A stretch of DNA of 64,000 nucleotides from a virus (taxonomy: Duplodnaviria; Caudoviricetes), in IMG/VR virus record IMGVR_UViG_3300020036_007076, positions 5,325 through 69,324 of that record. One strand, written 5' to 3'. A model generated the notes under the pieces. The model did no database searches, had not been told where the DNA came from, and saw only the letters and a list, made by a program, of their open reading frames with translations. Positions within the stretch are counted from its first letter, which is position 1. Each line of letters begins with the position of its first letter. The translations under genes were made by a program, and so were the position numbers. Positions 1-64,000 of the stretch are shown piece by piece.

Positions 1-236
1 ATTGTGAAGAAATAGCTTCAAAATTAATTTACTAGGATTACAAAATCTTTTAACGTATATTTATTTTATGATATCAATTCAGTTTACTAATGTACCTAAT
101 GTAGAAGAAGAAATAAGGATTATGAGTGAAAAATATATATTTAAATCAATAGAAAGATATACTTGTTGGTATGATAAAACTTCTATTGTTAGAATATTTT
201 TTTATGAAAATGCCTTTTAACATATATATTTAAAAC

Positions 237-500
237 ATGAAATTAAGAATAATAGAAATTATCCAATATCCTGGAGCTAAAGGAAAAAACAACCAACACA
301 GTAATTATTTTATTATTGAACAAAAACATCTTTTTAGATGGAAACAAATAAAAGTAATTGATATTCATGAGTCTACTAAATCATATCATTCATATTTAGA
401 TGCGGAAAAAGATATTTATGAAAATTATATGAATAGATGGGGAGAATGTATAAAAAATGGAAATGTTTATACTTGGAAACCATATTCATTCTGGGGGTAA
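237..500 (+). CDS. hypothetical protein
   Basis: ORF in the co-directional early block. Confidence 0.6.
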   Translation: MKLRIIEIIQYPGAKGKNNQHSNYFIIEQKHLFRWKQIKVIDIHESTKSYHSYLDAEKDIYENYMNRWGECIKNGNVYTWKPYSFWG

Positions 501-720
501 AAAAATGATTAATAAAGAACAATTAAACTCAATAAATTTTATTTCAGATGATGGTACTTATTATTATGATAAGGGAACATTTGATTATCAATATAATATA
601 AAAAACCAAGAATTATGGTATTATAATGATGGTTATGGAGATGAAGAGTTTATGTGTAGAGTAACAGATATAGAAGAATTAAAAAATTTAATAAATTATT
701 CGGATTATGAATTTAATTGA
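487..720 (+). CDS. hypothetical protein
   Basis: ORF 457..720; more likely start is MINKEQ after an A-rich leader (start approximate). Confidence 0.5.
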   Translation, partial: HSGGKKMINKEQLNSINFISDDGTYYYDKGTFDYQYNIKNQELWYYNDGYGDEEFMCRVTDIEELKNLINYSDYEFN

Positions 721-1159
721 AATATTTAGTATTATTATAATACATTGGATTGCTGATTTTGTATTACAAACAGAAAAACAAGCAACAGGAAAAAGTAAAA
801 ATTGGAGCGATTTACTTTCTCATACATCAGTATATAACTCCGTTTGGGCGGTATTTATTCCTATATATTTTATAGTATTTGGTCATGTTGGAGTTTTTAT
901 GGCAATATTATTATCTATGTTATTTGTAGTAATAACATTTATCTTCCATACAACAACAGACTATTTTACAAGTCGTTTAAATTCTAAATTAATTCCTGAA
1001 AGAGAATATGCCCATAATTATGGTAAAGGTGTAGATAAATATTCATTTTTTAGATATAAAAACGAAAATTGGCATAATTTCTTCGTATCAGTTGGGTTTG
1101 ACCAAGTATTACACTACATCCAATTATTCACAACATATTATTTATTAAAAACTTTATGA
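707..1159 (+). CDS. DUF3307-like membrane protein
   Basis: HWIADFVLQT at N-terminus, DQVLH at C-terminus, hydrophobic segments. Confidence 0.75.
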   Translation: MNLIEIFSIIIIHWIADFVLQTEKQATGKSKNWSDLLSHTSVYNSVWAVFIPIYFIVFGHVGVFMAILLSMLFVVITFIFHTTTDYFTSRLNSKLIPEREYAHNYGKGVDKYSFFRYKNENWHNFFVSVGFDQVLHYIQLFTTYYLLKTL

Positions 1160-1332
1160 TAAAAATATTCAAAAGATTATTATTTATATTAATTTGTTGG
1201 TGGGTTTTTCCATTAAATATATTGATTGCTTTTTTATTAGCAATCCCATATTATATTATAACAGGAAAACTTTCGATGGATGCTAAACCATTTAAACAAA
1301 TAAATGACTGGTTATTAAATTTAACCGAATAA
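1156..1332 (+). CDS. small membrane protein (paralog of 5107..5301); not in ORF track
   Basis: MIKIFKRLLFILICWWVFPLNILIA...YYIITGKLSMDAKPFK matches MKNILKRLLFILLIWVPLLNILVA...YFIITGKFIFDAKLFK. Confidence 0.7.
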   Translation: MIKIFKRLLFILICWWVFPLNILIAFLLAIPYYIITGKLSMDAKPFKQINDWLLNLTE

Positions 1333-1449
1333 TATTTGAACTCGCCGTTCATTATTTAGGGGAAAAGGGGGATAGGTTTAGTGGATTTTACCTCCCCCTC
1401 CCTTTATACTTTACTAGGATTATAAAATCTTTTAATATATATTTATATT

Positions 1450-1890
1450 ATGAAAAAAACAATTGAAATCCCAAATTATGAATTTTCTCCATTCCTTATA
1501 TTAGAAGGGGGGAGAAGTTTACACGATGGGGAAAGATACCTTGTTAAAAGTTTAAATTATTGGAATGTTGATAATTGGGTTATTGATAATTTATATGAAG
1601 ATCCTTCAAGACTTGCTGCAATGCAATTCTTAAAACCTAAAACTATAATTTTAGGAACAACAGGTGTTTATATAGAAAAATTAAAAATATTAATAGATTT
1701 ATTTTTCAGTTTAAAACTTGATTATATTGAAAATGTTATATTAACAATATCTGCTGAGGATGTATTGTGGGATGAAATTAAGAAATTGAAAAAGATAAAT
1801 AAAAAAGTTAAATTTTTCACTTTAGAATCTTGTCCTTCAATGTTTGATGATGAAGGGGAAAAGTATGAAATAGCTAAATTAAAATTATAA
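1450..1890 (+). CDS. hypothetical protein
   Basis: ORF directly after promoter repeat at 1415. Confidence 0.7.
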   Translation: MKKTIEIPNYEFSPFLILEGGRSLHDGERYLVKSLNYWNVDNWVIDNLYEDPSRLAAMQFLKPKTIILGTTGVYIEKLKILIDLFFSLKLDYIENVILTISAEDVLWDEIKKLKKINKKVKFFTLESCPSMFDDEGEKYEIAKLKL

Positions 1891-2846
1891 TGGATAAAGT
1901 TAAGGAAGAAAAAACATATAAATTATATTTTTATGAATGGGGTAATTTAGTAAAATTTGGGAAGGGGAAAACTGGAGCAAATAAACATGAATTTAAAACA
2001 TTTGAGGAATGTGAAAAACGAATAGAATATTTACTTTCACTTGCACGTATCCAAAATCATACAGAAAAACCAAAACAACAACTTAAACGACCAAATTTAA
2101 AATATAAAGTTGGAGATGAAGTTGTTTATAAGGGGTATATTGGAATTATCGCAGGGATAGGAAGTATAGAGGCTACTCATGAATATAAATTCAAAGGTTA
2201 TTCTGGTTGGCATGATGGAGATAGTGAACATTATATGTTTGATGAGAAAGGAAACAACATTAAACACGTTTGGGGTAATGATTATTTGTACGTAGATGAA
2301 TTTGAGTTAAAGCCTTATATTAAACCTAATCAAACAACAAAACAACAACTTTCAAAATATAAAATTGGGGAGAATGTTAAAGTAAAAATATATGATAATT
2401 ATTATAATGGAACTATTGAAGGAATTCAATATGGTACTGATAATAGAATAACTGGTTATAGATTTTATGGTTTTAATAAAGGTGGGCATAGTGGTGCGTT
2501 TAATACTTATGATTATGACCATTATGGAGAACCAATTAAATTTATTTCTAAAGAAAATACAAGATATTATTTTATAGAAGCATCATCTGTTATATATTCT
2601 TATGATATTAAAACACAAAATCCTCCAACAAAAGTTTATGACCCTCACACATTTGAAGAAAAATTTGTTTCTAGTAGTATTGAATTATCACCAATCCCTG
2701 AGGAAGAATTGGGGATAGATTTAGATTTTGAATATCCAACAGTGTGGGAAGATGAAATGGAAACTAAATCAAAAACATTAAAACATCAATCTCCAAAAGT
2801 AATGCAAATTAGTAAAAAACCATCTAAACTTTCACTCAAAAACTAA
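1890..2846 (+). CDS. hypothetical protein with two internal SH3-like repeats
   Basis: KQQLKRPNLKYKVGDEV...YKFKGYSGWHDG and KQQLSKYKIGENV...YRFYGFNKGGHSG. Confidence 0.6.
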   Translation: MDKVKEEKTYKLYFYEWGNLVKFGKGKTGANKHEFKTFEECEKRIEYLLSLARIQNHTEKPKQQLKRPNLKYKVGDEVVYKGYIGIIAGIGSIEATHEYKFKGYSGWHDGDSEHYMFDEKGNNIKHVWGNDYLYVDEFELKPYIKPNQTTKQQLSKYKIGENVKVKIYDNYYNGTIEGIQYGTDNRITGYRFYGFNKGGHSGAFNTYDYDHYGEPIKFISKENTRYYFIEASSVIYSYDIKTQNPPTKVYDPHTFEEKFVSSSIELSPIPEEELGIDLDFEYPTVWEDEMETKSKTLKHQSPKVMQISKKPSKLSLKN

Positions 2847-3256
2847 TGAAAACATTACTATGGCTTGATGATATAAGGTCACCATTCGAAAATGATGGGA
2901 GTTGGTTAGTGTTCTCTCCTATTGAACAACCTTTTGAGGTTATATGGGTTAAAACTTATGATGAATTTACTAAATGGATAACAGATAATGGATTACCAAC
3001 TGCAATCTGTTTTGACCATGATTTAGGAAAAGACATAGCATTGGCTAATATCAAATCTGGAATGAGTAAACGTGAAGCAAAAAGAATTAGACGTAACTCA
3101 ACAAAAACAGGAAAAGATTGTGCTAATTGGTTAGTAGAATATTGTATGGATAATGAAAAGGATTTACCTTTATATAACATTCAATCAGCTAACCCAGTAG
3201 GTAAAGAAAATATAGATGGATTATTAAAAAACTTTTTAAAATTTAAAAACAAATGA
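2846..3256 (+). CDS. cyclic-phosphate-processing receiver-like domain protein
   Basis: LWLDDIR, ICFDHDLG, TGKDCANWL and IQSANPVG motifs. Confidence 0.7.
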   Translation: MKTLLWLDDIRSPFENDGSWLVFSPIEQPFEVIWVKTYDEFTKWITDNGLPTAICFDHDLGKDIALANIKSGMSKREAKRIRRNSTKTGKDCANWLVEYCMDNEKDLPLYNIQSANPVGKENIDGLLKNFLKFKNK

Positions 3257-3498
3257 ATATAACATTAATAATTTATATAATTGGAATGATAGTTTCATAT
3301 TATATGATGAGAAAAATAGATAAATCATTTACTTATCTAGATTATACTTGGTTTGATGTATTAAGTTCGATGTTCTCTTCTCTTCTGAGTTGGATTACAG
3401 TATTAGTTATATCACCTTTATATATAAAAAGATGTGTTAAAAATGAATTTATTAAAAAATTATTTTCCAAATTGAAAACACCACCAACATGGCTTTAA
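3253..3498 (+). CDS. small membrane protein
   Basis: two hydrophobic stretches. Confidence 0.55.
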   Translation: MNITLIIYIIGMIVSYYMMRKIDKSFTYLDYTWFDVLSSMFSSLLSWITVLVISPLYIKRCVKNEFIKKLFSKLKTPPTWL

Positions 3499-4148
3499 AA
3501 AAACACACTCAACTACCTATCCCTTCAGGTTCAAGTTGGGATAAAAAAACATATAATCCATATTTTTTATTTAATGCTTGGTTATATAATAAATTTCCAC
3601 ATACTTGGTTTTATAAAAATTATGATAAATTTATCCAAACCCCAATAAGTAGTTTTATTGGAGGTGTAAAATCATTAATTAGATGGCTTCCAATTATATG
3701 GAAGGATCGAAATTGGGATAGTCACTATACATTAGAAATATTAAAACATAAATTAATATTACAAAGAGAATATCTTGTTACAAACAATAGATTTACTACT
3801 GTAGATGTTGTTAATAGAGATATTACATTATGTCTTAATTTAATTGAAAGACTTCAAGATGATTTTTATGAAGTAGAATATCAAGATTATTATGAAGAGG
3901 ATATGTGGTTTGAACCAATTGAAGGAGGAATGTATAGTGTAAAATCAAAAGTAATAAGAGAAAATTTACAAGATTATTTTGATAAATATCCTTTAGTTGT
4001 AAGTAAAATTTATAGAAAACACCCACAACCATATTCAACTCCTCCTAATATATCAATTGCTCTTCAAGTTGGAACTGAAAATCATGAAAGATGTAAAAGA
4101 TTATTGTTTAAAGTTTTACAAGATAAAATCGAACATTGGTGGGATTAA
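3489..4148 (+). CDS. hypothetical phage protein
   Basis: 219 aa ORF ending in WWD. Confidence 0.7.
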   Translation: MALKKHTQLPIPSGSSWDKKTYNPYFLFNAWLYNKFPHTWFYKNYDKFIQTPISSFIGGVKSLIRWLPIIWKDRNWDSHYTLEILKHKLILQREYLVTNNRFTTVDVVNRDITLCLNLIERLQDDFYEVEYQDYYEEDMWFEPIEGGMYSVKSKVIRENLQDYFDKYPLVVSKIYRKHPQPYSTPPNISIALQVGTENHERCKRLLFKVLQDKIEHWWD

Positions 4149-4166
4149 TTAAATAAAATAATAGTT

Positions 4167-4484
4167 ATGTTTAAAATAGGACAAAAAGTAGTTTATATTA
4201 CTGGTATACACATGGAAAAAGGTACTATATGTGTAGTATCTGATGTAGAACAAAACCCTTGTGGATGTACTGACATTGCAATAAATGGAGAAAAAATCAT
4301 AAGAAACCCTGTATTTGGAGGTGGAATTAGATGTTCTGATTGTGGTAGTGTATATGAAAAAAATTATGTTGTTAGAGGAAATAATTGGAATGCCCATTCA
4401 TTCCGTCCATTAGATGAATCATTCGCAGAAGGGATTATTGAAATGATTGAAAAATCAATTGAAGAAGAATTGGTAAATTATTAG
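4167..4484 (+). CDS. hypothetical protein with CxC/CxxC motifs
   Basis: MFKIGQKVV start; stop TAG is the first TAG of a promoter repeat. Confidence 0.7.
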   Translation: MFKIGQKVVYITGIHMEKGTICVVSDVEQNPCGCTDIAINGEKIIRNPVFGGGIRCSDCGSVYEKNYVVRGNNWNAHSFRPLDESFAEGIIEMIEKSIEEELVNY

Positions 4485-4532
4485 GATTACAAGATTTTTT
4501 AACATATATTCAAATAAATTAAAATAAAGGTT

Positions 4533-4718
4533 ATGGAAGATCAATTGATTAAGCGTATAAAAGGTGGGATGTTTGCTATTAAAACCAAACAAAAAACACC
4601 ACAAGATGCAGGTTTAGGAGTTTTATTTAATAAATTAAAAATTATTAATAAACCAATGCACGATGAATTAATGAATGATTACAAAGCAACTCTTCAACTT
4701 TTAAAAGATGATAAATAA
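4533..4718 (+). CDS. hypothetical protein
   Basis: follows promoter repeat and AAAGGTTATG leader. Confidence 0.7.
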   Translation: MEDQLIKRIKGGMFAIKTKQKTPQDAGLGVLFNKLKIINKPMHDELMNDYKATLQLLKDDK

Positions 4719-4884
4719 AGAATGGATTGATGATTTATTCTTTGAATCAAAACAAAGATTAAATTGGTATATTCAAGGTATTGGGATACATGGGTTAACC
4801 CCAGATTTATTCTCAAAACTAACAACAAAAAGGTTATGTGAAATCTATAATATTGATAAAAAATATTTTAAAAAATAAACAAAC

Positions 4885-5106
4885 ATGGACGGAATATTTA
4901 TATTAGCAATTTTAATTTTATGGTTATTTTGTGGATTAATGGGATTTATCCTAATAACTACAGAATGTAACATGAAAAATTTAAAAATAGTAAAATATAC
5001 ACCTACTAAATTAATTTTTTATATGCTTATAATGGGATATTTAGGATTAGTAATAACATTGTTTGTACCTGTTGAAAAATATTTAAAAACAGTTAAGAAA
5101 AAGTAG
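4885..5106 (+). CDS. small membrane protein
   Basis: two hydrophobic helices. Confidence 0.55.
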   Translation: MDGIFILAILILWLFCGLMGFILITTECNMKNLKIVKYTPTKLIFYMLIMGYLGLVITLFVPVEKYLKTVKKK

Positions 5107-5301
5107 ATGAAAAATATATTAAAAAGATTATTATTTATACTGTTAATTTGGGTACCACTTCTAAATATATTAGTGGCTGGAATATTAGTGGCTCCTTATT
5201 TTATAATAACAGGGAAATTCATATTTGATGCTAAATTATTTAAATTAATAATGAATCTTCATTACAATTTAATTGAACAAAAAAATAAAAATGGAAAATA
5301 A
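5107..5301 (+). CDS. small membrane protein (paralog of 1156..1332)
   Basis: similarity visible by eye. Confidence 0.65.
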   Translation: MKNILKRLLFILLIWVPLLNILVAGILVAPYFIITGKFIFDAKLFKLIMNLHYNLIEQKNKNGK

Positions 5302-5719
5302 AAATACACCAATTTATCCAATAGCAGATTTAAATAATCATCCTTCATTACTATTTGGTTTAACAAAACGAGAATATTTTGTTGGTTTAGCTATGCAAGG
5401 ATTATTATCAAATCAGTCAATCACAGAACATCATGGAGAATCTGCAATAAAATGGATTACTGAGCATTCAATTAAACAAGCAGATGAAATATTAAAACAA
5501 TTAGGATTAAATATAATAGAAGAATCAAATGAATTCTTTAAAAATAAAGATGAAGTTTGGGTAAAAGATTTAGAGGATGAACTTCCAGTAAGTGCTATTT
5601 TCATTAAATATAATGATTCTAACCAAAAATTTAAATATAGGGTTATAATAGGAGGAAATGATTATGAATCTGATGTTGCTTTTTGTAAATTAAAAGGAAC
5701 TGACCAAAAATGGTATTAA
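5291..5719 (+). CDS. hypothetical phage protein (TKREYF..AMQGLL family)
   Basis: GLTKREYFVGLAMQGLL motif; start reassigned to MENKN. Confidence 0.65.
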   Translation: MENKNTPIYPIADLNNHPSLLFGLTKREYFVGLAMQGLLSNQSITEHHGESAIKWITEHSIKQADEILKQLGLNIIEESNEFFKNKDEVWVKDLEDELPVSAIFIKYNDSNQKFKYRVIIGGNDYESDVAFCKLKGTDQKWY

Positions 5720-5747
5720 TTTAATTCACCCTTATATAAAATATAAT

Positions 5748-6152
5748 ATGAACAATAAATCAACTTACAGCAATAAACATATAGTTAGAGTTACTCTAAT
5801 TCAACCAAAACCAATAAAATGGTTAGAATTTAGAGAAGCTAAAACCAAAACATATTTATTTGGTTTAATAAAAAGACATACTCCTGAAAGATATAGGAAT
5901 GTAGATAATTGGGGACATAATAGTTATTATACAGAAGAAGAACTACAGAATAAAAAATGGGAGTATAATTTTGCTCCTTTAATTAAAGATAAAAAGGTAT
6001 ATTATCCATATTCTGTGGAGGTGGTGTTTGTGAATGGACATAAATTCATAAGTCCAGATATTTACACTAATGAGAAAGCAGAAGAATTATATGAATATTA
6101 TATAAGTTTAATGGCAAGAAGATTTGGAAATTTTAATTCTGAGATTGAATAA
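5748..6152 (+). CDS. hypothetical protein
   Basis: ORF. Confidence 0.6.
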   Translation: MNNKSTYSNKHIVRVTLIQPKPIKWLEFREAKTKTYLFGLIKRHTPERYRNVDNWGHNSYYTEEELQNKKWEYNFAPLIKDKKVYYPYSVEVVFVNGHKFISPDIYTNEKAEELYEYYISLMARRFGNFNSEIE

Positions 6153-6209
6153 AGTACTAGGATTACAAAATTTTTTAACATATATTTATAAAAATTAAAA
6201 GATATACAA

Positions 6210-6764
6210 ATGACAGACGAACAAATATTTAAGGGATGTATTGATAATAATCCTTTAGCTCAAGAATATCTGTATAAAAAATATCATAAAGATATGTTTA
6301 AAGTATGTTTGAGATATGCTAATTACGATTTCAAAGAAGCTGAGGATATGTTACAAAATGGATTTATAATGGTTTTTAGAAAAATAGATCAATATAAAGG
6401 AACAGGCCCATTAGGGGGGTGGATTAGAAGAGTAATAGTTAATGTATCACTTACTATGGTGAGAAAAAACAAACTAAACCATTTATCCATCATGAATGAA
6501 TCAGGTGTAGATAAACAAGTTTTCATTTCATCTCCATTTACCAACTATACTGATCAAAATGTTAATAATAAAGACTTATTAAAAATAATACAAACGCTAC
6601 CTACTGGCTTTAAAACAGTATTTAACCTTTATGCCATTGAAGGCTATTCGCACAAAGAAATTGGCGATATGCTTGGTATTTCGGAAGGAACTTCTAAATC
6701 GCAGTACTCAAGAGCAAAAACTCATTTGAAAAAGATGGTAGTAGAAAGTGGATTTACTTATTAG
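6210..6764 (+). CDS. ECF-type RNA polymerase sigma factor (sigma-70 family, RpoE-like)
   Basis: Region 2 (AEDMLQNGFIMVF...GWIRRVIVN) and region 4 (LPTGFKTVFNLYAIEGYSHKEIGDMLGISEGTSKSQYSRAK), typical of Bacteroidota ECF sigmas. Confidence 0.92.
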   Translation: MTDEQIFKGCIDNNPLAQEYLYKKYHKDMFKVCLRYANYDFKEAEDMLQNGFIMVFRKIDQYKGTGPLGGWIRRVIVNVSLTMVRKNKLNHLSIMNESGVDKQVFISSPFTNYTDQNVNNKDLLKIIQTLPTGFKTVFNLYAIEGYSHKEIGDMLGISEGTSKSQYSRAKTHLKKMVVESGFTY

Positions 6765-6812
6765 GCTTACAAAACTTATAATCGTATATTCAAATAAATT
6801 AAAATAAAGGTT

Positions 6813-7142
6813 ATGGAAAATCTAAAACATACTAAAGGTAAATGGTATGCTTGCTGTAAAGATAAAACACCTCATTTTGTCTTTTCTAAAGACGGAGAGG
6901 TTACAATTTGTATTCCTTGTAAAAGACAAGATACTGGAATTGAACTGTCGGATGAAGAATTTAGAGCCAACGCAAAACTAATTGCATCTGCTCCTGATTT
7001 ATTAGACGCTTTGATTGAGGCAAAAGAACAAATAGAGCATTTGGCTTGGAAATTAAATAAAGATGGTAGTGATTTTGCAAAAGTTACAACTAAAGAAGCT
7101 TTAAAACAAATAGAAAACACAATCAATAAAGCAACAAAATAA
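6813..7142 (+). CDS. hypothetical phage protein (HTKGKW...ANAKLIASAPDLL family)
   Basis: recurrent phage protein motif; own promoter repeat. Confidence 0.7.
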   Translation: MENLKHTKGKWYACCKDKTPHFVFSKDGEVTICIPCKRQDTGIELSDEEFRANAKLIASAPDLLDALIEAKEQIEHLAWKLNKDGSDFAKVTTKEALKQIENTINKATK

Positions 7143-7143
7143 T

Positions 7144-7311
7144 ATGACAAATCGAGACAAAGCAATTGATATTTTATCTGAATTATCATTACAAGGAATT
7201 TCTAATGAACAAATCATAGAACACATTCTAACCAATGTATTATCAGGAGATAAAGCATTAGAAGTAATGAAAGATTGTGCGGATGAATTTTCTGTCAATT
7301 ATGAAGACTAG
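7144..7311 (+). CDS. hypothetical protein; not in ORF track
   Basis: MTNRDKAIDILSEL...SVNYED*; stop overlaps promoter TAG. Confidence 0.6.
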   Translation: MTNRDKAIDILSELSLQGISNEQIIEHILTNVLSGDKALEVMKDCADEFSVNYED

Positions 7312-7344
7312 GCTTATATAATTTTTTAACATATATTTAAAAAT

Positions 7345-7740
7345 ATGAAATTAACACAAGAACAAATAGAAAAAATTAATAAAGAATGTCCTTATGATCA
7401 AGGTATATTTAATGAACCATTTGGTATTCCAAATAATGTTAAAGGATTAGTCATATATGGTCGTTATGAATCAGGAGGGGTAAGTGGTGGATCTTGTTGG
7501 GATTCTAGTAATCCACAACCATACTACAGAGAATCTCCCCCAGATAGAATGAAAGTATTGGATTTAGTTTTGAGAGAAATTAACCCAAATATTTCAGTTT
7601 TAGATTATAGATTAATAAGTGGTCTTATTCAAAGTAGTACAGATACAGATTGGGAATATTATGGTAATCATACCGATTATGTGATTGAATATATATTGTT
7701 AGAAGAGTTATATCAAACATTAGAAAAATTAGGTTATTAG
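7345..7740 (+). CDS. hypothetical protein
   Basis: ORF between two promoter repeats. Confidence 0.7.
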   Translation: MKLTQEQIEKINKECPYDQGIFNEPFGIPNNVKGLVIYGRYESGGVSGGSCWDSSNPQPYYRESPPDRMKVLDLVLREINPNISVLDYRLISGLIQSSTDTDWEYYGNHTDYVIEYILLEELYQTLEKLGY

Positions 7741-7783
7741 GCTTACATAATTTTCAAGTGTATATTTATTAAAAATAAAGGTT

Positions 7784-8044
7784 ATGAAAAGAGAAGAATA
7801 TGTTCAAATGCGTAATTCCAAAACCATATCAATGGAATTAGCTTGGGAATTTTACCAATTAACTCCACACAAATCTCCAAAAGTACCAATTCAATTATTT
7901 GAACAAGTATTTCCAATGTTCTTACAAGGAATATTAATGTTCAATTCAACTATAGATAAATTATATCTCCACTACGACATGAAATTCAATGTTCATAAAT
8001 TAGATGGAACATTTAAAGGTCAAACAATTTCTAAATATTATTAA
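7784..8044 (+). CDS. hypothetical protein
   Basis: follows promoter repeat. Confidence 0.65.
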   Translation: MKREEYVQMRNSKTISMELAWEFYQLTPHKSPKVPIQLFEQVFPMFLQGILMFNSTIDKLYLHYDMKFNVHKLDGTFKGQTISKYY

Positions 8045-8247
8045 AAAATGGAAACAACAAATCTTATTTATCACTTATTAGTGGTATTAATGTCAATAGT
8101 TATGTTTAACACAAAAATAACTGCACCAAATGATTTTCTTGAAATTATTCTAAAATCACTTGCAAAATTAGGTTCATTATTTTGTATGTTATATGCTGGA
8201 GTTTAGTTGTTTAAATATTTTGGAATTATATAAAATAATATGGAATA

Positions 8248-8296
8248 TAACGGCATCAAGCTATGCGCTCGTTTTAATAGCGCATAGGTTGTGTTA
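8248..8296 (+). repeat. attC-like site S1
   Basis: TAAC ggcat CAAgCTATGCGCT cgttttaat AGCGCATAGgTTG t GTTA. Confidence 0.8.
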
Positions 8297-8435
8297 GTTG
8301 GTGCGGTTGCCAGTGGGCTGGTTCTGTTTGTTTTTGTTCTTTTTTGAGAAGGGAGGGGAATTTTAACAAATTATTTGAAACTTTTATTTGTATATATCGT
8401 ATATATGATGTATATTTACTGAAAAATTATAAACC

Positions 8436-8678
8436 ATGAAAACAAAAGAATATAATACAGTTGGTACAGTTGCTTTAAAAGCAGGCGGAACAATGGAAAT
8501 AGGTTCATATTTCAAAGAATTTGAATGCGAAGAAACTGGAATGAAATTAATTGAAGAAACACCAGTTGGATTAATGAGAATTACAGGTATAAAAAGAACT
8601 GTAATATTACCAACAGGAGAAAGAGAAAATTTTATGACTGAAACCACATTTGAAATATTTAAAAAATTAATGAAATGA
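8436..8678 (+). CDS. cassette 1 gene A, hypothetical
   Basis: inside cassette GTTAGTTG(8293)...CAACTAAC(8838). Confidence 0.65.
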   Translation: MKTKEYNTVGTVALKAGGTMEIGSYFKEFECEETGMKLIEETPVGLMRITGIKRTVILPTGERENFMTETTFEIFKKLMK

Positions 8679-8830
8679 GTAAGCAACGTAAAAATATAGA
8701 CTTCACTGATTTTTGTATTGAACAAATTTCGATTGAAGCAGTAAAGAAAAAAACCGATTTCAAGAATTATATTCAGGAATTATCTGAACGTGAAGCTGTG
8801 CGGTTGGCAAAAAAGAACAAAAACAAATAG
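8675..8830 (+). CDS. cassette 1 gene B, small hypothetical; not in ORF track
   Basis: MSKQRKNIDFTDFCIEQ...KNKNK*; ends immediately before CAACTAAC. Confidence 0.55.
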   Translation: MSKQRKNIDFTDFCIEQISIEAVKKKTDFKNYIQELSEREAVRLAKKNKNK

Positions 8831-8834
8831 CAAC

Positions 8835-8920
8835 TAACGGACGGCAATATATGTAGTTGCCTTGCACGAACTTAAAAATTAGTATAAACCTTAATAGGCA
8901 ATTACATATATTGCTTGTTA
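8835..8920 (+). repeat. attC-like site S2
   Basis: TAAC ggacg GCAATATATGTAGTTGCC ... GGCAATTACATATATTGC tt GTTA. Confidence 0.85.
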
Positions 8921-8934
8921 GCAAACGTTTTTTT

Positions 8935-9267
8935 ATGGATTATAAATTAACAACAAATATACAATATTCACACCACGATAAAGATGGTGCTGACAGAAAT
9001 TATATATCATATTTTTTGAATGGCATATTAATATTGAAACAAAAAATACCATTCGATACAAATTGGGAACGTGGCTTTGATAGACGAACATCAATATATG
9101 ATGAATATATTTTGAATGGTAAAATGTATCAAAAACGTAGAAAGTGGCTTGGATGTTCTAATGAGGATAATGATAAAACGGAAATACGAGAGGTGTCATT
9201 CCCATTATCAAAAAATAGATTAGCACAATTTGATATACCAAAGGACTTTCGGATTGTGGTGTCTTAA
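8935..9267 (+). CDS. cassette 2 gene, hypothetical
   Basis: start reassigned to MDYKL; flanked by GTTAGCAAAC and GTTTGCTAAC. Confidence 0.7.
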   Translation: MDYKLTTNIQYSHHDKDGADRNYISYFLNGILILKQKIPFDTNWERGFDRRTSIYDEYILNGKMYQKRRKWLGCSNEDNDKTEIREVSFPLSKNRLAQFDIPKDFRIVVS

Positions 9268-9276
9268 TATGTTTGC

Positions 9277-9402
9277 TAACGTAAAAGTATTGCCGAAGGT
9301 GGGGGCATTAAACCACCAAAGCTAAATTGAAACACAAATGATTGTTAAACCGATGAAGCACCATAGTAGCACTTCTGCCCCACTTTTGGCAATACAGTGT
9401 TA
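9277..9402 (+). repeat. attC-like site S3
   Basis: GTATTGCCGAAGGTGGGG ... CCCCACTTTTGGCAATAC between TAAC and GTTA. Confidence 0.85.
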
Positions 9403-9431
9403 GGTGCAGTGCTTCTCACAAATTTAAAATA

Positions 9432-9680
9432 ATGAAATACATAATTTATGAAATGATTACACCCGAACACTTACAAAAAGTAGTTCAAGAAGGTTATGGT
9501 TACACAAAAACACTTTACAGAAATGTCTTAGAAAAATTAGATGTTTCAGGTGTTGAAGCAGAACACCAAACATTAGAAATGGCTATGGCTGAAATTTTGT
9601 CAAAAAAAGATAAGTTGAAACACTTAGAATTAACGATACTTCCTGTAATAGCAATTTCTTGGGACGGTGAAGTTTCTTAG
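9432..9680 (+). CDS. cassette 3 gene, hypothetical
   Basis: flanked by GTTAGGTGCAGTGCT and AGCATTGCACCTAAC. Confidence 0.7.
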   Translation: MKYIIYEMITPEHLQKVVQEGYGYTKTLYRNVLEKLDVSGVEAEHQTLEMAMAEILSKKDKLKHLELTILPVIAISWDGEVS

Positions 9681-9689
9681 CATTGCACC

Positions 9690-9816
9690 TAACGGCTTCG
9701 GGCTTTGTGTCCGTTGGCGACTTAACCCACCAATGTTAAATTAAAATACAAAACTTGATAATATGAAAAATGTTGAATTGAAAAACGAAACCCCCACTTT
9801 TGGCAATGTGCTGTTA
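9690..9816 (+). repeat. attC-like site S4 (hybrid arms)
   Basis: left arm CGGGCTTTGTGTCCGTTGGCG; non-matching right arm CCCCACTTTTGGCAAT. Confidence 0.8.
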
Positions 9817-10152
9817 TGCCCCGTTTTGGGTCAAACGTATAATTACTTTGATGATGGGAAGATTAACCCAAGTCGAAGAATGGAAGTGGTTATAACAGAA
9901 ATTATTCCATTTGCCGAAATAGATTTAGAAACTTTAAATAATTGGAAAGAAGAAGTTGAAGAATGTGATTGGCTTTATGCTAAAGAAACGGATTTTTTTG
10001 TAAAGGCTGATTTGAAAATTTCCGATAATAAGACTGAAAAGATAATTTTTGTAAGAACCATTAATAATAACGATGGCTGGTTTAGTCTTGGATGGTGGGG
10101 AGGTAGATTAGACATAGATGGTTCGTTAAACGCTCTGTTAAATGGGGCATAA
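9763..10152 (+). CDS. cassette 4 gene, hypothetical; start codon lies in the S4 loop
   Basis: MKNVELKNETPTFGNVLL encoded by the hairpin; stop is the TAA of TAAC. Confidence 0.7.
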   Translation: MKNVELKNETPTFGNVLLCPVLGQTYNYFDDGKINPSRRMEVVITEIIPFAEIDLETLNNWKEEVEECDWLYAKETDFFVKADLKISDNKTEKIIFVRTINNNDGWFSLGWWGGRLDIDGSLNALLNGA

Positions 10153-10277
10153 CGTTTCTCGGCTTGTTGTCAGGCGGGGATTTAGAAACACAAAACTTTC
10201 AATTATGATACGAAGATTATTAGAATTACTACACTTGATTAAACCACAGAAGCCCCGCTTGCAACAAACCGATGTTA
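10150..10277 (+). repeat. attC-like site S5
   Basis: TCGGCTTGTTGTCAGGCGGGG ... CCCCGCTTGCAACAAACCGA. Confidence 0.85.
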
Positions 10278-10414
10278 GCGGAAGTGCTTCTCGTAAGCCT
10301 AACCCTTATCAGTTGGTTTGGTATAAGCAAGGTTGGTCGGAAAACAGAGTTAGAAAAAACAACTCAAAATATTGGGAATTTGAAATAGAACACAATGGTC
10401 TGCGGTTGCCATAG
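10205..10414 (+). CDS. cassette 5 gene, hypothetical; start in the S5 loop
   Basis: MIRRLLE...PRLQQTDVSGS; cassette ends GTTAGCGGAAGTGCT and AGCATTTCCGCTAAC. Confidence 0.6.
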   Translation: MIRRLLELLHLIKPQKPRLQQTDVSGSASRKPNPYQLVWYKQGWSENRVRKNNSKYWEFEIEHNGLRLP

Positions 10415-10423
10415 CATTTCCGC

Positions 10424-10549
10424 TAACGGTTTGCAGATTGCCGAAGGTGGGGCATTAAACCACTAAACTTTAATTAAAATACAAAACTTGATAATATGAA
10501 AAATGTTGAATTGAAAAACGAAACCGCCAATGGCACAAAACCCGTGTTA
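10424..10549 (+). repeat. attC-like site S6 (hybrid arms, reciprocal to S4)
   Basis: left arm ATTGCCGAAGGTGGGG; right arm CGCCAATGGCACAAAACCCG. Confidence 0.8.
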
Positions 10550-10765
10550 TCGGCTGGTTGGATTTCTGTAAAAGAGCAATTACCTGAATGTTGGAGTCAA
10601 CACCGAAATGATTATGGAAGTGGTTACGTTCTTGGTTATACTAAATATGGTGAATGGGAAATAACTCAACTTTGGAATAATAAAGATTGGGAAGGTGATG
10701 ATGACAATGAAGGTGATTATATTACTCATTGGATGCCGTTGACCGTTCCACCAACTTGCCGATAA
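10496..10765 (+). CDS. cassette 6 gene, DUF551-like
   Basis: WISVKEQLP...ITHWMPL; start in the S6 loop; stop is the TAA of TAAC. Confidence 0.75.
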   Translation: MKNVELKNETANGTKPVLSAGWISVKEQLPECWSQHRNDYGSGYVLGYTKYGEWEITQLWNNKDWEGDDDNEGDYITHWMPLTVPPTCR

Positions 10766-10891
10766 CGGTACTCAGATATATTTAGGTTTTCTTTTTAATA
10801 TATAAAACAAAAAAATAAACGAAGATGAAACATTTAAAAACACCACAAGAGTTGAACGAAGCATCAGAAAACTTGAATATATCTGATGTTA
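10763..10891 (+). repeat. attC-like site S7
   Basis: TCAGATATATTTAGGTTTTCT ... AGAAAACTTGAATATATCTGA. Confidence 0.85.
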
Positions 10892-11049
10892 GCCACAGTA
10901 TGACTGGTGAAGGTATGAACAGCCTTGAATTTTTTGATATGATTAAAAAGGAATGGTGTGTAAGTGAAGAACAGTATAAGCCATTCTGGAATGATGTGTT
11001 AACATTTGCTCGAAAGTATCACAAAGAACGTAAGGAATATTGTGGCTAA
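10825..11049 (+). CDS. cassette 7 gene, hypothetical; start in the S7 loop
   Basis: cassette ends GTTAGCCACAGTAT and ATATTGTGGCTAAC. Confidence 0.65.
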   Translation: MKHLKTPQELNEASENLNISDVSHSMTGEGMNSLEFFDMIKKEWCVSEEQYKPFWNDVLTFARKYHKERKEYCG

Positions 11050-11066
11050 CGGCCAATACTGTGTTA
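11047..11066 (+). repeat. attC-like site S8 (internally deleted)
   Basis: TAAC ggccaatactgt GTTA; no hairpin remains. Confidence 0.7.
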
Positions 11067-11111
11067 TAGGTAGTTGTTTTAAAAATTAGCGTTGGCATTA
11101 AAAATATAAAT

Positions 11112-11390
11112 ATGAAATCAGCAGAAGAAATTTTGAAGCCGTATGTTGAAACACCATTCAGGCATACGCAAATAGTTGAAAAAGACAATGCGTTGTTAGC
11201 AATGCAAAAGTTTGCAGACCAATTTAGAGGCGTTGAATGGATTGCGGTTAAAGACCAAAAACCAGCAGATTATGACAGAGTGTTATATTTTGATAGCAGA
11301 GATGGAAATATGAACGTAGGATATTTTGTTTGGTCGCAAACGCCTGTAGATTATGTAACGCATTGGATGAAATTACCTGCTAAACCTTAA
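11112..11390 (+). CDS. cassette 8 gene, DUF551-like C-terminal domain
   Basis: WIAVKDQKP...VTHWMKLP; cassette ends GTTATAGGTAGTTGTTT and AAACAATTACCTATAAC. Confidence 0.75.
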   Translation: MKSAEEILKPYVETPFRHTQIVEKDNALLAMQKFADQFRGVEWIAVKDQKPADYDRVLYFDSRDGNMNVGYFVWSQTPVDYVTHWMKLPAKP

Positions 11391-11423
11391 CTGTGCGGTG
11401 GGAATTTTTGAAACAATTACCTA

Positions 11424-11508
11424 TAACGGTTGCAAATATACAACGTTTTTTGTTAAAAATTCTAAATAAATTTGGTAGTCTGATAAAAATATTTTATATT
11501 TACTGTTA
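11424..11508 (+). repeat. attC-like site S9
   Basis: GCAAATATACAACGTTTTT ... AAAAATATTTTATATTTAC; weaker stem. Confidence 0.7.
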
Positions 11509-11524
11509 GCAAATCGTAAAAATT

Positions 11525-11671
11525 ATGAAAACTTACAAAGTATTATTTTGGTGGGGAAAAGTTAGAAGACAAGAATATGTAGATGCAGAAAAATTAGATG
11601 ATGCACTAAAGTTATTCAGACAAGGAAAATATGGTGATTATGATGTTATTAGCATAGTAGAAAGCGAATAA
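11525..11671 (+). CDS. cassette 9 gene, 48 aa hypothetical; not in ORF track
   Basis: MKTYKVLFWWGKVRRQEY...IVESE*; flanked by GTTAGCAAATCGTAAAAATTAT and ATAATTTTTATGTTTGCTAAC. Confidence 0.65.
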   Translation: MKTYKVLFWWGKVRRQEYVDAEKLDDALKLFRQGKYGDYDVISIVESE

Positions 11672-11684
11672 TTTTTATGTTTGC

Positions 11685-11811
11685 TAACGTAACGCAAGTA
11701 TAAGAAGTTGGGGACTTGAAAAAGTTGGCGTGGGTTCATCGAATCGGGTCAGTTATAGAAGCCGAAGTTCTCAATAGACTCATAACCCCCAATTTCTCAT
11801 ACTTGATGTTA
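11685..11811 (+). repeat. attC-like site S10
   Basis: CAAGTATAAGAAGTTGGGG ... CCCCAATTTCTCATACTTG. Confidence 0.85.
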
Positions 11812-11836
11812 TGTAATCGTTTTAATGTTACATAAC
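11808..11836 (+). mobile_element. gene-less cassette 10
   Basis: GTTATGTAAT cgttttaat GTTACATAAC. Confidence 0.7.
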
Positions 11837-11959
11837 GTTTTGCAGCTAAACGAGGTGGCTGATTAATACCTCGAAACTTAATTTAAATGTATAAAATTAT
11901 GAGTAAAGATAAAACTTCATTAGAAAACGAAAGCCAGCCATCTTGTTTAGGTGCTGTTA
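11833..11959 (+). repeat. attC-like site S11
   Basis: GCAGCTAAACGAGGTGGCTG ... CAGCCATCTTGTTTAGGTGC. Confidence 0.85.
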
Positions 11960-12102
11960 TAAACAGTATTTCTGATGATGGGTTAATTAAACTGTATAGG
12001 TTAGCTTATAATGATGGATTTGATAATGTTGGGGATAAGAAAGATATTATAAAACATAGACAAAAACAGATAGACAAAATTAAGAAGAAATATTGTTTAT
12101 AA
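11887..12102 (+). CDS. cassette 11 gene, hypothetical; start in the S11 loop (11887 or 11899)
   Basis: cassette ends GTTATAAACAGTATTTCT and AGAAATATTGTTTATAA. Confidence 0.65.
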   Translation: MYKIMSKDKTSLENESQPSCLGAVINSISDDGLIKLYRLAYNDGFDNVGDKKDIIKHRQKQIDKIKKKYCL

Positions 12103-12227
12103 AACACAAATGAGTTCTCAGCTTGACCCTACTCTTATGAATGTCAGCAGTAAACTTTTAGGAGTAATTACTCCATATAGTAACAGGTGCCTGATGGATC
12201 CCTGATAAGAAAGAGGGTGCTAAAAAT
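12103..12227 (+). ncRNA. putative structured RNA motif, copy A
   Basis: AACACAAATGAGTTCTCAGC..TGACCCTACTCTTAT..ATAAGAAAGAGGGTGCTAAAAAT, shared with 14984..15123. Confidence 0.55.
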
Positions 12228-12297
12228 TAAGTTAATTTATTAGGATTACAAAATATTAAAGTGTATATTTATTCTATAAATTTAAAATCACAAACAC

Positions 12298-13125
12298 ATG
12301 TCTGTAATTAAATTAGCACTTGAAAAACAAAGAGAAGAACTAATTGAGAAATTAGATATTGCTCAATCATCACTTAATGAACAAATTAATAAAGAAACAC
12401 ATTTATTATTTGATTCGATTGATGATGTGTTTAAAGATTCTAGAATTACTGTCTCTGACTGTAAAATTGAATTTTTTATGGATAGTTCCTCAGGAAAATG
12501 GAGTGGTCACTTCAGTATTGAAAGAAGAAATACCTATAGTTTTAAAGAAAACGCTATAAAATATCATCCCGCTATACTCAATTATAGTTCATGCTCTTCT
12601 CCTGATGAGTTTGAGTTAAAAGGAATGATTGGGAAAGGTAAAATTGCATTCCACCAACTAAATAAAACCAAAACTTGGGATGAAATGGTTGGATTAATGG
12701 ATAAATATGAACAATTGAAAGAGGAATTAATAAAACCTATTAGTGATGTAATTTACGAAATAAGAAATGAATTAGATCTTATCAAACGAAATGAAGAAAC
12801 TGAAAGAATTGAAGCATTAATCAAACAAAAAACAGTCAAATTAGCCAAAAACTATACTTTACAATTAAGTAATAGTAGATATGATAATATCAATTCAAAT
12901 GAATTCTTTTGGGAAGAAAATCCATCAGGTAAAACATACTCCATTTCATACACACATAAAACAAGAGTAAACCCATACTATGATGAAAATGGGGAAAAAT
13001 TGGAAGGTGAATATAAAGATGAAGTAATTAAACTAAATAAACGATTTAAAAAATCTGAAATCTATTATTTGGTTGGTGTTAAAATTAGAGAAGAAAATAA
13101 CCAATTAAACGAAAAAGAATTATAA
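12298..13125 (+). CDS. hypothetical protein
   Basis: 275 aa ORF after promoter repeat. Confidence 0.75.
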   Translation: MSVIKLALEKQREELIEKLDIAQSSLNEQINKETHLLFDSIDDVFKDSRITVSDCKIEFFMDSSSGKWSGHFSIERRNTYSFKENAIKYHPAILNYSSCSSPDEFELKGMIGKGKIAFHQLNKTKTWDEMVGLMDKYEQLKEELIKPISDVIYEIRNELDLIKRNEETERIEALIKQKTVKLAKNYTLQLSNSRYDNINSNEFFWEENPSGKTYSISYTHKTRVNPYYDENGEKLEGEYKDEVIKLNKRFKKSEIYYLVGVKIREENNQLNEKEL

Positions 13126-13127
13126 TC

Positions 13128-13427
13128 ATGGAAGTTATATCAATATCTGGAATATTATTAATATGTTTGGGAGTTATATTATTTATGCTTGGAATATTTT
13201 TACTATTTGAAGAACCATTTCCTGCCTTATTACCAGTAATTCCTTTAATAGTTGGATTTGGATTAATTTTTGGTGGAATTAAATTATTATCCCAACAATC
13301 ATCAAACCCACCTTACCGTTTCAAAACAATTCCAGTCCATAAAACAATAGATACATTATATAATAGTGTAGAAACTAAAGGAGATACAATTACAATTACA
13401 ACAAAACTCCTTAAATTAAAAGATTAG
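13128..13427 (+). CDS. membrane protein
   Basis: two N-terminal TM segments. Confidence 0.65.
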   Translation: MEVISISGILLICLGVILFMLGIFLLFEEPFPALLPVIPLIVGFGLIFGGIKLLSQQSSNPPYRFKTIPVHKTIDTLYNSVETKGDTITITTKLLKLKD

Positions 13428-13472
13428 GATTACATATTAAATAAGTGTATATTTATTTCAAATAAAAAGGTT

Positions 13473-13667
13473 ATGATGTCTGAAATAGCAAAATGTATAA
13501 TTTCTGCAATTCAAGAAGAACAAATACAGTCTAAATATATATTAGAATCGTTGGAAGAAGAATATTCTAATTTAAAAAATTTACCCCGTAAATTAAAAAA
13601 ACGTGAGAAAAAACGTATTATAAAAGATATGTATCATGCAAATTTAGTTAAAGATATATTTACTTAA
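13473..13667 (+). CDS. hypothetical protein
   Basis: promoter repeat and AAAGGTTATG leader. Confidence 0.6.
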   Translation: MMSEIAKCIISAIQEEQIQSKYILESLEEEYSNLKNLPRKLKKREKKRIIKDMYHANLVKDIFT

Positions 13668-13686
13668 TTTAAATAAAGGTTATAAA

Positions 13687-14073
13687 ATGAAAATCATACT
13701 TACACCCCAAGAATCAGAAGAATACTTCTACAACGCATTATGTAATGGATTGATGTATATTAATCAATACGGTATTGAAGTTATTGTTGATGAAAAAGCT
13801 TATAAAAAAGCCAAAAACACATTAAAGAAAAATAATAAAAATTGTTGTTATGAAGATGTATTGATGGAAGTGTTAAAACAAGGTGATAAACTTAACTTCT
13901 GTGAAACTGAAGAAATGAAGGATAATTATATAACATTGGATTTGGTTCATCAACGAGTAGAAAAAACAGAAGTAAGACATTTAATGGCTATGTTTGAAGA
14001 AGATGATGATGCTGATACAGCAGATTGTATTATTCAATCAGTGTTGTTTGATGGGGAAATTATTTATGGTTAA
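13687..14073 (+). CDS. hypothetical protein
   Basis: ORF. Confidence 0.7.
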   Translation: MKIILTPQESEEYFYNALCNGLMYINQYGIEVIVDEKAYKKAKNTLKKNNKNCCYEDVLMEVLKQGDKLNFCETEEMKDNYITLDLVHQRVEKTEVRHLMAMFEEDDDADTADCIIQSVLFDGEIIYG

Positions 14074-14091
14074 TATTTAAATAAATATATT

Positions 14092-14328
14092 ATGGTATCA
14101 ACAATTTTAATTACAAATATTCAAAATATAAATTTTGATCAAATGCAAGTCATTGATAATTCAAAAGTATTAGAAGAGAAATATGATTCACACATGGATG
14201 TTTTATTATTTGAGAATAAAAATAATAGGGAAAGAAGAAGATCTAATTTAATGAATGTTTCATTATATGATGATTTAATCATAAAAGATGATGGGAAATA
14301 TGTAATTTTACGAATGCTTTCTAAATAA
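14092..14328 (+). CDS. hypothetical protein
   Basis: ORF. Confidence 0.55.
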   Translation: MVSTILITNIQNINFDQMQVIDNSKVLEEKYDSHMDVLLFENKNNRERRRSNLMNVSLYDDLIIKDDGKYVILRMLSK

Positions 14329-14334
14329 TATAAA

Positions 14335-14631
14335 ATGAAAAGTAACTTTGAATTTCTAAAACCTAATACCATGAAAGAATTGGGTTTTGATTGTGTTAAG
14401 GATAAAAATGATGGTTATTTCGAATATAGAAATGACGGAACTAAACATTATAATAAAGATTATAACAAAACATTCCCTGAACCAAAAGGTAAAGTGATTA
14501 TTTATGTTAATTTTACCTATGGTGAAACACCATTTATCGGAATAACTCAAGATGGGGATACAAGAATTGTATATAATGGAGTGTGTAGTTCCAAAGAGTT
14601 TTTTATTGATTTAATAAACAACGTTAGATAA
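14335..14631 (+). CDS. hypothetical protein
   Basis: ORF. Confidence 0.65.
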   Translation: MKSNFEFLKPNTMKELGFDCVKDKNDGYFEYRNDGTKHYNKDYNKTFPEPKGKVIIYVNFTYGETPFIGITQDGDTRIVYNGVCSSKEFFIDLINNVR

Positions 14632-14699
14632 TTTACTAGGATTACAAGTTAGTATAGTGTATATTTATAATATAAGATTAAAAAATAATAGGTTCTTTG

Positions 14700-14983
14700 A
14701 AAATATTGATCGCAACGTTTGAGGACGCCTCCTTCTCCTCAGAAGTAAAGAAAGATAAAACTGGTCTAGTTGCGATCATTCTTAAATAGGTTAAACATTG
14801 AATACCTTTGTAAATACCTAATTAGCCGACCTGGTGTTGGCTTCTAATGGGTGGATAAGTTTTACATAAAGATACCATCTCCTGAATCGACAGGGAACTG
14901 GCTTAACCGCCAGTGAAGTAATTCTGTGATGTGTTGTTCCCTTGAGAAAGGAATAGTGAGTGAATAGAATACGCAGTTTCTAC
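14700..14983 (+). ncRNA. putative structured ncRNA(s) behind a dedicated promoter
   Basis: no + strand ORF; helices GATCGCAAC/GTTGCGATC, AGCCGAC/GTTGGCT, ACTGGC/GCCAGT. Confidence 0.45.
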
Positions 14984-15123
14984 AACACAAATGAGTTCTC
15001 AGCAAAGTAGTTAATAGGACGGAATGGTCTGATGCTGGAATGAGCAATTAACTACATGACCCTACTCTTATATGTAATGTGAAGCATGAGTTTCTGAAGT
15101 ATAAGAAAGAGGGTGCTAAAAAT
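14984..15123 (+). ncRNA. putative structured RNA motif, copy B
   Basis: same three conserved blocks as copy A, with an extra inserted hairpin GTAGTTAAT/ATTAACTAC. Confidence 0.55.
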
Positions 15124-15361
15124 AATAAAAAACAAACACAACATGACTATTTTCGCTAAATTATTAGTAACAACTGCTATTTCATTTTTTATTACTTGGA
15201 TATTTGCATTTCCAACCACATCATTTACAAAACGAGGTATTAAAAAATTTGGTAGTTATGATAATTTTCTATACGTTATCGGTTTAATCCATGTTGTAAT
15301 AGCTTTATTAATAATATTATTAATGATATGGATTTAACAACACCTAAATATAATAAAACAT

Positions 15362-15631
15362 ATGGCTAGAATTCAAATCAAATCAATATTCGAACAAATT
15401 GCTGAAAAAGTATTTGTTATGACTGATGTAAATAAAGCTAAATAATTCATAACTGAATTTGTTAAAGAAAAAGAAATTAATGATTTGGATAAACAAACCA
15501 TTATTAAAAATGTTGATGAATGTAAAAACATTACAAGATTACACCAATACATCTGTAATTCATTGTTGAAATATGAAAATCTTTCAGTTAATACTAAAAA
15601 GACTGAAAAGAAAGAACAAGTAGAAGAATAG
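15362..15631 (+). pseudogene. ORF interrupted by an in-frame TAA at 15443
   Basis: MARIQIKS...NKAK*FITEF...EQVEE*; frame continues 61 codons after the stop. Confidence 0.55.
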
Positions 15632-15685
15632 GACTACAAAATCTACAAACATATATTTATTTTATAAATTTAAAACTTAAATATT

Positions 15686-16060
15686 ATGTTAAGATTTGAA
15701 AATAAAGATGGAATTGGTCCTTTCAGAGGTGGTTTCCCACGTAATATATTATCTGATGAGGTTAATAAAGAATTAAATTCATTTCTACACAACCATTATA
15801 ATTTTCCTACACCATGGATGGAAGAATTAGTGATGAGTGAATTAAGTACTGGAACACAATGGTTTTGTGCTTATATTAATGAAGAATTATTAAAACGATT
15901 CTGTACATTAAATCAATTCAAAGCATTACTTGAAGCAGGTTACAAATTATATAAAATCGAAGCATCCCAAGTTCAATGGGGTTCATATCAAAATATTTTC
16001 ACTAAAGAATCCTTAACAAATAAAACAGATATTACTGAAGAATTTCTGTTGAATTATTAG
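15686..16060 (+). CDS. hypothetical protein
   Basis: ORF between promoter repeats. Confidence 0.7.
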   Translation: MLRFENKDGIGPFRGGFPRNILSDEVNKELNSFLHNHYNFPTPWMEELVMSELSTGTQWFCAYINEELLKRFCTLNQFKALLEAGYKLYKIEASQVQWGSYQNIFTKESLTNKTDITEEFLLNY

Positions 16061-16103
16061 GATTACAAGTTAAATTAACATATATTTAATTTAAATAAAG
16101 GTT

Positions 16104-16406
16104 ATGAAAAAGAAACTAACAGAAAGAGAATTAGCTAAACAAGTTATCACAAAATTAGAAACTGATAAATATAGTGGGATTTGTGTTATTTTATTGATTA
16201 TGGTTGATGATTGGGGTGGTGATTATTTAGAAAGACACCTTCCTAAACTCTACAAACACCTTTCAAAACGAAGAAATTTTCATTATAAAAATGAAAATGA
16301 TTGTATTGGGAGAAAAATGGGGATTGGTGAACATTATTATTTATGGAAACCATATAACTCATCTCCACGCATCAAAATCTTAAAACAAGTTTATAAAATT
16401 AAATAA
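16104..16406 (+). CDS. paralog family member 1 (LPKLYKHLS...WKPY...PRI)
   Basis: motifs shared with 16409, 17150, 17969. Confidence 0.75.
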   Translation: MKKKLTERELAKQVITKLETDKYSGICVILLIMVDDWGGDYLERHLPKLYKHLSKRRNFHYKNENDCIGRKMGIGEHYYLWKPYNSSPRIKILKQVYKIK

Positions 16407-16408
16407 AT

Positions 16409-16693
16409 ATGACTGAAAGAGAATTAGCCAAACAAGTTATTAAAGAATTAGAAACCTCCCCTTTCCATCCAGGTATATGTAGTGCTTTAGGAGATATTAC
16501 TAATTCATCAAATTTAAGTACAAAATTACCTAAACTTTACAAACATTTATCTCAAAGAAGAAATTATTATTATAATGTATTTGATAGATTTTTAGGGAGA
16601 AAAAAAGGATATTATTCAATGTATTACTTGTGGAAACCTTATAATCACAAACCTAGAATAGCGATTTTGAAAAAAATATATAATATTAAATAA
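16409..16693 (+). CDS. paralog family member 2
   Basis: shared motifs. Confidence 0.75.
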   Translation: MTERELAKQVIKELETSPFHPGICSALGDITNSSNLSTKLPKLYKHLSQRRNYYYNVFDRFLGRKKGYYSMYYLWKPYNHKPRIAILKKIYNIK

Positions 16694-16705
16694 ATCCAAC
16701 ACATC

Positions 16706-16921
16706 ATGGCTAAAAGTAAAATTATGATGAAAACCAAAACCACAGAACAATGGTGGGAAGAATGGGAAAAAATTAAACAAGAAGTAATCACTGATGGTGA
16801 TTATGATTTGGATGAGGAAGATGAGTTTTATGATGAAGAAGATGAAGATGAAGTTAATCGTGAAACAGATTTTCTATTTGAAGAAAAATTTGGATTTGAA
16901 ATTCTTGATCTATACGAATAG
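16706..16921 (+). CDS. small acidic protein
   Basis: D/E-rich centre. Confidence 0.65.
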   Translation: MAKSKIMMKTKTTEQWWEEWEKIKQEVITDGDYDLDEEDEFYDEEDEDEVNRETDFLFEEKFGFEILDLYE

Positions 16922-16955
16922 GATTACATAATTTTTTAACATATATTTAAATAAA

Positions 16956-17153
16956 ATGAAAAATATGAAAATACTAATGTATAATATTGTTACAGGTGAT
17001 ATATTAATCACCCAAGCAAAACATGAAGGTAGAGTCTATCAGAGTTATTTAAATAAAGGTTATACAGCTATTGGAAAGATTAGTGGATTTAATATAGTTG
17101 TTGGGAAATTAATCAATAATGAAAATATAAATTTAAACAAATCTCTAAAATGA
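16956..17153 (+). CDS. hypothetical protein
   Basis: follows promoter repeat. Confidence 0.55.
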   Translation: MKNMKILMYNIVTGDILITQAKHEGRVYQSYLNKGYTAIGKISGFNIVVGKLINNENINLNKSLK

Positions 17154-17446
17154 AAACAGAAAAGCAAATAGCAAAAGAAGTAATTGAAATGCTTCAAAAA
17201 TATCCTGGAAAATACCATGGTATTTGTTTAATATTAATAGAATTAGGGTATACTATTGGCTTCAGTACAGGTGGTATAAAAGGACCATTACCTAAATTAT
17301 ACAAATATTTATCAAATCGAGTTAATTATAACTGGAATTTGGGGGTGAGTAGACGTGTTAAAGGTAATCATGATGGTTGGTATTGGAAACCATACCAATC
17401 AACACCACGTATTAAAATATTAAAACAAGTTTATAAAATTAAATAA
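17150..17446 (+). CDS. paralog family member 3
   Basis: shared motifs. Confidence 0.75.
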   Translation: MKTEKQIAKEVIEMLQKYPGKYHGICLILIELGYTIGFSTGGIKGPLPKLYKYLSNRVNYNWNLGVSRRVKGNHDGWYWKPYQSTPRIKILKQVYKIK

Positions 17447-17458
17447 ACATATAAAATT

Positions 17459-17487
17459 GGGAGTATTATTACTCCCTTTCTTTTTTA
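17459..17487 (+). terminator. intrinsic terminator
   Basis: GGGAGTA ttat TACTCCC followed by a T-rich run. Confidence 0.7.
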
Positions 17488-17542
17488 TTAGGACTACAAA
17501 ATTTATTAATGTATATTTAAACAAATAAAAAAATCCAAAACT

Positions 17543-17926
17543 ATGTCACAAAAATATTATACTAAATTAACTGATTTAGATCAGATTAAATTTATTCAAG
17601 AATGTATTTCAAATAAAAATTTATCTGTAAGATCTGCAACTATCAACTGTCCAATAGATAGACAATATCCATTTTTACTTTTAATTATTAAGGAGGATGG
17701 AGATGCTGAAATATGTCAGATGAAAAATCCAGATAAAAATGAATCAAAACTTACCCCCATTAAATTCAAACAATTAGTTAGAACCCATAAATTACCACCC
17801 CACATCAAATTAAATAATGATTATACAGCTATTATTACTTCTAGTGGTGTTAAAGTAGGTTGTCAATTATTTCCCCACAGTATTATTTTAGAATTGGCTG
17901 AAGTAATTAAAAAATTAAATAAATAG
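17543..17926 (+). CDS. hypothetical protein
   Basis: ORF between promoter repeats. Confidence 0.7.
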   Translation: MSQKYYTKLTDLDQIKFIQECISNKNLSVRSATINCPIDRQYPFLLLIIKEDGDAEICQMKNPDKNESKLTPIKFKQLVRTHKLPPHIKLNNDYTAIITSSGVKVGCQLFPHSIILELAEVIKKLNK

Positions 17927-17968
17927 GATTACAATATTTAGTATCGTATATTTATATAAATAAAGGTT

Positions 17969-18310
17969 ATGAAAGAAAACATATCTGAAATAGAATTAGT
18001 TAAACAAATCATTGAAAGACTTGAATCTAATAACCCAAGTTACTCAGGTATATGTTGTGTTATTAATGATATTATGTCTAATTATAATGATAGTGTAATT
18101 GAAGATTATTTACCTAAATTATATAAACACCTATCTCAACGCAATAATAATTATTATTATTGGGATAGAATTGGTAAAATAGAAATTAAAGGGGTAAGAT
18201 ATGGAAAAAGAAAAACCAGAATCAGAGGTACCCACAACCAATTCTATTGGAAACCTTTCCACCACCCACCTCGCATCGCAATTTTGAAGAAAGTATATAA
18301 TATTAAATAG
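17969..18310 (+). CDS. paralog family member 4
   Basis: shared motifs. Confidence 0.75.
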   Translation: MKENISEIELVKQIIERLESNNPSYSGICCVINDIMSNYNDSVIEDYLPKLYKHLSQRNNNYYYWDRIGKIEIKGVRYGKRKTRIRGTHNQFYWKPFHHPPRIAILKKVYNIK

Positions 18311-18374
18311 TTTATTAGGATTACTCTGTTTATTAACATATATTTACCTCAAATAAATAAAAAACCCAAATTAT

Positions 18375-18773
18375 ATGAATAATCTTGATCCAAGAACTAC
18401 TAATATTGTAGTTGATATTTTAAGTAAAACTACCAATAAAGAATTCACTAAAATAATTCAGATGGTGGTTAAAAAGAAAATTAAGAAAACTCTCAAATTC
18501 GAATATAACGTATCTCCATCTACCACTACAGATTGGAATGTTATCAGAGTGGAATTAGCAGATGTGTTGGGGGAAAATGGATTCCATTATTTCAATGATA
18601 AACGCAAAAAATTCAGACGAATCAAATTATATGGTATTAAGGATACAAAACAATTCCTTAAATTCGTAGCAAAACGTTACCCACACCTTCATATCTATCA
18701 TTCAAATGAAAATGATAAAAGTAAATCTTACAGAAACTATTATGATGGATATTGTTTTAAATTACCTTTGTAG
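18375..18773 (+). CDS. hypothetical protein
   Basis: ORF; stop overlaps promoter TAG. Confidence 0.65.
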   Translation: MNNLDPRTTNIVVDILSKTTNKEFTKIIQMVVKKKIKKTLKFEYNVSPSTTTDWNVIRVELADVLGENGFHYFNDKRKKFRRIKLYGIKDTKQFLKFVAKRYPHLHIYHSNENDKSKSYRNYYDGYCFKLPL

Positions 18774-18788
18774 GATTACAATTTAAAT

Positions 18789-19435
18789 TAACGGTTTGCA
18801 TAAGACCAGTAAAGGAATGCGAGAGATGAACTATCGAGTTACACAACAGATTGAGCGGGCTACGATGCTGAAATTACCGATACAACCTTTATTGGTTTTA
18901 TGCGGTGTTACCGCCCGTTTTTATTAATCCTTAAATCAATTTATTATGAGTAAAAAACTCGAAATACTAAAACAATCATTGGCAAAAAAAGAGGAACAAC
19001 TTAACGCTAAATTTGATACTCATTTTGCAACTGTAAAACAAGCCAATGGGCAACCGCTCAACGACAAAAGAAATGGACAAGCCACTTTAAACAAGTGGGA
19101 ACGCCAAAACGAAGGTATTAGGACAATTCAAAAAAGCATTGAAGCGACTAAACAGGCTATTGAAATTGAAGAAGGTAAGATAAAAGGAGTTGAACACACT
19201 AATACTTTTATACCTGCCGAAATTCAAAAGCTGGTTGAAACTGGCGAACTAATTCAATGGAGAAAACACCCGCATACTTTTTTTGTTGCTGGAGTTGATA
19301 AGGCTCGAATTGTTTGGGATGAAAAACGCAAAGTAGTTGCTCATAAATTTGTTAGTGAAATTACTATTCAAGAGCAACGGACAAAATTTGTCAGAATATA
19401 CAACCCATTGAACGCTCTTTTAAATGGGCGGTAAC
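18789..19435 (+). mobile_element. orphan attC-like hairpin plus cassette, joined to the TAAC of an early promoter
   Basis: TAAC ggttt GCATAAGACCAGTAAAGG...CCTTTATTGGTTTTATGC ggt GTTACCGCCCGTTT (18907)...gene...AAATGGGCGGTAAC (19435). Confidence 0.85.
18946..19434 (+). CDS. orphan cassette gene, hypothetical coiled-coil protein
   Basis: stop codon is the TAA of the terminal TAAC. Confidence 0.75.
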   Translation: MSKKLEILKQSLAKKEEQLNAKFDTHFATVKQANGQPLNDKRNGQATLNKWERQNEGIRTIQKSIEATKQAIEIEEGKIKGVEHTNTFIPAEIQKLVETGELIQWRKHPHTFFVAGVDKARIVWDEKRKVVAHKFVSEITIQEQRTKFVRIYNPLNALLNGR

Positions 19436-19898
19436 ACTGATTTTATGGAAGCATTTAATTATGCTATTTCAGAATGGAATGAATTAGCAGATGGTGATAA
19501 TAAAATCAAATCAATCCCACTACCTATATTAAATGAAGCATGGTTATTTTTCCAAGAAGAGGGTGGTATTTCAGTTAATATTATTCAAGCTATGATATGT
19601 CAAATGTGTTAACAAAAACACTAGGACTACATAATTAATAATCATATATTTACAACATGAAAAATGAAAAATTATTATTAACTATTAATATTATATTTGG
19701 TGTAATAGCTCTATCATTATATACATTAAGATACTTTGTAGAATTTAATATAATTTATCCTATTTGTTGTAACATAATTCAATTCATTACAATTATATTT
19801 CAATTGATTAAAATTAAATAAAAAATTCAATTTATATTAGGACTACACTATTTTCAAACATATATTTAAAACATAATAATTATAAAATTCATAACATT

Positions 19899-22800
19899 AT
19901 GTCAAAAATAACAAAATATTCTACCCTAAAACAAAACCCTCCTAAACTAACCATCAAACAAGGAGCAAAAGAAGTTATATTCACCACCATTTCATGTATG
20001 TGTGATAACATTCACTACTTAAAATTCAAGAAAAATGAAGAAGGTGAATTTAAAATGAATGGGAATGGACACTCCATAAGTAATTGGATGATGAAACACC
20101 CAACCCACGAAATAGAATGGAAAGCAGACGAAAATAACTGGGATGAAGTAATCGAAATGATTAATTCAGGTACTGAAGTAGTGGAATCTGTAATCAGTAG
20201 ATAATTTATTAGGCTTACACAACCTATTAACATATATTTACAACATGAAAAAGAAAAACATACACAACCCAACAGATATCCTTACTCATGTATCTAAATT
20301 AGCTAATAAGTTAGAGGATGAAGGTGAATTACAACACGACTTGGGTAAATTTATTCATCTCGTAACTGAATTTGGAATAAAAAAAGCAAAAACATTTGAA
20401 GAAATAGATGCATTTGCTATGGGGGTGTTAGTTCAATTATAATTAATTTATTAGGTCTACAAAATAAATCAACATATATTTACATTATAAATAAAAAAAG
20501 CAAAAATATGAAAAATCTAAAACAATATGAAATTGATGCTATAGTTAATATTATAGTAGAGCAAATCACTCCTCAATTACAACACAAAATCTCCCCTAAA
20601 AAATTAAAACAGATGGAAGTGGACTCTGAGGAAGTTAAACTATTAGATAAACAAATTGATGATTTAACAAATAAACAAAGAAAAATATATGATAAATATA
20701 AAAATGATAGTGAAGTTTCTTGTTATAATAGTTCCTCCCAAATATTCATCCCCCAAAAAGTAAAATTGGATTGGAATGAAAGATTAAAAATTAAAGACGA
20801 AATCATTATTTCATCAATAGCAAACAAGGATATTGAAAAATTAATTAATCAGTTGGTAAAAAAATATTCTAAATAAACCACTAGGATTACACAATTTTAT
20901 AACGTATGTTTACAATATAAGAAATTAAAAATATAAACATTTAAAAAACTATATATCATGAAAGTATCTGATTTAGAATTAAGTAGTATCTTCTTTTCTA
21001 TGGAACACCCATTTGAAATTGGAGAAAATGGAGCAATTAAAGGAAAATTAGGATTCCAAATCATAGTATATGAAACTACTGATGGTGGGATAGGTATTGA
21101 TATTGAACATGTTGATACTATGGATGTTAAATTTTTAGGAATTGATATCGAACTAGGTTATCAAGAATTCAAACAATTCAAAGCTAAATTACTTGAATTA
21201 GGTATAGATGTGAAAAAATTATTGGATGAAGAAGTAGATAAATTTACAGCTGAATTTAATGGAAATGAAATTATTAAAACAAAATTAAAACAAATGTTTA
21301 ATTCTATTAAATAAATAGGACTACAAAACAAAAAAGCATATATTTACAACATGAAACAAATAAAACCTTATAATCAAGTCAAAATTGGTGACATGGCAAT
21401 GGAAAGTCCCGATGCAGGTAATAATTGGGACCATGAATTAGGTGAAATTGTTTGGAAAGGTACTCTAAAAGAGCTTAAAAATTCAAAATATAATGATTTA
21501 GCAGATTATTGGTTTGATGAAGAAGATATATTAGAAGGTTATGATTTAGTTGTAGTTATAACTACTGGGTGGGATGGAGGACCAACATTGTTTGGTTATG
21601 ATGAAGACCCATGTAGCTGTGTTGTATTTGAAGATTAATTAAATTACTAGGCTTACAAAGTTTTACAGTGTATATTTACTTTATAAGAAATTAAAAAAAG
21701 CTAAATATGAACTCAAACCTACTTGTAGTTGAAATAAATATTCCCAATAAACTAATCAAAGCACCCCAAGGTAAAATATTAGTTAAATGTGCTGTAGGGG
21801 ATGAAGATGATGGATATGAAGGGATGACTCAACAACAAATAATAAAAAAGCTAAAAAATAATTATAAAGATACATTAGATTCCCTAATAGCATACTCAGG
21901 AGCAGAAGACTATACGATCGAGGATTGGTTAGAAGAAATGGGTGATGATGAAGATGCTACGCAACTACAATTATCAGATGAAATAAAACTAACACCCAAT
22001 GATGTATGGATATATTGTTTTTTAGATACTAAATTCAATGAGAATGTGGTGATGGATGATTTAATGTATGAGGTAAAACCAAACATATATTTACATAGAG
22101 GTTAAACAATTTCATTAGGACTACAAAACAAAAAAGCATATATTTAATTCAAATAAAAAAGCAAAACATGAAAAAATATCGTGTATCAAGATCAGGAAAA
22201 GAATTAGTTAAACGTGTGGATGATTTCTTCGTTGAAGCAGATAAATTAGGAGCAATACTAGATGACGATGCAATTGATGATGATGATGATTCACTAATAG
22301 GGATAATGAATAGTTTAGTTCAGGTAGGTGATGAAGGAATTACTGAAGAAGAATTCGATGAAACTATTGGGGGTAACTGGGAAGCATGTCTACCACATTT
22401 GGAATTGATAGAATAAAAACCAACATATTAGGCCTACACAACAATAAAGTGTATATTTACAATATGAAAAACATAACACAACAAATAGAAGAGCTAAATA
22501 ATTCCAAGATTGAACGAAAAAGAGTACAATCAGGATTCGAATATTATAGCGATGGAAATTTAGTGATGGAATTAGACGGATTATGCTTACAAACAAACAA
22601 TCCAATATTCCAACAAGCATTAAAGAATGCGTTTAGTGTATATGGGGTGAGATATCAAATTGAAAAATATAATAACAATGTGATAGGATACTGCTTGACA
22701 TTGAGTGGATTGAGAAAAATAGCTCATTTACTATAAGTAGTAGGTTTACAAAATAAAAAAACATATATTTAAAACATAATAAATAAAATATATCATGGCT

Positions 22801-22992
22801 AAAATATCTGAATCAAGACAAAGACAAATCATTGATAAGTGTGAAGATTTATTTGATGAAACAATTATGGGTGCACTGAGTGAAGATTTTGAATTCAAAA
22901 ACACTACCGAAGTAAAAACAGCCATTAATTCATTAATAACACACCTCAAATCTATAAATGTTGAATCATTAGTTAATGATGAAGACTATTGA
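19899..22992 (+). other. run of single-gene early modules, hypothetical (19899, 20245, 20508, 20958, 21351, 21707, 22168, about 22464, 22795)
   Basis: each ORF has its own promoter repeat; several are acidic. Confidence 0.7.
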
Positions 22993-23218
22993 TATAAGTA
23001 TATCTAAAATGTGACAAACTCGTAGATATGGATATACGGTTACGGGACAAAAGTCGGTGTATGTGATCGAGTGTCGAGGTGATGTGTGTTGTGTTTGTGG
23101 TTCGGTCGTAACCCCCCTGCCCCACCCCAGTCCCCTTTTGATATAGTTAACAGATATATACGATTTTGTTAGGATTACGCAGTGTTTTAACATATATTTA
23201 CACAAAAATAAATAAAAC

Positions 23219-23455
23219 ATGGAAATTCAACCAACATACCGCCAACACCTTAAACAACGAATCGATGATTTGTTGGGACAAGTCGAAAAGATACATGATA
23301 TAGTTGCGAACCAACTAATGGAGGTGAGTTTTATTGAGGATAATGAAGAAAAGCATTACAAACTATGCGACATGCAACGCTACCTTAACAAAGCAGACCA
23401 CCTACATTTTGAAATTTATATGTTGGATGAATTAAGAAGCTTACTATGTAAGTAG
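23219..23455 (+). CDS. hypothetical protein
   Basis: follows promoter repeat. Confidence 0.65.
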   Translation: MEIQPTYRQHLKQRIDDLLGQVEKIHDIVANQLMEVSFIEDNEEKHYKLCDMQRYLNKADHLHFEIYMLDELRSLLCK

Positions 23456-23881
23456 GATTACAGAATAAACAAGTGTATATTTACATTAAATAAAAAAGGT
23501 TATGATAGAAGTAATTATAACACCCAAAGTCATATTATCTCACTATTTAAATTAACATAAAAATATTAAACAACGTTTAAATCAACTCCACAACCAACAT
23601 TCAGTAAAATATATGGATGTGTGGTGTTGAATAGAATATAACATTGGGATGTGTGGTTGAAATATTTTACCAATCCAACGATGAAAACGTTCTTTCACCA
23701 TATGTATTATTGAATACAATGTGACAGGATTCCCACAGTGGAACAACGATAAGTGAATGCTCAGTCAGGACTGCTATCAATTGTTTAAGTGTTCAGATTA
23801 TTAATGCCTTTTGTTTGTGCTGATACAATTGCGTATCGGCTATCATTGTCCTCGCCTTAACAAACAAACACATCAACTAAC

Positions 23882-24391
23882 TTATTAGGATTACATATTG
23901 TTTGAGCGTATATTTACCTCAAATAAAAATAAATAATATGAGAAATGTAAGATATTGGTTCGATATATTTACTAAAATTAATAGTGAATGTGATGAGATA
24001 GAATATGTTCCGTTATCAAATGTTGAGTATTATACTGAACAAATATGGAACATGACTGAGGAAGGAGATTTACCGATAGATGAATGTAGAAGAATAGCAA
24101 TTGGAATATCAAAAATTAAATAAATTATTAGGATTACAAGTTAAATAAACATATATTTACCTCAAATAATTAAAATATAAATATATGAACGAACAACAAA
24201 AATTGGCTCACTTATTACAGAACGCAATTGATGAGTCTAATAAAATGTTTGATAATCAAACACAATCACATGCTTATATCATTGGTTATTTACAAGGAAC
24301 AATTAAACAAGTAATTGAAGAATTAAAATAAATTATTAGGATTACATATTGTTTGAGCGTATATTTACCTCAAATAAAAATAAATAATATG
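23882..24391 (+). repeat. 59 bp identical direct repeat (23882-23940 and 24333-24391) of promoter plus leader plus ATG
   Basis: ttattaggattacatattgtttgagcgtatatttacctcaaataaaaataaataatatg occurs twice. Confidence 0.9.
23938..24123 (+). CDS. hypothetical protein
   Basis: start reassigned to the ATG after the promoter. Confidence 0.6.
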   Translation: MRNVRYWFDIFTKINSECDEIEYVPLSNVEYYTEQIWNMTEEGDLPIDECRRIAIGISKIK

Positions 24392-24631
24392 GAAAAATTA
24401 AATCAAATAATTGAACAATTTATTAAATCTTCATTCTCAGAAAGTGAGATACTAGAATTAAATGAAGTAACAAATTTAGTAACTCAAATTCCAATTTCAG
24501 ATATTAATCCAAATATTGTTTCTGAGATTAAAAAATATGGTATATCTGTAGGTTATAGAAGTAATGAAACAGGATTAACGGTATATGTTGATAGTAGTGA
24601 AACTGAAGTATGGGTTGAAAGTTTATTTTAA
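24389..24631 (+). CDS. hypothetical protein
   Basis: start reassigned to the ATG after the promoter. Confidence 0.65.
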   Translation: MEKLNQIIEQFIKSSFSESEILELNEVTNLVTQIPISDINPNIVSEIKKYGISVGYRSNETGLTVYVDSSETEVWVESLF

Positions 24632-24676
24632 AATAAATAAGTAGGATTACCAAACACACAAACATATATTTACAAT

Positions 24677-24892
24677 ATGAAAGATAAAGAGCAATTAATA
24701 TCAGAAATATATAATATAAATCAGGAAACTGAATATATTACACGTGGGTTTATTAATGATGTGTTTGGGAATATACATGAAGTAGTTATATCAGATTATC
24801 CATTACAACCATCATTATATTTCGTTTATCCATATTCATCATTAGCTGATAAATTTATTTCAAGTCAATTACAAAATGCTTTAAATAAATAA
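24677..24892 (+). CDS. hypothetical protein
   Basis: follows promoter repeat. Confidence 0.6.
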   Translation: MKDKEQLISEIYNINQETEYITRGFINDVFGNIHEVVISDYPLQPSLYFVYPYSSLADKFISSQLQNALNK

Positions 24893-24978
24893 TTAGGATT
24901 ACAAGTTAATAAAGTGTATATTTACAACATAAGAAAAATAAATAATAATAACAAATAACAAATAAAAAAATCCAAACC

Positions 24979-25413
24979 ATGAAAAACGAAACAAAAAAAT
25001 CAGCAGCTAAAACTAAAACAGTTAAAGCTAAAGCAGTAAAAACAGTAGTTGAAACACCAGTAGCGGTAGTAACAACTGAAGAAACAAAACAATTAGGCCG
25101 TAAGGTAAACCCGAACAGCGAACGTCAAAAACGCTTAGCGGACAAAGCAGCTAAAATTGCTAGTGGGGAAATCGTTAAACGTGGTCGTCCAGTTGAAGGT
25201 GAATCAGCACGTCAACAACGCTTAGCAGAGCTAAAAGCAAAAGCTGAAGCGAACGGTGGAGTAATCAAACGTGGAAGAGCCATTAATGGTGAATCAGCAA
25301 GACAAAAACGTTTAGCTGAACGCGAAGCAAAATTAGCAGCGGGTGTAACAATTAAACGTGGTCGCCCAGCACAGCCAAAAACAGAGGTTGTGGTTGCTGA
25401 GGAAGTAAAATAA
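24979..25413 (+). CDS. basic K/A/R-rich repeat protein with AT-hook-like KRGRP motifs (putative DNA-binding/nucleoid protein)
   Basis: three GRx(V/I)xxxSxRQxRLA units plus a final KRGRP; strongly biased codon use. Confidence 0.7.
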   Translation: MKNETKKSAAKTKTVKAKAVKTVVETPVAVVTTEETKQLGRKVNPNSERQKRLADKAAKIASGEIVKRGRPVEGESARQQRLAELKAKAEANGGVIKRGRAINGESARQKRLAEREAKLAAGVTIKRGRPAQPKTEVVVAEEVK

Positions 25414-25423
25414 ATAGTGCAGT

Positions 25424-25460
25424 GTGAGCCCCTGGGAGAAAGGGGGCTCATACTTATTTT
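25424..25460 (+). terminator. intrinsic terminator
   Basis: GTGAGCCCCT gggagaa AGGGGGCTCAT followed by a T-rich run. Confidence 0.7.
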
Positions 25461-25649
25461 AGTCGGGTATATATACGATATATATCATAACTGCATAGTA
25501 TCCCATACGCGCCGTATTCCATATAACGGGCCGGGGGGTGGCGACAAAGATTTGGATTAATTTTCAGAGTTTATATAACTATAGTGGGTCGATGAGGTAT
25601 ATACTTATATATCACCCACAACAACACAACAACAAATAAAATAAAAAAT

Positions 25650-25901
25650 ATGAGAAAATTATTATGTTTACTTGGAATCCACAAACACGAATTCTATAGA
25701 TGGTCTGAATATTGGTATAATGTAGACGCTTGGAACCAAAAAGGAGGTAAAGTTAAAATATATAAATGTGCTTGTTGTGGTAAGTATTCTAAACCACCTA
25801 AATGGTATAAAAAAGAATATAGAAACCAATATCCATTTGTAGATATACATGGTTTCCCAGCTAAATGGCATCCCGAAGTAAAAGAAATAGCAGAATTATA
25901 A
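25650..25901 (+). CDS. hypothetical protein (LCLLGIHK...CACCGK)
   Basis: ORF with probable metal ligands. Confidence 0.6.
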   Translation: MRKLLCLLGIHKHEFYRWSEYWYNVDAWNQKGGKVKIYKCACCGKYSKPPKWYKKEYRNQYPFVDIHGFPAKWHPEVKEIAEL

Positions 25902-25922
25902 TTAAATATTATTACATAAAAA

Positions 25923-26258
25923 ATGGAACCAGACTACCCTCAACACTATAAAAATTACATAGGAGCCTATGGTAAACGTTTTTATAGACCTTTTGAAAAA
26001 GAGTACATCTTTAAAATCCTCGACTATAGAGTAAGAACAATGAAAGGTATATTAAATGAACATTGTGTTATTCCAGAATTTTTACTTGAAGATGGAACTG
26101 ATGAAACAGATAGTATATTTTCAGATCCAAGAGGTACGTGGTATGATTGTGAGGATACTTGCATTATAACAAACGAATTACCCGTTTTAAAAATTGATTG
26201 GGTGGCTAATGTAAACGACTCTGATTATGAAAAGGAGTATTTTAATCCATTTTTATAA
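25923..26258 (+). CDS. hypothetical protein
   Basis: ORF. Confidence 0.6.
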   Translation: MEPDYPQHYKNYIGAYGKRFYRPFEKEYIFKILDYRVRTMKGILNEHCVIPEFLLEDGTDETDSIFSDPRGTWYDCEDTCIITNELPVLKIDWVANVNDSDYEKEYFNPFL

Positions 26259-26410
26259 ATTGAATTTCCATATGGCCCTTTTTGGGAAAAATCCAAAGGA
26301 TTAACCTCTAAGAGAACCAAAAATTTTTACCCATAGAAAAAAGATATATACTTATATAATTTTCAATTAAATAATTGGGATTACAAGATTTTTAATCGTA
26401 TATTTAATAC

Positions 26411-26662
26411 ATGAGAGATAAAGATCCAAAGGAAAAAGCTAAAGAATTTGTTGATATGTTTTATTACATGTTACCAAATAATGGATATTTAGATTTGGGA
26501 ATAAACAGTTGCGATAGTAGATATAAAGAAGGTATTAAATGTGCTAGGAAATGTGTTAAAGAAATCATAAAAGCTTTAGATTTTAACAAAGAAAACCAAT
26601 TTATTATAGAAAATTATTGGAAAATTGTTGAAAAAGAATTGGAAGAAAATTTCGACCTTTAA
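26411..26662 (+). CDS. hypothetical phage protein
   Basis: PKEKAKEFV...CVKEII family-like; own promoter. Confidence 0.65.
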   Translation: MRDKDPKEKAKEFVDMFYYMLPNNGYLDLGINSCDSRYKEGIKCARKCVKEIIKALDFNKENQFIIENYWKIVEKELEENFDL

Positions 26663-26727
26663 TATATTTGTATATATGTATTAAGGATGTATAGAGATGA
26701 AAGTATATACGTATTAAAATAATATAT

Positions 26728-26808
26728 TGCGGAATGTGAGAAGATGGTATCTCATTGGCCTCATAAGCCAACGCGTAAGCCTCACGGGTTCGAGTCCCGT
26801 TTCCGCTA
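26728..26808 (+). tRNA. tRNA-Met (CAT), initiator-like
   Basis: TTGGC CT CAT AA GCCAA; GGTTCGAGTCC T-arm; probable 1:72 mismatch. Confidence 0.8.
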
Positions 26809-26905
26809 CAAATAAAAATAGTTAGAAATAACATGAAGCGTAACGTCATCCGGAGGGGTCCTACGTACCATGACAATGTTCGGGAGTTGTTTATTTTTAT
26901 TATTT

Positions 26906-26977
26906 GGTCCTATAGTTCAAGGGATAGAACAGAAGTTTTCTAAACTTCCAATACAGGTTCGAGTCCTGTTGGGACTA
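26906..26977 (+). tRNA. tRNA-Arg (TCT)
   Basis: GAAGT TT TCT AA ACTTC. Confidence 0.9.
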
Positions 26978-26988
26978 CAAAAATATAT

Positions 26989-27060
26989 GCTCCCGTCGTC
27001 TACTGGCTAGGACATTTGGTTTTCGACCAAAGAAAGACGGATCGATACCGTTCGGGAGTA
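26989..27060 (+). tRNA. tRNA-Glu (TTC)
   Basis: TTTGG TT TTC GA CCAAA. Confidence 0.88.
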
Positions 27061-27362
27061 CGATTACTAAGGTAAAGCTAAGGGTGTAAGAACCTTTATG
27101 TTGGTTAGGGGGAAGCCCCCATGAAATTCTAGGGTAATTTCTTCCTAGAGGTTAAATCCAACTAAAGTGCTAAACTATATAGATAAAGTTAACTTACTTC
27201 CTCTTAGTCTTCAATTGACAGGAATAATACTTTCACATCGGGGTACCTGTAAGCGATGATAACTTAGTAAGTCTTACGTCAATCCATTGACTGTTTCAAA
27301 GGAAGAATTAAATGGATTATTAAGTATGGGCGTCCATCACCTACGACAGAGGAAGACCATAG
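27061..27362 (+). ncRNA. unassigned structured ncRNA of about 300 nt
   Basis: ORF-free; several helices, including crossing pairs 27064/27263 and 27197/27348. Confidence 0.5.
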
Positions 27363-27374
27363 ACACAATTTAAT

Positions 27375-27757
27375 GGGGTCGCCAGGCTTTTGCTGGATAC
27401 TTAAGTTCTTTGAGATGCATGTCGTGTTAGTATTGGAAACACGTAAATAACCTATATAAAAATCAAATGACGAAAAGTCTACTTTTACTTTCGAAGACGC
27501 AATGTCTTTCGTTGGTGCTGATTTAGCAGTAGCTGCTTAATCAATTTGGGTTGTATCCAACCTAGAAACAGAAGGATGCAAGAAATGAATAGAAAGTTTG
27601 AGTTGGTTTACAACTATTTAAATGAAACCGTTAGTCGTAATTGAACTATTTCTCAAAATCAATTATATTTTGTTAGTTTAGAAAAATTGACTAAACATGT
27701 AAATGAATTTCACTCAACACTTATCCAAACGAGGGTTCGATTCCCTCCGGCTCCACT
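27375..27757 (+). ncRNA. ssrA: tmRNA
   Basis: 5' GGGGTCG pairs with 3' CGGCTCC-A (G3.U70); T-arm GAGGG TTCGATT CCCTC; tag ORF 27469-27540 DEKSTFTFEDAMSFVGADLAVAA*. Confidence 0.9.
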
Positions 27758-27797
27758 TTTTCGAACTCCATATTCATATTTATAGTAAAATATAAGT

Positions 27798-28202
27798 ATG
27801 AAAATATGTTCGAAGTGTAAAAATGAAAAGGAGGAAAAGGAATTTAATAAAAATTCTAAAAACAAAAAAACTGGTTTATCTTCCTATTGTAAAGAATGTG
27901 TTAGAAATTCTTCCAAAATATATTATATAAATAATATTTCAATATATAAGGAAAATTACCAAAAACATAGAATTTGGTATGATGAATATAAAAGTTCTTT
28001 AAGATGTTCTAGATGTCCTGAAAACCATCCATCATGTTTAGAATTTCATCATTTAGATCCTAATGAAAAGGAAGGTGGAATATCTGAAATGTTGAAGAGG
28101 AGATTAGACAAAGAAATTATTTTAAAAGAAATTGAAAAGTGTATAGTATTATGTTCTAATTGTCATAAAAAAGAACACTATAAACCTTTTATACATAAAT
28201 AG
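27798..28202 (+). CDS. HNH endonuclease with N-terminal Zn finger
   Basis: CSKC..CKEC; CSRC..EFHHLDP..CIVLCSNCH. Confidence 0.85.
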   Translation: MKICSKCKNEKEEKEFNKNSKNKKTGLSSYCKECVRNSSKIYYINNISIYKENYQKHRIWYDEYKSSLRCSRCPENHPSCLEFHHLDPNEKEGGISEMLKRRLDKEIILKEIEKCIVLCSNCHKKEHYKPFIHK

Positions 28203-28274
28203 CGGGGTAGAGAAGTGGTCATCTCGCAAGCCTCATAAGCTTGAGATCGTTGGTTCGAATCCAACTCAGCGCTA
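28201..28274 (+). tRNA. tRNA-Met (CAT), irregular acceptor stem
   Basis: CAAGC CT CAT AA GCTTG; extra base in the 3' acceptor strand; overlaps the HNH stop codon. Confidence 0.7.
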
Positions 28275-28432
28275 CAACAATACCTTATCAGGCCTCTCGA
28301 CTACCAAAAATGAAGCCCAAATGAGTGAGGTCTTTTTATGTGAATCAAGTTGGGTAGAACAAGATATGACTATGGAGCTCTGTTAAAGAGACGTTTTTAA
28401 CATCTCCTAAACTTTTTTAAATTAAATAAAAA

Positions 28433-28603
28433 ATGGCATTACCTATTAAAAGTACTCCAACTTTATATGGAGAAGATGCAAGAAAATTTTTGGAAGCTAT
28501 AGCTAATCCGAAAAAAGCATCTCCAGAAGAAATCGCTAGAATGAAAGCTCATTATGAAGATTTTAAAAAGATAATGGAGAAAAGTAAAGAAAATTTTGAG
28601 TAA
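28433..28603 (+). CDS. small hypothetical protein; not in ORF track
   Basis: MALPIKSTPTLYGEDARKFLEAI...KENFE*. Confidence 0.65.
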   Translation: MALPIKSTPTLYGEDARKFLEAIANPKKASPEEIARMKAHYEDFKKIMEKSKENFE

Positions 28604-28769
28604 ATTAGGAAATTTAAAATTTCCATCATATATTAAAGTATAAGAAAAAATAATAAAAATTGTATTTTTACAAAATTTACAATATGTATAATAAGAATTG
28701 ATATTCCTTATAAACGAATGGATATAGTACAAGGGCCATTCATATCATCTTAACAATTTAAATAATAAA

Positions 28770-28945
28770 ATGAAAACAACTTACATACATAATCAATTTA
28801 GTCCGTGCCTTCAGGCGACGTATCGTTTATCGATTGTCGATAATAAGGGATGGGGTATAAACCATGGTTCGGTATTAGATGTAGTTTAATTAAGATATAA
28901 TTAAATGATTAATCCGAACCAGGTAAAAGAGGTTCGGATTTTTTG
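28770..28945 (+). promoter_or_regulatory. leader peptide (28770-28889) with antiterminator/terminator; probable attenuator of the tRNA operon
   Basis: 39 aa ORF rich in G/C-ending codons; terminator AATCCGAACC/GGTTCGGATT-TTTT; competing CCATGGTTCGG inside the ORF. Confidence 0.65.
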
Positions 28946-28959
28946 TTTTATATACATAC

Positions 28960-29033
28960 GCGTCTTTAGCTCAGTTTGGTAGAGCACTGGTCTCCAAAAC
29001 CATAGGTCGTAGGTTCGATCCCTACAGGGCGTG
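28960..29033 (+). tRNA. tRNA-Trp (CCA)
   Basis: CTGGT CT CCA AA ACCAT. Confidence 0.9.
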
Positions 29034-29038
29034 CGAAA

Positions 29039-29109
29039 GGTGAAGAGTGTGGGTTCGATACCCATCGAGCCGTTAGGTCGGCTTGTAGTTTAAGTGGTAA
29101 AACATCACT
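29039..29109 (+). ncRNA. circularly permuted tRNA-like RNA (YrlA/Y-RNA-like architecture)
   Basis: GGTGA - T-arm GTGGG TTCGATA CCCAT - CGAGCCG ttaggt CGGCTTG - D-arm GTTT AAGTGGTA AAAC - TCACT. Confidence 0.7.
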
Positions 29110-29117
29110 CATTATAA

Positions 29118-29202
29118 GGAAGGTTGGCAGAGAGGCTTATTGCACTAGTCTTGAAAACTAGAGGATGTAAAAGTTCCGTGAGTTCAAATCTCACACCTTC
29201 CT
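29118..29202 (+). tRNA. tRNA-Ser (TGA)
   Basis: CTAGT CT TGA AA ACTAG; long variable arm. Confidence 0.9.
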
Positions 29203-29211
29203 CAATAAATT

Positions 29212-29298
29212 GGAAGTTAGGTAAATATTGGTTTGTTACGATAACCTGCTAAGTTATTCCAGGTTACACTGGTGAGAGTTCGATTCTCTTGACTTCCG
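29212..29298 (+). tRNA. tRNA-Ser (GCT)
   Basis: ATAAC CT GCT AA GTTAT; long variable arm. Confidence 0.88.
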
Positions 29299-29310
29299 CA
29301 TAAAATATAT

Positions 29311-29380
29311 GGGCGCGATGCCGAAGGCAGGCGGAAACTTTTGCAAAGTTTTTATTAGGGTTCGATTCCCTCGTGGTCCA
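29311..29380 (+). tRNA. tRNA-Ala (TGC), irregular
   Basis: AAACT TT TGC AA AGTTT; G3.T70 pair and A73; bulged acceptor stem. Confidence 0.6.
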
Positions 29381-29431
29381 CAAAGGTTTAGTTTAGAGAT
29401 ATCTATTTTCCTTAAAAAATGAATTCCACCA

Positions 29432-29504
29432 CATCATATAGCTCAGCTGGTAGAGCATTTGTCTGATAAGCAAAAGGCCGTTGGTTCAACTCCAATTATG
29501 ATGA
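29432..29504 (+). tRNA. tRNA-Ile (GAT)
   Basis: TTTGT CT GAT AA GCAAA. Confidence 0.88.
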
Positions 29505-29558
29505 CTTAAAAAATTAAAAAATGGAAACAAGTAAGAAAATCGAGGACGATAAGATTAT

Positions 29559-29630
29559 GTCCTCGTGGCGAGAAGGCACGCGCAGTATACTTTTAATATA
29601 CGGGTAGGGGTTCGATTCCCCTCGGGGACA
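29559..29630 (+). tRNA. tRNA-Lys (TTT)
   Basis: GTATA CT TTT AA TATAC. Confidence 0.82.
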
Positions 29631-29640
29631 CAAAATATAA

Positions 29641-29713
29641 GCTTTGGAAGCTCAGAAGGTAGAGCGGCTGACTGTTAATCAGATGGATGTGGGTTCGACT
29701 CCCACACGAAGCG
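29641..29713 (+). tRNA. tRNA-Asn (GTT)
   Basis: GCTGA CT GTT AA TCAGA. Confidence 0.88.
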
Positions 29714-29724
29714 CAAAAAATAAT

Positions 29725-29809
29725 GGGAGTAAGGTGAATATAGGTTTGTCACCACGGTCTGTAAAACCGCAGCTTTACGTAAGGGTAGGTTCGATTCCTA
29801 CTACTCCCA
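29725..29809 (+). tRNA. tRNA-Tyr (GTA)
   Basis: ACGGT CT GTA AA ACCGC; long variable arm. Confidence 0.88.
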
Positions 29810-29814
29810 CTAAT

Positions 29815-29887
29815 GGATCTTTAGCAAAGTTGGTCAATGCGCTTGTCTGAAGAACAAGTTATATCGGTTCGATTCCGATAGGGTCCA
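29815..29887 (+). tRNA. tRNA-Phe (GAA)
   Basis: CTTGT CT GAA GA ACAAG. Confidence 0.88.
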
Positions 29888-29893
29888 CAAAAA

Positions 29894-29969
29894 CGTGTAA
29901 TAGAGGAGTCAGGTTTATCTCGCTTCATTTGGGATGAAGAGCACGCAGGTTCGAATCCTGCTTACACGA
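29894..29969 (+). tRNA. tRNA-Pro (TGG)
   Basis: CTTCA TT TGG GA TGAAG. Confidence 0.9.
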
Positions 29970-29974
29970 CGAAT

Positions 29975-30048
29975 GCCCTTTTAGCTCAGCAGGAAGTAGC
30001 GCTTGTTTTACATACAAGAGGTCGTAAGTTCGATTCTTACAGAGGGTA
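29975..30048 (+). tRNA. tRNA-Val (TAC)
   Basis: CTTGT TT TAC AT ACAAG. Confidence 0.88.
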
Positions 30049-30054
30049 CTATAA

Positions 30055-30128
30055 GCAGGTAACGCATAAATGGTGGTGCATTGGTCTTCCAAACCGAAAT
30101 AGAGCGAGTTCGATCCTCGCTACCTGCT
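30055..30128 (+). tRNA. tRNA-Gly (TCC)
   Basis: TTGGT CT TCC AA ACCGA. Confidence 0.88.
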
Positions 30129-30202
30129 CAAAAGTTAAAATAGGTCATGATGACGAGACGCCAAATCCACGACTCATATGAATACTAATTAACTTTTATT
30201 AC

Positions 30203-30274
30203 GGTCTATTGGTGTAGGGGTAACAGTACTGTCCTGTCACGGCAGTGTCGCGAGTTCGAGTCTCGCATAGACCG
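30203..30274 (+). tRNA. tRNA-Asp (GTC)
   Basis: CTGTC CT GTC AC GGCAG. Confidence 0.9.
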
Positions 30275-30323
30275 CGAGTTGCACCTTTTTGAACCCATAT
30301 AATATTTATAATAAAATATAAGT

Positions 30324-30734
30324 ATGAAAATATGTTCGAAGTGTAAAATAGAAAAAGAATTAGATAAATTCTTTAAAAATAAAATGAATTGTAAAGATGG
30401 ACATTCTGCTTGGTGTAAAAAATGTCAATTAGAACATAAAAAAATTCATTATATTAATAATAAAGATAAATATTCAGTTAGTTCATTTAATAGTAAAAAA
30501 TGGTTTATTGATTTAAAAATTGGATTAAAATGTATAAATTGTGGATTTAATCATCCTGCAGCATTAGATTTTCACCATGTTAATCCTAAAGAAAAACTTT
30601 TCCCTATTAATTATAGTAATTTTGGTAGAAAAAGTAGAGGAGAAATATTAAAAGAAATAGAAAAATGTATAGTTTTATGTTCAAATTGTCATAGAATAGA
30701 ACATTCAATTAAATATAATGAATATATAAAATAA
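30324..30734 (+). CDS. HNH endonuclease, paralog of 27798..28202
   Basis: MKICSKCK start; DFHHVNP..CIVLCSNCH. Confidence 0.85.
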   Translation: MKICSKCKIEKELDKFFKNKMNCKDGHSAWCKKCQLEHKKIHYINNKDKYSVSSFNSKKWFIDLKIGLKCINCGFNHPAALDFHHVNPKEKLFPINYSNFGRKSRGEILKEIEKCIVLCSNCHRIEHSIKYNEYIK

Positions 30735-30808
30735 GCTTCATACGCATGAATGGTGGTGCACCTCACTTGTAATGAGGAATAGATTCGGTTCGATCCCGGA
30801 ATGAAGCT
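30735..30808 (+). tRNA. tRNA-Thr (TGT)
   Basis: CCTCA CT TGT AA TGAGG. Confidence 0.88.
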
Positions 30809-30874
30809 CTGTGTTGCAACTAATCTGAGGGTCCACAGGTCTAGCCTCAGTTAAAATGACAAAAAGGCCGACCA

Positions 30875-30947
30875 GTACCCTTAGCTCAGATGGTAGAGCA
30901 GTTCACTCATAATGAAAAGGTCACAGGTTCAATTCCTGTAGGGTGCA
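30875..30947 (+). tRNA. tRNA-CAT (elongator Met or Ile2)
   Basis: GTTCA CT CAT AA TGAAA. Confidence 0.85.
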
Positions 30948-30952
30948 CATAG

Positions 30953-31025
30953 GGTGAAATGGTTGAGTGGTTTTAAACACTAGTCTGCAAAACTAGGTAG
31001 GTTGGTTCAATTCCAACTTTCACCT
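30953..31025 (+). tRNA. tRNA-Cys (GCA)
   Basis: CTAGT CT GCA AA ACTAG; U73. Confidence 0.88.
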
Positions 31026-31036
31026 CAAAAGTATAC

Positions 31037-31110
31037 TCTCCCCTCGTCTAATTGGCAGGATGCGATGCTTTGAACATTGCGATGGTTTGGTTCGAATCCA
31101 CCGGGGAGAA
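31037..31110 (+). tRNA. tRNA-Gln (TTG)
   Basis: CGATG CT TTG AA CATTG. Confidence 0.85.
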
Positions 31111-31115
31111 CATAT

Positions 31116-31191
31116 GGTGTTAATAGCTCAATTGGTCAGAGCGCTTGTTTGTGAGATAAGAGGTTATGGGTTCGATCCCCATTTAATACCC
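31116..31191 (+). tRNA. tRNA-His (GTG)
   Basis: CTTGT TT GTG AG ATAAG; G-1 and C73. Confidence 0.88.
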
Positions 31192-31196
31192 TTAAT

Positions 31197-31269
31197 ACAC
31201 CGTTAGTTTAACTGGATAGAATGAGAGGCTACGAACTTCTTGGTATAGGTTCAAATCCTATATGGTGTA
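31197..31269 (+). tRNA. tRNA-Arg (ACG)
   Basis: AGAGG CT ACG AA CTTCT. Confidence 0.9.
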
Positions 31270-31281
31270 CGTTTAATTAAT

Positions 31282-31357
31282 GCCCAACTGGCGAAACTGG
31301 TAGTACGCGTTAGTCTTAGAAACTAAATTTTTGTGGGTTCGAATCCCACGTTGGGTA
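31282..31357 (+). tRNA. tRNA-Leu (TAG), short variable arm
   Basis: TTAGT CT TAG AA ACTAA. Confidence 0.85.
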
Positions 31358-31378
31358 CAAATATTTATTATAAAAAAT

Positions 31379-31459
31379 GCTCCCTTGGTGAAACTGGTAG
31401 TACACGATGAGCTTAAGACTCATTGCCTAGGCGTGCGAGTTCGACTCTCGCAGGGAGTA
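31379..31459 (+). tRNA. tRNA-Leu (TAA)
   Basis: ATGAG CT TAA GA CTCAT. Confidence 0.88.
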
Positions 31460-31474
31460 CAAAAAATTAAAATT

Positions 31475-31984
31475 ATGCGGATACATAGAATAAATAAAGA
31501 TTTAACTAAAATATTAGTTCTTAACTCAGACTATTTACCTGTGAATGTAACTACATTCAAAAAAGCATATAAACTAGTATATAAAGGAAAAGCTGAAATT
31601 GTTGAGCAAGATAACTTATATAAAGTAAATGATAAATTTACTAAACCATCAGTTATTCGTTTAATTAAATATGTTAATATCCCATATAGAAAAGTAGTTT
31701 TATCAAGAGAAAATATATTTAAAAGAGATGAACATAAATGTGCTTATTGCCCATCAGTTAAAAATTTAACAGTCGACCATATTATTCCTAAATCTAAAGG
31801 TGGTTTAAATACATGGGAAAATTTAATTACTTGTTGTTTTTCTTGTAATGCTAAAAAAGGAGATAGAACTCCTGAACAAGCAGGAATGAAATTATCATTC
31901 AAACCTAGTAAACCTCACCCTATATATTTTATTTATAAAATACATAAAGATGTAGAAAAATGGCAACCATATTTAATGTTTTAA
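31475..31984 (+). CDS. HNH endonuclease (McrA-like)
   Basis: CAYC..LTVDHIIPKSKGG..TWENLITCCFSCNAKKG; start reassigned to MRIHR. Confidence 0.88.
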   Translation: MRIHRINKDLTKILVLNSDYLPVNVTTFKKAYKLVYKGKAEIVEQDNLYKVNDKFTKPSVIRLIKYVNIPYRKVVLSRENIFKRDEHKCAYCPSVKNLTVDHIIPKSKGGLNTWENLITCCFSCNAKKGDRTPEQAGMKLSFKPSKPHPIYFIYKIHKDVEKWQPYLMF

Positions 31985-32062
31985 GTTAATTAATTTTCTA
32001 ATACTTTATTGGGATTACAAAATCTTTTAACATATATTTATACAAATTAAAAATTAAAAGAT

Positions 32063-32275
32063 ATGAAAAATTTAACCTTTCCAAAGATTTTTACAATTTT
32101 AATGTTTGTAATTTCTGCAATTTTATTGGTAACTAATATATTTGATATTACTAATTTTGGTTACTTAAATATATTTGGTTTATTTTTAACTCCATTTCTT
32201 ACTATGGGAATATTTAATATATTAACTTTGATTTCCCATCCTATAGAAATTATGTTTATTTTACTTTTTGAATAA
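32063..32275 (+). CDS. small membrane protein
   Basis: hydrophobic; own promoter. Confidence 0.6.
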   Translation: MKNLTFPKIFTILMFVISAILLVTNIFDITNFGYLNIFGLFLTPFLTMGIFNILTLISHPIEIMFILLFE

Positions 32276-32289
32276 ATTAATTATTTAAT

Positions 32290-32769
32290 ATGGAAAAAAC
32301 ATTTAAATCTCTCACACATATAACTGAGGAAGAGGCTGAGAAATATATATCTTCTAAAGAAGATTTTAAAAATAATACATTACATTTTTTCACTTTAACA
32401 CCATTAGAAGATGGTTGGGAGCAAGTAAATTATTTTACTAAGCGAACCAAAAAACCTATTCCTACTATAGGTGAAGGAAAAGAAATCATATATATAATGT
32501 CTAATCCTACATATCCAGGTTTATTAAAAATCGGATATACAGGTAAAGAAATTGAAACTAGACGTAAAGATCTATCTAAAGCAACAGGTGTTCCTACACC
32601 ATTTAAAATTGAATTTGTTTATAAATTACAAGGTAGAGGAGAAGAAATGGAACGTGAAATCCACTCATATCTTAAAGAATTTAGAACTAGCAATCAACGT
32701 GAATTTTTTGAACTAGAATTAAAACCAGCTATTAATGCTGTAAAGATTGTAGGAAAAAATTATATTTAA
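32290..32769 (+). CDS. GIY-YIG superfamily protein (T5orf172-like)
   Basis: IYIMSNPTYPGLLKIGYT...ATGVPTPF...REFF. Confidence 0.8.
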   Translation: MEKTFKSLTHITEEEAEKYISSKEDFKNNTLHFFTLTPLEDGWEQVNYFTKRTKKPIPTIGEGKEIIYIMSNPTYPGLLKIGYTGKEIETRRKDLSKATGVPTPFKIEFVYKLQGRGEEMEREIHSYLKEFRTSNQREFFELELKPAINAVKIVGKNYI

Positions 32770-32951
32770 TTATTTTATCAATATTTTGATTCCATTTTGT
32801 GTAAGTTAATTTTTACATAATTTGGAATCATTATATATTTATATTATATTAACATGTAAAATAAATTTTTATTTTAAATTTTTAGTTTAATTAAACTATT
32901 TATTAAATTTAATTAAACCATTTATTAAAAACATTTTTTATATTTTTTAAC

Positions 32952-33377
32952 ATGGATATAAATAAAATATTTAACATTTTTTCTACTACAATAGAACCTG
33001 AGGATGAAGATAATTCCTTATTGGTTGATTTTTCATCTCACCCACTATATTGGATTGGGGGATTTAATAAAATCCTTAATAATCAAGATTTTTTCAAATC
33101 ATATACTGAGCATATTTTTAATACATTAGCTTCTGAGTTAGATCTAGATGAAGTAGAGAGAGCAGGAAAATTTCTTATGTTTGAAAAAGCGTGGGGATAT
33201 ATAAAAAATCTAAATACTGAAAATCATTTTCATTTAGAATGTATAAAAGAAAAATCTAATAATAAGTTTTTAGAAAATCTAATAACAACAATTGAATTTT
33301 TTGAGAAAGAAGAAGAATATGAAAAATGTTCTATTCTACATAATATCTCAGAAAAAGTAAAAGAATTCTTATCTTAG
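32952..33377 (+). CDS. hypothetical protein
   Basis: C-terminal EEEYEKCSIL helix. Confidence 0.65.
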   Translation: MDINKIFNIFSTTIEPEDEDNSLLVDFSSHPLYWIGGFNKILNNQDFFKSYTEHIFNTLASELDLDEVERAGKFLMFEKAWGYIKNLNTENHFHLECIKEKSNNKFLENLITTIEFFEKEEEYEKCSILHNISEKVKEFLS

Positions 33378-33527
33378 CTTGATTCTTATTTCTTTATAAT
33401 GTATATTGATAATACGGGTTAAAAAAACATTAGATAAACAGACGAATAAACAATAATAACGTTGGATAATGTGGGACCACATGGATAACGTTGGGTATAA
33501 AATTTAAACAAATAATTAAAACCAAAT

Positions 33528-33719
33528 ATGAAACATAGAGATGCAGTAACTAAAAAATTAGACAATATAGAATCTGATTTGAATAAATTAAATTTTAATC
33601 TAAATCAAGGAGATAGAGATAATTGTTTTTTAACAATTGATACTATCAGAGAAAAAATTGATCAAATTAAAACATACATTGAAAATGAACCAATCATTGG
33701 AAATGAATTAAATAGATAA
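33528..33719 (+). CDS. small coiled-coil protein
   Basis: ORF. Confidence 0.65.
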   Translation: MKHRDAVTKKLDNIESDLNKLNFNLNQGDRDNCFLTIDTIREKIDQIKTYIENEPIIGNELNR

Positions 33720-33741
33720 TAAATTAAAAAATAAAAAAGTT

Positions 33742-34536
33742 ATGAATTTTACTGCAGAACAAATCCAAAGTAATTGGGATTCACTTATTAATTATATAGA
33801 TAATTATATTGAAGAACCCCGTAGAACTAAATTAAAAGATTTCTATTCTAAATATCAGGAAAGAATCATTTTAATGCCAGCATCTCATAAAAAAGAATAC
33901 CACAATGCTTTCCCAGGTGGATATGTAGAACATGTTAATCGTGTTGTTTCAGCAGCCCTTCAACTTAATAGTGTTTGGGTTAATATGGGGGTAGAATTAA
34001 ATTATACCGAAGAAGAATTAGTATTCTCAGCTATAAATCATGATTTAGGAAAAATGGGTAGTGAAGAACATGAAGCATACTTACCTCAAACAGATCAATG
34101 GCGTAAAGAAAAATTAGGTGAAGATTATTTATTCAATACAGAATTAGAATTTATGACTGTTCCTGATCGTAGTCTATATTTACTTCAGACTCATGGAGTT
34201 GAATATACCAAAAATGAAATGTTAGCAATTAAATTACATGATGGTATATATGATGAATCTAATAAACCATATTTATTGGGTTGGCTTCCAGGACAAAAAT
34301 TACGTTGCTCTTTACCATTAATTGTTCATCAAGCAGATTTCTTAGCTTCTAGAATTGAATTTGAAAGAGAATGGTTTCCTAAATTTAAAAATAACTTGGA
34401 TAATGGAAAAACAAATGGTACATTACCTAAGAACACCAACGGAAAAAAAATCCCTATCAAAACAAAAGCATTAGGTGATATGAAAAGTGAAGGATTAAAA
34501 AAAGCATTTAATACTTTCTTTACCGAGGATAATTAA
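33742..34536 (+). CDS. HD-domain phosphohydrolase
   Basis: HNAFPGGYVEHV, NHDLGK, LHDG, HQAD motifs. Confidence 0.85.
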   Translation: MNFTAEQIQSNWDSLINYIDNYIEEPRRTKLKDFYSKYQERIILMPASHKKEYHNAFPGGYVEHVNRVVSAALQLNSVWVNMGVELNYTEEELVFSAINHDLGKMGSEEHEAYLPQTDQWRKEKLGEDYLFNTELEFMTVPDRSLYLLQTHGVEYTKNEMLAIKLHDGIYDESNKPYLLGWLPGQKLRCSLPLIVHQADFLASRIEFEREWFPKFKNNLDNGKTNGTLPKNTNGKKIPIKTKALGDMKSEGLKKAFNTFFTEDN

Positions 34537-34560
34537 CCTATTAAATTATAAAAACAAATA

Positions 34561-34592
34561 AAGGTTGTGTTTAATAGCACAACCTTTTTTTA
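34561..34592 (+). terminator. intrinsic terminator
   Basis: AAGGTTGTG tttaatag CACAACCTT followed by T run. Confidence 0.75.
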
Positions 34593-34613
34593 TCAACTAA
34601 ATTTAACAAAACA

Positions 34614-34883
34614 ATGGTAACTACAATTATTATTTTAATTTTTATTATTTTAATATTATTTTTTGTAATTTTTAATCTATTAAGAAAAAACGAAAAATGT
34701 GAAGATATTATTAACTCATATGAATCTTATATGACCAATTTATCTAACACAATCAACTTCTCAGATAAAAAACTAAAAGAGATTGATGCTAAAGGTTCAT
34801 TTGAAGGAGATGATGAAGTAGGTTTTTTCTTTAAACAAGTTAAATATTTACAAGAACAATTAAACAATTTTAAAATTCAATAG
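34614..34883 (+). CDS. membrane-anchored protein
   Basis: N-terminal TM segment. Confidence 0.7.
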   Translation: MVTTIIILIFIILILFFVIFNLLRKNEKCEDIINSYESYMTNLSNTINFSDKKLKEIDAKGSFEGDDEVGFFFKQVKYLQEQLNNFKIQ

Positions 34884-34888
34884 AATAT

Positions 34889-35767
34889 ATGTCTAAAAAT
34901 TATTTTACCCTAGATACTGAAAGAGCTATTATACAATATAATTTGAGTATAAATCCTGCTGAAAAAAGTAAGATTTATGATGATAAAATTCATTATGCTT
35001 TTTTTAAACTTACTCAAAATATAATTCATACTTTTAAATTTTACTATACAGAAGTTGAAAATATTGAAGATTTACAACATGAAATTATAATATTTCTCCT
35101 AACCAAAATTCATTTGTACCATCATAGTAGAAGTATTCAGGATAGATTAAATAAAATAATAAATAAAGAATTCAAAGAATCATATGATTTAGATTTTACT
35201 CATTTTACTAATGATTCCCCTATCATAACTCAGGATCAAATTAACCAATTTATTTCAACACTTGAAGTATCTGAAAAATGTATGGAGAAGTTAAAAAAAT
35301 TAACACCACCTAAAGCATATTCATATTTTGGTACTATTGTTAAACGTTGGCTTATATTATATAATCAAACTAACTATAAAAAACGAATCAATTCTACTCC
35401 AGTCTCCACAATTGAAGAAGATAATATATATTCGTATAATATAGAAGAAAATAATTCTCCTAGTGATAAATTAAATAATAATGATAAAATCTCTTTATTT
35501 ATTGATTTATATGTTGATTATTGTACAAATAATATATACACTATTTTCCCAAAAGAAATTGATTCTAAAATAGCAGATGCGATATTAGAATTATTTAGAA
35601 AAAGAGATAATTTAATTATATTTAATAAAAAAGCATTATATATCTATATACGAGAAATGATTGATGCTAAAACACCAAAAATTACCAAAATAGCGGAGGA
35701 ATTATATGATATATATAAAAAAGGTTATATTTTTTATTTAGAAAATGGTTATATAAAGTTTCAATAA
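34889..35767 (+). CDS. putative phage sigma-factor-like protein (late transcription?)
   Basis: sigma region-2-like EDLQHEIIIFLL...KAYSYFGTIVKRWLI; sits at the start of the structural block. Confidence 0.55.
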   Translation: MSKNYFTLDTERAIIQYNLSINPAEKSKIYDDKIHYAFFKLTQNIIHTFKFYYTEVENIEDLQHEIIIFLLTKIHLYHHSRSIQDRLNKIINKEFKESYDLDFTHFTNDSPIITQDQINQFISTLEVSEKCMEKLKKLTPPKAYSYFGTIVKRWLILYNQTNYKKRINSTPVSTIEEDNIYSYNIEENNSPSDKLNNNDKISLFIDLYVDYCTNNIYTIFPKEIDSKIADAILELFRKRDNLIIFNKKALYIYIREMIDAKTPKITKIAEELYDIYKKGYIFYLENGYIKFQ

Positions 35768-35803
35768 AATGTATATTTATAATAAATAAAATATTTATAA
35801 ATT

Positions 35804-36154
35804 ATGAGCAGTTTAGAATCTGAAATATTTGGTGGTAAAAAACTTAAAGATTTATTCCAAGAAATTTATTCCAATCAAAAAAAGAAAGAAAAACAAATCT
35901 CAATTTTAATTGATGAATTAAAACCAATGATAGAAAATATTGGTGATGCTACTCTTATAGTTCCACTAATTAAAGAATATTTAGAAATTGGAGTTAAAAA
36001 TGATGAACAATTAATTAAAATGGCTACTATTATACAACGTTGTCTTTTAAATGTAGCATCATCAAATAATGGGGATGGAAGCCTAATTTCAGAAGCTGAA
36101 AAAGCTCAATTATTAAAAGATATAAATAAATTAAATAATAAAGAAGAAAATTAA
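35804..36154 (+). CDS. hypothetical protein
   Basis: ORF after late motif. Confidence 0.7.
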   Translation: MSSLESEIFGGKKLKDLFQEIYSNQKKKEKQISILIDELKPMIENIGDATLIVPLIKEYLEIGVKNDEQLIKMATIIQRCLLNVASSNNGDGSLISEAEKAQLLKDINKLNNKEEN

Positions 36155-37404
36155 TGAGATATGGTTTTTCAGGATTAAATCATAATTTAAATTCAAATAA
36201 AAATAACAATTTTGAATTAGGAAATAATAATCCTCTTACCATCATATCAATCAGAGTTATCAGTATAATTTTAGATAAATCTCATCCTAGATTTGAAGAA
36301 TTAGGAGGATGGAATTCATTAGGAGCAATTGAATATGAATTAGTTACTAATCCAAATCCAAATTCTAAACTATATCCAGTTGCATATCCTATTAATCCTA
36401 ATATAAAAACTTATCCATTAGTTAATGAAATAGTATATTTATTATCATTACCTAATACAGAAATAGGTAAAACTAATACTTCTAATAGACAATATTATAT
36501 TAATATAATAAGTTTATGGAATCATCCTCATCATAATGGATATCCATCAAACCCCTCATCTTTACCTCCTTCACAACAAAAAGATTATGCTCAAACCCAA
36601 GGAGGAAACGTAAGAAGAGTAACAGACCAATCTACAGAAATATTTTTAGGTAAAACTTTTAAAGAACGCTCAAATATTCATCCGTTATTACCATTTGAAG
36701 GTGATTTTATCTTAGAAGGTAGATGGGGTAATTCAATTCGTTTAGGAAGTACTGTTAATAATTTAAACAATTGGTCATCTTCAGGAAATAATGGAGATCC
36801 AATTTTTATAATAAGAAATGGTCAAGGAATTAGATCTAATGAAGGGTGGGTTCCTATTACTGAAGATATAAATAAAGATGATTCATCTATATATTTAACT
36901 AGTACTCAAAAAATCCCTATTAAATCTAATAGTATAAATGATAAATTTGATTTTACCAGTTATAATTTATCAACGCCTCCACAATCCCCAAATGAATATG
37001 CTGGAAAGCAAATAATTCTCAATTCAGGAAGATTACTATTAAATTCTAATTATGATCATATATTACTCAATTCGGCAAAATCTATCAATTTAAATTCTCA
37101 AGAATCAGTTAATATAGATACTAAAAAATTCATAATCCAATCAGATAAAACATATTTAGGTAATGAAGAATTAGCCAAAGAACCGTTATTATTAGGTAAT
37201 TCTACAGTTGATTTATTAAATAATTTAGTTTCTTCCTTAGAAAATTTAGCAACTGCATTACAATCAACACAAACTCCTCCTGCAGTTCCCTATCAACAAT
37301 TATCATTAAACTTAACAATTCCAGCATCACAACTTAAAACAAGTTTAAAAGCTATAAAAGAACAATTGAAAAATATAACTTCAAAAAATAATTTTACTGT
37401 ATAA
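36154..37404 (+). CDS. baseplate hub/spike-like (gp5-like) protein
   Basis: OB-fold-like N-terminus; beta-repeat C-terminus (IILNSGRLLLNS..ILLNSAKSINLNS); upstream of gp25/gp6-like genes. Confidence 0.55.
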   Translation: MRYGFSGLNHNLNSNKNNNFELGNNNPLTIISIRVISIILDKSHPRFEELGGWNSLGAIEYELVTNPNPNSKLYPVAYPINPNIKTYPLVNEIVYLLSLPNTEIGKTNTSNRQYYINIISLWNHPHHNGYPSNPSSLPPSQQKDYAQTQGGNVRRVTDQSTEIFLGKTFKERSNIHPLLPFEGDFILEGRWGNSIRLGSTVNNLNNWSSSGNNGDPIFIIRNGQGIRSNEGWVPITEDINKDDSSIYLTSTQKIPIKSNSINDKFDFTSYNLSTPPQSPNEYAGKQIILNSGRLLLNSNYDHILLNSAKSINLNSQESVNIDTKKFIIQSDKTYLGNEELAKEPLLLGNSTVDLLNNLVSSLENLATALQSTQTPPAVPYQQLSLNLTIPASQLKTSLKAIKEQLKNITSKNNFTV

Positions 37405-37952
37405 TGGCTAATTTATCTACATTTTCTTTTGAAGAGTATTATGATACTTTAAATAAATTATCTAATATAGATGCATTTAATATAAAACCTAATACCCCTG
37501 AATCATTTATAAGTGATAATATAAGATTATTTATTGCTCCTACTTTAAGAGCATATATATCTATTTTTAGAGAAAAATTATATGAAAAATATAAATTACC
37601 TGAAGATTTCCCAACTACTAATCTAACAACCCAATTTTTATCATTAGATGAAGAAAAAAAGATTTTAGGAATAGAAGAATTTAATAATTGGAAACAATAT
37701 TGGAACGCATATCAGGATTATAGAAAAAAGACCCCACAACTACCTCCAAGAGGTACTGTAGGTACGGAAGAATTAATAGATGCTTTGGTTTTTGGAAGAA
37801 GAAATGCTAATTTATTTGGAGCATATCAAGTAAATTCTCCTGAAGTATCTAAAACAGCTACTAAAACAAATCAAGAAATAAAAGATACTCAACAAAAAAA
37901 TTTAACTCAAAGTAAAATTACCTCAATCAAATCATCAGTAAGTAAAATTTAA
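37404..37952 (+). CDS. hypothetical protein
   Basis: ORF in structural block. Confidence 0.65.
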   Translation: MANLSTFSFEEYYDTLNKLSNIDAFNIKPNTPESFISDNIRLFIAPTLRAYISIFREKLYEKYKLPEDFPTTNLTTQFLSLDEEKKILGIEEFNNWKQYWNAYQDYRKKTPQLPPRGTVGTEELIDALVFGRRNANLFGAYQVNSPEVSKTATKTNQEIKDTQQKNLTQSKITSIKSSVSKI

Positions 37953-37955
37953 TAA

Positions 37956-38777
37956 ATGGTAGGAAAAGATAAAATACCTGTTTTATTAGTCAATAAATCG
38001 CAAGAATTGATTGATCAATTAATCCCTACTATTATTCAAATAGCATCTCAAGTAGGTATTGAAAATATAGGTCAAGCAAATGAAAAATTACCTAATACAT
38101 GTCTTTCTAAAGATGAATTAGAAAAAATTTTAATTATAAGAAATAATTTATTAACTAAATTAAATAATACCTCTAAATTAATAGAAACTTTAAGTAAACC
38201 CTTAGATGTACTAAATACTACAGTAAAGGTAACTTCAACTCTACTTACAACTACTAGTATAGCCAGAAAAGCTTCTAATATAGCTATAGCTGCTGTCCCA
38301 TCACCTCCAGGTACTCCAGGTGCAATAATTTCTACTCTAAATGTTTTAAAAGATTTAGAAGAATTTATTACTCCTAAAATTCAATTAGCTAAAAATAGTG
38401 TTACTTCTATTTCTAATATATTAGATTATGTTAATTCAATTTTGTCTAAATTAATAATTCTATTAAAATCTATAGATAAATATCTATTAGGGTGTAATGT
38501 ATCTGGGTTAGTAACTTTAAATGAATATTTAACTAAAGTTGATGAAAATTATAACCAAATCAAATCAGAACCAACAAATAAAGAAATATATCAAGGATTT
38601 ATTTTAGAAGTTGTAGAAGAACCATTTTCACCAACAGTAAGTAAAAGAAAAGCTGTTGCAAAAAATTCACAAGGTATTATTTTATTATCAACTCCTTCAT
38701 CCTTTACAACTATCCCACAAATTTTATTAACAGAACTTAAATTAATAATTGATAAAAATAATTTAAAAGCCAATTAA
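37956..38777 (+). CDS. hypothetical structural/helical protein
   Basis: ORF in structural block. Confidence 0.65.
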   Translation: MVGKDKIPVLLVNKSQELIDQLIPTIIQIASQVGIENIGQANEKLPNTCLSKDELEKILIIRNNLLTKLNNTSKLIETLSKPLDVLNTTVKVTSTLLTTTSIARKASNIAIAAVPSPPGTPGAIISTLNVLKDLEEFITPKIQLAKNSVTSISNILDYVNSILSKLIILLKSIDKYLLGCNVSGLVTLNEYLTKVDENYNQIKSEPTNKEIYQGFILEVVEEPFSPTVSKRKAVAKNSQGIILLSTPSSFTTIPQILLTELKLIIDKNNLKAN

Positions 38778-38794
38778 TTTAATATTTATAACAA

Positions 38795-39151
38795 ATGAAA
38801 CAACAAGAACTTAAACAACTAATTGAAGAATCAGTAAGAAAAGTATTTAATGAAGAATTAAAAAATATCTTATTAGAAGCAGTTAAAGGAAATAAACAAT
38901 CTATAACTGAATCTAATGATAGTAGAACAATTAATTTTTCAACAAATTCAATCCCACATAATCCAAATGTTAAACCTATTGATAAAAAACAGGCTTATAT
39001 GGATATATTAAATGAAACAGCAGAAGGTCCAAAATCTCCTTATGAGCAAGAATTTAAAATAAATGGACCAATAAATACTATGTCTGAAGGAAGTTCACTT
39101 CCTGAAGGTCAATTAAGTTTAGATAATATAATGAATTTAATTAATAAATAA
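38795..39151 (+). CDS. hypothetical virion protein with LKQLIEE leader
   Basis: late motif upstream; ITE/LLE motifs. Confidence 0.65.
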   Translation: MKQQELKQLIEESVRKVFNEELKNILLEAVKGNKQSITESNDSRTINFSTNSIPHNPNVKPIDKKQAYMDILNETAEGPKSPYEQEFKINGPINTMSEGSSLPEGQLSLDNIMNLINK

Positions 39152-39558
39152 TGGCATTTGGATCAAAGAAAATATTTCCAATAGATCAAAAACCAGGAAC
39201 TGCGGTTGGAATTTCTATTCCATTTAATGCTCCTAATGTATTTTTTTCCACATATACTACTAAAGATGCCATAAAAAATAATTTATTAAATTTTTTTCTA
39301 ACTAATAATAAAGAAAGATATTTAAATAATAAATTTGGTGCTAATTTAAGAGCCTTTATATTTGAACAAATTTCTTCAAATAATATTGATTTTTTACAAG
39401 AAACTATTCAATCATTAATAGGTCAATATTTTAATAATATAAAAATAGAAACCCTTAATATAAATGAATACCCAGATTCAAATGAAATAAATGTTATATT
39501 AGTTTATAGCATAATAAACACAGGAATTACAGATCAAATAGAAATAACATTTACATAA
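39151..39558 (+). CDS. baseplate wedge protein, gp25-like
   Basis: AIKNNLLNFFLTNNKERYLNNKFGANLRAFIFEQ. Confidence 0.85.
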   Translation: MAFGSKKIFPIDQKPGTAVGISIPFNAPNVFFSTYTTKDAIKNNLLNFFLTNNKERYLNNKFGANLRAFIFEQISSNNIDFLQETIQSLIGQYFNNIKIETLNINEYPDSNEINVILVYSIINTGITDQIEITFT

Positions 39559-39560
39559 TA

Positions 39561-41411
39561 ATGGCTACTAATAAAAATATAAAATATATAAACAAAGATT
39601 TCTCAGAATTTAGAGCTAATCTTATAGATTATACAAAAACATATTTTCCTACTACATTTAATGATTTTAGTCCTGCATCACCAGGTATGATGTTTATGGA
39701 AATGGCTTCATATGTTGGAGATGTTTTATCTTTTTATTTAGATAATCAAGTTCAAGAAAATTATCTTCAATTTGCTCGTCAATCTAATAATTTATTTGAA
39801 TTAGCTTATATGTTTGGTTATAAACCAAATGTAACAGGAGTAGCATTAACTAATATTGATTTTTACCAAAAACTTCCAGCTAAATTATCTGGTTCAACTT
39901 ACATTCCAGATTTTGATTATTCATTATTCATAAATGGAAATTCTACAGTAACTACTACTAATGGTATTTCTTTTCTTATTTCAGATCCAGTTGATTTTTC
40001 AGTATCTAGTTCATCTGATTATACTGATGTTTCTATATATGAAATTTCAGGTGGTAACCCAACATATTTTTTACTTAAAAAAACAAGAAAAGCAATATCA
40101 TCTACTATAAATTCAAAAACATTTACTTTTGGTAATCCTACAAAATATGCAACTGTTGAAATTAATGCTTCAGATATGGTAGGAATATTAGATTGTTTTG
40201 ATAGTGATGGAAATCAATGGTATGAAGTAGATTATTTAGGTCAAGAAATGGTCTATGATTCTATAAAAAATACTAATACTAATGATCCTACTTTATCTTC
40301 ATATAATAGTGATTCTCCTTATTTGTTAAAACTTAAAAAAATACAAAGAAGATTTGTAACTAGATTTAAAAACTCATCAACTTTACAAATTCAATTTGGA
40401 GCAGGCACAACAAATGACTCAGATGAAGTTATAGTACCTAACCCAGATAATGTAGGTATAGGATTACCTTTTGAAAAGACAAAATTAACAACAGCCTATT
40501 CCCCATCTAATTTTTTATTTACTAAAACATATGGGATAGCTCCATCCAATACTACATTAACTATAAGATATTTAACAGGAGGAGGAGTTGAATCAAATGT
40601 ATCTTCTAATACTTTAACCAGATTAAATGGTGATGTGAAATTTTTAAATTCAAATCTAACTGCCATTACAGCCGATAATATTTTTTCCTCATTAGCAGTA
40701 ACTAACCCAGAAGCAGCAAGTGGAGGAGGAGATGGAGATACAATAGAAGAAATAAGACAAAATTCTTCAATGAATTTTTCTACTCAATTAAGAAATGTAA
40801 CTCAAGATGATTATTTAGTAAGAGCATTAAGTATGCCCTCAAAATTTGGAAATATATCCAAAGCATATATAGAACCCACTAAAATTGCCTCTACATCTCC
40901 AAATGAATTACCTAGTATATTAGATTTATATGTATTAACTTATGATATAAATAATAAACTTAATAACGCATCACTTGCTTTAAAACAAAACTTATCAACA
41001 TATCTTTCTCAATATAGAATGCTTAATGATACTGTTAATATTAAAGATGGGTTTATAATTAATATAGGAGTAAATTTTGATATAATTGTACTTCCTAATT
41101 ACAATAGTAATGAAATATTAACTAAATGTATAAGTGCTTTACAATCATATTTCTCAATAGAGAATTGGCAAATAAATCAACCAATAATATTAAGAGAATT
41201 ATATATTCTTCTAGATAAAATAGAAGGAGTTCAAACAGTTAAATCAATTAGTATATCAAATAAAGTTGGAACTAATTTAGGATATTCTCAATATGCATAT
41301 GATATTTCAGGAGCTACTAAAAATAATGTTGTATATCCATCATTAGATCCTATGATTTTTGAGGTTAAATACCCAAACACTGATATACAAGGAAGAGTAG
41401 TTTCATTATAA
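39561..41411 (+). CDS. baseplate wedge protein, gp6/baseplate-J-like
   Basis: YINKDFSEFRANL...PGMMFMEMASYVGDVLSFYLD; GGGDGDTIEEIR; RNVTQDDY. Confidence 0.88.
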   Translation: MATNKNIKYINKDFSEFRANLIDYTKTYFPTTFNDFSPASPGMMFMEMASYVGDVLSFYLDNQVQENYLQFARQSNNLFELAYMFGYKPNVTGVALTNIDFYQKLPAKLSGSTYIPDFDYSLFINGNSTVTTTNGISFLISDPVDFSVSSSSDYTDVSIYEISGGNPTYFLLKKTRKAISSTINSKTFTFGNPTKYATVEINASDMVGILDCFDSDGNQWYEVDYLGQEMVYDSIKNTNTNDPTLSSYNSDSPYLLKLKKIQRRFVTRFKNSSTLQIQFGAGTTNDSDEVIVPNPDNVGIGLPFEKTKLTTAYSPSNFLFTKTYGIAPSNTTLTIRYLTGGGVESNVSSNTLTRLNGDVKFLNSNLTAITADNIFSSLAVTNPEAASGGGDGDTIEEIRQNSSMNFSTQLRNVTQDDYLVRALSMPSKFGNISKAYIEPTKIASTSPNELPSILDLYVLTYDINNKLNNASLALKQNLSTYLSQYRMLNDTVNIKDGFIINIGVNFDIIVLPNYNSNEILTKCISALQSYFSIENWQINQPIILRELYILLDKIEGVQTVKSISISNKVGTNLGYSQYAYDISGATKNNVVYPSLDPMIFEVKYPNTDIQGRVVSL

Positions 41412-41424
41412 ATTTTTATATTAC

Positions 41425-42537
41425 ATGGCAATTTTTAAAATATTTCCAACAAAAGATACAACATTATATTCTATGTATCCTGAAATGAATACAGGATTAG
41501 ATGAAATTATAGAATCATCCCTTGAAGTAGGTATCCTACCAGATCCTTCACCTCAAACAAGTCGATTTTTAATTCATTTTGATAATGATGAAATAACAGA
41601 TATTATTGATTCAAAAATCCAAAATTCTCAATGGACATCTAATTTAAGATGTTTTGTTGCTAATGTTACAGCTTTAAATTCTGATACAACAATTCAAGTA
41701 TTCCCTATTTCTCAATCATGGAATATGGGTACAGGAAGATACAAAAACTCCCCAGAAACACAAAATGGAGCAAGTTGGATATGGAGAGATTATCAAGGTG
41801 GAATTATATGGACTACTAGTTCATTTGCTCCAGGTTCAACAGGTTCTTATTCAGCTTCCGTTGATCCAGGAGGATGTACTTGGTATGTAACTCAATCATT
41901 AAGTGGATCTCAAACATTTAGTTATTATACTGATAAAGATATTAATATTAATGTTAAAAATATTGTAGAAAGTTGGTATAGTGGTTCTATATATAATGAT
42001 GGGTTTATTCTAAAACAACAAACAGAATTTGTAGATAATGAAGATGTACAACCTAAAATGAAATATTTTTCAATTGATACTCATACTATATACCCACCAT
42101 GTTTAGAATTTAAATGGAATGATTCATCTTTCTCTACAGGTTCTTCTACATTATCTACAATATCAACACAACCATTTGTTGTAGCATTAGGTGATAATCC
42201 AGGATACTTTTATTCAGGTAGTGTAAATGTATTTAGAGTATATTCTAGACCAGAATATCCTGTTAGAACTTTTTCAACATCTTCATATTTTACACAAAAC
42301 TATTATTTACCAACTTCTTCATATTATGCTGTGAAAGATGTATATACAAATGAATTTTTAATAGATTTTGATTCTACATATACTAAATTAAGTCAAGATG
42401 AAACTAGTAGTTTCTTTACTTTATATATGAATGGATTACAACCTGAAAGATATTATAAAATATTAATTAAAACTATGGTTGATGGAAATACTATAATATT
42501 AGATGATAATTATTATTTTAAAATAATTAATGGATAA
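41425..42537 (+). CDS. virion structural protein
   Basis: KDTTLYS N-terminus; beta-rich; structural context. Confidence 0.65.
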   Translation: MAIFKIFPTKDTTLYSMYPEMNTGLDEIIESSLEVGILPDPSPQTSRFLIHFDNDEITDIIDSKIQNSQWTSNLRCFVANVTALNSDTTIQVFPISQSWNMGTGRYKNSPETQNGASWIWRDYQGGIIWTTSSFAPGSTGSYSASVDPGGCTWYVTQSLSGSQTFSYYTDKDININVKNIVESWYSGSIYNDGFILKQQTEFVDNEDVQPKMKYFSIDTHTIYPPCLEFKWNDSSFSTGSSTLSTISTQPFVVALGDNPGYFYSGSVNVFRVYSRPEYPVRTFSTSSYFTQNYYLPTSSYYAVKDVYTNEFLIDFDSTYTKLSQDETSSFFTLYMNGLQPERYYKILIKTMVDGNTIILDDNYYFKIING

Positions 42538-43055
42538 TGAAAAAATTTAAAATTAGATTAATTATAAAAGAAGAAATTGAAAAAATTATTGGAAGGGGAG
42601 GTTCTAAAGAAGTTACTTCTTCTGATAATTCTAATGTTGTTACTAAAAAATTCTTAGGAAATATAAATAAAGAAAACCTATTAAAAGAAAAACAACTTGG
42701 AGATAAATATCCCAACTTTATAGCAAAAACAATAAAATTAACTGATAATTCACTTACACAAGAAAAATTAAATAATAATAAATTATATTCTCAAATAATA
42801 CTATCTCTATCAGAAGAGGGTCAAGAATTGTTTGAAGAAAGTGGTTTAGATGATGAATTTGAATTTTTAGTAAAATATCCTGAATATAATAAAAATAAGG
42901 AATTAAAAGATAAAATATCAAAATTAGATAATTTTGTAAAAAATACTCTTATAGGTAAAGAAAAAATATCAATCAATAATTTAGATTATCCTAATATGAA
43001 TAATATAGGATATGATAATAAAGGAAATATAAAATTATTAGAAATATTTTATTAA
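42537..43055 (+). CDS. protein-kinase-like fold protein, possibly degenerate
   Basis: IIGRGGSKEV Gly loop; D-x4-N (LDYPNMNNIG); IKLLE in place of DFG. Confidence 0.4.
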   Translation: MKKFKIRLIIKEEIEKIIGRGGSKEVTSSDNSNVVTKKFLGNINKENLLKEKQLGDKYPNFIAKTIKLTDNSLTQEKLNNNKLYSQIILSLSEEGQELFEESGLDDEFEFLVKYPEYNKNKELKDKISKLDNFVKNTLIGKEKISINNLDYPNMNNIGYDNKGNIKLLEIFY

Positions 43056-43056
43056 A

Positions 43057-43401
43057 ATGGAAAAATTAAATTTAACCAAAAAAGCATATGCTAAGAATCA
43101 ATTTGAAAAAGTTATAGATACTAAATTTTCACAATTAGCATTATCGCCATCTAATGAACAACCGGTTACTCCAACTATATCGATTGATGAATTTTTTCAA
43201 TACTATGATCAATTATTTTTCCAAATTCCTAAACTTGGTCCTACAAAATCTCATGAATACCTTATAAAAACAAGTTCCGAATATATAAATTTTACTCCAT
43301 TAAATGATGATATATCAGCCTTAGTAGATGAAATAAATGTATTACAACAACAAAATCTAGAATTAAATCAACAATTAGTAGAATTACAACTTCCTAAATA
43401 A
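43057..43401 (+). CDS. hypothetical structural protein
   Basis: ORF with C-terminal coiled coil. Confidence 0.65.
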   Translation: MEKLNLTKKAYAKNQFEKVIDTKFSQLALSPSNEQPVTPTISIDEFFQYYDQLFFQIPKLGPTKSHEYLIKTSSEYINFTPLNDDISALVDEINVLQQQNLELNQQLVELQLPK

Positions 43402-46400
43402 TGGATAAATTAGTCAATATCACCCAAGTAAATCCAGATAATCTTCAATTACAAAATTATACAATTGATGATGAATCTCTTATATCCAATTTTACTCAAG
43501 ATATTATTTTTAATCCCAACGAAGATTATTTAGAATATTTTGTACTTGATTTAAATCAAAATATTTTATTTAGTAATGTTGTAGGTTATCCTAATTATAA
43601 AATTCAAGATAATAATATATTAATTGATCCACAAAATAACCTGGAACTAGCAGGATTTACAGAAGGTCAATATTATACAATATATAATTTTTTAAAGCAA
43701 AAACTATCTTCATCTCCATATAATACTCTTTATATACAAGATATAAGTCCCGATAGAACTGAATTAAGATTAAATACAACAAAGATATCTAACTCTGATA
43801 TCATAGAATCTACTTCACAATTAGCTTTAGAAATCGCTAACTCACCAGGTTCATACAAAGATTTTTATTTAGATTTTGGTGATAATAATTTAATTATAGC
43901 TACTAATATTGCTTTGGATAATACAAATCCAACTAACTCTACAGTACTAATAAAATTATATGAACCATTACCTGAAAATTTTACTTTTCAGTCTCAATGT
44001 TGGGTAGTAGAACAAATAGCTGAATCTCAAGCTTATCAAATTGAATTAACAACAATTTTTACTCTTGAAGAAAACTTAAATTATATTGGGGGTCCTAATT
44101 TTAATTTACCTATTCAAGACCAAATAAATAATTCTACCTCTTATCAAAATTTAAGTACTCTTTCCCAAAACACATCTGTTCTAGGTTCAGGTAGTTTACT
44201 ATACCAAATAAATAGTATTTTAAAAGATAAAGGAATTGAAATTAACATAGACTATTCAGATTACTCTGATTTTGTTCATTTTTCATCCGCTCAAACAAGA
44301 TTAGAAAATTTTTATTATAAATTGGCCCTATTAGAAGAATACACATTAAGTGGAAGTTATTCTAATAACACCCCAACAAGTTCTTTCACTTCAGCAAGTC
44401 AAGGAATGTGGGATAATAAAATTAATGAAATAATAACTAATTTTGATGGATATGAATATTATTTATACTACACCTCAGAAAGTTATTCTTGGCCTAAATC
44501 CAATTCACAATATCCATATTTAAATTATTCTGTAAATGATCCTATTTCTTTAGCATGGTTTGTAACTCAATCTATTTCAGCATCATTATATGATAATGAA
44601 AATATTAATGGATTAATTAATACAATTCCTTCATATCTAAAAGAAGATCCTCAAAATGATCAATATATTTTATTTGTTCAAATGATAGGACAACATTTTG
44701 ATAATGTTTGGATCTATTTAAAAGATATCACTAACAAATTTGATTCAGATAATAGATTAAATTTTGGAATTTCAAAAGATATAGTAGCACAAGCAATAAG
44801 AGATTTAGGAGTAAAGATATATCAAAATAATTTTTCTACCACTGATTTATACTCAGCATTATTAGGAGTAACTAATTCTGGGAGTAATTTAAACATCCCA
44901 TTTACTACAGGATCATTACCATCTCCATCAGGATATGAATATATAAATTCATATGTAACCGCTTCATCATTAAATGATTTACAACCATTAGATGATGTTA
45001 ACAAAGAAATTTATAAACGTATATATCATAATTTACCTTACTTATTAAAGAAAAAAGGTACAGTTGATGGATTAAGAACTTTGATAAATATTTATGGCAT
45101 TCCTGATACAATATTAAGAATTAACGAATTTGGAGGTCAATCATCTAATATAACAAATTATGATAATTTTCAAGATCAATTCAACTATGAATTTTATTCT
45201 GAAGGAACAGGTTATTTAAAATACCCTCTAGATTTCAAAGCATCATTCTCAGGAGAATTTAGATTTAAAACTAATGGGATACCATCATCATCAATTTCAC
45301 AAGTATTATTAACCTCAGACGATACTTCTTCCCTTATAATAACATTACATTATACTGGATCAGGAAATACTAGTGGTTCATATTCTGGTTCAATTGTGGA
45401 CCCTTATAACAATTATGGTAATGTTACTTTAGAAGTAAGTGGATTAACATCAAGTGTTTATTTACCTGTGTTTGATGGAGATTGGTGGTCTGTATTATTC
45501 TATTATGATTTAACCTCACCTTATACTCAAAAATTATATGTTAAAAATAATATATATGAGGGATACGATGGAAATACTATAGGATTTCAAGCTTCTTCTA
45601 GCTTCAACAAAAATCCTACAGCGATATCAGGTTCATTATACTTATCATATCCAACAAATGTAGGATCTAATTATCCATTTTCTGGATCATTTCAAGAATT
45701 TAGATTATATAACACATTATTAAGTGAAAGTAAATTTAATGATTACGTTATGAATCCATTTTCTATAGAAGGAAATATGGTAACAGGTTCTCAATCATCT
45801 TTGAATACTTTATTATTTAGAGCTCCTCTTGGTGCATTGTTAGATAATGATTCATCTTTACTTATAAGATCTTCTTCACATTCTTCATTAACATCATATC
45901 CATCTGTACCATCATTAGGTTCTGCTACTAGTTTATATTATTTATCTGGTTCATTTACTTTTGAACCTAATACTGAATATAATTATCAAAATCAATTTAA
46001 TGCCGGAATAAAAAATGCAGTTTCAGATAAAATAAGAATAATTGATGAAGTATTACCAAGTGGAGATACTCTTTCCAAATATATATCAATCCAACAAAAT
46101 TCTTACGTAAGTGAAAGTTTCACCAAAGATGTTAATTATGTTGAAGTAGCATTTTCCCCTCAAGATGAAGTTAATGACGATATTATAGCTCAATTAGGCT
46201 CATTTAATATTGGTAATTATATTGGAGATCCAAGACAAGTATCATCTTCATTAACTTATTACCCTGATTTTAATAAATTAAGAGATGAATATTTTTCTAA
46301 ATATACTAATAATTATAATTTGTGGGATTATATAAGATTAATTAAATTTTTAGATAATTCTTTATTTAAAATGATACAAGATTTTACTCCTGCAAAAACA

Positions 46401-46535
46401 GGATTAGCAACAGGTATAGTAATAAAACAAACAATTTTAGAAAGAAATAAATATCCTTTACCTCAAGCAACAACAAATAGTGAAATAGCTTTTGTAGGAA
46501 GCCCAACATCAAGAACACTTAATATACCTTACTAA
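43401..46535 (+). CDS. large baseplate/tail structural protein
   Basis: 1044 aa; YLLKKKGTVDGLRTLINIYG (baseplate wedge-like); LamG-like segment. Confidence 0.65.
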   Translation: MDKLVNITQVNPDNLQLQNYTIDDESLISNFTQDIIFNPNEDYLEYFVLDLNQNILFSNVVGYPNYKIQDNNILIDPQNNLELAGFTEGQYYTIYNFLKQKLSSSPYNTLYIQDISPDRTELRLNTTKISNSDIIESTSQLALEIANSPGSYKDFYLDFGDNNLIIATNIALDNTNPTNSTVLIKLYEPLPENFTFQSQCWVVEQIAESQAYQIELTTIFTLEENLNYIGGPNFNLPIQDQINNSTSYQNLSTLSQNTSVLGSGSLLYQINSILKDKGIEINIDYSDYSDFVHFSSAQTRLENFYYKLALLEEYTLSGSYSNNTPTSSFTSASQGMWDNKINEIITNFDGYEYYLYYTSESYSWPKSNSQYPYLNYSVNDPISLAWFVTQSISASLYDNENINGLINTIPSYLKEDPQNDQYILFVQMIGQHFDNVWIYLKDITNKFDSDNRLNFGISKDIVAQAIRDLGVKIYQNNFSTTDLYSALLGVTNSGSNLNIPFTTGSLPSPSGYEYINSYVTASSLNDLQPLDDVNKEIYKRIYHNLPYLLKKKGTVDGLRTLINIYGIPDTILRINEFGGQSSNITNYDNFQDQFNYEFYSEGTGYLKYPLDFKASFSGEFRFKTNGIPSSSISQVLLTSDDTSSLIITLHYTGSGNTSGSYSGSIVDPYNNYGNVTLEVSGLTSSVYLPVFDGDWWSVLFYYDLTSPYTQKLYVKNNIYEGYDGNTIGFQASSSFNKNPTAISGSLYLSYPTNVGSNYPFSGSFQEFRLYNTLLSESKFNDYVMNPFSIEGNMVTGSQSSLNTLLFRAPLGALLDNDSSLLIRSSSHSSLTSYPSVPSLGSATSLYYLSGSFTFEPNTEYNYQNQFNAGIKNAVSDKIRIIDEVLPSGDTLSKYISIQQNSYVSESFTKDVNYVEVAFSPQDEVNDDIIAQLGSFNIGNYIGDPRQVSSSLTYYPDFNKLRDEYFSKYTNNYNLWDYIRLIKFLDNSLFKMIQDFTPAKTGLATGIVIKQTILERNKYPLPQATTNSEIAFVGSPTSRTLNIPY

Positions 46536-47014
46536 TGTCATTAAAAAATATTCTCATAACAGGATCTATAGGTAGTATTCCGTCTCAATCATACGGACAA
46601 AAAACTTATATATCTTCTACTGATAATCAATCTATTCCTATAGAACATATTACTGGAAGTAGTGGAGGATCAATGCCTGAATTAAACGGGAATATATCTT
46701 CATCTAATTTATTTGTTAATATTACTCAATCTTGGGAAGTAACAAACAATTCTCCCCTAGGACCAATTACTTATACTCATAATACTCAAGATGAATTTAT
46801 AAATGGTGAATTTAGTGGATCAACATTACAAGTATCAGACCAACGTCTAGTAGATGAAGATTGTATAAATTTATTAAATATAAATCCCACATTAGTAAAT
46901 TATAAAATATATTTTTATAGTAATAATGTAACTCCTTCAGGAATATTTTTAGATTCAGATACAACACCAAATTCAGGAGAAATATATTTATTATATGATT
47001 CATCATCACTTTAA
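46535..47014 (+). CDS. structural protein
   Basis: S/T/G-rich; structural context. Confidence 0.55.
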   Translation: MSLKNILITGSIGSIPSQSYGQKTYISSTDNQSIPIEHITGSSGGSMPELNGNISSSNLFVNITQSWEVTNNSPLGPITYTHNTQDEFINGEFSGSTLQVSDQRLVDEDCINLLNINPTLVNYKIYFYSNNVTPSGIFLDSDTTPNSGEIYLLYDSSSL

Positions 47015-47019
47015 ACAAC

Positions 47020-49722
47020 ATGCCAATATCAACAACCGTAACTAGATATTCTCCATCTGTCATAACTAAGGGAATTAAATATATTAAAATTAATAGATTT
47101 GATGAACAAGGTACTGATAATACTATATCTCTACAAGAATTAACTAATTTAAGATTATTATTTGAAGATTTAGGTATAGTAGATTTCCCAATATTATCAA
47201 TAGCTGAATACTCAGATTATTATTTATATAGAGTAGGTCCTGTTGTTTTAGGAAATTCAACTGATAAATTTAAATCACCAACAGATCCTAATACTGCAAC
47301 AGATACATACTCTTTAACCTCAGGAGATAATACATCTCCAATATTTTATGGATATACTAATACAACAGGAAGTATAAATGGAAATGGTTTATATAATTTT
47401 CAAAATGGTGGATATACCGTAACAGCAACATGTTATTTTTCAGCTAGTGCAACAGTAGTATCTAAAAAACAATTCTATGTCTTATTTACTGGATCTAATG
47501 GTATTATAAGTAAACAACTATTTAATCCAAATTTTGGAAGTCCTGGAACTGGATCTTATTCAGCTTCTATATCATACGTTCCAACATCTGGTTCTACATT
47601 AGGTGTGGCTTTTGCCTCTAGTTCAGTTAATATTAATTTTAACTTACCAAGTATTGACTTTAGAATAACTCAAGATATAACTTCATCTATTGATAATAAT
47701 ATACTAAATCATAATTTTAGTGCTTCTGCATATACTGGAAGTGATAAATTATACATCACTGATCCAGGTTCTTGGACAGGAATAGGTTTATCATCATCTA
47801 TAAATCCTCTTTCATATTTTACTTCCTCAACAAATAAATATACATTTGGTGATACTCCAAACCATTTAATTCATTTTACATCCTCAGTCTATCTTGAAGG
47901 ATCAGGAGGACAAATAATATTAGAATTAAGAAAAAATATTACTGATGTTATAGCAACTGAAGGATTCTCAGTAGGAGGTGGTACTACTGTTGCGATTTCT
48001 GCTTCATTTTTAGCTACAGAAAATGATGCATGCTTTTTATACATTAATAATGATGGATCAGGATTCACTGTTACAGCTAGTAATGTACAATGGCAATTTA
48101 CTCAATCTGTATCTCCACATTCTGAATCTAATTTAACAGTTTTAGAACCATATTTAACTGAAAATTTCTTTTATAGTGATTGTAATGCATTATATGGTAA
48201 TGCTGATGGATTAGAATATGATGATAGTTTTATGAAGATATTATATGATGATGGTTCTGTAATACCTTCAAACCAGTCAGAAATATTATCAAACACAGCA
48301 GAAAGAGCTCCTGTAAAATCATATAATTATGCTTTAAGAGCACAAGTTATTCCTAGATATAATGGTGTTAAATTAATCCAACAAAATAGAAATATATGGA
48401 CTGAAGGAGATACTAGTTTTGGAAAAGAACCATCTGTTCAAAATTTAGGAACATATTTTGCATATTTTGATTATATGAATGGTACTGATTATATATTAAC
48501 TAATAAAAAAGCCGCTCATATATTATATTTAATAGATAAAGATGGTAAAGTACAAACACCAACTTTAGATAGCCCATATTATCCTAATTTAACACAAAAT
48601 TTCCTCTCAGGAGAAAATGCCAATATTTCATTTGAAACTTCTACAGGTAATGCTGCTAATATTCAAGGTATTAAACCTATCATAAGATCAGGAGTTTACC
48701 CAAAACCAGTTATATATTCTCAAACAGGAAGCAATGCAAATTCTTCTTCAAATATAATATTTGATAATATATACGAATTATCTAATGTACCTGATTATTT
48801 AACAAGTATTTACTTATATCCTCAAACATGGCAGATAAATACATATAATAATTTTTTAGATGCTTATTTAGGAACTGATCCTATAGTTAATTTTATTTCC
48901 CCAAATGTAAGTTATAATAGTGTATCTCCTGATAGAAATCTAGAAATAGATGTTTCTTCTAATAAAACCCAAATTATTGCCTCAATTAGTATTCCATTAA
49001 AAACTGTATTTCCTACCCCATCAGCATTGGGAGCAATACGAATATTAAAATCTACTGATGGTGGTACTACATGGAATGAAATAGCTATACTAAATAATTT
49101 TTCAATAAATTCTTCATACGAAACATTTTCATTAAGTACCTCACCCCAAATCACTACTCTTGGAGATAAATATAGAGTCACAATTAATACAGTAGGGATT
49201 CCTGGATTTATACAACAAGGACAAGGAACATTTTCTCTATCACAAACACCCGCCCCATCTAATATTTCAATTAATCCTCCATATTGGATTACTGGATCTT
49301 TATCAAAAAATATACTTACAGGCTCAGCATTTACAGGATCTTATATAACAACATCCCCATTATATCAAACATTTCCATCTTCCTCAGCATCATATGAACC
49401 TGTTTTACCATTTACATTACAAACAAATGATGAAATTAGGTTTGAAGGAGACGAAACCCAAATATATACTATTACTACTGTAGAAACAGGAATAAGTGGA
49501 TCATTATATTTAACTTTAAATAGAAATATTGCCGATGGGACTGATTTAGATTCATTTTTAATAAGAAGATATACTCCTGACCCTGGATATATATTATTGG
49601 ATATACCTTCTGAAGGAGGAGGAACAGGTTTTATTTTTCCTGAACACGTTACTTTGGATGTTCAACGAAATTTTAATACCATAATACAAAACTTAAAAGA
49701 AAAAGGATTAATTCCAATTTAA
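47020..49722 (+). CDS. large tail/baseplate-associated structural protein
   Basis: 900 aa, S/T-rich, beta-type. Confidence 0.6.
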   Translation: MPISTTVTRYSPSVITKGIKYIKINRFDEQGTDNTISLQELTNLRLLFEDLGIVDFPILSIAEYSDYYLYRVGPVVLGNSTDKFKSPTDPNTATDTYSLTSGDNTSPIFYGYTNTTGSINGNGLYNFQNGGYTVTATCYFSASATVVSKKQFYVLFTGSNGIISKQLFNPNFGSPGTGSYSASISYVPTSGSTLGVAFASSSVNINFNLPSIDFRITQDITSSIDNNILNHNFSASAYTGSDKLYITDPGSWTGIGLSSSINPLSYFTSSTNKYTFGDTPNHLIHFTSSVYLEGSGGQIILELRKNITDVIATEGFSVGGGTTVAISASFLATENDACFLYINNDGSGFTVTASNVQWQFTQSVSPHSESNLTVLEPYLTENFFYSDCNALYGNADGLEYDDSFMKILYDDGSVIPSNQSEILSNTAERAPVKSYNYALRAQVIPRYNGVKLIQQNRNIWTEGDTSFGKEPSVQNLGTYFAYFDYMNGTDYILTNKKAAHILYLIDKDGKVQTPTLDSPYYPNLTQNFLSGENANISFETSTGNAANIQGIKPIIRSGVYPKPVIYSQTGSNANSSSNIIFDNIYELSNVPDYLTSIYLYPQTWQINTYNNFLDAYLGTDPIVNFISPNVSYNSVSPDRNLEIDVSSNKTQIIASISIPLKTVFPTPSALGAIRILKSTDGGTTWNEIAILNNFSINSSYETFSLSTSPQITTLGDKYRVTINTVGIPGFIQQGQGTFSLSQTPAPSNISINPPYWITGSLSKNILTGSAFTGSYITTSPLYQTFPSSSASYEPVLPFTLQTNDEIRFEGDETQIYTITTVETGISGSLYLTLNRNIADGTDLDSFLIRRYTPDPGYILLDIPSEGGGTGFIFPEHVTLDVQRNFNTIIQNLKEKGLIPI

Positions 49723-49768
49723 TAAAAATATAATTTAATAATATTTATAATAAAAATATAATAATAAA

Positions 49769-50422
49769 ATGGGATATTTAAATAATACTGTTATAACAGT
49801 AGATGCAATTTTAACAACAAAAGGAAGACAATTATTAGCAAAAAATGATGGTTCTTTCAAAATTACTCAATTTGCTCTCTCAGATGATGAAATAAATTAT
49901 ACTTTATATAATCCATCACATCCATCAGGTTCTGCTTATTATGGTGAGGCAATTCAAAATATGCCTTTGTTAGAAGCATTTCCTCAAGAAACCCAAATTA
50001 TGAAATCTAAATTAGTTACTCTTCCTAGAGGTACAGCTAAATTACCTGTTTTAGATTTAGGTTATTCTGCAATCGTAATTAAACAAGGTGCTTCATTAAC
50101 AATTACTCCTCAAACATTAAATTATTTTGGAGGAAATACTTTTGAATCTACTGGATACACAGCAACAATTTCAGATGTTAGATTATTTAGTACATTTGAA
50201 GGAGTAGGTGTAAATACTCCTGCCGCCCAAGCATTAAATACTACAACTACATTAGGAACAAATGTTTCCAAAACAGTTGTTGGTACTACAATTAATATAA
50301 GAGCAACTACTATAAATACTTTATTTGGTTCTAATAATCAATTACAAGCTACATTAACTGTAGTAGGTAGAGATAGTGGTGCTCGTTTAACAATCCCAGT
50401 AACTGTAACAAAAATATCTTAA
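49769..50422 (+). CDS. virion structural protein
   Basis: DAILTTKGRQLLA..FKITQFALSDDEINY. Confidence 0.65.
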   Translation: MGYLNNTVITVDAILTTKGRQLLAKNDGSFKITQFALSDDEINYTLYNPSHPSGSAYYGEAIQNMPLLEAFPQETQIMKSKLVTLPRGTAKLPVLDLGYSAIVIKQGASLTITPQTLNYFGGNTFESTGYTATISDVRLFSTFEGVGVNTPAAQALNTTTTLGTNVSKTVVGTTINIRATTINTLFGSNNQLQATLTVVGRDSGARLTIPVTVTKIS

Positions 50423-50431
50423 ATATAAAAC

Positions 50432-51439
50432 ATGTCTTTTAACCGTTTTTCACCCGAAGATTTTGTAGTAAGCTCTGATTCAATCACTTCAACCTTATGG
50501 TCAGGAGGAGCAGTAGCTTTAAATACTATTTATACTTCATCTACTCAAGAAGCAGGTTCTTCTGGAGATTTTTATTTAAATATTTATCAAACAGCTTCTA
50601 CAGAACCTGCTGCAGCAATTCAATTTGCTATAGCATATGGAAATAAAAATGGTAGTGGAAGCTCTTTATATAATAGCTCAGTTAATGGAGCATCACCAAC
50701 AAAAACTACATATGGTCAATACCAAAATTTAGTAATAGGAGATGAAAATACAGATTTTATATTTGGAGGATATACCTCATCAGATTTCTGGGTTATATCT
50801 GTAGATAGAACAAGATATAAAGAATCTTTATTCCCAGGTTCATTAGCACTAACAATTTCAGGAAGTACTGGAGCTCTTACATTAACAGATGATAGTCAAG
50901 TAGCTTCTTCAATAATATTTAATGATGCTGGAAGAGTATTCCAATTAGTTAGTGGTTCTCAAGGAACAGTATATACAGGATTATATTCAACAGGGTATAG
51001 TCCATCAGGTTCATATGGTTGGTTGTTACCAGATATTGGAACTATTATTTTAAATCCAAAAGCATTAAGTGCCTCAATTTCTTTATCTCCTAGTCAATCA
51101 TCAAACTCAGATGGGTTAAATTATAGAAAATTATATGATGCTTTAAATGGAGCTTCTGCAAAATCGTTCTCTTTAAATAGTCAAGAAACTATTTCTTCAG
51201 ATTACATATTTGTAAGAGCTAGAAATGCCGAATTTAATTATTCTGAAAATCCAAGTTTCATATCAGGTAGTACTGGAGAAGTATTATTTAATTCATTTAT
51301 AAATGCTCCACAAACATATATAACAACAATTGGTTTATATAATGATACTAATGAATTATTAGCTGTAGCTAAACTTTCAAGACCATTATTAAAAGATTTT
51401 ACAAAAGAAGCTCTAGTAAGAGTTAAATTAGATTTCTAA
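50432..51439 (+). CDS. virion structural protein
   Basis: C-terminal TYITTIGLYNDTNELLAVAKLSRPL, shared with the next gene. Confidence 0.65.
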   Translation: MSFNRFSPEDFVVSSDSITSTLWSGGAVALNTIYTSSTQEAGSSGDFYLNIYQTASTEPAAAIQFAIAYGNKNGSGSSLYNSSVNGASPTKTTYGQYQNLVIGDENTDFIFGGYTSSDFWVISVDRTRYKESLFPGSLALTISGSTGALTLTDDSQVASSIIFNDAGRVFQLVSGSQGTVYTGLYSTGYSPSGSYGWLLPDIGTIILNPKALSASISLSPSQSSNSDGLNYRKLYDALNGASAKSFSLNSQETISSDYIFVRARNAEFNYSENPSFISGSTGEVLFNSFINAPQTYITTIGLYNDTNELLAVAKLSRPLLKDFTKEALVRVKLDF

Positions 51440-51444
51440 AATGG

Positions 51445-52446
51445 ATGAGCGCTTACAAGCAACTTCTCACATCAGATATAATCGTTACTCCATTTGAGGT
51501 AAATAAAGAATTTACTTTTTATGGGGAAAGCGATTTAACTGGTTCTAATGTAGGAATTGATAGATTATTAGGTAAAAATATAACCTCATCATTATTTAAT
51601 CCTAATTCAGACCCAACAACTGGACAATTAGGTACTCAATATCAAAGATTAATTTATAATTCAATTAAAGAATTATATTATTCTAATTATTTAAGTTCTA
51701 GTTATGGTGATTCTATTAATAGACCAACCCTTATTCCTGGTTCTACCTCTGAAGGAGATGCTTTAATAGGTTCACCTTCAAATCAAGCATATTACAATTA
51801 CTCTCAAACTACATTATCCTATCCTAAATTCTTTCCAACTGGTTCTAACAATACAATTGGTGTAATATCAATCCCAGTTAGATTATTTGGTGATTATATT
51901 CAACCAACATCATTCAAATTAACCACAGAAAGTGGAAGTTTAACTGATGATGGTGAAGGAAATATTTTATATAATAGTAATATAGTAGGAAATATATTTT
52001 ATCCTCATGGATTAATTGTTATAACAGGTAATTCTCAATCATATAGTATTAGCGGTTCAGTATATGGAACAGCATTATATGGAGATGCTTTATATGGAGG
52101 AGGAGCTACATTCGCAGATGAATTAATAAATTTCATTACTTCATCAAATGTTACTTGTTCATTCTCTAGTTCATATACAATTTATGAAACTCAATACAAA
52201 TGTACTATAAGAGAAAACGAATTTAACTTAACATTAAATCCAACAGCTATTTCAGGTAGTACAAGTGATGGGGAAAAAAATGGTGTTCCTTATGGTTTCG
52301 TAACTGAATCATATTTTTCTCCTTATATTACCACAATAGGTTTATATGATGAAAATCAAAATTTATTAGCGGTAGGTAAATTAGCACAACCATTGCCAAC
52401 ATCCCCAACTACTGATACAACAATTTTAATTAACTTGGATCGATAA
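51445..52446 (+). CDS. virion structural protein (paralogous C-terminus to 50432)
   Basis: PYITTIGLYDENQNLLAVGKLAQPL. Confidence 0.65.
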   Translation: MSAYKQLLTSDIIVTPFEVNKEFTFYGESDLTGSNVGIDRLLGKNITSSLFNPNSDPTTGQLGTQYQRLIYNSIKELYYSNYLSSSYGDSINRPTLIPGSTSEGDALIGSPSNQAYYNYSQTTLSYPKFFPTGSNNTIGVISIPVRLFGDYIQPTSFKLTTESGSLTDDGEGNILYNSNIVGNIFYPHGLIVITGNSQSYSISGSVYGTALYGDALYGGGATFADELINFITSSNVTCSFSSSYTIYETQYKCTIRENEFNLTLNPTAISGSTSDGEKNGVPYGFVTESYFSPYITTIGLYDENQNLLAVGKLAQPLPTSPTTDTTILINLDR

Positions 52447-52877
52447 TGAAATTATTAAATATATTAAAGGAAATTTTACAAAATAAATTATTATATCATT
52501 CAACTGATATTAGGAACGCTATTGAGATTTTAAAATCGGGTGAAATTAAAACATATGAAAATAAATTAAAACAAACAAATCAAGATCCTTCAGATTGGTA
52601 TGATGACCCTGAATATGGTAAATACGTTTATGTTTCTGATTTCCCCCATAATGAGAATAATTATTATGGATTATCTGATTTAGATGTTACATTTGAAATT
52701 GATGGTAATAAAATAAAACATAAAGCTTTTCAAGCAGATGAAAGATATGAAGGGGGAACTATATCAATAAAAGGAAATATTCCATTAAAATATATTATAA
52801 AAGTAATATTACATACAAAAGATGATAATTTAATTTCTCTTTTAAATGATAAAAATATTAAATATGAAATAAAATAA
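52446..52877 (+). CDS. putative ADP-ribosyltransferase-fold protein
   Basis: LYHSTD..AIEILKSGEI; YVYVS; VTFEIDG; late E-rich strand. Confidence 0.4.
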   Translation: MKLLNILKEILQNKLLYHSTDIRNAIEILKSGEIKTYENKLKQTNQDPSDWYDDPEYGKYVYVSDFPHNENNYYGLSDLDVTFEIDGNKIKHKAFQADERYEGGTISIKGNIPLKYIIKVILHTKDDNLISLLNDKNIKYEIK

Positions 52878-52884
52878 ATAAGTT

Positions 52885-53364
52885 ATGAATAATTGGTTTC
52901 AAATATCACATGACCTAAGAAATATGGGTCGTGAAATAAAAACAGAATTTACTTCAATAGAAGATTTTCCTGAAAATACTTTTGGTTATATCTATTGTAT
53001 AACCAATCTAGATACTAATAAAATATATATTGGTAAAAAACAGATCTTATCTGTTACCAATAAAAAACTTGGTAAAAAAGAATTATTAGAATTACCAATT
53101 CAACGTGGTCGTAAAGTTACTAAAAAGAAAGTAACTAAAGAATCTGATTGGCAAAATTATTGGGGTAGTAACAAACCATTACTTGAAGATATTAAATATT
53201 TAGGTAAAGATAAATTCAAAAGAGAAATATTAAAGTTTTGTAAAACCAAAAAAGAACTAACATATTGGGAAATATATTACCAAATGGATAATAATGTCCT
53301 TACTTCAAATAGCTACAACGACTCAATTCTAGGAAGATACTACAGAAAAGATTTTAGCTTGTAG
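52885..53364 (+). CDS. GIY-YIG nuclease
   Basis: GYIYCITNLDTNKIYIGKK...YWGS. Confidence 0.75.
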   Translation: MNNWFQISHDLRNMGREIKTEFTSIEDFPENTFGYIYCITNLDTNKIYIGKKQILSVTNKKLGKKELLELPIQRGRKVTKKKVTKESDWQNYWGSNKPLLEDIKYLGKDKFKREILKFCKTKKELTYWEIYYQMDNNVLTSNSYNDSILGRYYRKDFSL

Positions 53365-53388
53365 TCCCAAATTCTTGTTCATATCATA

Positions 53389-54339
53389 ATGGTTATGGAA
53401 AATAGTATACTCATATCGTTAGTAGACTCTATATTAGGACCTGGTAAAAATACTGCTAGAGGAAACAGAGCATATGTTTGCCCTTTCCATATTTCAAACC
53501 CCCCAGGTAAAAAAAATTTTGAAATTAATTTTAGTCCTAATAATAATGGTGAAAATCCTTGGGCATGTTGGGGTTGTGGAACTAAAGGTAAAAAAATACA
53601 TAATTTATTTAAAAAATTAAAGGTAAGTCCTGATAAGTATGATCAATTAAGATTAATTATTAAATCAATACCCAAAGGTTATAATTTACCAACAGAAACT
53701 AAAATTGTAGAATTACCAAAAGAATTTACTTCATTAATTAATATTAAAAAACCATCATTACCTGCAAGAAGAGCAATAGTCTATTTAAAAAATAGAGGAA
53801 TAACAGAAAATGATGTTGTGAAATATAATTTAGGATATTGTGAAGATGGACCTTATAAAAATATGATTATAATCCCATCATATAATGCAGATGGAATGTT
53901 AAATTATTTTACAGGACGTTCATTTGAAAAGGATCCATTTATAAAATATAAAAATCCTGATGTATCAAGAGATATAATAGCATTTGAGTTATTTATAAAT
54001 TGGAATGTTCCTATAATAATATGTGAGGGGTTTTTTGATTCAATTGCTATAAAAAGAAATGCTATACCATTGTTAGGTAAAAATATACAACAAAACCTAA
54101 TGAAGAAAATATTTCAATCAAATGTTGAAAAAATTTATATTGCATTAGATAAAGATGCTATAAAACAAGCATTAAATTTTTGTGAATCACTAATGAACGA
54201 AGGTAAAGAAGTTTATTTAGTTGATCTTAATGATAAAGACCCTAGTGATATGGGTTTTTTAAATTTTACTAATTTAATTCAAAACACTTTACCATTAACC
54301 TTCTCAAATTTACTTGAGAAAAAACTTCAAATGATATGA
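53389..54339 (+). CDS. DNA primase (Zn finger plus TOPRIM)
   Basis: CPFH..CWGC; ICEGFFDSIA; IALDKDA. Confidence 0.9.
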   Translation: MVMENSILISLVDSILGPGKNTARGNRAYVCPFHISNPPGKKNFEINFSPNNNGENPWACWGCGTKGKKIHNLFKKLKVSPDKYDQLRLIIKSIPKGYNLPTETKIVELPKEFTSLINIKKPSLPARRAIVYLKNRGITENDVVKYNLGYCEDGPYKNMIIIPSYNADGMLNYFTGRSFEKDPFIKYKNPDVSRDIIAFELFINWNVPIIICEGFFDSIAIKRNAIPLLGKNIQQNLMKKIFQSNVEKIYIALDKDAIKQALNFCESLMNEGKEVYLVDLNDKDPSDMGFLNFTNLIQNTLPLTFSNLLEKKLQMI

Positions 54340-55121
54340 TAGAAAAAGGACATTCCATCCATAAAAAAAGTATTACAAGAATATTAGAATTAGATCCTGA
54401 AGGTAAACAAATTAACTTCTTAGATAATAGATTTTACAAACGTTATGAAGGATATTACCCATCAGTAACTAGTATACTTCAATATTTCCCCAAAGGTAAA
54501 TTCTTTGAAGATTGGTTAAAAGATGTAGGACATAATGCTGAATTCATAGCTAAAAAATCAGCAGATGAAGGAACACAAACCCACAGTTTAATTGAAAAAT
54601 ATCTAGAAGGCCACCAAATTAATTGGTTAGACGAACATGGTAATGCAACTTGCTCTTTAAATGTTTGGCAGATGTTACTAAAATTTGTTGAATTCTGGGA
54701 ACAAGAAAAACCAGAATTAGTAGAAAGTGAAATCCATTTATTTTCAGATAAACATAAGATTGCAGGAACATGTGATTTAGTTATCAGGTTAAGAGGAAAA
54801 TTATGGATATTAGATATTAAAACATCTAATAATTTACACACTTCATATGATTTACAATTAGCAGCATATGCTACTTGTTGGAATGAAACTTTTGAAGAAA
54901 AAGTTACCAACACAGGAATCATTTGGTTAAAGTCTTCTAAGAAAAAAGCAAATAAAGATGCAGATAGAATTCAAGGTAAAGGATGGGAAATATACGTATC
55001 TCCACGTTCTATTGAAGAAAATTGGGTATTGTTTGATAAAGTATATGATTTATATAAATTAGAAAATCAAACACAAGAACCATTATTCAATAAATTTCCC
55101 TTATCAGTTAAATTAAAATAA
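54336..55121 (+). CDS. PD-(D/E)XK exonuclease (Cas4-like family)
   Basis: PSVTSIL, GTQTH, AGTCDLV..LDIKTS, QLAAY. Confidence 0.85.
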   Translation: MIEKGHSIHKKSITRILELDPEGKQINFLDNRFYKRYEGYYPSVTSILQYFPKGKFFEDWLKDVGHNAEFIAKKSADEGTQTHSLIEKYLEGHQINWLDEHGNATCSLNVWQMLLKFVEFWEQEKPELVESEIHLFSDKHKIAGTCDLVIRLRGKLWILDIKTSNNLHTSYDLQLAAYATCWNETFEEKVTNTGIIWLKSSKKKANKDADRIQGKGWEIYVSPRSIEENWVLFDKVYDLYKLENQTQEPLFNKFPLSVKLK

Positions 55122-55175
55122 TTGATTTTCTATTAATTTCTAATATTTATAATGGATTAATCTTTACTACAATTC

Positions 55176-56285
55176 ATGGAATATTTAATTGACACACTTA
55201 CAAAAACTTTATTATCTGATAAAGATGTAAAATATTTACTTGAAGATTTATCGAAAGAAAAAGATACCCCAAAAAATCTTAAAGAAATCATAGCCTCATT
55301 AACTCAATATATGATTGATCAGGGAATGAATGTTTCTCCTTTACCTAAATTAATCATTAAAAACAGTGATTTAGAAAACGCTGAGAATGTTTTAGGTAAA
55401 ACTGCATATTACAATCCAAATAATTGTTCTATAGTATTATATACATTGAATAGACACCCTAAAGATATAGGTCGTTCTTTTTCTCATGAAATGATTCATA
55501 GAATCCAAGATAATGAAGGTAGATTAACTAATGTAACTACTAGTAATACTAATGAGGATTCTTCTTTAAAAGAATTAGAAGAAGAAGCATATTTGAGAGG
55601 AAATATGACTTTTAGAAATTGGGAAGATTCAATCAAAAACAAATCAAACTTAACAGAAGGTAAATTTGATAAAATTACAGGTTTAATAGTAGATAAGATA
55701 TGGCAATATATTAAAAAATCAAAATCACTAAAATCTCCTACTAATGTATATAAAACAACAATTAACATTGGTAAATATACTTTTTATTTAACTACATTTA
55801 TAAAAAGAAGTAATAAATATAATTTTCAATTAGCAGTAGATGCTAACCAAAAAGAAAATGAGATTCAAGTCTTAATAAATCTAAACCCAGATTATGAACC
55901 TGATTCATATGTTAAATTAAATTCTAAACTTCAGGATGCTGTAAGACATGAAATAGAACATACATTACAAGATCCTAAAAGTACTAATTTCACCCCTGGT
56001 AAACCAAAAATGACTTCTTCTTCATATAGAGGAGAAATCCAACATGATCCTAAAAAAATACACAGATATTTTACATTGAAAGATGAAATACCTGCAATGG
56101 TTAATGGATTATATAGACAAGCAAAAACAGAAAAAAAACCAATTGATGAGGTGTTTAAAGAATATCTCCAATTCTTTCTAGACTCAGGAGATATAAACCA
56201 ACAACAATTAGATAAAATAATAAAAGTGTGGAGCGAGTATACAAAAGCAAACCTCCCTGCAGCTAAGTTTTCAACAGATGTATAA
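55176..56285 (+). CDS. protein with two HExxH metallopeptidase-like domains
   Basis: FSHEMIH..EEEAY and VRHEIEH..EIPA. Confidence 0.55.
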   Translation: MEYLIDTLTKTLLSDKDVKYLLEDLSKEKDTPKNLKEIIASLTQYMIDQGMNVSPLPKLIIKNSDLENAENVLGKTAYYNPNNCSIVLYTLNRHPKDIGRSFSHEMIHRIQDNEGRLTNVTTSNTNEDSSLKELEEEAYLRGNMTFRNWEDSIKNKSNLTEGKFDKITGLIVDKIWQYIKKSKSLKSPTNVYKTTINIGKYTFYLTTFIKRSNKYNFQLAVDANQKENEIQVLINLNPDYEPDSYVKLNSKLQDAVRHEIEHTLQDPKSTNFTPGKPKMTSSSYRGEIQHDPKKIHRYFTLKDEIPAMVNGLYRQAKTEKKPIDEVFKEYLQFFLDSGDINQQQLDKIIKVWSEYTKANLPAAKFSTDV

Positions 56286-56811
56286 ATTAACAGATCTATA
56301 TAAACAAATAAAAGAAGAAGAATCAAATAACCAATTAACTCAATATAAAATATTTTGTGATATGGATGGAGTTATATGTGATTTTGATAAGAGATTTGAA
56401 CAATTTGGTGGGATGGGACCTAAAGCTTATGAAATTAAATATGGTATAAATAAATTTTGGGAACTTATAGATGATAAAGTTGGATATACTTTTTGGTCTA
56501 AAATTCCATGGATGCCTGAAGGTAAACAATTATGGTCTTATATAAGTAAATATAAACCATCTCTGTTATCTGCCCCATCTAAAAAAGCATCATCTAGATA
56601 TGGAAAAAGATTATGGGTAGCAGAAAATATCCCAGGAACACCTCTTCATCTAGCTGATAGAGCTAAGAAACAAAATTATTCCGGTAAAAATAAAATTCTT
56701 ATTGATGATAGAATTGATACTATTGAAGAATGGAATGCAAAAGGAGGAATAGGGGTTTTATTTACATCTACAAATCAAACAATTAATGAATTAAAAAAAT
56801 TAGGACTATGA
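56278..56811 (+). CDS. HAD-superfamily 5'(3')-deoxyribonucleotidase-like protein
   Basis: IFCDMDGVICDF; ILIDDR. Confidence 0.8.
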   Translation: MYKLTDLYKQIKEEESNNQLTQYKIFCDMDGVICDFDKRFEQFGGMGPKAYEIKYGINKFWELIDDKVGYTFWSKIPWMPEGKQLWSYISKYKPSLLSAPSKKASSRYGKRLWVAENIPGTPLHLADRAKKQNYSGKNKILIDDRIDTIEEWNAKGGIGVLFTSTNQTINELKKLGL

Positions 56812-57566
56812 GTAAATATAAGTATAAATTAAAAGAACAAGAAATTACATCTGGGGATGAAAGTGGAATTGGTAATGTTAGAGAGAAAAAAGACTTAGTT
56901 TTAATAGCTAAGGGTGATTATTCAATTGATAGTATTATCGATATATTAAATGATTCAAAAAATTATAATAAAGTATTTACTAAAAAATCATCTGAATTAG
57001 AAAATATTGAATTGGATATATACGGATATAAAAATATTCCAGCAAATAGTAAGAAAAATAAAGCTTTATTAGATTCTCAAAAAGAAAAATTTGGAGAACC
57101 ATTTTATAGAAAAATAGAAACTGAAACAGGAAGCAAATTTTCAGGTATTCAGAGTAGTGGATTTCCACCAAAGAGTAAATCAAATGATGAAATAGTAAAA
57201 AAATACGCATCTAATTCTACTGAAAAACCAATTAATAAGTTAGATTTAAAATATGAAAAAATAGAAGATAGAGAAGCTATAAAATTCTTTACAGACAATA
57301 TTTCTATAACAACATCAAAAATTGAATCTATATTAACAAATGCTGGATTGAAATCAGGAAAAGATTATTCTTTAGGTAAAAAATTAATTGATGAAAGTGA
57401 GTTACGTACTATGATTAAAGAATTAGTAAACGAAAATACTTCATTTAATTTAGACCCTAAATTAGCCTTTAAATTATATGATATTCTTAAATCTGAATAT
57501 CCCCAAATAGGAAATGATCATACAAAATCTTCATTTTTTTATTTTTTAAATGAAAAATTAAAATAG
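56808..57566 (+). CDS. hypothetical protein
   Basis: ORF. Confidence 0.65.
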   Translation: MSKYKYKLKEQEITSGDESGIGNVREKKDLVLIAKGDYSIDSIIDILNDSKNYNKVFTKKSSELENIELDIYGYKNIPANSKKNKALLDSQKEKFGEPFYRKIETETGSKFSGIQSSGFPPKSKSNDEIVKKYASNSTEKPINKLDLKYEKIEDREAIKFFTDNISITTSKIESILTNAGLKSGKDYSLGKKLIDESELRTMIKELVNENTSFNLDPKLAFKLYDILKSEYPQIGNDHTKSSFFYFLNEKLK

Positions 57567-57572
57567 TTATAT

Positions 57573-58142
57573 ATGTCTGAAAACGTATTAAAAAAAGACT
57601 TCAAACAAAAAGACATTCAACGTCTTCGTAATTTAGTTAAAGGTAACCAAAAAGAAAAATCCACAGTTGGTATTGGTTATGAAAAAAAACAAGAATTTTA
57701 CGAAGAAGGAGATGTATGGGATGCTGATGGAAGAACATGGACTATTATTGATGGTATTAAACAAAATATTACCAAATTAGATAAAGCTAAATCATCAATA
57801 TTAATGCCTTTATTTTGCCCACAATGTTCTAATTTAATGAAAAATAAATTTGACAAATTATTTTATATACAATATAATAGATGTTTTAACTGTCAGATAG
57901 ATTTTGAAACTGAAATCCGTAAATTAGGATTATGGGAAGAATACGAAAAAAATATCATAAACTCAGACCTAGATTCTATAATAAAAGATTATGGTGTATG
58001 GATGGATGAAATTTTAATTGGTTCTAATGAAAGCTTCATTACAGAAGCTGGAGATATAGAAAGATGGGTTGGAAATGGTAAGAAAAAGTTATTAGAAAAT
58101 AAAGAGGAAACAATTAAATATTTACAAAGCTTAAAAAAATAA
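57573..58142 (+). CDS. hypothetical protein with CxxC..CxxC
   Basis: CPQC, CFNC. Confidence 0.7.
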   Translation: MSENVLKKDFKQKDIQRLRNLVKGNQKEKSTVGIGYEKKQEFYEEGDVWDADGRTWTIIDGIKQNITKLDKAKSSILMPLFCPQCSNLMKNKFDKLFYIQYNRCFNCQIDFETEIRKLGLWEEYEKNIINSDLDSIIKDYGVWMDEILIGSNESFITEAGDIERWVGNGKKKLLENKEETIKYLQSLKK

Positions 58143-58146
58143 ATTT

Positions 58147-58770
58147 ATGGAGTTAATGCAAGGATTCATCACTATTTTTGTCGCATTGATTACGGCACTG
58201 GTAGGTCCTTTAGTAGTAGAGTACTTTAAAAATAAAACAAACAAAAAATCCAATAAAGATATCTTAGGTGAATCAATCCACACTGATGAAAAAATAGATC
58301 ATCAATTAGATTTACTAATGGAAGAATTTAAATGTGATAGAATTAGCATAGTCCAATTCCATAACGGAGGTAATTTTTATCCAACAGGTAAATCAATTAA
58401 GAAATTTAGTATTTTTTATGAAAAGACAACAGAAGGTACTCCATCAATAAAAGACACATCCCAAAATATTCCAGTATCATTGTTTCCAAAAATGTTTTCT
58501 CTTTTATATAAAGAAGGAGAAATAAACATACATAAATGTTCTGAAAATAATGTGGATTGTGGATTATTTCAAGTACGTGGGAAAAAATATAAAACCAAAT
58601 CATTTTATGTTGTAGCTATAAAAGATTTAAATAATAATTTTATAGGTACATTAACAATTTCATTTTATGCAAATGAACATAGATTTTCACTAGATGAATG
58701 GATAATATTAAGACAAAAAGTTGGAGCTATAGGTACTATATTAACTGACTATTTACATGATAAAAAATAA
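58147..58770 (+). CDS. membrane-anchored protein with GAF-like domain (possible holin/antiholin)
   Basis: N-terminal TM segment; DRISIVQFHNGG. Confidence 0.45.
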   Translation: MELMQGFITIFVALITALVGPLVVEYFKNKTNKKSNKDILGESIHTDEKIDHQLDLLMEEFKCDRISIVQFHNGGNFYPTGKSIKKFSIFYEKTTEGTPSIKDTSQNIPVSLFPKMFSLLYKEGEINIHKCSENNVDCGLFQVRGKKYKTKSFYVVAIKDLNNNFIGTLTISFYANEHRFSLDEWIILRQKVGAIGTILTDYLHDKK

Positions 58771-58810
58771 ATTTAATTAAATTTTTCAATATTTATAATA
58801 AAATTAAAAA

Positions 58811-59296
58811 ATGAGTAATTCATTCAAACACATGCAAAAATTAGCTTTTGGTAAACCCCTTACTGAATCAAAAGAGCAATTAAAAGATAAAATTAAAGAA
58901 TTATTATCTAATTCACTTGGTGAAGCTAAAAAAGGCGGAAAAAAAGCTAAAAAAGATATTGCCCCACAAGAAGATGTAGATATTAATATAGATGCAGAAG
59001 AAACACCTACAGATACTATAACTCCTGATACTACTGCATCTGTTGATATTGACCCAAAAGTAAAGGCAATCCAAGATTCATTACAAAAAGCATTAGCTAA
59101 TGCCAAAGCATTAGGTGATGAAAAATTAGTAGCACAAATAGGTAATACTATCACAATGCTTGTTAGAACACAAGTATTAGGAGCACAAAATGTAGCTGAA
59201 TCAAACAAGAAATATTATAAAGATGCAGAAGCTGATGATGCTGAACATATTAAAGCCTTAGAAAAAGATATGAAAGATGACAAACATTCAAGTTAA
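58811..59296 (+). CDS. putative internal head protein
   Basis: late motif upstream; MQKLAFG, LTE, acidic linker. Confidence 0.5.
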   Translation: MSNSFKHMQKLAFGKPLTESKEQLKDKIKELLSNSLGEAKKGGKKAKKDIAPQEDVDINIDAEETPTDTITPDTTASVDIDPKVKAIQDSLQKALANAKALGDEKLVAQIGNTITMLVRTQVLGAQNVAESNKKYYKDAEADDAEHIKALEKDMKDDKHSS

Positions 59297-59331
59297 ATTA
59301 ATAAATAAATAATCAATAAACCAAAAACAAA

Positions 59332-59505
59332 ATGAATACTAAAGAACTATTTGAACAAATTAGTGGGTTGTATGAAACAGCAAAAACTAACCACGAAGGT
59401 ACAACTAAAAAATCTCAACAAGCAGCTAGAAAAGCCCTATCAGAATTAAAAAAATTAATTCAAGCTTATAACAAAGCATCTGTTGCTGAAGCGAAATCAA
59501 AATAA
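59332..59505 (+). CDS. small basic protein resembling Bacteroidota Hc1-like proteins; not in ORF track
   Basis: MNTKELFEQI...AARKALSELKKLIQAYNKASV. Confidence 0.55.
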   Translation: MNTKELFEQISGLYETAKTNHEGTTKKSQQAARKALSELKKLIQAYNKASVAEAKSK

Positions 59506-59511
59506 TTTACT

Positions 59512-60009
59512 ATGGCATCACTTACCCCTAGAGAGTTAGAATTAAAAAACAAACTTTACAATCAATACAAACAAAATAAAAATAAATTTGTTAAAGATTA
59601 TGGGGAAAATGCTGAAAAAGTTATGACTGGTAGAGCTATTACATTAGCTAAACGCATGGCAGAAAAAGAAAATAAACTTAAAATAAAAGAAATCATCAAA
59701 AAGGCCCTTAAAGGGCCTCTTGATGAAATTGATTCTAATTTATTTGTCCAAAATAGAAAACCAGTACCTGATAAATCTCCAATAACTCCATTAATTCACC
59801 AAAAGAAAGAAAATCCAGAAGATGTAGTTAAACTTGACATTCCTCTTTTAATTCGTATGTTAGAATACGCTAGAGAAGATGCAAAAACAGATATGGATTT
59901 ACATTTTGTGGTTGAAAATATGATTGAATTATCAAAAGCAGATAGAGTATTAACTATGGAAGATTACGAAAGTATTATCTCTCCTTATTCAAAAATTGAT
60001 AATAAATAA
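59512..60009 (+). CDS. hypothetical protein
   Basis: DIPLLIRMLEYAREDAKTDMDLH domain. Confidence 0.65.
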   Translation: MASLTPRELELKNKLYNQYKQNKNKFVKDYGENAEKVMTGRAITLAKRMAEKENKLKIKEIIKKALKGPLDEIDSNLFVQNRKPVPDKSPITPLIHQKKENPEDVVKLDIPLLIRMLEYAREDAKTDMDLHFVVENMIELSKADRVLTMEDYESIISPYSKIDNK

Positions 60010-60014
60010 ATATA

Positions 60015-60560
60015 ATGGATAAAAATCAATTAAAAGATAAAATTAAATTTTTAGTAAAACAAGTCTATAACTCACCTGATAAAGCTGATAATAAAATAGA
60101 TTTGGATAACTCATCCCCTATATCTTTAGATAATACACGTTTTCCAGTATTAATAAAATTTCCAACACTTAAAGATACCATAATTAAATTACTTACAGAA
60201 CAATATGATTTATTTTTAAAGGATATAGAATGGGTTGCCCCACGTCCTACTACATTTCGTATTGTATTATCTAATGATCAAGTATTTTACTTAATTTTTA
60301 CTGAGAGAACATGGATAGGTAAAGTAGAAGGAAAAAAATATTATTTGTTAAATATTAGTGAAGAACAAAATTGTGTTGAATCTATAGCTAGAATATTAAC
60401 ATATGGTTCTAAACCTGAACCTAAAGAAACATCTGCCGAAGCAGCTTCTACTCCTAAAGAAGAACCATTAGACACATCAATCGCACCTGAAACACCAGTT
60501 GAAGAACCCCCAGTAGAAGAAACCCCACCAACAGATGAATTACCTGAGGTAACTCCTTAA
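60015..60560 (+). CDS. hypothetical protein with P/E-rich tail
   Basis: ORF. Confidence 0.7.
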   Translation: MDKNQLKDKIKFLVKQVYNSPDKADNKIDLDNSSPISLDNTRFPVLIKFPTLKDTIIKLLTEQYDLFLKDIEWVAPRPTTFRIVLSNDQVFYLIFTERTWIGKVEGKKYYLLNISEEQNCVESIARILTYGSKPEPKETSAEAASTPKEEPLDTSIAPETPVEEPPVEETPPTDELPEVTP

Positions 60561-61387
60561 TGAAATATATATATAACATAATTAATAAAGGTTTTAATAT
60601 CATTTTCAATTCTGTAGAAAATAATATTAGAAAAAATCTTTATAAAAAATGTTTATCAGATGATATAATAGATCTAATTATATGTAAATCAATTAAATAT
60701 AACAATTTATTTAATTTATATTTATATTTAAATAATCCTACCATATCATATAATGATTTGATAAATGAATCCGATTTAATAAAATTATTTTCCAAATCAA
60801 ATTTTGAACAAGCATTTATCGAAGATATAATAAATATATCTGGAACTTCAGGTACCATTACTTTTGGTAAAGGAGAACTTGCATTAATAATATTTATAAA
60901 TAATTCTTCCAAATACAATAAAAAAGGTGATATAATTGTAAATAATGTAGTTTTTGAAATAAAACGAGGCAAATCACAAATTTCAGAATCTAAATACTCT
61001 AAAAGAATTTCTAAATCAGATTTATTTTTAGGAGAAAAATCACAACAATTTATTTCTAAATACCATCCTAATTTATCCCAAAGAGTAACATGGGTTCAAT
61101 CGGTATATGAAACTGATTCTCCTAGTTGGGAATTAATTAATCTAATAAACGAATTATATCCTGGATTAGAAATTGAATTTGATTTATCTAATTATCATTC
61201 ATTAAATAATTCAATAGGATTAGCTCTAGTAAAAAATTATCTAAAAGATAAAATATTATTATTTATAGATAAAAATAACAAATTTATTTGTATTAAAGAT
61301 TATGATGAGTTTAAATCTCTTTTAAACAAAAAAATCAAATTCAGTATGGCTTCAGATTTAGTTCCTCGATGTGAATTAATTTTTTAA
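60560..61387 (+). CDS. putative PD-(D/E)XK endonuclease
   Basis: GKGELAL..KGDIIVNNVVFEIK. Confidence 0.5.
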   Translation: MKYIYNIINKGFNIIFNSVENNIRKNLYKKCLSDDIIDLIICKSIKYNNLFNLYLYLNNPTISYNDLINESDLIKLFSKSNFEQAFIEDIINISGTSGTITFGKGELALIIFINNSSKYNKKGDIIVNNVVFEIKRGKSQISESKYSKRISKSDLFLGEKSQQFISKYHPNLSQRVTWVQSVYETDSPSWELINLINELYPGLEIEFDLSNYHSLNNSIGLALVKNYLKDKILLFIDKNNKFICIKDYDEFKSLLNKKIKFSMASDLVPRCELIF

Positions 61388-61400
61388 TATATTTATAACC

Positions 61401-62399
61401 ATGGAATACCCAATTTTAAAACAACTTATTAGAGAAGCATTAAAATCCCCAATAAAAAAGGATACGTGTAATTGCGGATGTCATTCTTGTGAAAATGTAG
61501 GAAATAAGGGACCAGTAGTTAATAAAGATTTAAAAATAAAGATGACTGAAAACATGAAATATCATGTAGATAATAAGTTACCTTTAACTGAAACTAAATT
61601 AACTTATGGGTCTAAAGAATTTTTAGATTTATGGGCTGAAGCTCGTTATTTATATTCTCGTAATGCTATACATGTTAATGAAATTGATAAGAAATTTTTA
61701 ACTAAAACAAATTTGGGTGAATATGGTATATGTGAAGGAATTAAAGTTCCATTAGATTTACCTATATATAATAAAATAGTTAAAATAGAAGAAAATCATT
61801 TAAGTACTAAATTAGATGCTGATTTAAATAGTGGTACATTTATGTTACCTTATCAAGAATTATTAGATAAGATTGAAACCGATTTTGGAAAAAACGATTT
61901 ATATTACGAAATAGAACAGGCTATATTTGATGGTAATTTTTCAGATATTGTTAAAATATTAAAAAATTATGAGGTAGATAAAGAATATTTTCCTTTATTA
62001 AACCTTAATGAGAATAAATTTCTATACAAATATAATTCAAAGACAAGATCTACTAATAAAATTATTATTAATTCAATCAATGAAGACTCAGCTTCCAAAT
62101 TATATAAAATTGAAGGTTTATTAATTACAAATAACAAAATAAAACCCCAAAACCAAATTCTTTCAGATGTTAGGTCAATAACTGGGATAACTACAGTAGA
62201 TACTGAAGAATATACTCCAAGATTACCTAAAAAGGGACATTCATACGATAAATTAACAGTTAAAGTTGATCCATATCCATATTTAAAAAATGGAAAATTT
62301 GATGAAGAAACATTAAAACAAATAATTGATAATATAAATAATATTAGAGGTATAGTAAAATTTAAAGCAGACCCTCAATTAATAAACATAGGAATATAA
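61401..62399 (+). CDS. putative internal head protein (multi-module)
   Basis: LKQLIREAL leader; LTE, LNE, INE motifs between modules. Confidence 0.5.
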   Translation: MEYPILKQLIREALKSPIKKDTCNCGCHSCENVGNKGPVVNKDLKIKMTENMKYHVDNKLPLTETKLTYGSKEFLDLWAEARYLYSRNAIHVNEIDKKFLTKTNLGEYGICEGIKVPLDLPIYNKIVKIEENHLSTKLDADLNSGTFMLPYQELLDKIETDFGKNDLYYEIEQAIFDGNFSDIVKILKNYEVDKEYFPLLNLNENKFLYKYNSKTRSTNKIIINSINEDSASKLYKIEGLLITNNKIKPQNQILSDVRSITGITTVDTEEYTPRLPKKGHSYDKLTVKVDPYPYLKNGKFDEETLKQIIDNINNIRGIVKFKADPQLINIGI

Positions 62400-62401
62400 T
62401 A

Positions 62402-62947
62402 ATGAAAAACTATACAATAAGTGAATTAAAAAGTGAATTCAGCAAAAATTCATATAGTTGGTATAATTTCCAAATAGTTGGAATAAGATCTAAAGCAAAT
62501 AAACCAAACCAATTTGATGATTTAATAGGTGTAATTGCTAATGATAAAATTACTTGGTTTACAGGTACTACAAATCCAGGAACACATTGGTTAAAAAATC
62601 TTTTAAATCCAAAAGGTACAGCTATGTTAAAACCGGGACAATATATAGATTCATATCAATTAGGTTTACACCAAAATAAATATGAAGCATTTGTTCAAGC
62701 TAAACCTATTACAGTTTATAGAGATGGAGATAAAGATGATATAGCTGAAGAAACTAAAGTAACAGAAACTGGTTTTTTTGGAATAAACATACATAGAGCT
62801 AATGATAAATTAGTTTCTAAATTAATAGATAAATGGTCAGCAGGATGTCAAGTATTAAATAACCCTGATGATTTTAAAGAATTGCTTCACCAAGCAAAGT
62901 TATCAGGAAAAAAATTATTTACTTACACACTTTTAAATGAATTTTAA
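62402..62947 (+). CDS. putative endolysin, YkuD/L,D-transpeptidase-like fold
   Basis: GINIHRA-x11-WSAGCQV; next to a holin-like gene. Confidence 0.6.
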   Translation: MKNYTISELKSEFSKNSYSWYNFQIVGIRSKANKPNQFDDLIGVIANDKITWFTGTTNPGTHWLKNLLNPKGTAMLKPGQYIDSYQLGLHQNKYEAFVQAKPITVYRDGDKDDIAEETKVTETGFFGINIHRANDKLVSKLIDKWSAGCQVLNNPDDFKELLHQAKLSGKKLFTYTLLNEF

Positions 62948-62948
62948 C

Positions 62949-63206
62949 ATGGCATTCAAAATCAAACATTCGTATTACAAATCACCAACTCCAGCATTTT
63001 GGAGAAAAATTGGTGATTCATTACTTGCAGTTGCAGCTGTTATAGCTGTTGGAGGTATGTGGCAATTTGATACATTAAAAGAAATATTTACTGTATTAGA
63101 AATAAAATGTATAATTGGAGGTTCAATTGCACTTGCAATTATAGGTAAATTCCTTACCAACTTCTTCAAGGCTCCAGATAATAATAATAATCAACCAAAT
63201 AATTAG
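62949..63206 (+). CDS. putative holin
   Basis: two TM segments, directly after the lysin candidate. Confidence 0.5.
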   Translation: MAFKIKHSYYKSPTPAFWRKIGDSLLAVAAVIAVGGMWQFDTLKEIFTVLEIKCIIGGSIALAIIGKFLTNFFKAPDNNNNQPNN

Positions 63207-63247
63207 TTTTTACTAACTATTTTAATATTTATAACAAATATAAAACA

Positions 63248-63703
63248 ATGAACCAAAAAGAATTTAAATTACTTATTAGAGAATCTATTCAAGAATATAT
63301 TCGTGAAATAGACGATGCTGGAGATAGAGCAGCAGTTGAAGCAAAAATAAATAAATGTGAAGAAGCAATTGCATCTAGAAATAAAAAAATCGAAATGTCT
63401 GAATCATTAGAAGAAATGAAAGACATGGTAGACCCAGTTAAAATTAAAACTTTAAGATCTGAAATTAAAACTTTAGAAAAAAGTTTAAATAAATATAAAA
63501 AACAACTAGACAAAATGGATGGTAAAAACCAACCAAAAGAAGAAAAAAAAGAAGTTGTTACTGAAGAAGAACCAATATCTGAAATAGATTTAGAAATTGA
63601 AGATACTGAAGTAGTAAATGAAACAGCTGTTGAAGAATCAGAAGATTTTACATTAAATGAATCTCTTATTCGTATGAGAAAACTTGCGGGAATTATAAAG
63701 TAA
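63248..63703 (+). CDS. putative head core/scaffold-like protein
   Basis: FKLLIRESI leader; coiled coil; acidic linker; LNESLIRMRKLAGI end. Confidence 0.5.
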   Translation: MNQKEFKLLIRESIQEYIREIDDAGDRAAVEAKINKCEEAIASRNKKIEMSESLEEMKDMVDPVKIKTLRSEIKTLEKSLNKYKKQLDKMDGKNQPKEEKKEVVTEEEPISEIDLEIEDTEVVNETAVEESEDFTLNESLIRMRKLAGIIK

Positions 63704-63736
63704 ATTTGGAATATTAAAAACTTATATTTACATTAA

Positions 63737-64000
63737 ATGTATAAATTTTATAAAGATAAAAACGAGAATTTTGAGTGTAATATAGGATTAGAAGGTGCTA
63801 GTTTATCTAATGCTCAAGCTCGTTTAATTCTTGAAAATGAAGAATTTAATCTTGTATTTAAAGGTAATATAGATAAAGATGGAAAATGTATTGTTCCTAT
63901 AAAAAAATTAAAAATTTTAACTGAAGGTTTAACTGGAAAATTAAAATTAGAAGTAATAGTAGAAGAAGATACATATTTTTTACCTTTTCAAGATGAATTT
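63737..64000 (+). CDS. hypothetical protein, truncated by window end; not in ORF track
   Basis: MYKFYKDKNENFECNIGLEGAS...; upstream TTTGG-N13-TATATTTA promoter-like site. Confidence 0.6.
   Translation, partial: MYKFYKDKNENFECNIGLEGASLSNAQARLILENEEFNLVFKGNIDKDGKCIVPIKKLKILTEGLTGKLKLEVIVEEDTYFLPFQDEF

Follow-up and report, generated by a model that had tools for sequence, protein, structure and literature searches.

A probable integron-type cassette array in the genome of a Bacteroidota phage

Introduction

Can a run of small genes in a phage genome, each closed off by ends that pair with one another, be a cassette array of the integron type, and which enzyme would then move its cassettes? The question is raised by the window analysed here, a stretch of 64,000 nucleotides from the 69 kb genome of a phage of the Caudoviricetes (IMG/VR record IMGVR_UViG_3300020036_007076), in which the original prediction, made from the sequence alone, had read the block at 8248-12105 as such an array. 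Integron elements have been described from phages before: both temperate and virulent phages, a Polaribacter (Bacteroidota) phage among them, carry attC-type sites and CALINs, with cassettes that include methyltransferase genes (Qi et al. 2023, PMC9892861). Those 21 phages carry canonical elements identified with IntegronFinder, most of which are either fragments of bacterial integrons or two-site CALINs, and which were assayed with bacterial IntI1 on bottom strands (PMC9892861), whereas the arrays described here hold 8-12 cassettes each, many of the phages have their own adjoining integrase, and gene polarity is reversed.

Results

The eleven TAAC sites of the original prediction were all recovered, each with a partner GTTA (Table 1), and the units between them start with GTTA-x and end with x'-TAAC, x being complementary to x' inside a unit and varying among units. 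Structurally, the array is not uniform: the hairpin arms of junctions 4 and 6 are mismatched, because each bears the partner arm that belongs to the other (for the 5' arm of junction 4, the pairing partner is the 3' arm in junction 6), junction 8 has no hairpin, the unit at 11808-11836 is an empty hairpin, and the final unit terminates in TAAAAC, not TAAC, with no hairpin after the array end. Cassette ORFs in the phages are all on the folding strand, so that hairpins precede genes and their loops often provide the start codons; the megaphage homologue of the cassette 4 ORF starts from an ATG of its own and lacks flanking sites. A motif scan found no TAGGATTACA within 6158-12241, in agreement with the claim that the block is free of these phage promoters. 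Outside the array, an orphan unit is inserted at a TAAC within a TAGGATTACA-type promoter, and its gene family is also a cassette in the related loci L026, L031 and L033.

Table 1. Features of the window array and of the orphan unit (window positions unless stated otherwise; L-numbers denote related phage loci).
Feature	Coordinates	Strand	TAAC / partner GTTA	Description
Junction 1, start of array 2	8248..8296	+	8248 / 8293	49-nt TAACG…TGTTA hairpin, loop CGTTTTAAT; fold -13.2 (top strand) vs -9.8 (bottom) kcal/mol, DNA parameters
Cassette 1	8293..8838	+		GTTAGTTG…CAACTAAC; second stem segment extended, 23 nt (inverted repeat I3)
Cassette 1 ORFs	8436-8678; 8675-8830	+		80 aa; 51 aa
Junction 2	8835..8920	+	8835 / 8917	86-nt hairpin; 84 bits vs model R1; near-identical copies in array 1 at genome 117-204 and 400-487
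Cassette 2	8917..9280	+		x = GCAAAC; ORF about 8935-9267 (110 aa)
Junction 3	9277..9402	+	9277 / 9399	126-nt hairpin
Cassette 3	9399..9693	+		x = GGTGCA plus leader GTGCTTCTCACAAA; ORF 9432-9680 (82 aa); end modules also bracket unrelated genes in L007, L008, L021
Junction 4 and cassette 4	9690..10153	+	9690 / 9813	Junction 127 nt; x = TGCCCC; ORF 9763-10152 (129 aa), start in hairpin loop, stop is the TAA of TAAC
Junction 5 and cassette 5	10150..10427	+	10150 / 10274	Junction 128 nt, 72% identity with a junction of cultured Flavobacterium phages; x = GCGGAA; ORF 10205 (ATG)-10414 (69 aa)
Junction 6 and cassette 6	10424..10766	+	10424 / 10546	Junction 126 nt, arms swapped with junction 4; x = TCGGCT; ORF 10496-10765 (89 aa), DUF551 from residue 21, right after the junction-encoded leader
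Junction 7 and cassette 7	10763..11050	+	10763 / 10888	Junction 129 nt; x = GCCACA; ORF 10825-11049 (74 aa), start in loop, stop is the TAA of TAAC
Junction 8 and cassette 8	11047..11427	+	11047 / 11063	Junction just 20 nt; x = TAGGTA; 25-nt end stem (inverted repeat I2); ORF 11112-11390 (92 aa), DUF551
Junction 9 and cassette 9	11424..11688	+	11424 / 11505	Junction 85 nt; x = GCAAAT; ORF 11525-11671 (48 aa)
Junction 10 and empty 29-nt cassette	11685..11836	+	11685 / 11808	Junction 127 nt; cassette GTTATGTAAT-CGTTTTAAT-GTTACATAAC; loop motif CGTTTTAAT recurs in short junctions of L004, L007, L008, L010
Junction 11 and cassette 11	11833..12105	+	11833 / 11956	Junction 127 nt, 86-88% identity with two L007 junctions, homology spanning TAAC to GTTA; x = TAAACA; ORF 11887-12102 (71 aa)
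Orphan unit outside array	18789..19435	+		TAAC, 122-nt hairpin, GTTACCGCCC, ORF 18946-19434 (162 aa), GGGCGGTAAC

Statistically, the pairing of cassette ends, which the original prediction had staked against shuffled controls, is far above them: within a limit of 1.5 kb, the whole genome holds 10 GTTA-N6…N6'-TAAC pairs that match exactly, whereas Markov shuffles give 2.3 (maximum 7). A further signature, a G after N6 and a T before N6', is common to all 10. Among 54 distinct cassettes from 10 loci of this phage and related phages, which comprise 48 N6 types, N6 pairs with its own end at a mean of 5.63 of 6 positions against 2.47 for permuted ends (maximum 2.98 in 2000 permutations), bearing out the cassette-specific complementarity first proposed. 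The G·T pair is present in 59 of 61 candidates that were collected without requiring it. Both stems covary, with all four Watson-Crick pair types seen at positions 5-9 of the x stem and compensatory changes in 16 of 24 pairs of the hairpin arms (14 of 16 pairs in a second analysis). Three G·T pairs are invariant (TAACG·TGTTA, arm position 14 and +11 of the x stem) and favour folding of the top strand, which gives the better fold at 9 of the 11 window sites (DNA parameters), junction 8 being a tie at 0.0 and junction 9 slightly favouring the bottom strand. Model R1, which detects about 60 sites in loci outside its training set, scores the + strand at least 60 bits over the - strand.

An integrase had been reported as missing, and a host or distally encoded tyrosine recombinase was suggested in its place; the first of these claims holds for the window, which encodes no recombinase gene, but not for the genome, where such a gene lies at genome 3466-4263, 1.06 kb upstream of the window start. 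Its product, the sole recombinase found in the contig, is an Xer/IntI-like tyrosine recombinase of 265 aa; it hits both PF00589 and PF13495 and possesses the catalytic residues R-K-H-R-H-Y. Its nearest families are XerA, XerC and XerD, it falls below the cut-off of every NCBIfam model (XerA, 166 vs 220; integron integrase, 151 vs 265), and the IntI-specific insertion is missing, the stretch between the matched blocks being ~48 residues shorter than in IntI4. A second, sister array has its last TAAC 49 nt before the recombinase gene; the window array is 9.3 kb from it, and no attI-like site is present at the end of the window array. Relatives with 41-85% identical recombinases keep this layout while their cassettes are almost wholly different, the array being directly upstream of the integrase and on the same strand in every phage relative examined (L004-L008, L010, L011, L018, L019, L021-23 and L051 among them). 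In most relatives, 49-50 nt separate the last AAC from the integrase ATG, and a conserved half-site comes after that AAC; L014 (41% identity) departs from this, with a spacing of about 60 nt and little conservation of the half-site.

Gene order is not fixed among related phages, in which cassettes have been gained, lost and replaced with breakpoints at TAAC. Collinearity of L021 and L018 runs from the DNA polymerase through the glycosyltransferases, but they have nothing in common from the polymerase gene to position 9948, the attI-like AAC. The ART and orphan cassettes have homology in L042 (99%), L049 and L038 that ends precisely at TAAC, including that of the orphan unit to L038. A single 617-nt cassette is all that L042 and L026 have in common, L026 and L031 have a hairpin-plus-cassette unit in common, and in L026 and L033 different hairpins precede the same cassette; given such different hairpins and shared x/x' modules, one crossover point between the AA and C of AAC is insufficient for all exchanges. 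One 506-nt junction-plus-cassette unit flanked by TAACGTT distinguishes the cultured Flavobacterium phages mumin6-2 and mumin6-3, whose identity is 99.9%, and tooticki, filifjonk and mumin are separated by further cassette indels and replacements. No tyrosine recombinase was found in the complete Muminvirus genomes despite their arrays and recent cassette indels, so that for these phages one has to suppose either an enzyme acting in trans or a route that needs no recombinase.

Related recombinases are also found in Bacteroidota hosts, so that the suggested enzyme exists in both senses, phage-encoded and chromosomal: Flavobacterium and Catalinimonas chromosomes carry integrases 38-48% identical to the phage recombinase (best models NF040815 and TIGR02249). 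Beside them are arrays (in Flavobacterium terrisoli, F. caseinilyticum, F. xinjiangense, Catalinimonas and others) with the same boundary signature as the phages, GTTA-N6-G…T-N6'-TAAC with a T before it and a G after it. These arrays adjoin the integrase as in phages, but lie downstream of its gene, whereas phage arrays lie upstream. Relative to the integrase, the folding strand of the chromosomal arrays is antisense; it is likewise antisense to most of their cassette ORFs, as in canonical integrons, while in the phages it is sense. The one Catalinimonas junction inspected is shorter, at 60 nt, and no cassette genes were common to chromosomal and phage arrays in the sample examined.

Discussion

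From these comparisons, the window block is probably a cassette array that belongs to a site-specific recombination system of the integron type, one adapted to Bacteroidota phages. Mechanistically, the mobile unit reads C-G-(hairpin)-T-GTTA-x-gene-x'-TAA on the + strand and, once circularised, x'/x, TAACG/TGTTA and the two hairpin arms would form one long imperfect hairpin, in which two half-sites, each ending in a RAG·T wobble, flank a 3-4 nt bulge; this hairpin would be the equivalent of attC with its R and L boxes. The Xer/IntI-like recombinase would cut the folded top strand inside AAC, and strand exchange with another folded site would lead to excision or shuffling, whereas the partner could also be the half-site adjoining the recombinase gene, as an attI-like site, or a stray AAC, giving the orphan at 18789. 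We infer that the substrate is the single-stranded top strand, that cleavage falls between the AA and C, and that the phage recombinase is the catalyst, and a host integrase may be able to act in trans. Along the folding strand, the order is array, attI-like site, integrase in sense, as in canonical integrons; cassette ORFs run with the integrase because they sit on the folding strand itself, and are not arranged for driving by a Pc-type promoter, the hairpin loop often contributing their start codon and first ~17-20 codons.

Repeated intergenic stem-loops around small accessory ORFs, with modular gain and loss, also mark hyperplastic regions of large phages, where the PeSL (promoter-early stem-loop) of T4-type phages combines a promoter and a terminator and recombines by homology, and where mini-circles are documented (PMC2839356, PMC4122927). 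We regard it as improbable that the array is shuffled likewise, with no dedicated recombinase, its junctions being regulatory or structural intergenic motifs between whose repeats homologous or microhomology-mediated recombination, or template switching, adds and removes genes, and the recombinase serving, for example, multimer resolution. The junction loops are indeed conserved repeats (direct repeat D1 of 82 nt at 89% identity, 9715-9796 vs 10448-10529, in the loops of junctions 4 and 6), with which the arm swap fits as an exchange within the repeat, but breakpoints at TAAC share at most 7 nt (TAACGTT in the mumin6 pair; TAAC and then unrelated sequence), and homologous exchange accounts for neither the covarying x/x' stems nor the invariant G·T pairs. 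The recent Muminvirus indels without a recombinase and the additional gene of L042, inserted between duplicated leader sequences, would suit such shuffling; the constant 49-nt spacing to the integrase start at 64-85% integrase identity, and the pairing of the same sites with related integrases in host chromosomes, would not. PeSLs, moreover, have no cassette-specific end pairing, conserved AAC/GTT crossover or associated recombinase, and the array has no excess of sigma-70 promoters (21 vs 21.4 expected) or terminators (1 vs 1.9 expected).

It is likewise improbable that the junctions are mainly an RNA feature, in which G·U mRNA stems bracket a gene and its start codon, perhaps as processing sites, stability elements or translational control, and the cassette look is a by-product. 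Such a role would agree with a folding strand that is the sense strand in every phage array, with conserved mismatches that are all G·T and equally G·U in mRNA, and with start codons in hairpin loops whose 3' arms lie within the first ~20 codons. In the Flavobacterium and Catalinimonas chromosomes, however, the signature is antisense to most cassette ORFs and so is not tied to the transcript, no Rfam family matched, and TAAC breakpoints, an orphan at a promoter AAC and recombinase linkage are not what an RNA feature predicts; the stems could still have a secondary role in RNA.

The pdif modules of Acinetobacter plasmids are XerC/XerD-dependent and, as here, place genes between inverted recombination sites in alternating modules served by a Xer-family recombinase, although pdif sites are a conserved 28-bp duplex without the long hairpins and covarying stems of the phage sites. 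That the units are double-stranded Xer/dif-type modules or invertible segments, in which each boundary is a duplex core site whose overlap region is N6, and a unit is inverted or exchanged when its two inverted sites recombine, is very unlikely: the recombinase is nearest the Xer families, two kinds of inverted-repeat-bounded modules alternate and in some comparisons (L026 vs L021 and L033) homology is lost at GTTA as well as at TAAC, but no cassette was found inverted (59/59 signature cassettes have G left and T right, and all ORFs are co-directional), the flanking arms covary as base pairs and are not conserved as a protein-binding consensus, and 20-bp hairpins with strand-specific G·T pairs are foreign to dif sites.

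The integron-type array has its closest counterparts in sedentary chromosomal integrons (the Vibrio superintegron, with VCR attC sites of ~125 nt), which likewise set single small ORFs between imperfect palindromes of ~50-130 nt that start with …AAC and end with GTT…, pair the first bases of a cassette with its own end, hold families of similar sites in each array, fold one strand preferentially, insert at secondary AAC/GTT sites, and combine high cassette turnover with a conserved backbone, in the same folding-strand order of array, attI and integrase. Unlike in chromosomal integrons, the phage integrase is 265 aa and has no IntI-specific insertion, pairing in the R box extends over ~15 bp and not 7 bp, three invariant G·T pairs take the place of extrahelical bases in marking the strand choice, there is no Pc-type promoter arrangement, and the system is carried by a large, seemingly virulent phage. 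The original prediction had set the sites apart from canonical attC by their asymmetric spacer and long core complementarity, a departure that stands, though its list was incomplete and extends to the sense folding strand, the invariant G·T pairs and the integrase without the IntI insertion. Thus, we posit that the array is a new, phage-adapted integron variant and that, as stem and hairpin covariation, TAAC breakpoints and complementarity above controls support, the phage would gain its accessory genes through a site-specific cassette system.

Anatomy of the array sites

All eleven TAAC sites claimed in the original prediction were recovered in the cassette array at window 8248-12105 (array 2), each with a partner GTTA, and every unit between two junctions has the form GTTA-N6…N6'-TAAC, in which the start of a cassette (x) pairs with its own end (x'). 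The earlier description did not include a second signature: position 11 of the cassette is always G and its partner at the end always T, while the base 5' of GTTA is T and that 3' of TAAC is G, so that a run of ten perfect pairs has a top-strand wobble at either end. End complementarity, proposed as the quantity to hold against shuffled controls, is far higher than these, with 10 exact GTTA-N6…N6'-TAAC pairs in the genome versus 2.3 in shuffles (G/T signature in 10/10), and with N6 pairing to its own end at 5.63 of 6 positions versus 2.47 after the ends were permuted (54 distinct cassettes, 48 N6 types). The system shares with canonical integrons a cassette start complementary to its own inverse core.

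Seven junctions of array 2 are 126-129 nt long and the rest 49, 86, 85 and 20 nt; junction 8 has no hairpin, and one cassette, of 29 nt, is empty (window 11808-11836). Minimal hairpins with the loop CGTTTTAAT occur at that empty cassette, at L010:9923-9951 in a related locus and in the short junctions of three others (L004, L007 and L008), and take two forms, empty cassettes (GTTA…TAAC) and 48-49-nt junctions (TAAC…GTTA). A motif, (G/C)TGCGGTTG(C/G)CA, lies just within several cassette ends (window 8301-8312, 8798-8809, 10400-10411 and 11386-11396).

Canonical attC sites are imperfect palindromes of 57-141 nt with the order R''(…AAC), L'', L', R'(GTT…). The sites described here have the form TAACG…TGTTA, span 49-129 nt, and carry an asymmetric spacer of 3-4 nt and 20-bp covarying arms. 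Among 14 aligned junctions of 86-92 nt, compensatory changes occur in 16 of the 24 pairs, and two G·T pairs do not vary (columns 5/88 and 23/74); among 20 long junctions 14 of 16 pairs are compensatory, with the same G·T in 18/20 sequences. Joining x' of a cassette to its x through the upstream junction, as circularisation would, gives one continuous hairpin, the top strand of which is stabler than the bottom (DNA parameters). The 3-4 nt bulge divides this hairpin into two halves, each of which terminates in RAG·T when read 5' to 3' outward (for example TGTTATATGCAGT and GGGTATATATGCAGT), by which, in our own reading of the site alignments, the folded strand would mimic a dyad core site with R-like and L-like boxes. 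A new covariance model, which the original prediction had proposed building, was made from the 14 junctions and found ~60 further sites in eight other loci, all on the gene strand, with minus-strand echoes at least 60 bits lower; an Rfam scan of window 7500-13000 (E up to 10) returned chance-level matches to MIR904 and PhrS only. In phage arrays, then, the ORF sense strand is the better-folding strand and bears the G·T pairs, and the genes point toward the integrase, which is not the canonical polarity of a recombinogenic bottom strand with expression from Pc.

Integrase, second array and genome setting

The original prediction had found no integrase in the window, which is true of the window; the search it suggested of the rest of the genome yielded one IntI-like recombinase, upstream of the window beside a further array (array 1; see table). 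The G/T signature recurs six times at genome 484-3416 and also at window 18907-19435. The recombinase is the only PF00589 match in the contig (4.9e-33; it also matches PF13495), and no other recombinase family was found among window ORFs of at least 90 aa. Its best NCBIfam models, archaeal XerA/integron integrase and TIGR02249 integron integrase, both fall below cut-off (TIGR02249, 151 bits in two stretches versus 265), as does PRK15417 (62.6 versus 435). Its best solved relatives are XerA and IntI4, and the catalytic residues are present; in the IntI4 alignment (2a3v), query 178-210 corresponds to chain 182-262, with ~48 residues absent at the IntI4-specific insertion, so the additional domain near patch III that is typical of IntI is lacking. 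Array 2, 9.3 kb from this integrase, has the CALIN form (at least two sites, integrase not nearby).

Coordinates of features in the phage contig, in cultured phages and in host loci
Feature	Location	Details
Array 1	genome 115-3416	at least 8 cassettes; start at or before 117; last TAAC 3413-3416
Last cassette of array 1		230-aa ART-PolyVal ADP-ribosyltransferase (PF18760, 5e-17)
Tyrosine recombinase	genome 3466-4263	265 aa; array 1 strand; ATG 49 nt after last TAAC
tRNA block	window 26728-31460	25 tRNA genes
Muminvirus genomes	L053 mumin6-2, L054 mumin6-3, L055 filifjonk9-1, L056 tooticki6-1	38 kb
Host arrays after IntI-like gene	L104:9611-15903, L095, L131, L071, L063, L050	Flavobacterium and Catalinimonas; opposite strand

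The contig, of which the window covers positions 5325-69324, is 69,324 bp long, an estimated 43% of the genome (CheckV), and its long ORFs all lie on the + strand. Among the window's genes are those for GIY-YIG and HNH endonucleases, a sigma-70-like factor, a primase and the baseplate; the last three, together with the tRNA block, point to a large, T4-scale phage without an evident lysogeny module. No IS200/IS605-type or other transposase is encoded in the window, where only the sigma factor, GIY-YIG, HNH and PD-(D/E)XK nucleases, primase and a gp25-like protein were seen. The motif TAGGATTACA occurs 16 times in the window versus 0.36 expected (sites 33, 4482, 6158, 12241 … 24894), with RTATATTTA ~12 nt on its 3' side and often TAAC at the end of the spacer; TAGGATTACA-N12-RTATATTTA is probably a phage-specific promoter, which the sigma-70-like factor could read.

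Array turnover among phage relatives

Phage contigs as long as 180 kb encode recombinases 64-85% identical to this one, and more distant recombinases are 41-43% identical. Each relative has an array directly upstream of the recombinase on the same strand, in most with the last AAC 49-50 nt 5' of the ATG and followed by a conserved half-site resembling the junction 5' arm; the spacing is less strict at one locus, L014 (41% identity), where the gap is ~60 nt. Cassette contents are almost wholly distinct between relatives, including the integrase-proximal cassette at the putative attI-like site. Two relatives, L021 and L018, whose gene order agrees from DNA polymerase by way of Cpn10, Cpn60, AAA protein and PD-(D/E)XK nuclease genes to the glycosyltransferases, share no sequence from the end of the polymerase gene to position 9948, at the attI-like AAC, and our contig has the integrase alone in common with L004 and L007, homology beginning 6-8 nt past TAAC. 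No IMG/VR relatives were found for the proteins flanking array 2 (12298-13125 and 18375-18773).

Canonical integrons gain, lose and reorder cassettes with AAC/GTT as the breakpoints. Such turnover was also seen in these phages, where the comparison for which the original prediction had called found gains, losses and replacements at AAC. Array 1's ADP-ribosyltransferase cassette has counterparts in L042 (99% identity) and L049 (88%), and in both the homology stops exactly at TAAC, with unrelated sequence downstream. A lone unit in the window (18789-19435, the orphan) splits a TAGGATTACA-N12-RTATATTTA promoter at the promoter's TAAC; L038 has a counterpart of 93% identity, the homology likewise reaching as far as TAAC. 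The orphan's 162-aa gene family appears in three arrays as a cassette; five loci have a remnant x', and elsewhere the family is free of sites. Three further pairs of loci have single units in common: one 617-nt cassette and nothing more (L042/L026), a hairpin-plus-cassette unit (L026/L031), and a methyltransferase cassette from GTTA to TAAC (L026/L021). In L042 the cassette with the 99%-identical ADP-ribosyltransferase gene (731-2492, x = TATGCA) holds an extra gene of ~700 nt, inserted between two copies of the leader TTTGTGGGTAGGTAAATTAAAATTTGAATATTTATATATA. Misassembly was rejected as a source of the shuffling: no more than 16 nt is shared at the breakpoints, and the same indels are present in cultured phages with finished genomes.

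These cultured phages were reached by sequence search through junction 5, which matches Flavobacterium Muminvirus genomes. Signature cassettes number 9-10 in these phages, and four encode DNA methyltransferases; no PF00589 match or other tyrosine recombinase was found in the 38-kb genomes, which gives their arrays, too, the CALIN form. Over 12 kb, mumin6-2 and mumin6-3 are 99.9% identical and differ by one 506-nt unit of junction plus gp008 flanked by TAACGTT. Tooticki and filifjonk show further gains and replacements relative to mumin, with edges at TAAC or at most 12 nt away, inside blocks at least 99.5% identical. The methyltransferase content of these phages has been linked to plating efficiency in a study that mentions neither hairpins nor integrases (PMC7077304). 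Integrase-less phages with arrays would need an enzyme in trans.

Support for a hairpin-first mobile unit comes from the orphan, the mumin indel, the L026/L031 pair and the ends of the arrays; there are exceptions, in that a hairpin has sometimes been exchanged without its cassette. Junctions 4 (window 9690-9816) and 6 (10424-10549) each carry the arms of the other on the two sides of an 82-nt direct repeat (89% identity), which contains the common start MKNVELKNET; this suggests either homologous exchange from loop to loop or a two-cassette circle that inserted into the loop of a junction. Not every pattern follows from one crossover at AA|C: independent hairpin exchange, junctions 4/6 and the integrase-less phages do not.

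Leaders, stops and end modules

In phage arrays the hairpins stand 5' of the genes, and the loop contains the ORF start of five window cassettes. In cassette 6 the DUF551 domain begins at residue 21, directly after a junction-encoded leader, and the homologue of cassette 4 in a megaphage (LR756504.1) has its own ATG and a different C-terminus. At the other end, the TAA of TAAC is the stop codon in three window cassettes, and end modules are common to unrelated genes (GTTAGGTGCAGTGCTTCTCACAAA…TAGCATTGCACCTAAC). The peptide (S/P)LNALLNG(A/R)* ends two unrelated proteins, those of cassette 4 (window 10125-10153) and the orphan (19407-19435); this ending is encoded by the x' module and in cassette 4 replaces the C-terminus of the megaphage homologue.

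Host chromosomes and alternative readings of the sites

The suggested search of Bacteroidota hosts for IntI-like recombinases found relatives at 38-48% identity in more than 574 genome stretches, some beside signature arrays: 10 of the 80 loci examined, mostly from Flavobacterium or unclassified Bacteroidia, have at least two signature cassettes 3' of the integrase gene and on the other strand. The majority of ORFs in these loci are antisense to the folding strand, and Catalinimonas has the same arrangement with a 60-nt attC-like junction. A few Flavobacterium and Catalinimonas cassettes have the ORF on the folding strand, like all phage cassettes. The polarity of the host arrays is that of canonical integrons, in which the bottom strand alone recombines (PMC3458562); integrons are known in Bacteroidota (PMC8618304). 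Read along the folding strand, the phage systems have the order of a canonical integron (array, attI-like site, sense integrase), the ORFs alone being flipped. No cassette genes common to phage arrays and the 81 sampled host loci were found, bar generic methyltransferase similarity.

The host loci bear on one alternative, that the stems are mRNA structures and not recombination sites. Such structures would lie on the sense strand, as the phage hairpins do, but host chromosomes carry the signature antisense to most cassette ORFs, which weakens this reading since the signature is then not tied to mRNA. An early sigma-70 promoter joined to a terminator stem-loop (PeSL) is not seen in the array, where promoter-like sites number 21 versus 21.4 expected and terminator-like sites 1 versus 1.9, and no T-runs were found 3' of the hairpins. 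The conserved 11-6-11 bp Xer/dif duplex of pdif modules is likewise not seen; the boundaries vary and covary as base pairs, the fixed elements being limited to TAACG/TGTTA and the G·T positions. Invertible segments were rejected, with 0/59 cassettes in an inverted state.

A probable phage-adapted integron variant

End pairing, hairpin covariation, AAC breakpoints and a neighbouring Xer/IntI-like recombinase bear out the original, integron-like interpretation as far as sequence comparison goes, and the system is, on this basis, best filed as a phage-adapted integron variant. It departs from canonical membership in two features, the IntI insertion and the bottom-strand/Pc polarity. Of the differences from attC first proposed, the asymmetric spacer is present (3-4 nt), and sense-strand folding, the G·T pairs and the lack of the IntI insertion are further ones.

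Mechanistically, we posit a lineage of phage-adapted integrons with cassette genes on the recombinogenic strand, and we put the chances of this whole reading, with the four proposals that follow, at about even. The folding strand itself would be exposed whenever the array is replicated or transcribed. Captured ORFs would receive start codons and leaders of ~18 residues from the hairpin loops, so that they could be produced as fusion proteins with no need of a Pc promoter. Three fixed G·T mismatches would replace extrahelical bases as the signal for strand choice, and would be read by a minimal Xer-like integrase without the IntI insertion. Finally, with the same site signature in Flavobacterium chromosomes, phages with or without an integrase could tap and feed a host-phage cassette pool, which would include methyltransferase and ADP-ribosyltransferase genes.

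Integrons are regarded as bacterial devices, and their IntI-specific domain is thought to read extrahelical bases. The phages compared in this study include an entire lineage of large Bacteroidota phages that have an integrase gene of their own next to long arrays, as well as smaller, cultured Flavobacterium phages that have arrays but no integrase. Pieces of canonical integrons are known in 21 phages as scattered fragments only (PMC9892861); within a partial coverage of the literature we found no published description of the present arrangement, and a prior one may exist. The system amounts to a natural experiment on attC design, with reversed ORF polarity, G·T pairs for extrahelical bases and a reduced integrase, and through these reversals and the missing domain it can reveal which integron features are essential; the short integrase and structured sites could possibly also serve recombination engineering. 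Muminvirus with Flavobacterium LMO6/LMO9 provides a tractable experimental model, in which cassettes include DNA methyltransferases whose presence has been linked to plating efficiency (PMC7077304). For the phages themselves, the arrays offer a testable mechanism for the fast turnover of small accessory and anti-defence genes in 'hyperplastic' regions.

Follow-up and report, generated by a model that had tools for sequence, protein, structure and literature searches.

The window analysed here, a 64,000-nt stretch of a 69-kb phage contig (IMG/VR), carries at 8248–12102 an integron-like array of 11 cassettes. The question it raises is whether each hairpin of the array belongs with the gene before it or with the gene after it, and which enzyme moves the unit so defined. 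We consider it likely that this array is a secondary one within an integron-like gene-capture system built of hairpin-first units, on which a phage recombinase would act at TAA|C. The system is proposed to be a feature of Bacteroidota (Flavobacteriia-type) phages that form one large family, and the host of this phage is probably a member of the Flavobacteriia.

Each site consists of a 5-bp box (TAACG/YGTTA), a bulge of 3–4 nt on the 5' (left) arm only, a stem of ∼20 bp, and a loop of either 33–36 nt (short) or 66–75 nt (long), a design that is invariant over 65 sites from the contig and 11 related loci. The features discussed below, in window coordinates, are as follows.

8248–8296, + strand: mini hairpin site of 49 nt at the left array end, opening cassette 1 (z −5.2 on +, −3.5 on −).
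8436–8678 and 8675–8830: the ORFs of cassette 1.
8835–8920, + strand: short-loop site of 86 nt; gene 8935–9267, with its ATG 15 nt past GTTA.
9277–9402, + strand: long-loop site of 126 nt; gene 9432–9680 begins 30 nt past GTTA.
9690–9816, + strand: long-loop site with ATG 9763 in the loop; arms swapped with the site at 10424, no fold in cis.
9763–10152, + strand: cassette ORF of 129 aa, start in the loop and stop on the TAA of TAAC; conserved body from PVLGQTYNYFDDGK.
10150–10277, + strand: long-loop site of 128 nt with ATG 10205 in the loop (z −2.65).
10205–10414, + strand: cassette ORF of 69 aa from the loop ATG, with no further in-frame ATG.
10424–10549, + strand: long-loop site, arms swapped, with ATG 10496 in the loop.
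10496–10765, + strand: cassette ORF of 89 aa with DUF551 at residues 21–87; stop in TAAC.
10763–10891, + strand: long-loop site of 129 nt with ATG 10825 in the loop (z −2.4).
10825–11049, + strand: cassette ORF of 74 aa with an alternative in-frame ATG at 10900; stop in TAAC.
11047–11065, + strand: collapsed site (TAAC, 12 nt, GTTA) preceding cassette gene 11112–11390 (DUF551).
11427–11510, + strand: short-loop site with weak pairing; gene 11525–11671 begins 15 nt past GTTA.
11685–11811, + strand: long-loop site (z −2.8), followed by a 29-nt cassette without an ORF (11808–11836).
11833–11959, + strand: long-loop site of 127 nt with ATGs 11887 and 11899 in the loop (z −3.1 on +, −1.0 on −).
11887–12102, + strand: last cassette ORF, 71 aa; its TAA (12100–12102) is the right array end, followed by backbone AACACAAATGAG.
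18789–18910, + strand: hairpin of an orphan cassette (z −3.3 on +, −1.4 on −).
18946–19434, + strand: gene of the orphan cassette, 162 aa, with no hairpin after it.

The limits of the unit were read from junctions. In BLAST comparisons, homology between copies begins exactly at TAAC and continues through the hairpin into the downstream gene (for example, related locus L002 versus contig 14159, L004 versus L012, and L005 3648 versus contig 2468). Copies of the site at 8835–8920 in 11 other loci likewise have homology in common from TAAC onward, and in L007 the 3' ends of paralogous genes are identical up to TAACGGTT and then run into different hairpins. The left array junction reads ..GGAATATAA|C, and the primary array, outside the window, closes with ..TAAC and no hairpin at a point 49 nt short of the recombinase ATG. 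In Freya_9 and Freya_10, two cultured Polaribacter phages, 3,793 nt of identical sequence are followed by a difference of one cassette: the extra unit of Freya_10 is a clean 307-bp hairpin plus ORF, flanked by AAC and located 49 nt before the integrase ATG. These breakpoints, array ends and polymorphism, together with the attI-like site described below, show the mobile unit to be C-hairpin-GTTA-gene-TAA, and the inference of the first-pass annotation is largely supported. They place the crossover on the + strand at the TAAC box 5' of the hairpin and not at G|TT. Because TAAC is common to every junction, one-base resolution is available only at the right array end, where the TAA is kept and the C is not (TGTTTATAA|AACACAAATGAG), which shows that the cassette 3' end does not include the C; this placement relies on a reconstructed pre-insertion sequence. 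A search for a close relative of this phage's backbone, which would have given an empty-site comparison, found none. Many of the counted sites are related copies rather than independent events.

The two ends of a unit are also matched to each other. Pairing between the 7 nt that follow GTTA and the last 7 nt ahead of the next TAAC reaches 4.96 Watson-Crick pairs of 7, whereas with the adjacent left box it stays at the random level (2.11; random 2.21); among the non-Watson-Crick pairs at cassette ends, G.T outnumbers A.C by 181 to 2. By sequence, the ends of the collapsed-site cassette, GTTATAGGTAG and TTACCTATAAC, are mutually complementary, and the end of the orphan gene, GGGCGGTAAC, is complementary to GTTACCGCCC, which comes after its own hairpin. 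The mobile form would therefore be a circle whose linear version reads C, hairpin, GTTA plus ∼7 nt, gene, a complementary ∼7 nt, and TAA; in the circle, both ends would pair and lengthen the hairpin into an R box of ∼11 bp.

A candidate enzyme lies beside the primary array. At contig 3466–4263, beginning 49 nt past the TAAC of the last cassette, is a gene for a 265-aa Xer-like recombinase. It lacks the IntI-specific insert, with ∼47 aa missing in that region, and its catalytic set RKHRH-Y is intact; these residues do not differ between two homologues of 44% identity. The first-pass annotation had suggested assays with a Bacteroidota IntI; the associated enzyme is not an IntI, and no IntI with the specific insert was found on the contig. 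In 77 related loci, 248 hairpins were counted upstream of the recombinase homologue against 7 downstream of it, and the strand is always the same. Of 64 distinct related loci, 47 have variable cassette ends that abut a conserved attI-like TAAC|TATTATATATA (TAAC+TA..TATA), mostly 36–52 nt before the recombinase ATG. We propose that this phage recombinase, of the Xer/IntI clade, acts on a folded single-stranded substrate and exchanges one strand. The cut would separate the A from the C of TAAC at the hairpin's 5' foot, in the gene-sense strand, which folds better. The primary target would be the attI-like site, ∼36–52 nt upstream of the recombinase gene, and new cassettes would thus accumulate immediately upstream of the gene, each oriented towards it. 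Other, promoter-like TAAC sites of the genome would serve as secondary targets, accounting for the array at 8248–12102 and the orphan cassette at 18789–19434. The insertion point of the orphan is the TAAC within an early-promoter-like motif, and the backbone motif AACACAAATGAG has a second copy at 14984. The array under study is 9.3 kb from the recombinase, however, and the 4-kb downstream flanks of related loci hold almost no sites, so its secondary-site origin is putative. The ORF-less 29-nt unit also adjoins attI in L008 and L023, and in L008 an array is kept beside a recombinase pseudogene.

The proposed choice of strand rests on folding. Energies computed for both strands are strongly biased to the sense strand: the eight intact sites have z scores of −1.7 to −5.2 against shuffles on + and weaker values on − (−1.0 to −3.7), and over the 65 sites the + strand is the more stable in 62 (mean difference −2.27 kcal/mol) and carries 2.38 G.T pairs per site versus 0.86. 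The earlier claim that the + strand folds better and bears the G.T mismatches was thus borne out. In the related loci, the sense strand is the better-paired one in 231 of the 248 upstream hairpins, and a left-arm bulge occurs in 133 cases, a right-arm one in 7. In classical attC sites, asymmetry of this kind marks the recombined bottom strand (PMC5027507), and our aacA4 control folded accordingly (bottom −26.1, top −21.0); by analogy, the gene-sense strand resembles a classical bottom strand in folding and G.T pairs. However, the unpaired bases of the better-folding strand are on its AAC arm, a top-strand geometry that for classical IntI marks the non-recombined strand (PMC5027507), in agreement with the aacA4 control, so the strand we propose to be cut goes against one classical criterion. 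Because the better-folding strand here is also the sense strand, the G.T bias may also partly reflect selection on an mRNA hairpin. The sites at 9690–9816 and 10424–10549 give no cis fold (z +0.6 and +1.2). In trans, however, their arms pair at −21.6 kcal/mol (left arm of 9690 with right arm of 10424) and −20.4, versus −6.0 and −13.3 in cis. The swapped arms surround an identical loop of 56 nt, inside which the two sites recombined by a homologous crossover.

A site that moves along at the 5' end of its gene is able to bring expression signals with it. At long-loop sites, the start codon would lie in an A/T-rich loop, with ∼15–20 N-terminal residues encoded by the right arm and GTTA; at short-loop sites, the ATG comes 15–16 nt past GTTA. 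As the first-pass annotation described, five ORFs begin in loops of TAAC..GTTA sites and read through the right arm and GTTA, with the N-termini MKNVELKNETPTFGNVLLCPV (9763), ..KPQKPRLQQTDVSGS (10205), MKNVELKNETANGTKPVLSAG (10496), ..ASENLNISDVSHS (10825) and ..ENESQPSCLGAVINS (11887). The ATGs do lie in loops, but in two of the five hairpins, at 9690 and 10424, the arms are exchanged and the cis fold is lost. The start lies outside the hairpin at the short-loop sites 8835 and 11427 and at 9277 and 18789, where the ATG is 15–36 nt after GTTA. Stops on the core TAA followed by C were found at 10152, 10765, 11049 and 19434, and the fifth proposed, at 12102, is a TAA followed by A because the array ends there. 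Among 107 long-loop sites where an ORF of 40 codons or more reads through GTTA, 86 (80%) have an in-frame ATG inside the hairpin, versus 73 of 214 control frames (34%), and 45 of the 86 have no other ATG within 60 nt; the count in the first set of 12 loci was 24–25 of 34. This excess gives statistical support for translation from loop start codons. For ORF 9763, such a start is further supported by homologue P0111, in which the N-terminal extension is conserved at the protein level and the DNA has no hairpin. The depositors' CDS Freya10_10 also starts in a loop, and DUF551 of ORF 10496 begins directly past the hairpin-encoded part. ORF 10825 has its second in-frame ATG 9 nt after GTTA, and some ORFs may use a TTG or GTG just past GTTA (e.g. 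GTG 10544, or the TTG within PVLGQ of ORF 9763).

On a classical reading of the array, each hairpin would be the attC of the upstream gene, and the crossover would fall at G|TT of the right box, on the − (bottom) strand; a host integron would be the source of the cassettes, and the loop ATGs and frames through the right arm would be incidental. The extra bases do adjoin the upstream gene, as in a classical top strand, stops inside the core TAA occur in classical cassettes too (e.g. aacA4), and attC clusters of virulent phages are usable by IntI1 (PMC9892861). All junction evidence nevertheless points the opposite way: arrays open with a hairpin and close without one beside attI, and the Freya_9/Freya_10 insertion already contradicts this geometry. 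With the antisense strand folding worse in 62 of 65 sites, in-frame loop ATGs well above the control frames, and no IntI with the specific insert on the contig, we regard the classical geometry as highly improbable.

We also think it unlikely that the main role of the hairpins is at the RNA level or regulatory (as 5' UTR, terminator or control of translation), in the manner of the promoter-stem-loop (PeSL) cassettes of T4-type phages, with shuffling by homologous recombination between similar hairpins and no dedicated site-specific reaction. Sense-strand G.T pairs would be G.U pairs in mRNA, start codons lie in loops, sites 9690 and 10424 recombined by homology within their identical loop, and PeSL modules yield mini-circles and modular shuffling (PMC2839356). 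Yet the breakpoints are sharp at TAAC and not scattered over the repeats, the cassette-specific ends pair only in a circle and with the G.T excess given above, the fixed insertion point adjoins a conserved recombinase gene in dozens of loci, the stems lack a trailing T run, and an Rfam search gave no matches. An RNA role could coexist with site-specific recombination. There is likewise only a small chance that genuine hairpin-first sites are moved by a host enzyme (XerC/D or an integron integrase), the phage recombinase serving, for example, lysogeny. The authors describing flavobacterial phage isolates do call the homologous gene a lysogeny integrase (PMC8776804), and the distance of the studied array from the recombinase and the L008 array beside a pseudogene fit such a view. 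Against it stand the 248-to-7 distribution of sites on one strand, the conserved TAAC|TATTATATATA junction close to the recombinase ATG, and the invariance of the catalytic residues. Capture by the phage's own recombinase is thus the reading we prefer.

The system shares much with classical integrons (IntI, attI, attC; class 1, Vibrio chromosomal). Both have folded imperfect palindromes with AAC/GTT cores, cassette-specific complementary R boxes implying circular intermediates, one strand that folds better and bears G.T pairs, and a fixed insertion site beside an Xer/IntI-clade tyrosine recombinase gene, where new units are added. The phage crossover is consistent with AA|C, and the order from the recombinase gene is the same: recombinase, attI, [AA|C .. 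hairpin]. The differences are that the present system is phage-borne, that its recombinase lacks ∼47 aa at the IntI-specific insert region, that the unpaired bases are on the AAC arm of the better-folding strand, and that the ORFs are on the strand with the bottom-strand role, so that the site precedes the gene and genes read towards attI and the recombinase. This layout permits no Pc-type arrangement, and its loops can hold a start codon. In CTX phage integration by XerCD, an Xer-type recombinase acts on a hairpin folded from a single strand, with single-strand exchange and an unpaired central region, and the whole phage genome enters the host dif site via host enzymes. The Xer-type recombinase and the hairpin formed from one DNA strand would be common to both systems; gene cassettes and arrays are absent from the CTX case.

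The PeSL cassettes of T4-type phages (PMC2839356) also place a regulatory stem-loop module before each small accessory gene of a lytic phage and undergo shuffling with mini-circles, but they recombine by homology between copies and have no AAC/GTT cores, complementary cassette ends, dedicated recombinase or fixed insertion site. Arrays of attC-like sites (CALINs, clusters of attC sites lacking an integrase) were described in lytic phages, including a Polaribacter phage, and an assay showed that IntI1 can recombine such sites (Qi et al. 2023, PMC9892861). Those sites were read in the classical orientation and as lacking an integrase; neither a linked Xer-like recombinase nor a conserved attI-like site is reported there, nor are hairpin-first units or loop starts. 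The hairpin-first design appears to be undescribed so far. Finally, Nivina et al. 2016 (PMC5027507) showed that the strand used by IntI depends on which side bears the extrahelical bases, and that top-strand use would invert the cassette. The phage sites resemble natural sites that use the strand with unpaired bases on the AAC arm, and what is engineered or of low frequency with IntI1 would here be the normal mode of another enzyme.

Five independent lines of evidence support a mobile unit in this phage that would begin with the hairpin and carry it along with the gene downstream, the order C-hairpin-GTTA-gene-TAA proposed in the first-pass annotation. The record analyzed is 69,324 bp long (IMG/VR; estimated completeness, 43%). 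The GC content of the window is about 26%, with the 8–12 kb region at 31–35%, above its flanks, and all long ORFs in the window lie on the + strand. The features under discussion are listed here in window coordinates, except where contig coordinates, which refer to the whole record, are indicated.

Contig 1–3416: primary array of at least eight cassettes, directly adjoining the recombinase gene (fetched locus L001 spans contig 2269–5730); the sites of this second array, 5' of the window, were found at contig 117–2555.
Contig 3466–4263: gene for the sole tyrosine recombinase of the contig (265 aa).
7742, 12230, 18314, 18771 and 19622: early-promoter-like repeat, TAGGATTACA..TTAAC-(G)TATATTTA.
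8248–12102: window array, eleven TAAC..GTTA sites with small + strand ORFs in between.
11047–11065: collapsed site with 12 nt between TAAC and GTTA.
11808–11836: ORF-less 29-nt 'empty cassette' (GTTAT.TAATCGTTTTAATGTT..ATAAC).
12103–12227 and 14984–15123: two copies of a backbone element starting AACACAAATGAGTTCTCAGC, the first being the right array border.
18789–19434: orphan cassette reading hairpin, GTTACCGCCC, gene, GGGCGGTAAC, the gene then being without a hairpin.
26728–31460: block of 25 tRNA genes, with nearly all amino acids represented.

Blocks of this kind are typical of large lytic phages whose GC content is very different from the host's. Searches against Pfam and PHROGs named only DUF551 among the cargo, in two cassettes, with the other cargo unnamed; the last cassette of the primary array holds a 217–230-aa ORF whose relatives are cassette genes of the fetched loci L005 and L008. 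The collapsed site looks like a cassette fixed through hairpin loss, and the cassette ends around the gene at 11112–11390 are still complementary. The 29-nt empty cassette recurs among unrelated arrays, at L008:3947–3975 and in L023 just 5' of the attI-like site (the conserved TAAC junction 5' of the recombinase ATG), and twice it lies directly beside such a site; it may be a conserved stuffer or a part of the platform.

Site anatomy was analyzed in 65 sites from this contig and 11 related loci, retrieved by loop motif and in part related copies of one another. Their design is constant: a 5-bp box (TAACG/YGTTA), a 3–4 nt bulge confined to the left (AAC) arm, a ~20-bp stem, and a loop of 33–36 nt in the short class or 66–75 nt in the long class; a mini form of 49 nt also occurs. 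Several attC-like features are present, namely imperfect hairpins, RYYYAAC/GTTRRRY boxes, and R boxes that are complementary within the cassette. The 7 nt following GTTA form 4.96 of 7 possible Watson-Crick pairs with the 7 nt preceding the next TAAC, compared with 2.11 pairs with the box across the same hairpin, which amounts to no complementarity (random, 2.21). Complementary cassette ends are the signature of a putative circular intermediate and, taken alone, would fit gene-first and hairpin-first units alike. An Rfam search of window 8000–12400 gave no match, and no T-run was found 3' of the stems. Compared with dinucleotide shuffles folded as single-stranded DNA, the eight intact window sites had z-scores of −1.7 to −5.2 on the + strand and −1.0 to −3.7 on the − strand. 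The first-pass annotation had placed the starts of five ORFs (9763, 10205, 10496, 10825 and 11887) in hairpins; all five ATGs do lie inside sites, but two of these sites, 9690–9816 and 10424–10549, fail to fold in cis, with z-scores of +0.6 and +1.2. Their arms pair reciprocally, at −21.6 and −20.4 kcal/mol in trans vs −6.0 and −13.3 in cis, and the two have in common an identical 56-nt loop holding the ATG. The swapped arms are the footprint of a homologous crossover between the two loops and imply that a two-cassette circle entered by homologous recombination inside the loop rather than at TAA|C.

The junctions indicate which unit moves. When the loci were compared all-against-all by BLAST, matches between copies typically started at the T of TAAC, passed through GTTA, and for several pairs reached deep into the downstream gene, with differing upstream genes (for example L002 vs contig 14159, L004 vs L012, and L005 3648 vs contig 2468). 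A paralogous gene pair in L007 is 96% identical up to TAACGGTT and then runs into hairpins of different classes. At its right end the window array reads TGTTTATAA|AACACAAATGAG, with the bases to the right of the bar forming a backbone motif that is found again at 14984; its last cassette starts with GTTATAAACA, and because that cassette ends in TAA without the C, the crossover was placed between A and C. The classical gene-first model, in which a gene is followed by its attC and exchange takes place at G|TT of R' on the gene strand (AA|C on the bottom strand), was rejected because of this junction evidence. An alternative crossover point 3' of TAACG, by which the variable 3–4 nt bulge would be inherited with the upstream cassette, was hinted at by the L007 paralogues; other copies of those hairpins and gene ends disagreed, and the crossover was kept at TAA|C because the array right end indicates it. 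We infer that the window array would have originated by secondary-site insertion, into a target of the form ..GGAATATAA|AACACAAATGAG... An IMG/VR search for an empty site, made with two proteins from the backbone next to the array and the orphan cassette, found no relatives.

Cultured phages provided a direct comparison. The closest cultured relatives of the recombinase are found in Polaribacter and Cellulophaga phages, and the ten isolates of the Polaribacter phage Freya vary in length 5' of the integrase. Freya_9 and Freya_10 share 3,793 identical nt ending with ..TTTTTACCAAC, at which point Freya_10 has a 307-bp insert composed of a 188-nt hairpin, GTTAGCAAC, an ORF and GTTGCTAAC; 3' of the insert position both phages read ACCCCTATAAC.., with the integrase ATG 49 nt on. 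Crossover mapping across orthologous arrays, for which the first-pass annotation had called, was in this way carried out, and the two isolates differ by one hairpin-plus-ORF unit. Together with the breakpoints and the array right end, this comparison bears out a crossover at TAA|C, 5' of the hairpin and on the gene strand. Freya10_10, a CDS annotated by the depositors, begins in the loop and continues through the right arm, and the ends of its cassette would join in a circle as ..GTTGCTAA|C-GTTCTACAG... A TAAC/GTTA scan of Freya_10 gave almost nothing because Freya cores are often CAAC/GTTG, and direct isolate comparison was used instead.

The contig's recombinase scored below profile cut-offs (151 bits vs 265 for TIGR02249, with XerA_Arch also below), and its best PDB match was the archaeal XerA 4A8E (E 3e-32). 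Alignment with VchIntIA (2A3V) covered 7–177/5–181 and 214–254/265–305, setting 36 aa opposite 83 aa, and the IntI-specific additional domain that marks the IntI family is absent. Classically, this insert contacts the extrahelical bases. The putative catalytic residues R, K, H, R, H and Y, assigned by motif context, fall in columns that do not vary between two homologues with 44% identity. In 80 IMG/VR loci anchored on recombinase homologues (38–80% identity), 248 hairpins precede the gene and 7 follow it, all of them on the same strand as the recombinase gene. In 47 of 64 distinct loci, varying cassette ends run directly into a conserved TAAC plus TA..TATA located 36–52 nt 5' of the ATG (mode 52). 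On the contig, the last cassette of the primary array ends ..GCATATAAC, without a hairpin, 49 nt 5' of the recombinase ATG, and the Freya_10 insertion falls exactly at the corresponding position. The conserved TAAC|TA..TATA thus qualifies as a candidate attI-like site from which cassettes would be stacked. A single scan of bacterial genomes returned one Flavobacteriales MAG contig only, which is itself phage-like DNA. In L008, from a related phage, the array and the attI-like site are retained, but of the recombinase gene only about 22 codons (MKILKIYQEKLRY..) are left, a pseudogene remnant at L008:3976–4140. The early-promoter-like repeat resembles the attI-like TAAC|TATTATATATA, and the orphan cassette lies exactly at the TAAC of one of its copies; promoters may serve as secondary insertion sites, or attI may be derived from a promoter.

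That the + strand folds better and carries the G.T pairs, as also claimed at first pass, was confirmed by computing folding energies for both strands. The gene-sense strand was the more stable in 62 of the 65 sites (mean difference, 2.27 kcal/mol), with 2.38 G.T pairs per site vs 0.86 on the antisense strand, and in 231 of the 248 sites in the recombinase-anchored set. For classical integrons, the recombined bottom strand has been found more stable by 2.12 kcal/mol, with 1.24 vs 0.39 G.T pairs (Nivina et al. 2016, PMC5027507), and the same asymmetry was seen in our control, aacA4 attC from a class 1 integron (bottom −26.1 vs top −21.0 kcal/mol). In stability and G.T enrichment, the sense strand of the phage sites matches the recombined strand of classical integrons. 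A skew of G over C and A over T on the + strand was considered as the sole cause of the G.T excess and rejected: it predicts a bias of only about 1.2-fold (a rough figure from assumed base frequencies), against an observed 2.8-fold excess in the stems and, at the cassette ends, 181 G.T vs 2 A.C among the non-Watson-Crick pairs (42 vs 2 without the nearly fixed seventh position). The cassette ends are adjacent only in a circle, and the G.T excess there argues for a sense strand that pairs as DNA and not only as mRNA.

The placement of unpaired bases sets the phage sites apart. In attC, the arm with the AAC holds the extrahelical bases when the top strand folds, and the arm facing it does so when the bottom strand folds (PMC5027507); the aacA4 control showed the same placement. 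In the phage sites, by contrast, the better-folding strand invariably has its 3–4 nt bulge in the AAC arm. A sense-strand cut at AA|C, at the hairpin's 5' foot, nevertheless has the geometry of the classical bottom-strand cut. The pattern is the one expected of a system working on the strand rejected by IntI, and a recombinase without the IntI-specific insert fits the use of a strand with the bulge on its AAC arm. On the cut strand, the C, the G and the 3–4 nt bulge would make up a central region of 5–6 nt, the other arm having only two bases there; such unequal central regions would permit one strand exchange and forbid the second.

Reading the five named ORFs from the ATG inside the site through the right arm and GTTA yielded the N-terminal peptides quoted at first pass. 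For the first 12 loci, the loop ATG is in frame with a long downstream ORF at 24–25 of 34 long-loop sites, about 20 of which have no further ATG within 60 nt of GTTA. A second set comprised 151 distinct long-loop sites from the recombinase-anchored loci, 107 of them with an ORF of at least 40 codons through GTTA. An in-frame ATG inside the hairpin was present in 86 of these 107 (80%) compared with 73 of 214 control frames (34%), and 45 of the 86 have no other ATG within 60 nt. Short-loop sites showed no in-frame excess of loop ATGs, their ATG being 15–16 nt 3' of GTTA. ORF 9763 has 302 homologues with a conserved body from P-V/I-L-G-Q/K-T-Y-N-Y-F-D-D-G-K; many start 3–6 residues before it (e.g. 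MITTIPILGK) in ordinary, hairpin-free phage contexts (L100, L101), and others have variants of a 20-residue extension. One homologue (P0111; 57% identical) has a recognizably homologous extension on DNA without a TAAC/GTTA hairpin. The retention of this extension away from a hairpin indicates that, in at least some members, translation includes the residues encoded by the right arm. The DUF551 domain of ORF 10496 begins at residue 21, just past the hairpin-encoded part, and ORF 10825 has a second in-frame ATG 9 nt 3' of GTTA. Overall, the loop ATGs are likely to be in use, with MKNVELKNETPTFGNVL a candidate N-terminal peptide from a loop start; some ORFs may start at TTG or GTG near GTTA. As for the stops, four of the five said to fall on the core are indeed the TAA of TAAC, and the fifth, at 12102, is a TAA followed by A. 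In the class 1 integron control (L099:5145–5216), the aacA4 stop is the TAA of its GCCTAAC inverse core, so a stop within the core is not special to the phage system.

We lean toward the view that Bacteroidota phages carry a separate and widespread integron-like capture lineage, with a minimal Xer-like recombinase lacking the IntI insert, use of the strand with unpaired bases on the AAC arm, which classical integrases do not accept, and a recombination site that also serves as the cassette's 5' expression module, supplying 5' UTR, start codon and the first ~20 codons. If this is true, captured genes arrive ready for translation and co-oriented with the one-way transcription of the phage. Folded-hairpin capture would then need neither the IntI-specific domain nor the classical placement of extrahelical bases, which bears on the origin of integrons from Xer-like recombinases. 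With a start codon within the recombination site, DNA pairing rules would both constrain and diversify protein N-termini; no such overlap of site and coding sequence was described for integrons in the literature searched. Phage attC clusters would also need re-reading, as tools that orient attC by extrahelical bases would assign sites to the wrong gene in this phage family. Because the Freya phages are cultured, have a host in hand, and differ by single cassettes, the mechanism is open to direct bench testing.

Several known systems invite comparison. With 11 sites and no IntI, the window array fits the definition of a CALIN (at least two attC with no integron integrase near), although the fit is formal only because a linked non-IntI recombinase is present 9.3 kb upstream. 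Xer/dif modules and IMEX elements have 28-bp dif-like sites, with XerC and XerD arms around a 6-bp spacer, that are used by host XerCD. The phage recombinase is Xer-like; the phage sites, for their part, are hairpins of 49–195 nt with AAC/GTT cores. PeSL combine a strong early promoter with a terminator stem-loop and exchange by homology between copies, whereas the phage breakpoints are sharp at TAAC, the cassette ends are complementary, and the stems lack a T-run. Viewed from the ORFs, the phage sites resemble ordinary attC, yet three things are reversed: the stability bias, the linkage, and where attI and the recombinase lie. Integrase-less attC clusters, usable by IntI1, have been described in virulent phages including a Polaribacter phage (PMC9892861), and the flavobacterial isolate paper took the Freya integrase as a sign of possible lysogeny, with the cassettes not mentioned (PMC8776804). 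Full-text literature searches found no account of a hairpin-first, Xer-run cassette system in phages; the inverted unit, the logic of strand use and the start codons in loops are the additions made here.

Follow-up and report, generated by a model that had tools for sequence, protein, structure and literature searches.

In this work we describe two hybrid sites, S4 and S6, which lie in an integron-like cassette array of a phage contig and are probably the reciprocal products of one recombination event within the loop common to two hairpin families, here called A and B. S4 joins the left arm of an A hairpin to the right arm of a B hairpin, and S6 joins the left arm of B to the right arm of A. 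This reading draws on the anatomy of the two sites, on the contrast between their folding and that of matched sites, and on the parental forms found in relatives.

The window, that is the whole stretch of 64,000 nucleotides analysed here, comprises bases 5325-69324 of an IMG/VR virus record of 69.3 kb with a CheckV completeness of 43%. Its GC content is about 25%, it carries 25 tRNA genes, and its gene content is that of a myophage (gp25-like protein, baseplate wedge, SegE-type and HNH endonucleases, a sigma factor and a PD-(D/E)XK exonuclease). Matches of the contig to DNA of isolated phages were weak only, with one uncultured phage record and Flavobacterium phages. The features of the array that matter here are the following:

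8248-12106, + strand: integron-like array of about 11 small cassettes with hairpin sites bounded by TAAC and GTTA; 10 cassettes start with GTTA and end with TAAC
9277-9402, + strand: S3, matched B-type hairpin with a different loop (-15.5 kcal/mol, 20 closing pairs); B-left at 9289, B-right at 9378
9690-9816, + strand: S4, hybrid (TAAC, A-left, loop, B-right, GTTA; -8.1 kcal/mol, 0 closing pairs)
9699-9719, + strand: A-left arm, one copy in the 64-kb window
9739-9792, + strand: first copy of the 54-bp repeat (exact sequence identity), with the B-type loop centre and ATG at 9763
9792-9807, + strand: B-right arm, translated within the c4 leader; second copy in S3 at 9378
9763-10152, + strand: c4 ORF, 129 aa (relatives 84-93% identical at the aa level); cassette body from GTTA 9813 to TAAC 10153
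10150-10277, + strand: S5, matched C-type hairpin ahead of c5 (-16.3 kcal/mol, 26 closing pairs)
10205-10414, + strand: c5 ORF from the loop ATG, 69 aa (0-1 mismatch to contigs of other samples); cassette body 10274-10427
10424-10549, + strand: S6, hybrid (TAAC, B-left, loop, A-right, GTTA; -7.0 kcal/mol)
10437-10452, + strand: B-left arm; second copy in S3 at 9289
10472-10525, + strand: second copy of the 54-bp repeat (exact sequence identity), with ATG at 10496
10525-10544, + strand: A-right arm, translated within the c6 leader; one copy in the 64-kb window
10496-10765, + strand: c6 ORF, 89 aa, DUF551 (98% identical in the relative L011); cassette body 10546-10766

Every ORF of the array is on the + strand. 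In all ten cassettes the GTTA start is the inverse complement of the cassette's own TAAC end, over at least 8-10 nt, and this terminal complementarity is the circular-permutation signature of integron cassettes. At position 11 of the terminal inverted repeat, eight of the ten (8293-11836) have G at the start and A in the inverse complement of the end, a difference that amounts to a G.T wobble on the + strand; the + strand fold is better than the - strand fold for all matched sites. S1-S3, S5, S7, S10 and S11 have inverted cores and paired inner arms, with 20-27 closing pairs where these were counted, and S4 and S6 are exceptions to this form. The array also contains a 29-nt 'empty cassette' at 11808-11836, made of two inverted ends and nothing else, and a tiny site at 11047-11066 in which TAAC and GTTA are just 12 nt apart. 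An Rfam search of 8000-12400 returned only a sub-threshold match to PhrS (17.3 bits vs 37). Around the array, an element of about 130 nt is present twice, just past the array end (12095-12227) and 2.9 kb downstream (14976-15123), with blocks of 28 nt at 93% identity and 23 nt at 100% identity (families D10 and D16), and a motif of about 56 nt (TAGGATTACAAAAT ... GTGTATATTTAT), which may be a phage early promoter, precedes small ORFs outside the array at 6155, 6759, 7306, 7735, 12230, 13414, 14626 and 15618.

The order along the window is c3, the A-left/B-right site with c4, S5 with c5, and the B-left/A-right site with c6. The initial annotation had described the left arm of S4 as complementary to the right arm of S6, and the left arm of S6 as complementary to the right arm of S4; both arm pairs were located, and they are reciprocally swapped. 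A-left and A-right are single copies in the 64 kb; B-left and B-right have two copies each, the other ones forming the matched S3. The spacer of B-left in S6, GGTTTGCAG, is the one that precedes the matched B hairpin of c4 in a relative (L003). The claim that both loops share 54 identical bp encoding MKNVELKNET is likewise correct: the copies at 9739-9792 and 10472-10525 are identical, with bases differing on both flanks, and include the ATG (9763 and 10496) and the codons of this peptide. This is the longest exact repeat of the array, shuffled arrays (n=200) having reached at most 15 nt.

Folds were calculated from TAAC to GTTA with DNA energy parameters, on the + and - strands, with z-scores. 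S4 reaches only -8.1 and -5.4 kcal/mol (+ and - strand, z +0.8 and +1.9) and S6 -7.0 and -6.7 kcal/mol (z +1.2 and +1.1), compared with -15.5 to -16.8 kcal/mol on the + strand for the matched neighbours S3, S5, S10 and S11, so that neither site folds well alone, as had been proposed. When the arms are swapped back in silico, the restored A-A' site folds at -15.8 and -14.9 kcal/mol and the restored B-B' site at -14.3 and -10.4 kcal/mol (+ and - strand); the hybrids are thus not as stable as matched sites, and the refuting condition proposed in the initial annotation, equally stable hybrids, fails.

The 860 nt from S4 to S6, folded as one strand, pair A-left with A-right at 19 of 21 positions and B-right with B-left at 16 of 16. 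This minimum-energy fold could be taken to mean that the two hybrids form one functional composite site, in which A-left and A-right pair across about 800 nt, c4 and c5 lie in the loop of the c6 site and the three genes are mobile as one cassette. Folding over 800 nt would be kinetically unfavourable, and no second copy in another context was found among the contigs searched for its arms, which makes a functional composite highly implausible. A broader proposal, in which the conserved loop is a recombinase-independent landing pad where circles enter by short homology, disable both sites and nest their genes in a composite hairpin of about 800 nt from A-left to A-right, to become mobile as a multi-gene cassette, we consider improbable; if true, it would provide a route from cassettes beside the site to gene-in-loop units.

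The matched forms of both hairpins exist in relatives. An exact 29-nt loop search of viral contigs gave no match, and a degenerate pattern was used instead. Five viral contigs (L002-L006) carry c4 at 84-93% amino acid identity, each of them with a matched B-loop-B' hairpin immediately ahead of c4 and with a different cassette end ahead of the hairpin. Aligned to the window, they are homologous from the counterpart of 10412-10424 (TAAC and B-left of S6), skip within the loop to 9727 and continue as far as 10154-10175, or as far as 10289 in L004, which has a c5-like cassette end immediately upstream of the B hairpin and c4. The contig with c6 at 98% identity (L011) has a matched A-loop-A' hairpin upstream of it. 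In addition, contigs from four wastewater runs contain S5 and c5 as one piece (10150/10158-10426/10428) and c6 as another (10521/10528-10765/10769), each with 0-1 mismatch. Because TAAC delimits the homology blocks of L002-L006 and is where contigs of other samples break, we conclude that the hairpin moves with the downstream gene and that TAAC is the normal cassette border. The attC rule places the site 3' of the gene and the crossover at G|TT of the second core, whereas here the L002-L006 blocks run from the TAAC before the hairpin to the TAAC after the gene, and the contigs break at 10150 and 10428. Since cassette borders in relatives and other samples lie at TAAC and not in loops, a junction within the loop is off the usual route.

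The loop ATG opens an ORF of at least 45 codons in 34 of the 36 sites examined, fused in frame to many unrelated proteins, so that the hairpin site encodes a leader of about 19 residues. Across loci L017-L052 these leaders are of an A type (M..ELKNETANGTKPVL) and a B type (MKNVDLKNETPTFGNVLL), both fused to unrelated small proteins, and the leader may serve as a tag. The c4 homologues of L007-L009 lack it; these, and the c3 homologues of L182 and L183, are ordinary genes of other phages, with no hairpins or leaders, which hints that cassettes may have been recruited from phage genes. L182 and L183, being ordinary phage genes without hairpins, were of no use as the state before the event. The initial annotation had further proposed that the event exchanged protein N-termini, which is for the most part incorrect. 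Codons 1-10 belong to the repeat and so are identical, and the residues encoded by the arms (11-19) stayed with their own genes; c4 and c6 have therefore swapped almost no N-terminal sequence. Both ORFs are intact, and c6 differs from its L011 relative at its first 5-6 residues alone (MKNVE in the window, MSTNDE in L011).

Hybrid sites are found elsewhere. The A-left 20-mer is present in 24 other viral contigs, with an intact A-right in 22, an altered right arm in two (L046 and L051, in which the reading frames are lost along with the altered arms) and B-right in none. A-right is present in 26 other contigs, 24 of them with an A-type left arm; the other two are L061, a C-left/A-right hybrid with a fold of -9.4, and L056, which has another left arm. 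The B-type loop, in 12 contigs, is flanked by B-B' arms in ten, by matched D-D' arms in one and by an unrelated left arm in one (L022, the same site as L010). For B-right, 80 of 99 matches were listed; with 12 unrelated contexts and one match cut by a contig end set aside, 67 sites were left, of which 61 are matched and six are not (L123, which is L010, L137, L143, L103, and L134 and L142, identical to each other over the stretch compared). One metagenome contig (L181) has an A-left/B-right hybrid that is independent of the one in the window and differs from it in its loop. The first 54 nt of the L181 site are exactly those of a matched A site and the last 74 nt exactly those of a matched B site, with a 19-nt overlap in the loop. 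Unmatched sites are thus rare yet recurrent, and at least one of them, L181, shows a clean crossover in the loop. A reciprocal partner was found neither for the L061 hybrid, in an arm search of the contig that holds it (L178), nor for L181, in its 1.5-kb flanks read by eye; of the sequences compared, the window is the only one in which a reciprocal hybrid pair in cis was seen. L178 also ends its array with a site (5545-5610) made of a left arm and loop whose ATG runs straight into a gene, lacking both the right arm and the GTTA core.

We propose that the parents were the A-type hairpin of c6 and the B-type hairpin of c4, and that a unit of 733 bp (right half of the B hairpin, c4, S5, c5 and left half of the B hairpin) would have been placed inside the hairpin of c6, leaving a 54-bp direct repeat and two sites unable to fold; this is the direction of the event that we infer. 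In the simplest topology, a circular c4-c5 molecule with a matched B hairpin would have integrated into the A hairpin of c6, and recombination between the two 54-bp copies would restore both matched hairpins and free the circle. The agent would be general short-homology recombination, of the phage or of the host, and not the tyrosine recombinase. Core recombination cannot be the source of the swap, because a crossover at TAAC, as we picture it, cannot part a left arm from its own right arm, and a recombinase crossover at the cores was ruled out on these grounds. Insertion by the recombinase at the TAAC/GTTA-like words of the A loop (9723 and 9735) was ruled out as well, as the B hairpin would then stay intact and nested. 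The junctions lie within the 54-bp shared block in the window and within the 19-nt shared zone in L181.

The initial annotation had invoked the integration of a circle by a crossover in the shared loop rather than at AAC. This proposal stands in part: its core, a loop crossover giving two reciprocal hybrids, is supported by the parental B hairpin ahead of c4 in five of five contigs and the A hairpin ahead of c6 in L011, but no circle is seen among the joints listed, and the loop centre of L011 complicates a simple single crossover. This centre is unlike that of B, the common stretches being about 8-11 nt on the left (AATTAAAA) and 17 nt on the right (GAATTGAAAAACGAAAC), and both window copies have the B centre. 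Consequently, either the loop of the recipient had a B character beforehand, as the reassortment of loops and arms would allow, or conversion took place later, or two crossovers occurred with a donor carrying two B hairpins; a single reciprocal crossover would presuppose that an A hairpin with such a B-type centre existed, although none was seen, or that conversion followed. The last of the three options is a non-reciprocal exchange, in which a co-infecting relative with c4-c5 between two B hairpins would have donated them by two short-homology crossovers (or break repair) at AATTAAAA and GAATTGAAAAACGAAAC, replacing the A centre with no circle involved. The B-type centre of both copies, set beside the A-type centre of the sole c6 relative, fits such an exchange; B hairpins lie ahead of many different genes, so that donors with two of them are plausible, and in L004 the B hairpin and c4 directly follow a c5-like cassette end. 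Nevertheless, it calls for two exchanges, each over 8-17 nt of homology, and the circle model for a single one, and no such donor array was found, so that we regard it as rather unlikely and retain the single exchange in the common loop as the preferred reading.

The wastewater and sludge samples of public runs were compared through Logan contigs, which contain at most 0.56 of the words, were placed on 9200-11100 and are broken at the hairpins. The initial annotation had proposed a search for reads or relatives with the 733-bp deletion and a restored hairpin: matched hairpins are present in L002-L006 and L011, and neither the deletion form nor a circle is present among the joints listed in contigs of four runs from other samples. 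The joints from 9714-9720 to 10518-10530, from 9751 to 10501 and from 9760 to 10521 were rejected as excision products, as other or unknown letters stand between their two sides, and they read as matched A hairpins of relatives with other loops. No contig among the listed pieces from other samples bridges a hybrid site, which neither supports nor refutes the window contig.

This last observation is, all the same, one to be expected if the hybrids were an assembly artefact, in which the 54-bp repeat collapsed and a separate c4-c5 sequence (free circle, tandem array or other strain) was threaded through the matched hairpin of c6. The record is a metagenome-derived viral contig, 43% complete; the two 54-bp copies are 100% identical, as in a collapsed repeat; and wastewater samples contain the cassettes and hairpins of this family in numerous contexts, with contigs breaking at them. 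Assemblers working with k >= 55 and ordinary read lengths do, on the other hand, resolve a 54-bp repeat. The artefact would also require a closed c4-c5 cycle without other exits and, in the sample, an A hairpin with a B-type centre, which none of the 24 other A-left sites shows, and the comparable hybrid of L181 shares just 19 nt, too short for most k-mer joins. We therefore judge an artefact quite improbable and continue with recombination in the loop.

A Xer-like tyrosine recombinase of 265 aa is encoded about 9 kb upstream of the array on the same strand. Against the integron-integrase model TIGR02249 (cut-off 265) this enzyme scores 151 bits, and its best match is the XerA-type NF040815 (165.9 bits, cut-off 220). 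Integrases of the IntI type are recognized by an extra domain and by adjoining attI and the array, and the enzyme of the window, below the TIGR02249 cut-off and some 9 kb distant, falls outside this type. At 54336-56282, the PD-(D/E)XK exonuclease (phrog_298) and, after it, a 369-aa ORF without family match could together be a phage recombination module. That the phage encodes such an exonuclease fits the proposed homology-driven exchange in the loop.

Several known systems resemble parts of this array. Promoter-early stem-loop (PeSL) cassettes of T4-type phages were reportedly treated by Comeau et al. in 2014. As given in the part of Arbiol et al. (2010; PMC2839356) consulted here, they are small ORFs of a variable early region, with conserved modules of stem-loop and expression signals between them; recombination near the ATG, within the module that they have in common, leads to the gain or loss of ORFs and can yield small circles, and the shuffling is attributed to general recombination with a homology need below 50 bp. 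The window is from a myophage as well, with gp25-like and baseplate wedge genes, and its hairpin, whose loop provides a start codon to many small genes (34 of 36 loop ATGs), may be a comparable module; the junctions of both the window and L181 lie inside the shared module at a homologous stretch. In contrast with PeSLs, the modules of the window also carry integron-type TAAC/GTTA cores and the circular-permutation signature, and the gene of a tyrosine recombinase is not far away; because of these cores and this enzyme, the loop crossover would be a second route beside the site-specific one. Circles are known for PeSLs, whereas none was seen for the array of the window among the joints listed, and a promoter in its loop would be hypothetical.

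In Vibrio superintegrons, repeated attC sites (VCRs) serve general recombination, which rearranges the arrays. What is reported there are deletions and rearrangements between near-identical sites, whereas the window shows a reciprocal arm swap between two arm families. Clusters of attC sites without integrase (CALINs) are described in virulent phages in the part of Qi et al. (2023; PMC9892861) used here, and the window shares with such arrays, reported there in lytic phages, imperfect hairpins with AAC/GTT cores between co-oriented small genes, and complementary cassette ends. It differs from integron attC arrays in that the hairpin moves with the downstream gene, with the border at TAAC, which is the first core of the sense strand, in that the loop contributes both the start codon and some 19 leader residues, and in that the recombinase, 265 aa long, is under the IntI cut-off. 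Those parts of the integron and CALIN literature that were consulted (PMC9892861) contain no mention of reciprocal arm-swapped attC sites, and the hybrid-attC type of term designates a normal recombined core in the consulted part of PMC8946536.

Homology-driven exchange in a shared regulatory stem-loop of myophages (PeSLs) and integron-like sites in lytic phages are thus already known, as far as the consulted part of PMC9892861 goes for the latter; what is new is the reciprocal arm swap, which would show a second route beside the site-specific one. The loop route would inactivate both of the sites that it makes, and the cassettes can then stay joined for as long as the 54-bp repeats do not recombine anew. 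If the junctions are real, the window holds a natural record of both products of one recombination, side by side, and integron-like phage arrays would be reshuffled by two routes, site-specific recombination at TAAC and homology in the loop that bears the start codon, which would tie these arrays to the PeSL shuffling of T4-type phages.

What the first reader, a model, noticed from the sequence alone, without database searches (positions are those of the whole stretch)
18771..19435. Orphan cassette joined to the AAC of an early phage promoter
Seen: TAGGATTACA-atttaaattaa-C matches intact promoters (16058: TAGGATTACA-agttaaattaa-CATATATTT) up to TAAC, then switches to a full hairpin (GCATAAGACCAGTAAAGG/CCTTTATTGGTTTTATGC), GTTACCGCCCGTTT, a 162 aa gene and AAATGGGCGGTAAC. 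No hairpin follows the gene. This independently supports a hairpin-first unit with crossover at AA|C. Inference: the promoter repeat, which usually has AAC before its second box, can act as a secondary recombination target, linking the two modular systems. Caveat: the missing ATATATTTA is not found at the right junction, so this was not a clean insertion.
Basis: partly seen in the sequence, partly recalled or inferred. Interest (0 to 1): 0.8.

Follow-up and report, generated by a model that had tools for sequence, protein, structure and literature searches.

The report
Mobile gene cassette replacing phage promoter half
A 643-base mobile gene cassette (a DNA hairpin plus one gene), of a kind that some phages store in integron-like rows beside a small recombinase, has replaced about 1.1 kb of this phage's early region between two TAAC sites, and close relatives still carry the intact "before" sequence, so this is a natural record of such cassettes moving.

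Summary
Box 1 and the spacer of the promoter repeat are intact at 18771-18791. After TAAC (18789-18792) come a 24-pair hairpin, GTTA plus a 10-nt tail (18907-20), a 162-aa gene, and the tail's complement plus TAAC (19422-35).

Contigs of very close relatives (flank up to 99% identical) carry the empty site. There the same box 1 and spacer run into an intact box 2. On the right, the window rejoins the relatives inside a 99-aa gene, again directly after a TAAC. So the cassette replaced about 1,083 bp.

The unit 18789-19435 occurs at 99% identity or more in four unrelated metagenomes, and the match ends at both TAACs. A second unit is 100% identical in two different arrays. The contig also encodes a Xer-like tyrosine recombinase just outside the window. 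This enzyme lacks the integron-integrase insertion. In five other phage contigs its homologue sits directly after such an array.

Best reading: off-target site-specific recombination by a phage "mirror integron". I found no sign that promoters are preferred targets.

This scan has met the system in at least 66 other genomes, and a secondary-site insertion once. I found no paper describing it.

The parts
18375..18773 (+). Upstream resident phage gene (132 aa). Its stop codon TAG is the first three bases of promoter box 1.
   Evidence: ORF list. 98% identical proteins in relatives L080-L084.
18771..18792 (+). Surviving half of a promoter repeat: box 1 (18771-80), the 11-nt spacer (18781-91) and the C that would start box 2. 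Box 2 is missing.
   Evidence: Relatives have the identical 22 nt followed by an intact box 2.
18789..18792 (+). Left junction core, TAAC. Phage-side homology ends at 18792 and cassette-side homology begins at 18789, so the overlap is 4 nt.
   Evidence: relatives. (cassette copies in other contexts start at 18788/18789).
18793..18906 (+). Hairpin site of the cassette (attC-like). Arms at 18798-18815 and 18886-18903, a 70-nt conserved loop, and a 2-nt bulge at the base. It folds well only on the + strand.
   Evidence: The same ~125-nt element occurs in 15 other IMG/VR contigs, in 13 of them directly after TAACG and in the other two after TAACC or CAACG.
18907..18920 (+). GTTA plus the 10-nt cassette-specific tail (inner inverted repeat).
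   Evidence: The tail co-varies with its partner at the cassette's right end in other cassettes carrying the same gene family.
18946..19434 (+). Cargo gene, 162 aa. It has no Pfam family. The domain also occurs inside large polyvalent proteins. The stop codon is the TAA of the right-hand TAAC.
   Evidence: Model pLDDT 92.5, no PDB fold match.
19422..19435 (+). Right end of the cassette: complement of the tail plus TAAC. It overlaps the last codons of the cargo gene.
   Evidence: one mismatch, a G.T position. Searches show synonymous changes here matched by changes in the left tail.
19432..19435 (+). Right junction core, TAAC. Cassette-side homology ends at 19435 and phage-side homology resumes at 19432.
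   Evidence: the relatives have TAAC at the same point inside their 99-aa gene..
19424..19612 (+). 3' remnant of a resident 99-aa gene whose first 27 codons were lost. An ATG inside the cassette's right end (19424) is in frame with it, and an internal ATG lies at 19445.
19622..19653 (+). Next intact promoter repeat, resident DNA shared with the relatives.
8248..11959 (+). Resident array of the same kind of hairpin cassettes in this phage. It shows the phage carries the system. A second array and the recombinase gene lie just before the window, at contig positions 117-2555 and 3466-4263.
   Evidence: Site scan. Recombinase.

Best explanation
Positions 18793-19435 are one 643-bp hairpin-first gene cassette. 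It has the order hairpin site, GTTA plus tail, cargo gene, tail-complement plus TAAC. It belongs to an integron-like system of Bacteroidota-type phages that is served by a short Xer-like tyrosine recombinase. The cassette was joined to two off-target TAAC sites in the phage's early region. One site lies at the spacer/box-2 boundary of a promoter repeat. The other lies inside a 99-aa gene. The cassette now replaces the roughly 1.08 kb that relatives carry between those sites. Shown here: both junctions overlap the cassette core by exactly TAAC; the empty site exists in relatives; the same unit is mobile elsewhere; and recombinase and arrays are linked. Inferred: the recombinase did it, acting on the folded + strand at TAA|C as integron integrases act on attC. 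The likeliest route is insertion at the TAAC inside the gene, followed by a deletion between the new hairpin site and the upstream promoter TAAC. The cargo is probably read through from the promoter at 18316, because its own promoter lost box 2. Its domain occurs in polyvalent proteins, which suggests an early or counter-defence role, but that is a guess.
For: Empty site: six contigs of close relatives are 95-99% identical up to 18792 and then run into an intact box 2. They rejoin the window at 19432, directly after a TAAC inside a 99-aa gene, 1,083 bp further on. TAAC occurs only 5-6 times per kb. Two junctions both falling on it, and both on the cassette's canonical boundaries, is therefore very unlikely by chance. 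Discrete mobile unit: contigs from four independent metagenomes match 18789-19435 at 99% or more and diverge at both TAACs into other sequences. L104 and L106 share a 576-nt unit at 100% identity, bounded in the same way, with unrelated flanks. System: 15 further copies of the hairpin in IMG/VR, all but two preceded by TAACG and each followed by GTTA plus a tail; in seven of them the tail's complement plus TAAC was found downstream, around different genes. Tail and tail-complement co-vary, including through synonymous codon changes. Enzyme: a 265-aa tyrosine recombinase lies on the same contig. Its 71-80% identical homologues in five other phage contigs each sit directly after an array of 4-18 such sites. 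In each, the last cassette ends about 50 nt before the start codon, followed by a hairpin-less stretch that is similar in four of the six loci. Strand asymmetry: five G.T pairs, and the + strand folds much better than the - strand.
Against: No recombination was observed directly. The exact junctions were found in no other record, and the four runs laid did not cover them, so the event rests on one assembly. The relatives' 99-aa gene is only 82.5% identical to the window's remnant, so the true parent, and hence the exact size of the lost segment, is unknown. Five other contigs that carry this hairpin have no tyrosine recombinase, though they are only 36-78% complete. Near-identical gene modules carry different upstream hairpins with the break at GTTA, so TAA|C on the left is not the only exchange point. 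A 4-nt overlap is also what microhomology-mediated joining would leave.
Confidence: 0.8

Rival explanations
1. Illegitimate, microhomology-mediated joining (template switching or end joining at a 4-nt TAAC match) brought in foreign DNA. No site-specific recombinase was involved.
For: Both junctions show only a 4-nt overlap. Apart from TAAC, the two targets do not clearly resemble the canonical half-site: they rank 5th and 9th of 23 TAACs in L080.
Against: On the donor side, both breaks fall exactly on the boundaries at which the same unit is exchanged in arrays and in four other metagenomes. Random joining has no reason to cut out exactly one cassette at both ends.
Confidence: 0.1
2. The hairpin and the long-range inverted repeat are RNA-level features, such as a processing site, stabiliser or terminator of an early transcript. 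The gene arrived by ordinary homologous recombination between phages.
For: The hairpin is on the sense strand with G-U pairs and folds significantly as RNA. Its loop is conserved at the nucleotide level without a coding signature. It lies between genes of one transcription direction.
Against: There is no flanking homology at the junctions. Identical units sit in unrelated contexts. Arrays sit directly before a recombinase gene. The tails pair across the gene, as expected for a circular DNA intermediate. No Rfam family matches. An RNA role could coexist with the DNA role.
Confidence: 0.06
3. Assembly chimera: the metagenome assembler spliced a cassette from another genome into the phage contig.
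For: The window comes from a metagenome-derived virus record. The junctions were not seen in any other record or in the four runs laid.
Against: Assemblers join on shared words of 20 nt or more, and here each junction shares only 4 nt. Two such false joins, both on the biological core TAAC and excising one exact cassette, are not credible. The phage itself carries two arrays of the same system.
Confidence: 0.03

Closest known systems
[quoted passage not shown] From my own knowledge: the aadB cassette in RSF1010, described by Recchia and Hall, 1995.
   Same: A single cassette sits outside its array, joined to short core-only targets (AAC/GTT). The crossover maps to the AAC core. Off-target events can delete genomic segments.
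   Different: The enzyme candidate is a 265-aa Xer-like recombinase without the integron-integrase insertion. The hairpin site lies before its gene, not after it. The host is a lytic-type phage. The event is a replacement of about 1.08 kb, not a precise insertion.
Clusters of attC sites without an integrase (CALINs) in virulent phages, for example Polaribacter phage P12002L (Qi et al. 2023, PMC9892861)
   Same: Hairpin recombination sites separate small genes in lytic phages, including phages of Bacteroidota hosts.
   Different: Those are two or three sites detected with canonical attC models and shown to work with IntI1. Here the arrays hold up to 18 sites, have their own adjacent recombinase, show a mirrored gene orientation, and include a documented movement event.
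PeSL promoter/stem-loop cassettes of T4-type phages (Arbiol et al. 2010, PMC2839356; PMC4122927)
   Same: Repeated early-promoter motifs bound small variable genes. Relatives of this phage also differ by whole promoter-bounded modules.
   Different: PeSL shuffling works through homology between repeat copies. This junction has only 4 nt of overlap and destroys the promoter, and the hairpin belongs to a different, recombinase-linked system.
Sedentary chromosomal integrons with uniform ~125-nt attC sites (Vibrio cholerae repeats; from my own knowledge)
   Same: A ~125-nt hairpin site is highly conserved across many cassettes with unrelated cargo, with TAAC...GTTA at its base.
   Different: There is no IntI. 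The array lies upstream of the recombinase gene and runs in the same direction. The cassettes are found in phages.

Membership tests
Classical integron (IntI / attI / attC) | Integrase of the IntI clade with the IntI-specific additional domain | tested here: not met
   The recombinase scores below the cut-offs of both the integron-integrase model (151 against 265 bits) and the XerA model (166 against 220 bits). Where IntI4 has 84 residues (181-265), it has 37 (177-214). The catalytic R, HxxR, H and Y motifs align.
Classical integron (IntI / attI / attC) | attC: an imperfect hairpin with RYYYAAC and GTTRRRY cores at its base | tested here: inconclusive
   The AAC...GTT cores at the base of a bulged hairpin are present and conserved. 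The flanking RYYY/RRRY consensus is not obeyed (GTTACCG here). No attC covariance model was available.
Classical integron (IntI / attI / attC) | Crossover at AA|C of the folded strand | tested here: met
   Both junctions map to a 4-nt TAAC overlap. The exact bond cannot be resolved.
Classical integron (IntI / attI / attC) | Cassette is a gene followed by its attC; the folded strand is the template strand | tested here: not met
   The hairpin precedes the gene and folds on the sense strand. Arrays end without a hairpin next to the recombinase gene.
Classical integron (IntI / attI / attC) | Array adjacent to the integrase gene with a primary, hairpin-less attI site | tested here: met
   In six of six loci the last cassette ends about 50 nt before the recombinase start, followed by a hairpin-less stretch that is similar in four of them. 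However, the array is upstream and co-directional, not divergent.
Integron cassette at a secondary site | A single cassette outside the array, with the target carrying only the core triplet | tested here: met
   The empty-site relatives have TAAC at both target points and nothing else clearly resembling the site.
Integron cassette at a secondary site | Precise insertion without loss of target DNA | tested here: not met
   The relatives carry 1,083 bp between the two target TAACs.
PeSL-type promoter/stem-loop shuffling | Exchange through homology between complete promoter/stem-loop repeats | tested here: not met
   The junction lies inside the promoter with a 4-nt overlap, and box 2 is lost.
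Terminal-inverted-repeat transposon or IS200/IS605-type hairpin element | Inverted repeats or hairpins at both termini, a transposase gene, and a target duplication at a single site | tested here: not met
   The termini are not inverted repeats of each other. There is no hairpin at the right end and no transposase. The two TAACs are 1,083 bp apart in the empty site.

The most novel reading that the evidence does not exclude
A phage-encoded Xer-like recombinase that lacks the domain thought necessary for integron chemistry recombines folded sense-strand hairpin sites at TAA|C. It thereby runs a mirror-image integron that trades early or counter-defence gene cassettes among Bacteroidota phages. 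Its off-target activity at bare TAAC sites actively remodels phage early regions, here replacing a promoter half and several resident genes.
Probability: 0.5. Interest if true: 0.85.

Novelty: new variant of a known kind. Interest (0 to 1): 0.7.

Why it matters
Integrons are the textbook device for trading gene cassettes. They are thought to need a specialised integrase and to belong to bacteria. This locus gives a natural before-and-after pair for a cassette of a phage-borne, mirror-oriented counterpart that uses a simpler Xer-like enzyme. It fixes the exchange point to TAAC. It shows that hairpin plus gene is the unit that moves. It also shows that off-target events can delete resident phage genes and inactivate a promoter. 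The system becomes directly testable, because defined substrates (the hairpin, the two natural targets and the recombinase gene) can be taken from one contig. It also offers a mechanism for the rapid turnover of small early genes in large phages.

Tried and rejected
- **Nucleotide searches of GenBank phages.** They found only a Proteus phage gene 51% identical to the cargo, in an ordinary early operon with no cassette features.
- **Flanking genes.** The upstream and downstream genes have no relatives in IMG/VR by pattern search. Distant relatives of the upstream gene (38% identity) only show that a full promoter follows it.
- **Exact-junction searches.** Searches in JGI metagenomes and IMG/VR found nothing. 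The four runs laid covered the cassette but not the window's junctions. This says nothing about absence.
- **Other promoter-hairpin junctions.** The survey gave three chance matches.
- **Resemblance of the targets to the canonical half-site.** A weight matrix built from 83 canonical left half-sites did not rank the two targets highly. By eye, the promoter target does carry A and T at the two best-conserved positions (-8 and -7), and none of the other TAAC-bearing promoter copies listed does. That is suggestive only.
- **Small ORF in the hairpin loop.** The 33-codon ORF shows no codon-position bias (7, 9 and 6 variable columns) and its frame is not kept, so I reject it as a gene.
- **Terminator reading of the tail.** The short stem plus T-run around the tail in this copy is not conserved in other cassettes with the same gene.
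- **Cargo function.** Pfam gave only a sub-threshold nuclease-fold hit (E 0.035). PHROGs and NCBIfam gave nothing. Foldseek against the PDB gave no match at E 0.001 or better.
- **Rfam.** No family matches at the hairpin.
- **Recombinase in other hairpin-bearing contigs.** Five such contigs have no tyrosine recombinase, but they are fragments.

Full report
**Setting.** The window is 64 kb of a 69.3-kb metagenome-derived virus record estimated to be 43% complete. It is a large AT-rich phage with 25 tRNA genes and a tmRNA. Its large proteins are closest to those of Flavobacterium myophages. The first 26 kb is a run of small + strand genes. Most are preceded by a two-box repeat: a 10-nt box 1, an 11-nt spacer and a box 2 that resembles the Bacteroidota -7 element. 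The contig holds 35 complete copies. I call these promoters on the strength of position and consensus only.

**The observation.** Every element is present at the stated places.
- Box 1 and the spacer are intact at 18771-18791. The next base, C, completes a TAAC (18789-18792).
- Then comes a hairpin instead of box 2. Its arms are at 18798-18815 and 18886-18903.
- In an alignment of 16 copies the stem extends to 24 pairs with a 2-nt bulge near its base.
- Five of the pairs are G.T. As a result the + strand folds well as ssDNA (-18.3 kcal/mol, z -4.1) and the - strand does not (-11.3 kcal/mol, z -1.4).
- GTTA plus a 10-nt tail follows at 18907-18920. The 162-aa ORF runs from 18946 to 19434. The complement of the tail plus TAAC lies at 19422-19435, and the gene's stop codon lies within that TAAC.
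- Nothing hairpin-like follows.

**The empty site.** The upstream 132-aa protein has 87-98% identical relatives on six short contigs from other samples.
- These contigs are 95-99% identical to the window up to 18792. They then continue with an intact box 2 and a different gene.
- The relatives therefore have the same box 1 and the same spacer, but a complete promoter.
- On the right, the window matches the relatives again from 19432. That point lies inside a 99-aa gene, and in the relatives it is directly preceded by a TAAC.
- In contig L080 the two TAACs end at positions 851 and 1934. The cassette thus stands in place of 1,083 bp: box 2, three small genes and the first 27 codons of the 99-aa gene.
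- The 62-codon ORF after the cassette is the 3' remnant of that gene. An ATG inside the cassette's right end is in frame with it.
The event was not a clean insertion because the second junction is a second TAAC site further downstream.
- One reservation: the remnant is only 82.5% identical to the relatives' gene, while the left flank is 95-99% identical. The true parent differed from the contigs I found, so the exact content of the lost segment is uncertain.

**The cassette is a discrete mobile unit.** I laid contigs of four metagenomes on the region: wastewater 2017, wastewater 2020, bioreactor sludge 2022 and sediment 2020.
- In each, a contig matches 18789-19435 at 99% or more. Where a contig runs on past either TAAC (in three of the four runs) it continues into unrelated sequence; behind the right end, two of these begin like array hairpin sites seen.
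- In the sludge run a 650-nt contig consists of the unit alone.
- At each junction of the window, phage-side and cassette-side homology overlap by exactly TAAC.
- Independently, contigs L104 and L106 share 576 nt at 100% identity. This stretch comprises TAAC, a short hairpin, GTTA plus tail, the same gene family, and tail-complement plus TAAC. The flanks on both sides are unrelated.
- Over longer times the parts reassort. Gene modules 91-93% identical to the window's carry other hairpins, and the homology starts at GTTA. The window's hairpin in turn precedes unrelated genes elsewhere.

**The wider system.**
- The window's hairpin, loop included, recurs in 15 other IMG/VR contigs. In 13 it follows TAACG directly (the other two have TAACC and CAACG), and in every one it is followed by GTTA plus a tail.
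- In cassettes with this gene family the tail and its complement change together. Two synonymous codon changes at the gene's end are matched by changes in the non-coding left tail. That is what a circular intermediate, in which the two tails abut, would select for.
- Just outside the window, the contig encodes a 265-aa tyrosine recombinase (contig 3466-4263) preceded by a seven-site array.
- This enzyme is Xer-like. It scores below the cut-offs of both the XerA and the integron-integrase models. It has 37 residues where IntI4 has 84, so it lacks the integron-specific insertion. The catalytic motifs align.
- Homologues 71-80% identical in five other phage contigs all sit directly after an array of 4-18 sites on the same strand.
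- In all six loci the last cassette ends in tail-complement plus TAAC about 50 nt before the start codon. A hairpin-less stretch, similar in four of the six loci, follows, which looks like an attI counterpart.
- This geometry fits hairpin-first cassettes that enter at a TAAC next to the enzyme gene.
- Earlier agents of this scan reached the same general picture on other genomes. One reported a precise secondary-site insertion in a phage gene. I did not rely on these notes for any claim here.

**Mechanism.** The best reading is off-target site-specific recombination.
- Integron integrases are known to use minimal core-only secondary sites. [quoted passage not shown]
- Here the analogous core is TAAC on the folded sense strand.
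- The simplest route has two steps. First, the circular cassette inserts at the TAAC inside the 99-aa gene. Second, a deletion occurs between the new hairpin site and the upstream promoter TAAC. A double exchange with a co-infecting donor is also possible. The order of events is inferred, not shown.
- TAAC occurs 5-6 times per kb, so chance coincidence at both junctions, and at both canonical cassette ends, is remote.

**Are promoters preferred targets?** I see no evidence that they are. Only 11 of about 345 TAACs on the + strand of the contig lie in promoter copies. The second target was a coding TAAC. A survey found no other case. The promoter target scores only fifth of 23 against a half-site matrix. 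It does, however, match that matrix's two best-conserved positions (A at -8, T at -7).

**Cargo.** The 162-aa protein belongs to a family of more than 1,000 clusters without a Pfam model or an informative name. It includes a Flavobacterium chromosomal copy and a gene of a P22-like Proteus phage. The same domain is embedded in proteins of 800-3,800 aa. Of seven large proteins scanned, five carry polyvalent-protein domains such as LPD1, LPD3, ART-PolyVal (a sub-threshold match), InPase, and the metallopeptidase with ArdC-N; the other two gave no Pfam match. The model is confident (pLDDT 92.5): a long helical hairpin plus a small sheet. It has no PDB fold match. An early-infection or counter-defence role is a reasonable guess, nothing more.

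**Literature.** Small clusters of attC sites in virulent phages are described (PMC9892861), as is promoter/stem-loop shuffling in T4-type phages (PMC2839356). In four full-text searches I found no description of Xer-associated, hairpin-first cassette arrays in phages.

Noticed in passing
Contig positions 117-4263, just before the window (locus L079 covers 2269-5730): A second, seven-site cassette array ends in a cassette that carries an ADP-ribosyltransferase of the polyvalent-protein type. About 50 nt later comes a 265-aa Xer-like tyrosine recombinase gene.
   Followed up: yes
window 20882-21699, compared with L080:830-1634: In the relatives, the genes that follow the intact promoter are 80% identical copies of a two-gene module that sits 2 kb further downstream in the window. 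Promoter-bounded modules therefore occupy different slots in related phages, much like PeSL shuffling.
   Followed up: partly
window 14075 and 17922 (L081:1-1101, L083:1-1209): Two relatives join the gene ending near 14073 directly to the promoter at 17924. They thus lack about 3.8 kb that the window has. In the window, that gene is not followed by a promoter.
   Followed up: partly
window 19590-19612, compared with L080 around 2110-2150: The relatives' 99-aa gene has a 16-nt tandem duplication near its end that changes and lengthens the C-terminus. The window's remnant lacks it.
   Followed up: no
window 18816-18885: The 70-nt loop of the hairpin is conserved at the nucleotide level in 12 of 16 copies from unrelated contigs. 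It shows no coding signature, so it may bind a protein or act as RNA.
   Followed up: partly
window 8409-8419 and 22084-22094: Two box-2 motifs stand without a box 1. The first lies just inside the resident cassette array. The second lies in the end of a gene, 42 nt before a complete promoter. They could be leftovers of similar breaks.
   Followed up: no
window 11048-11427: One resident cassette has almost no inner hairpin, with only 12 nt between TAAC and GTTA. Instead it has 25-nt tails flanking its gene. The tail pairing alone would form the site in a circular form.
   Followed up: no
window 26700-31500: A block of 25 tRNA genes plus a tmRNA gene.
   Followed up: no
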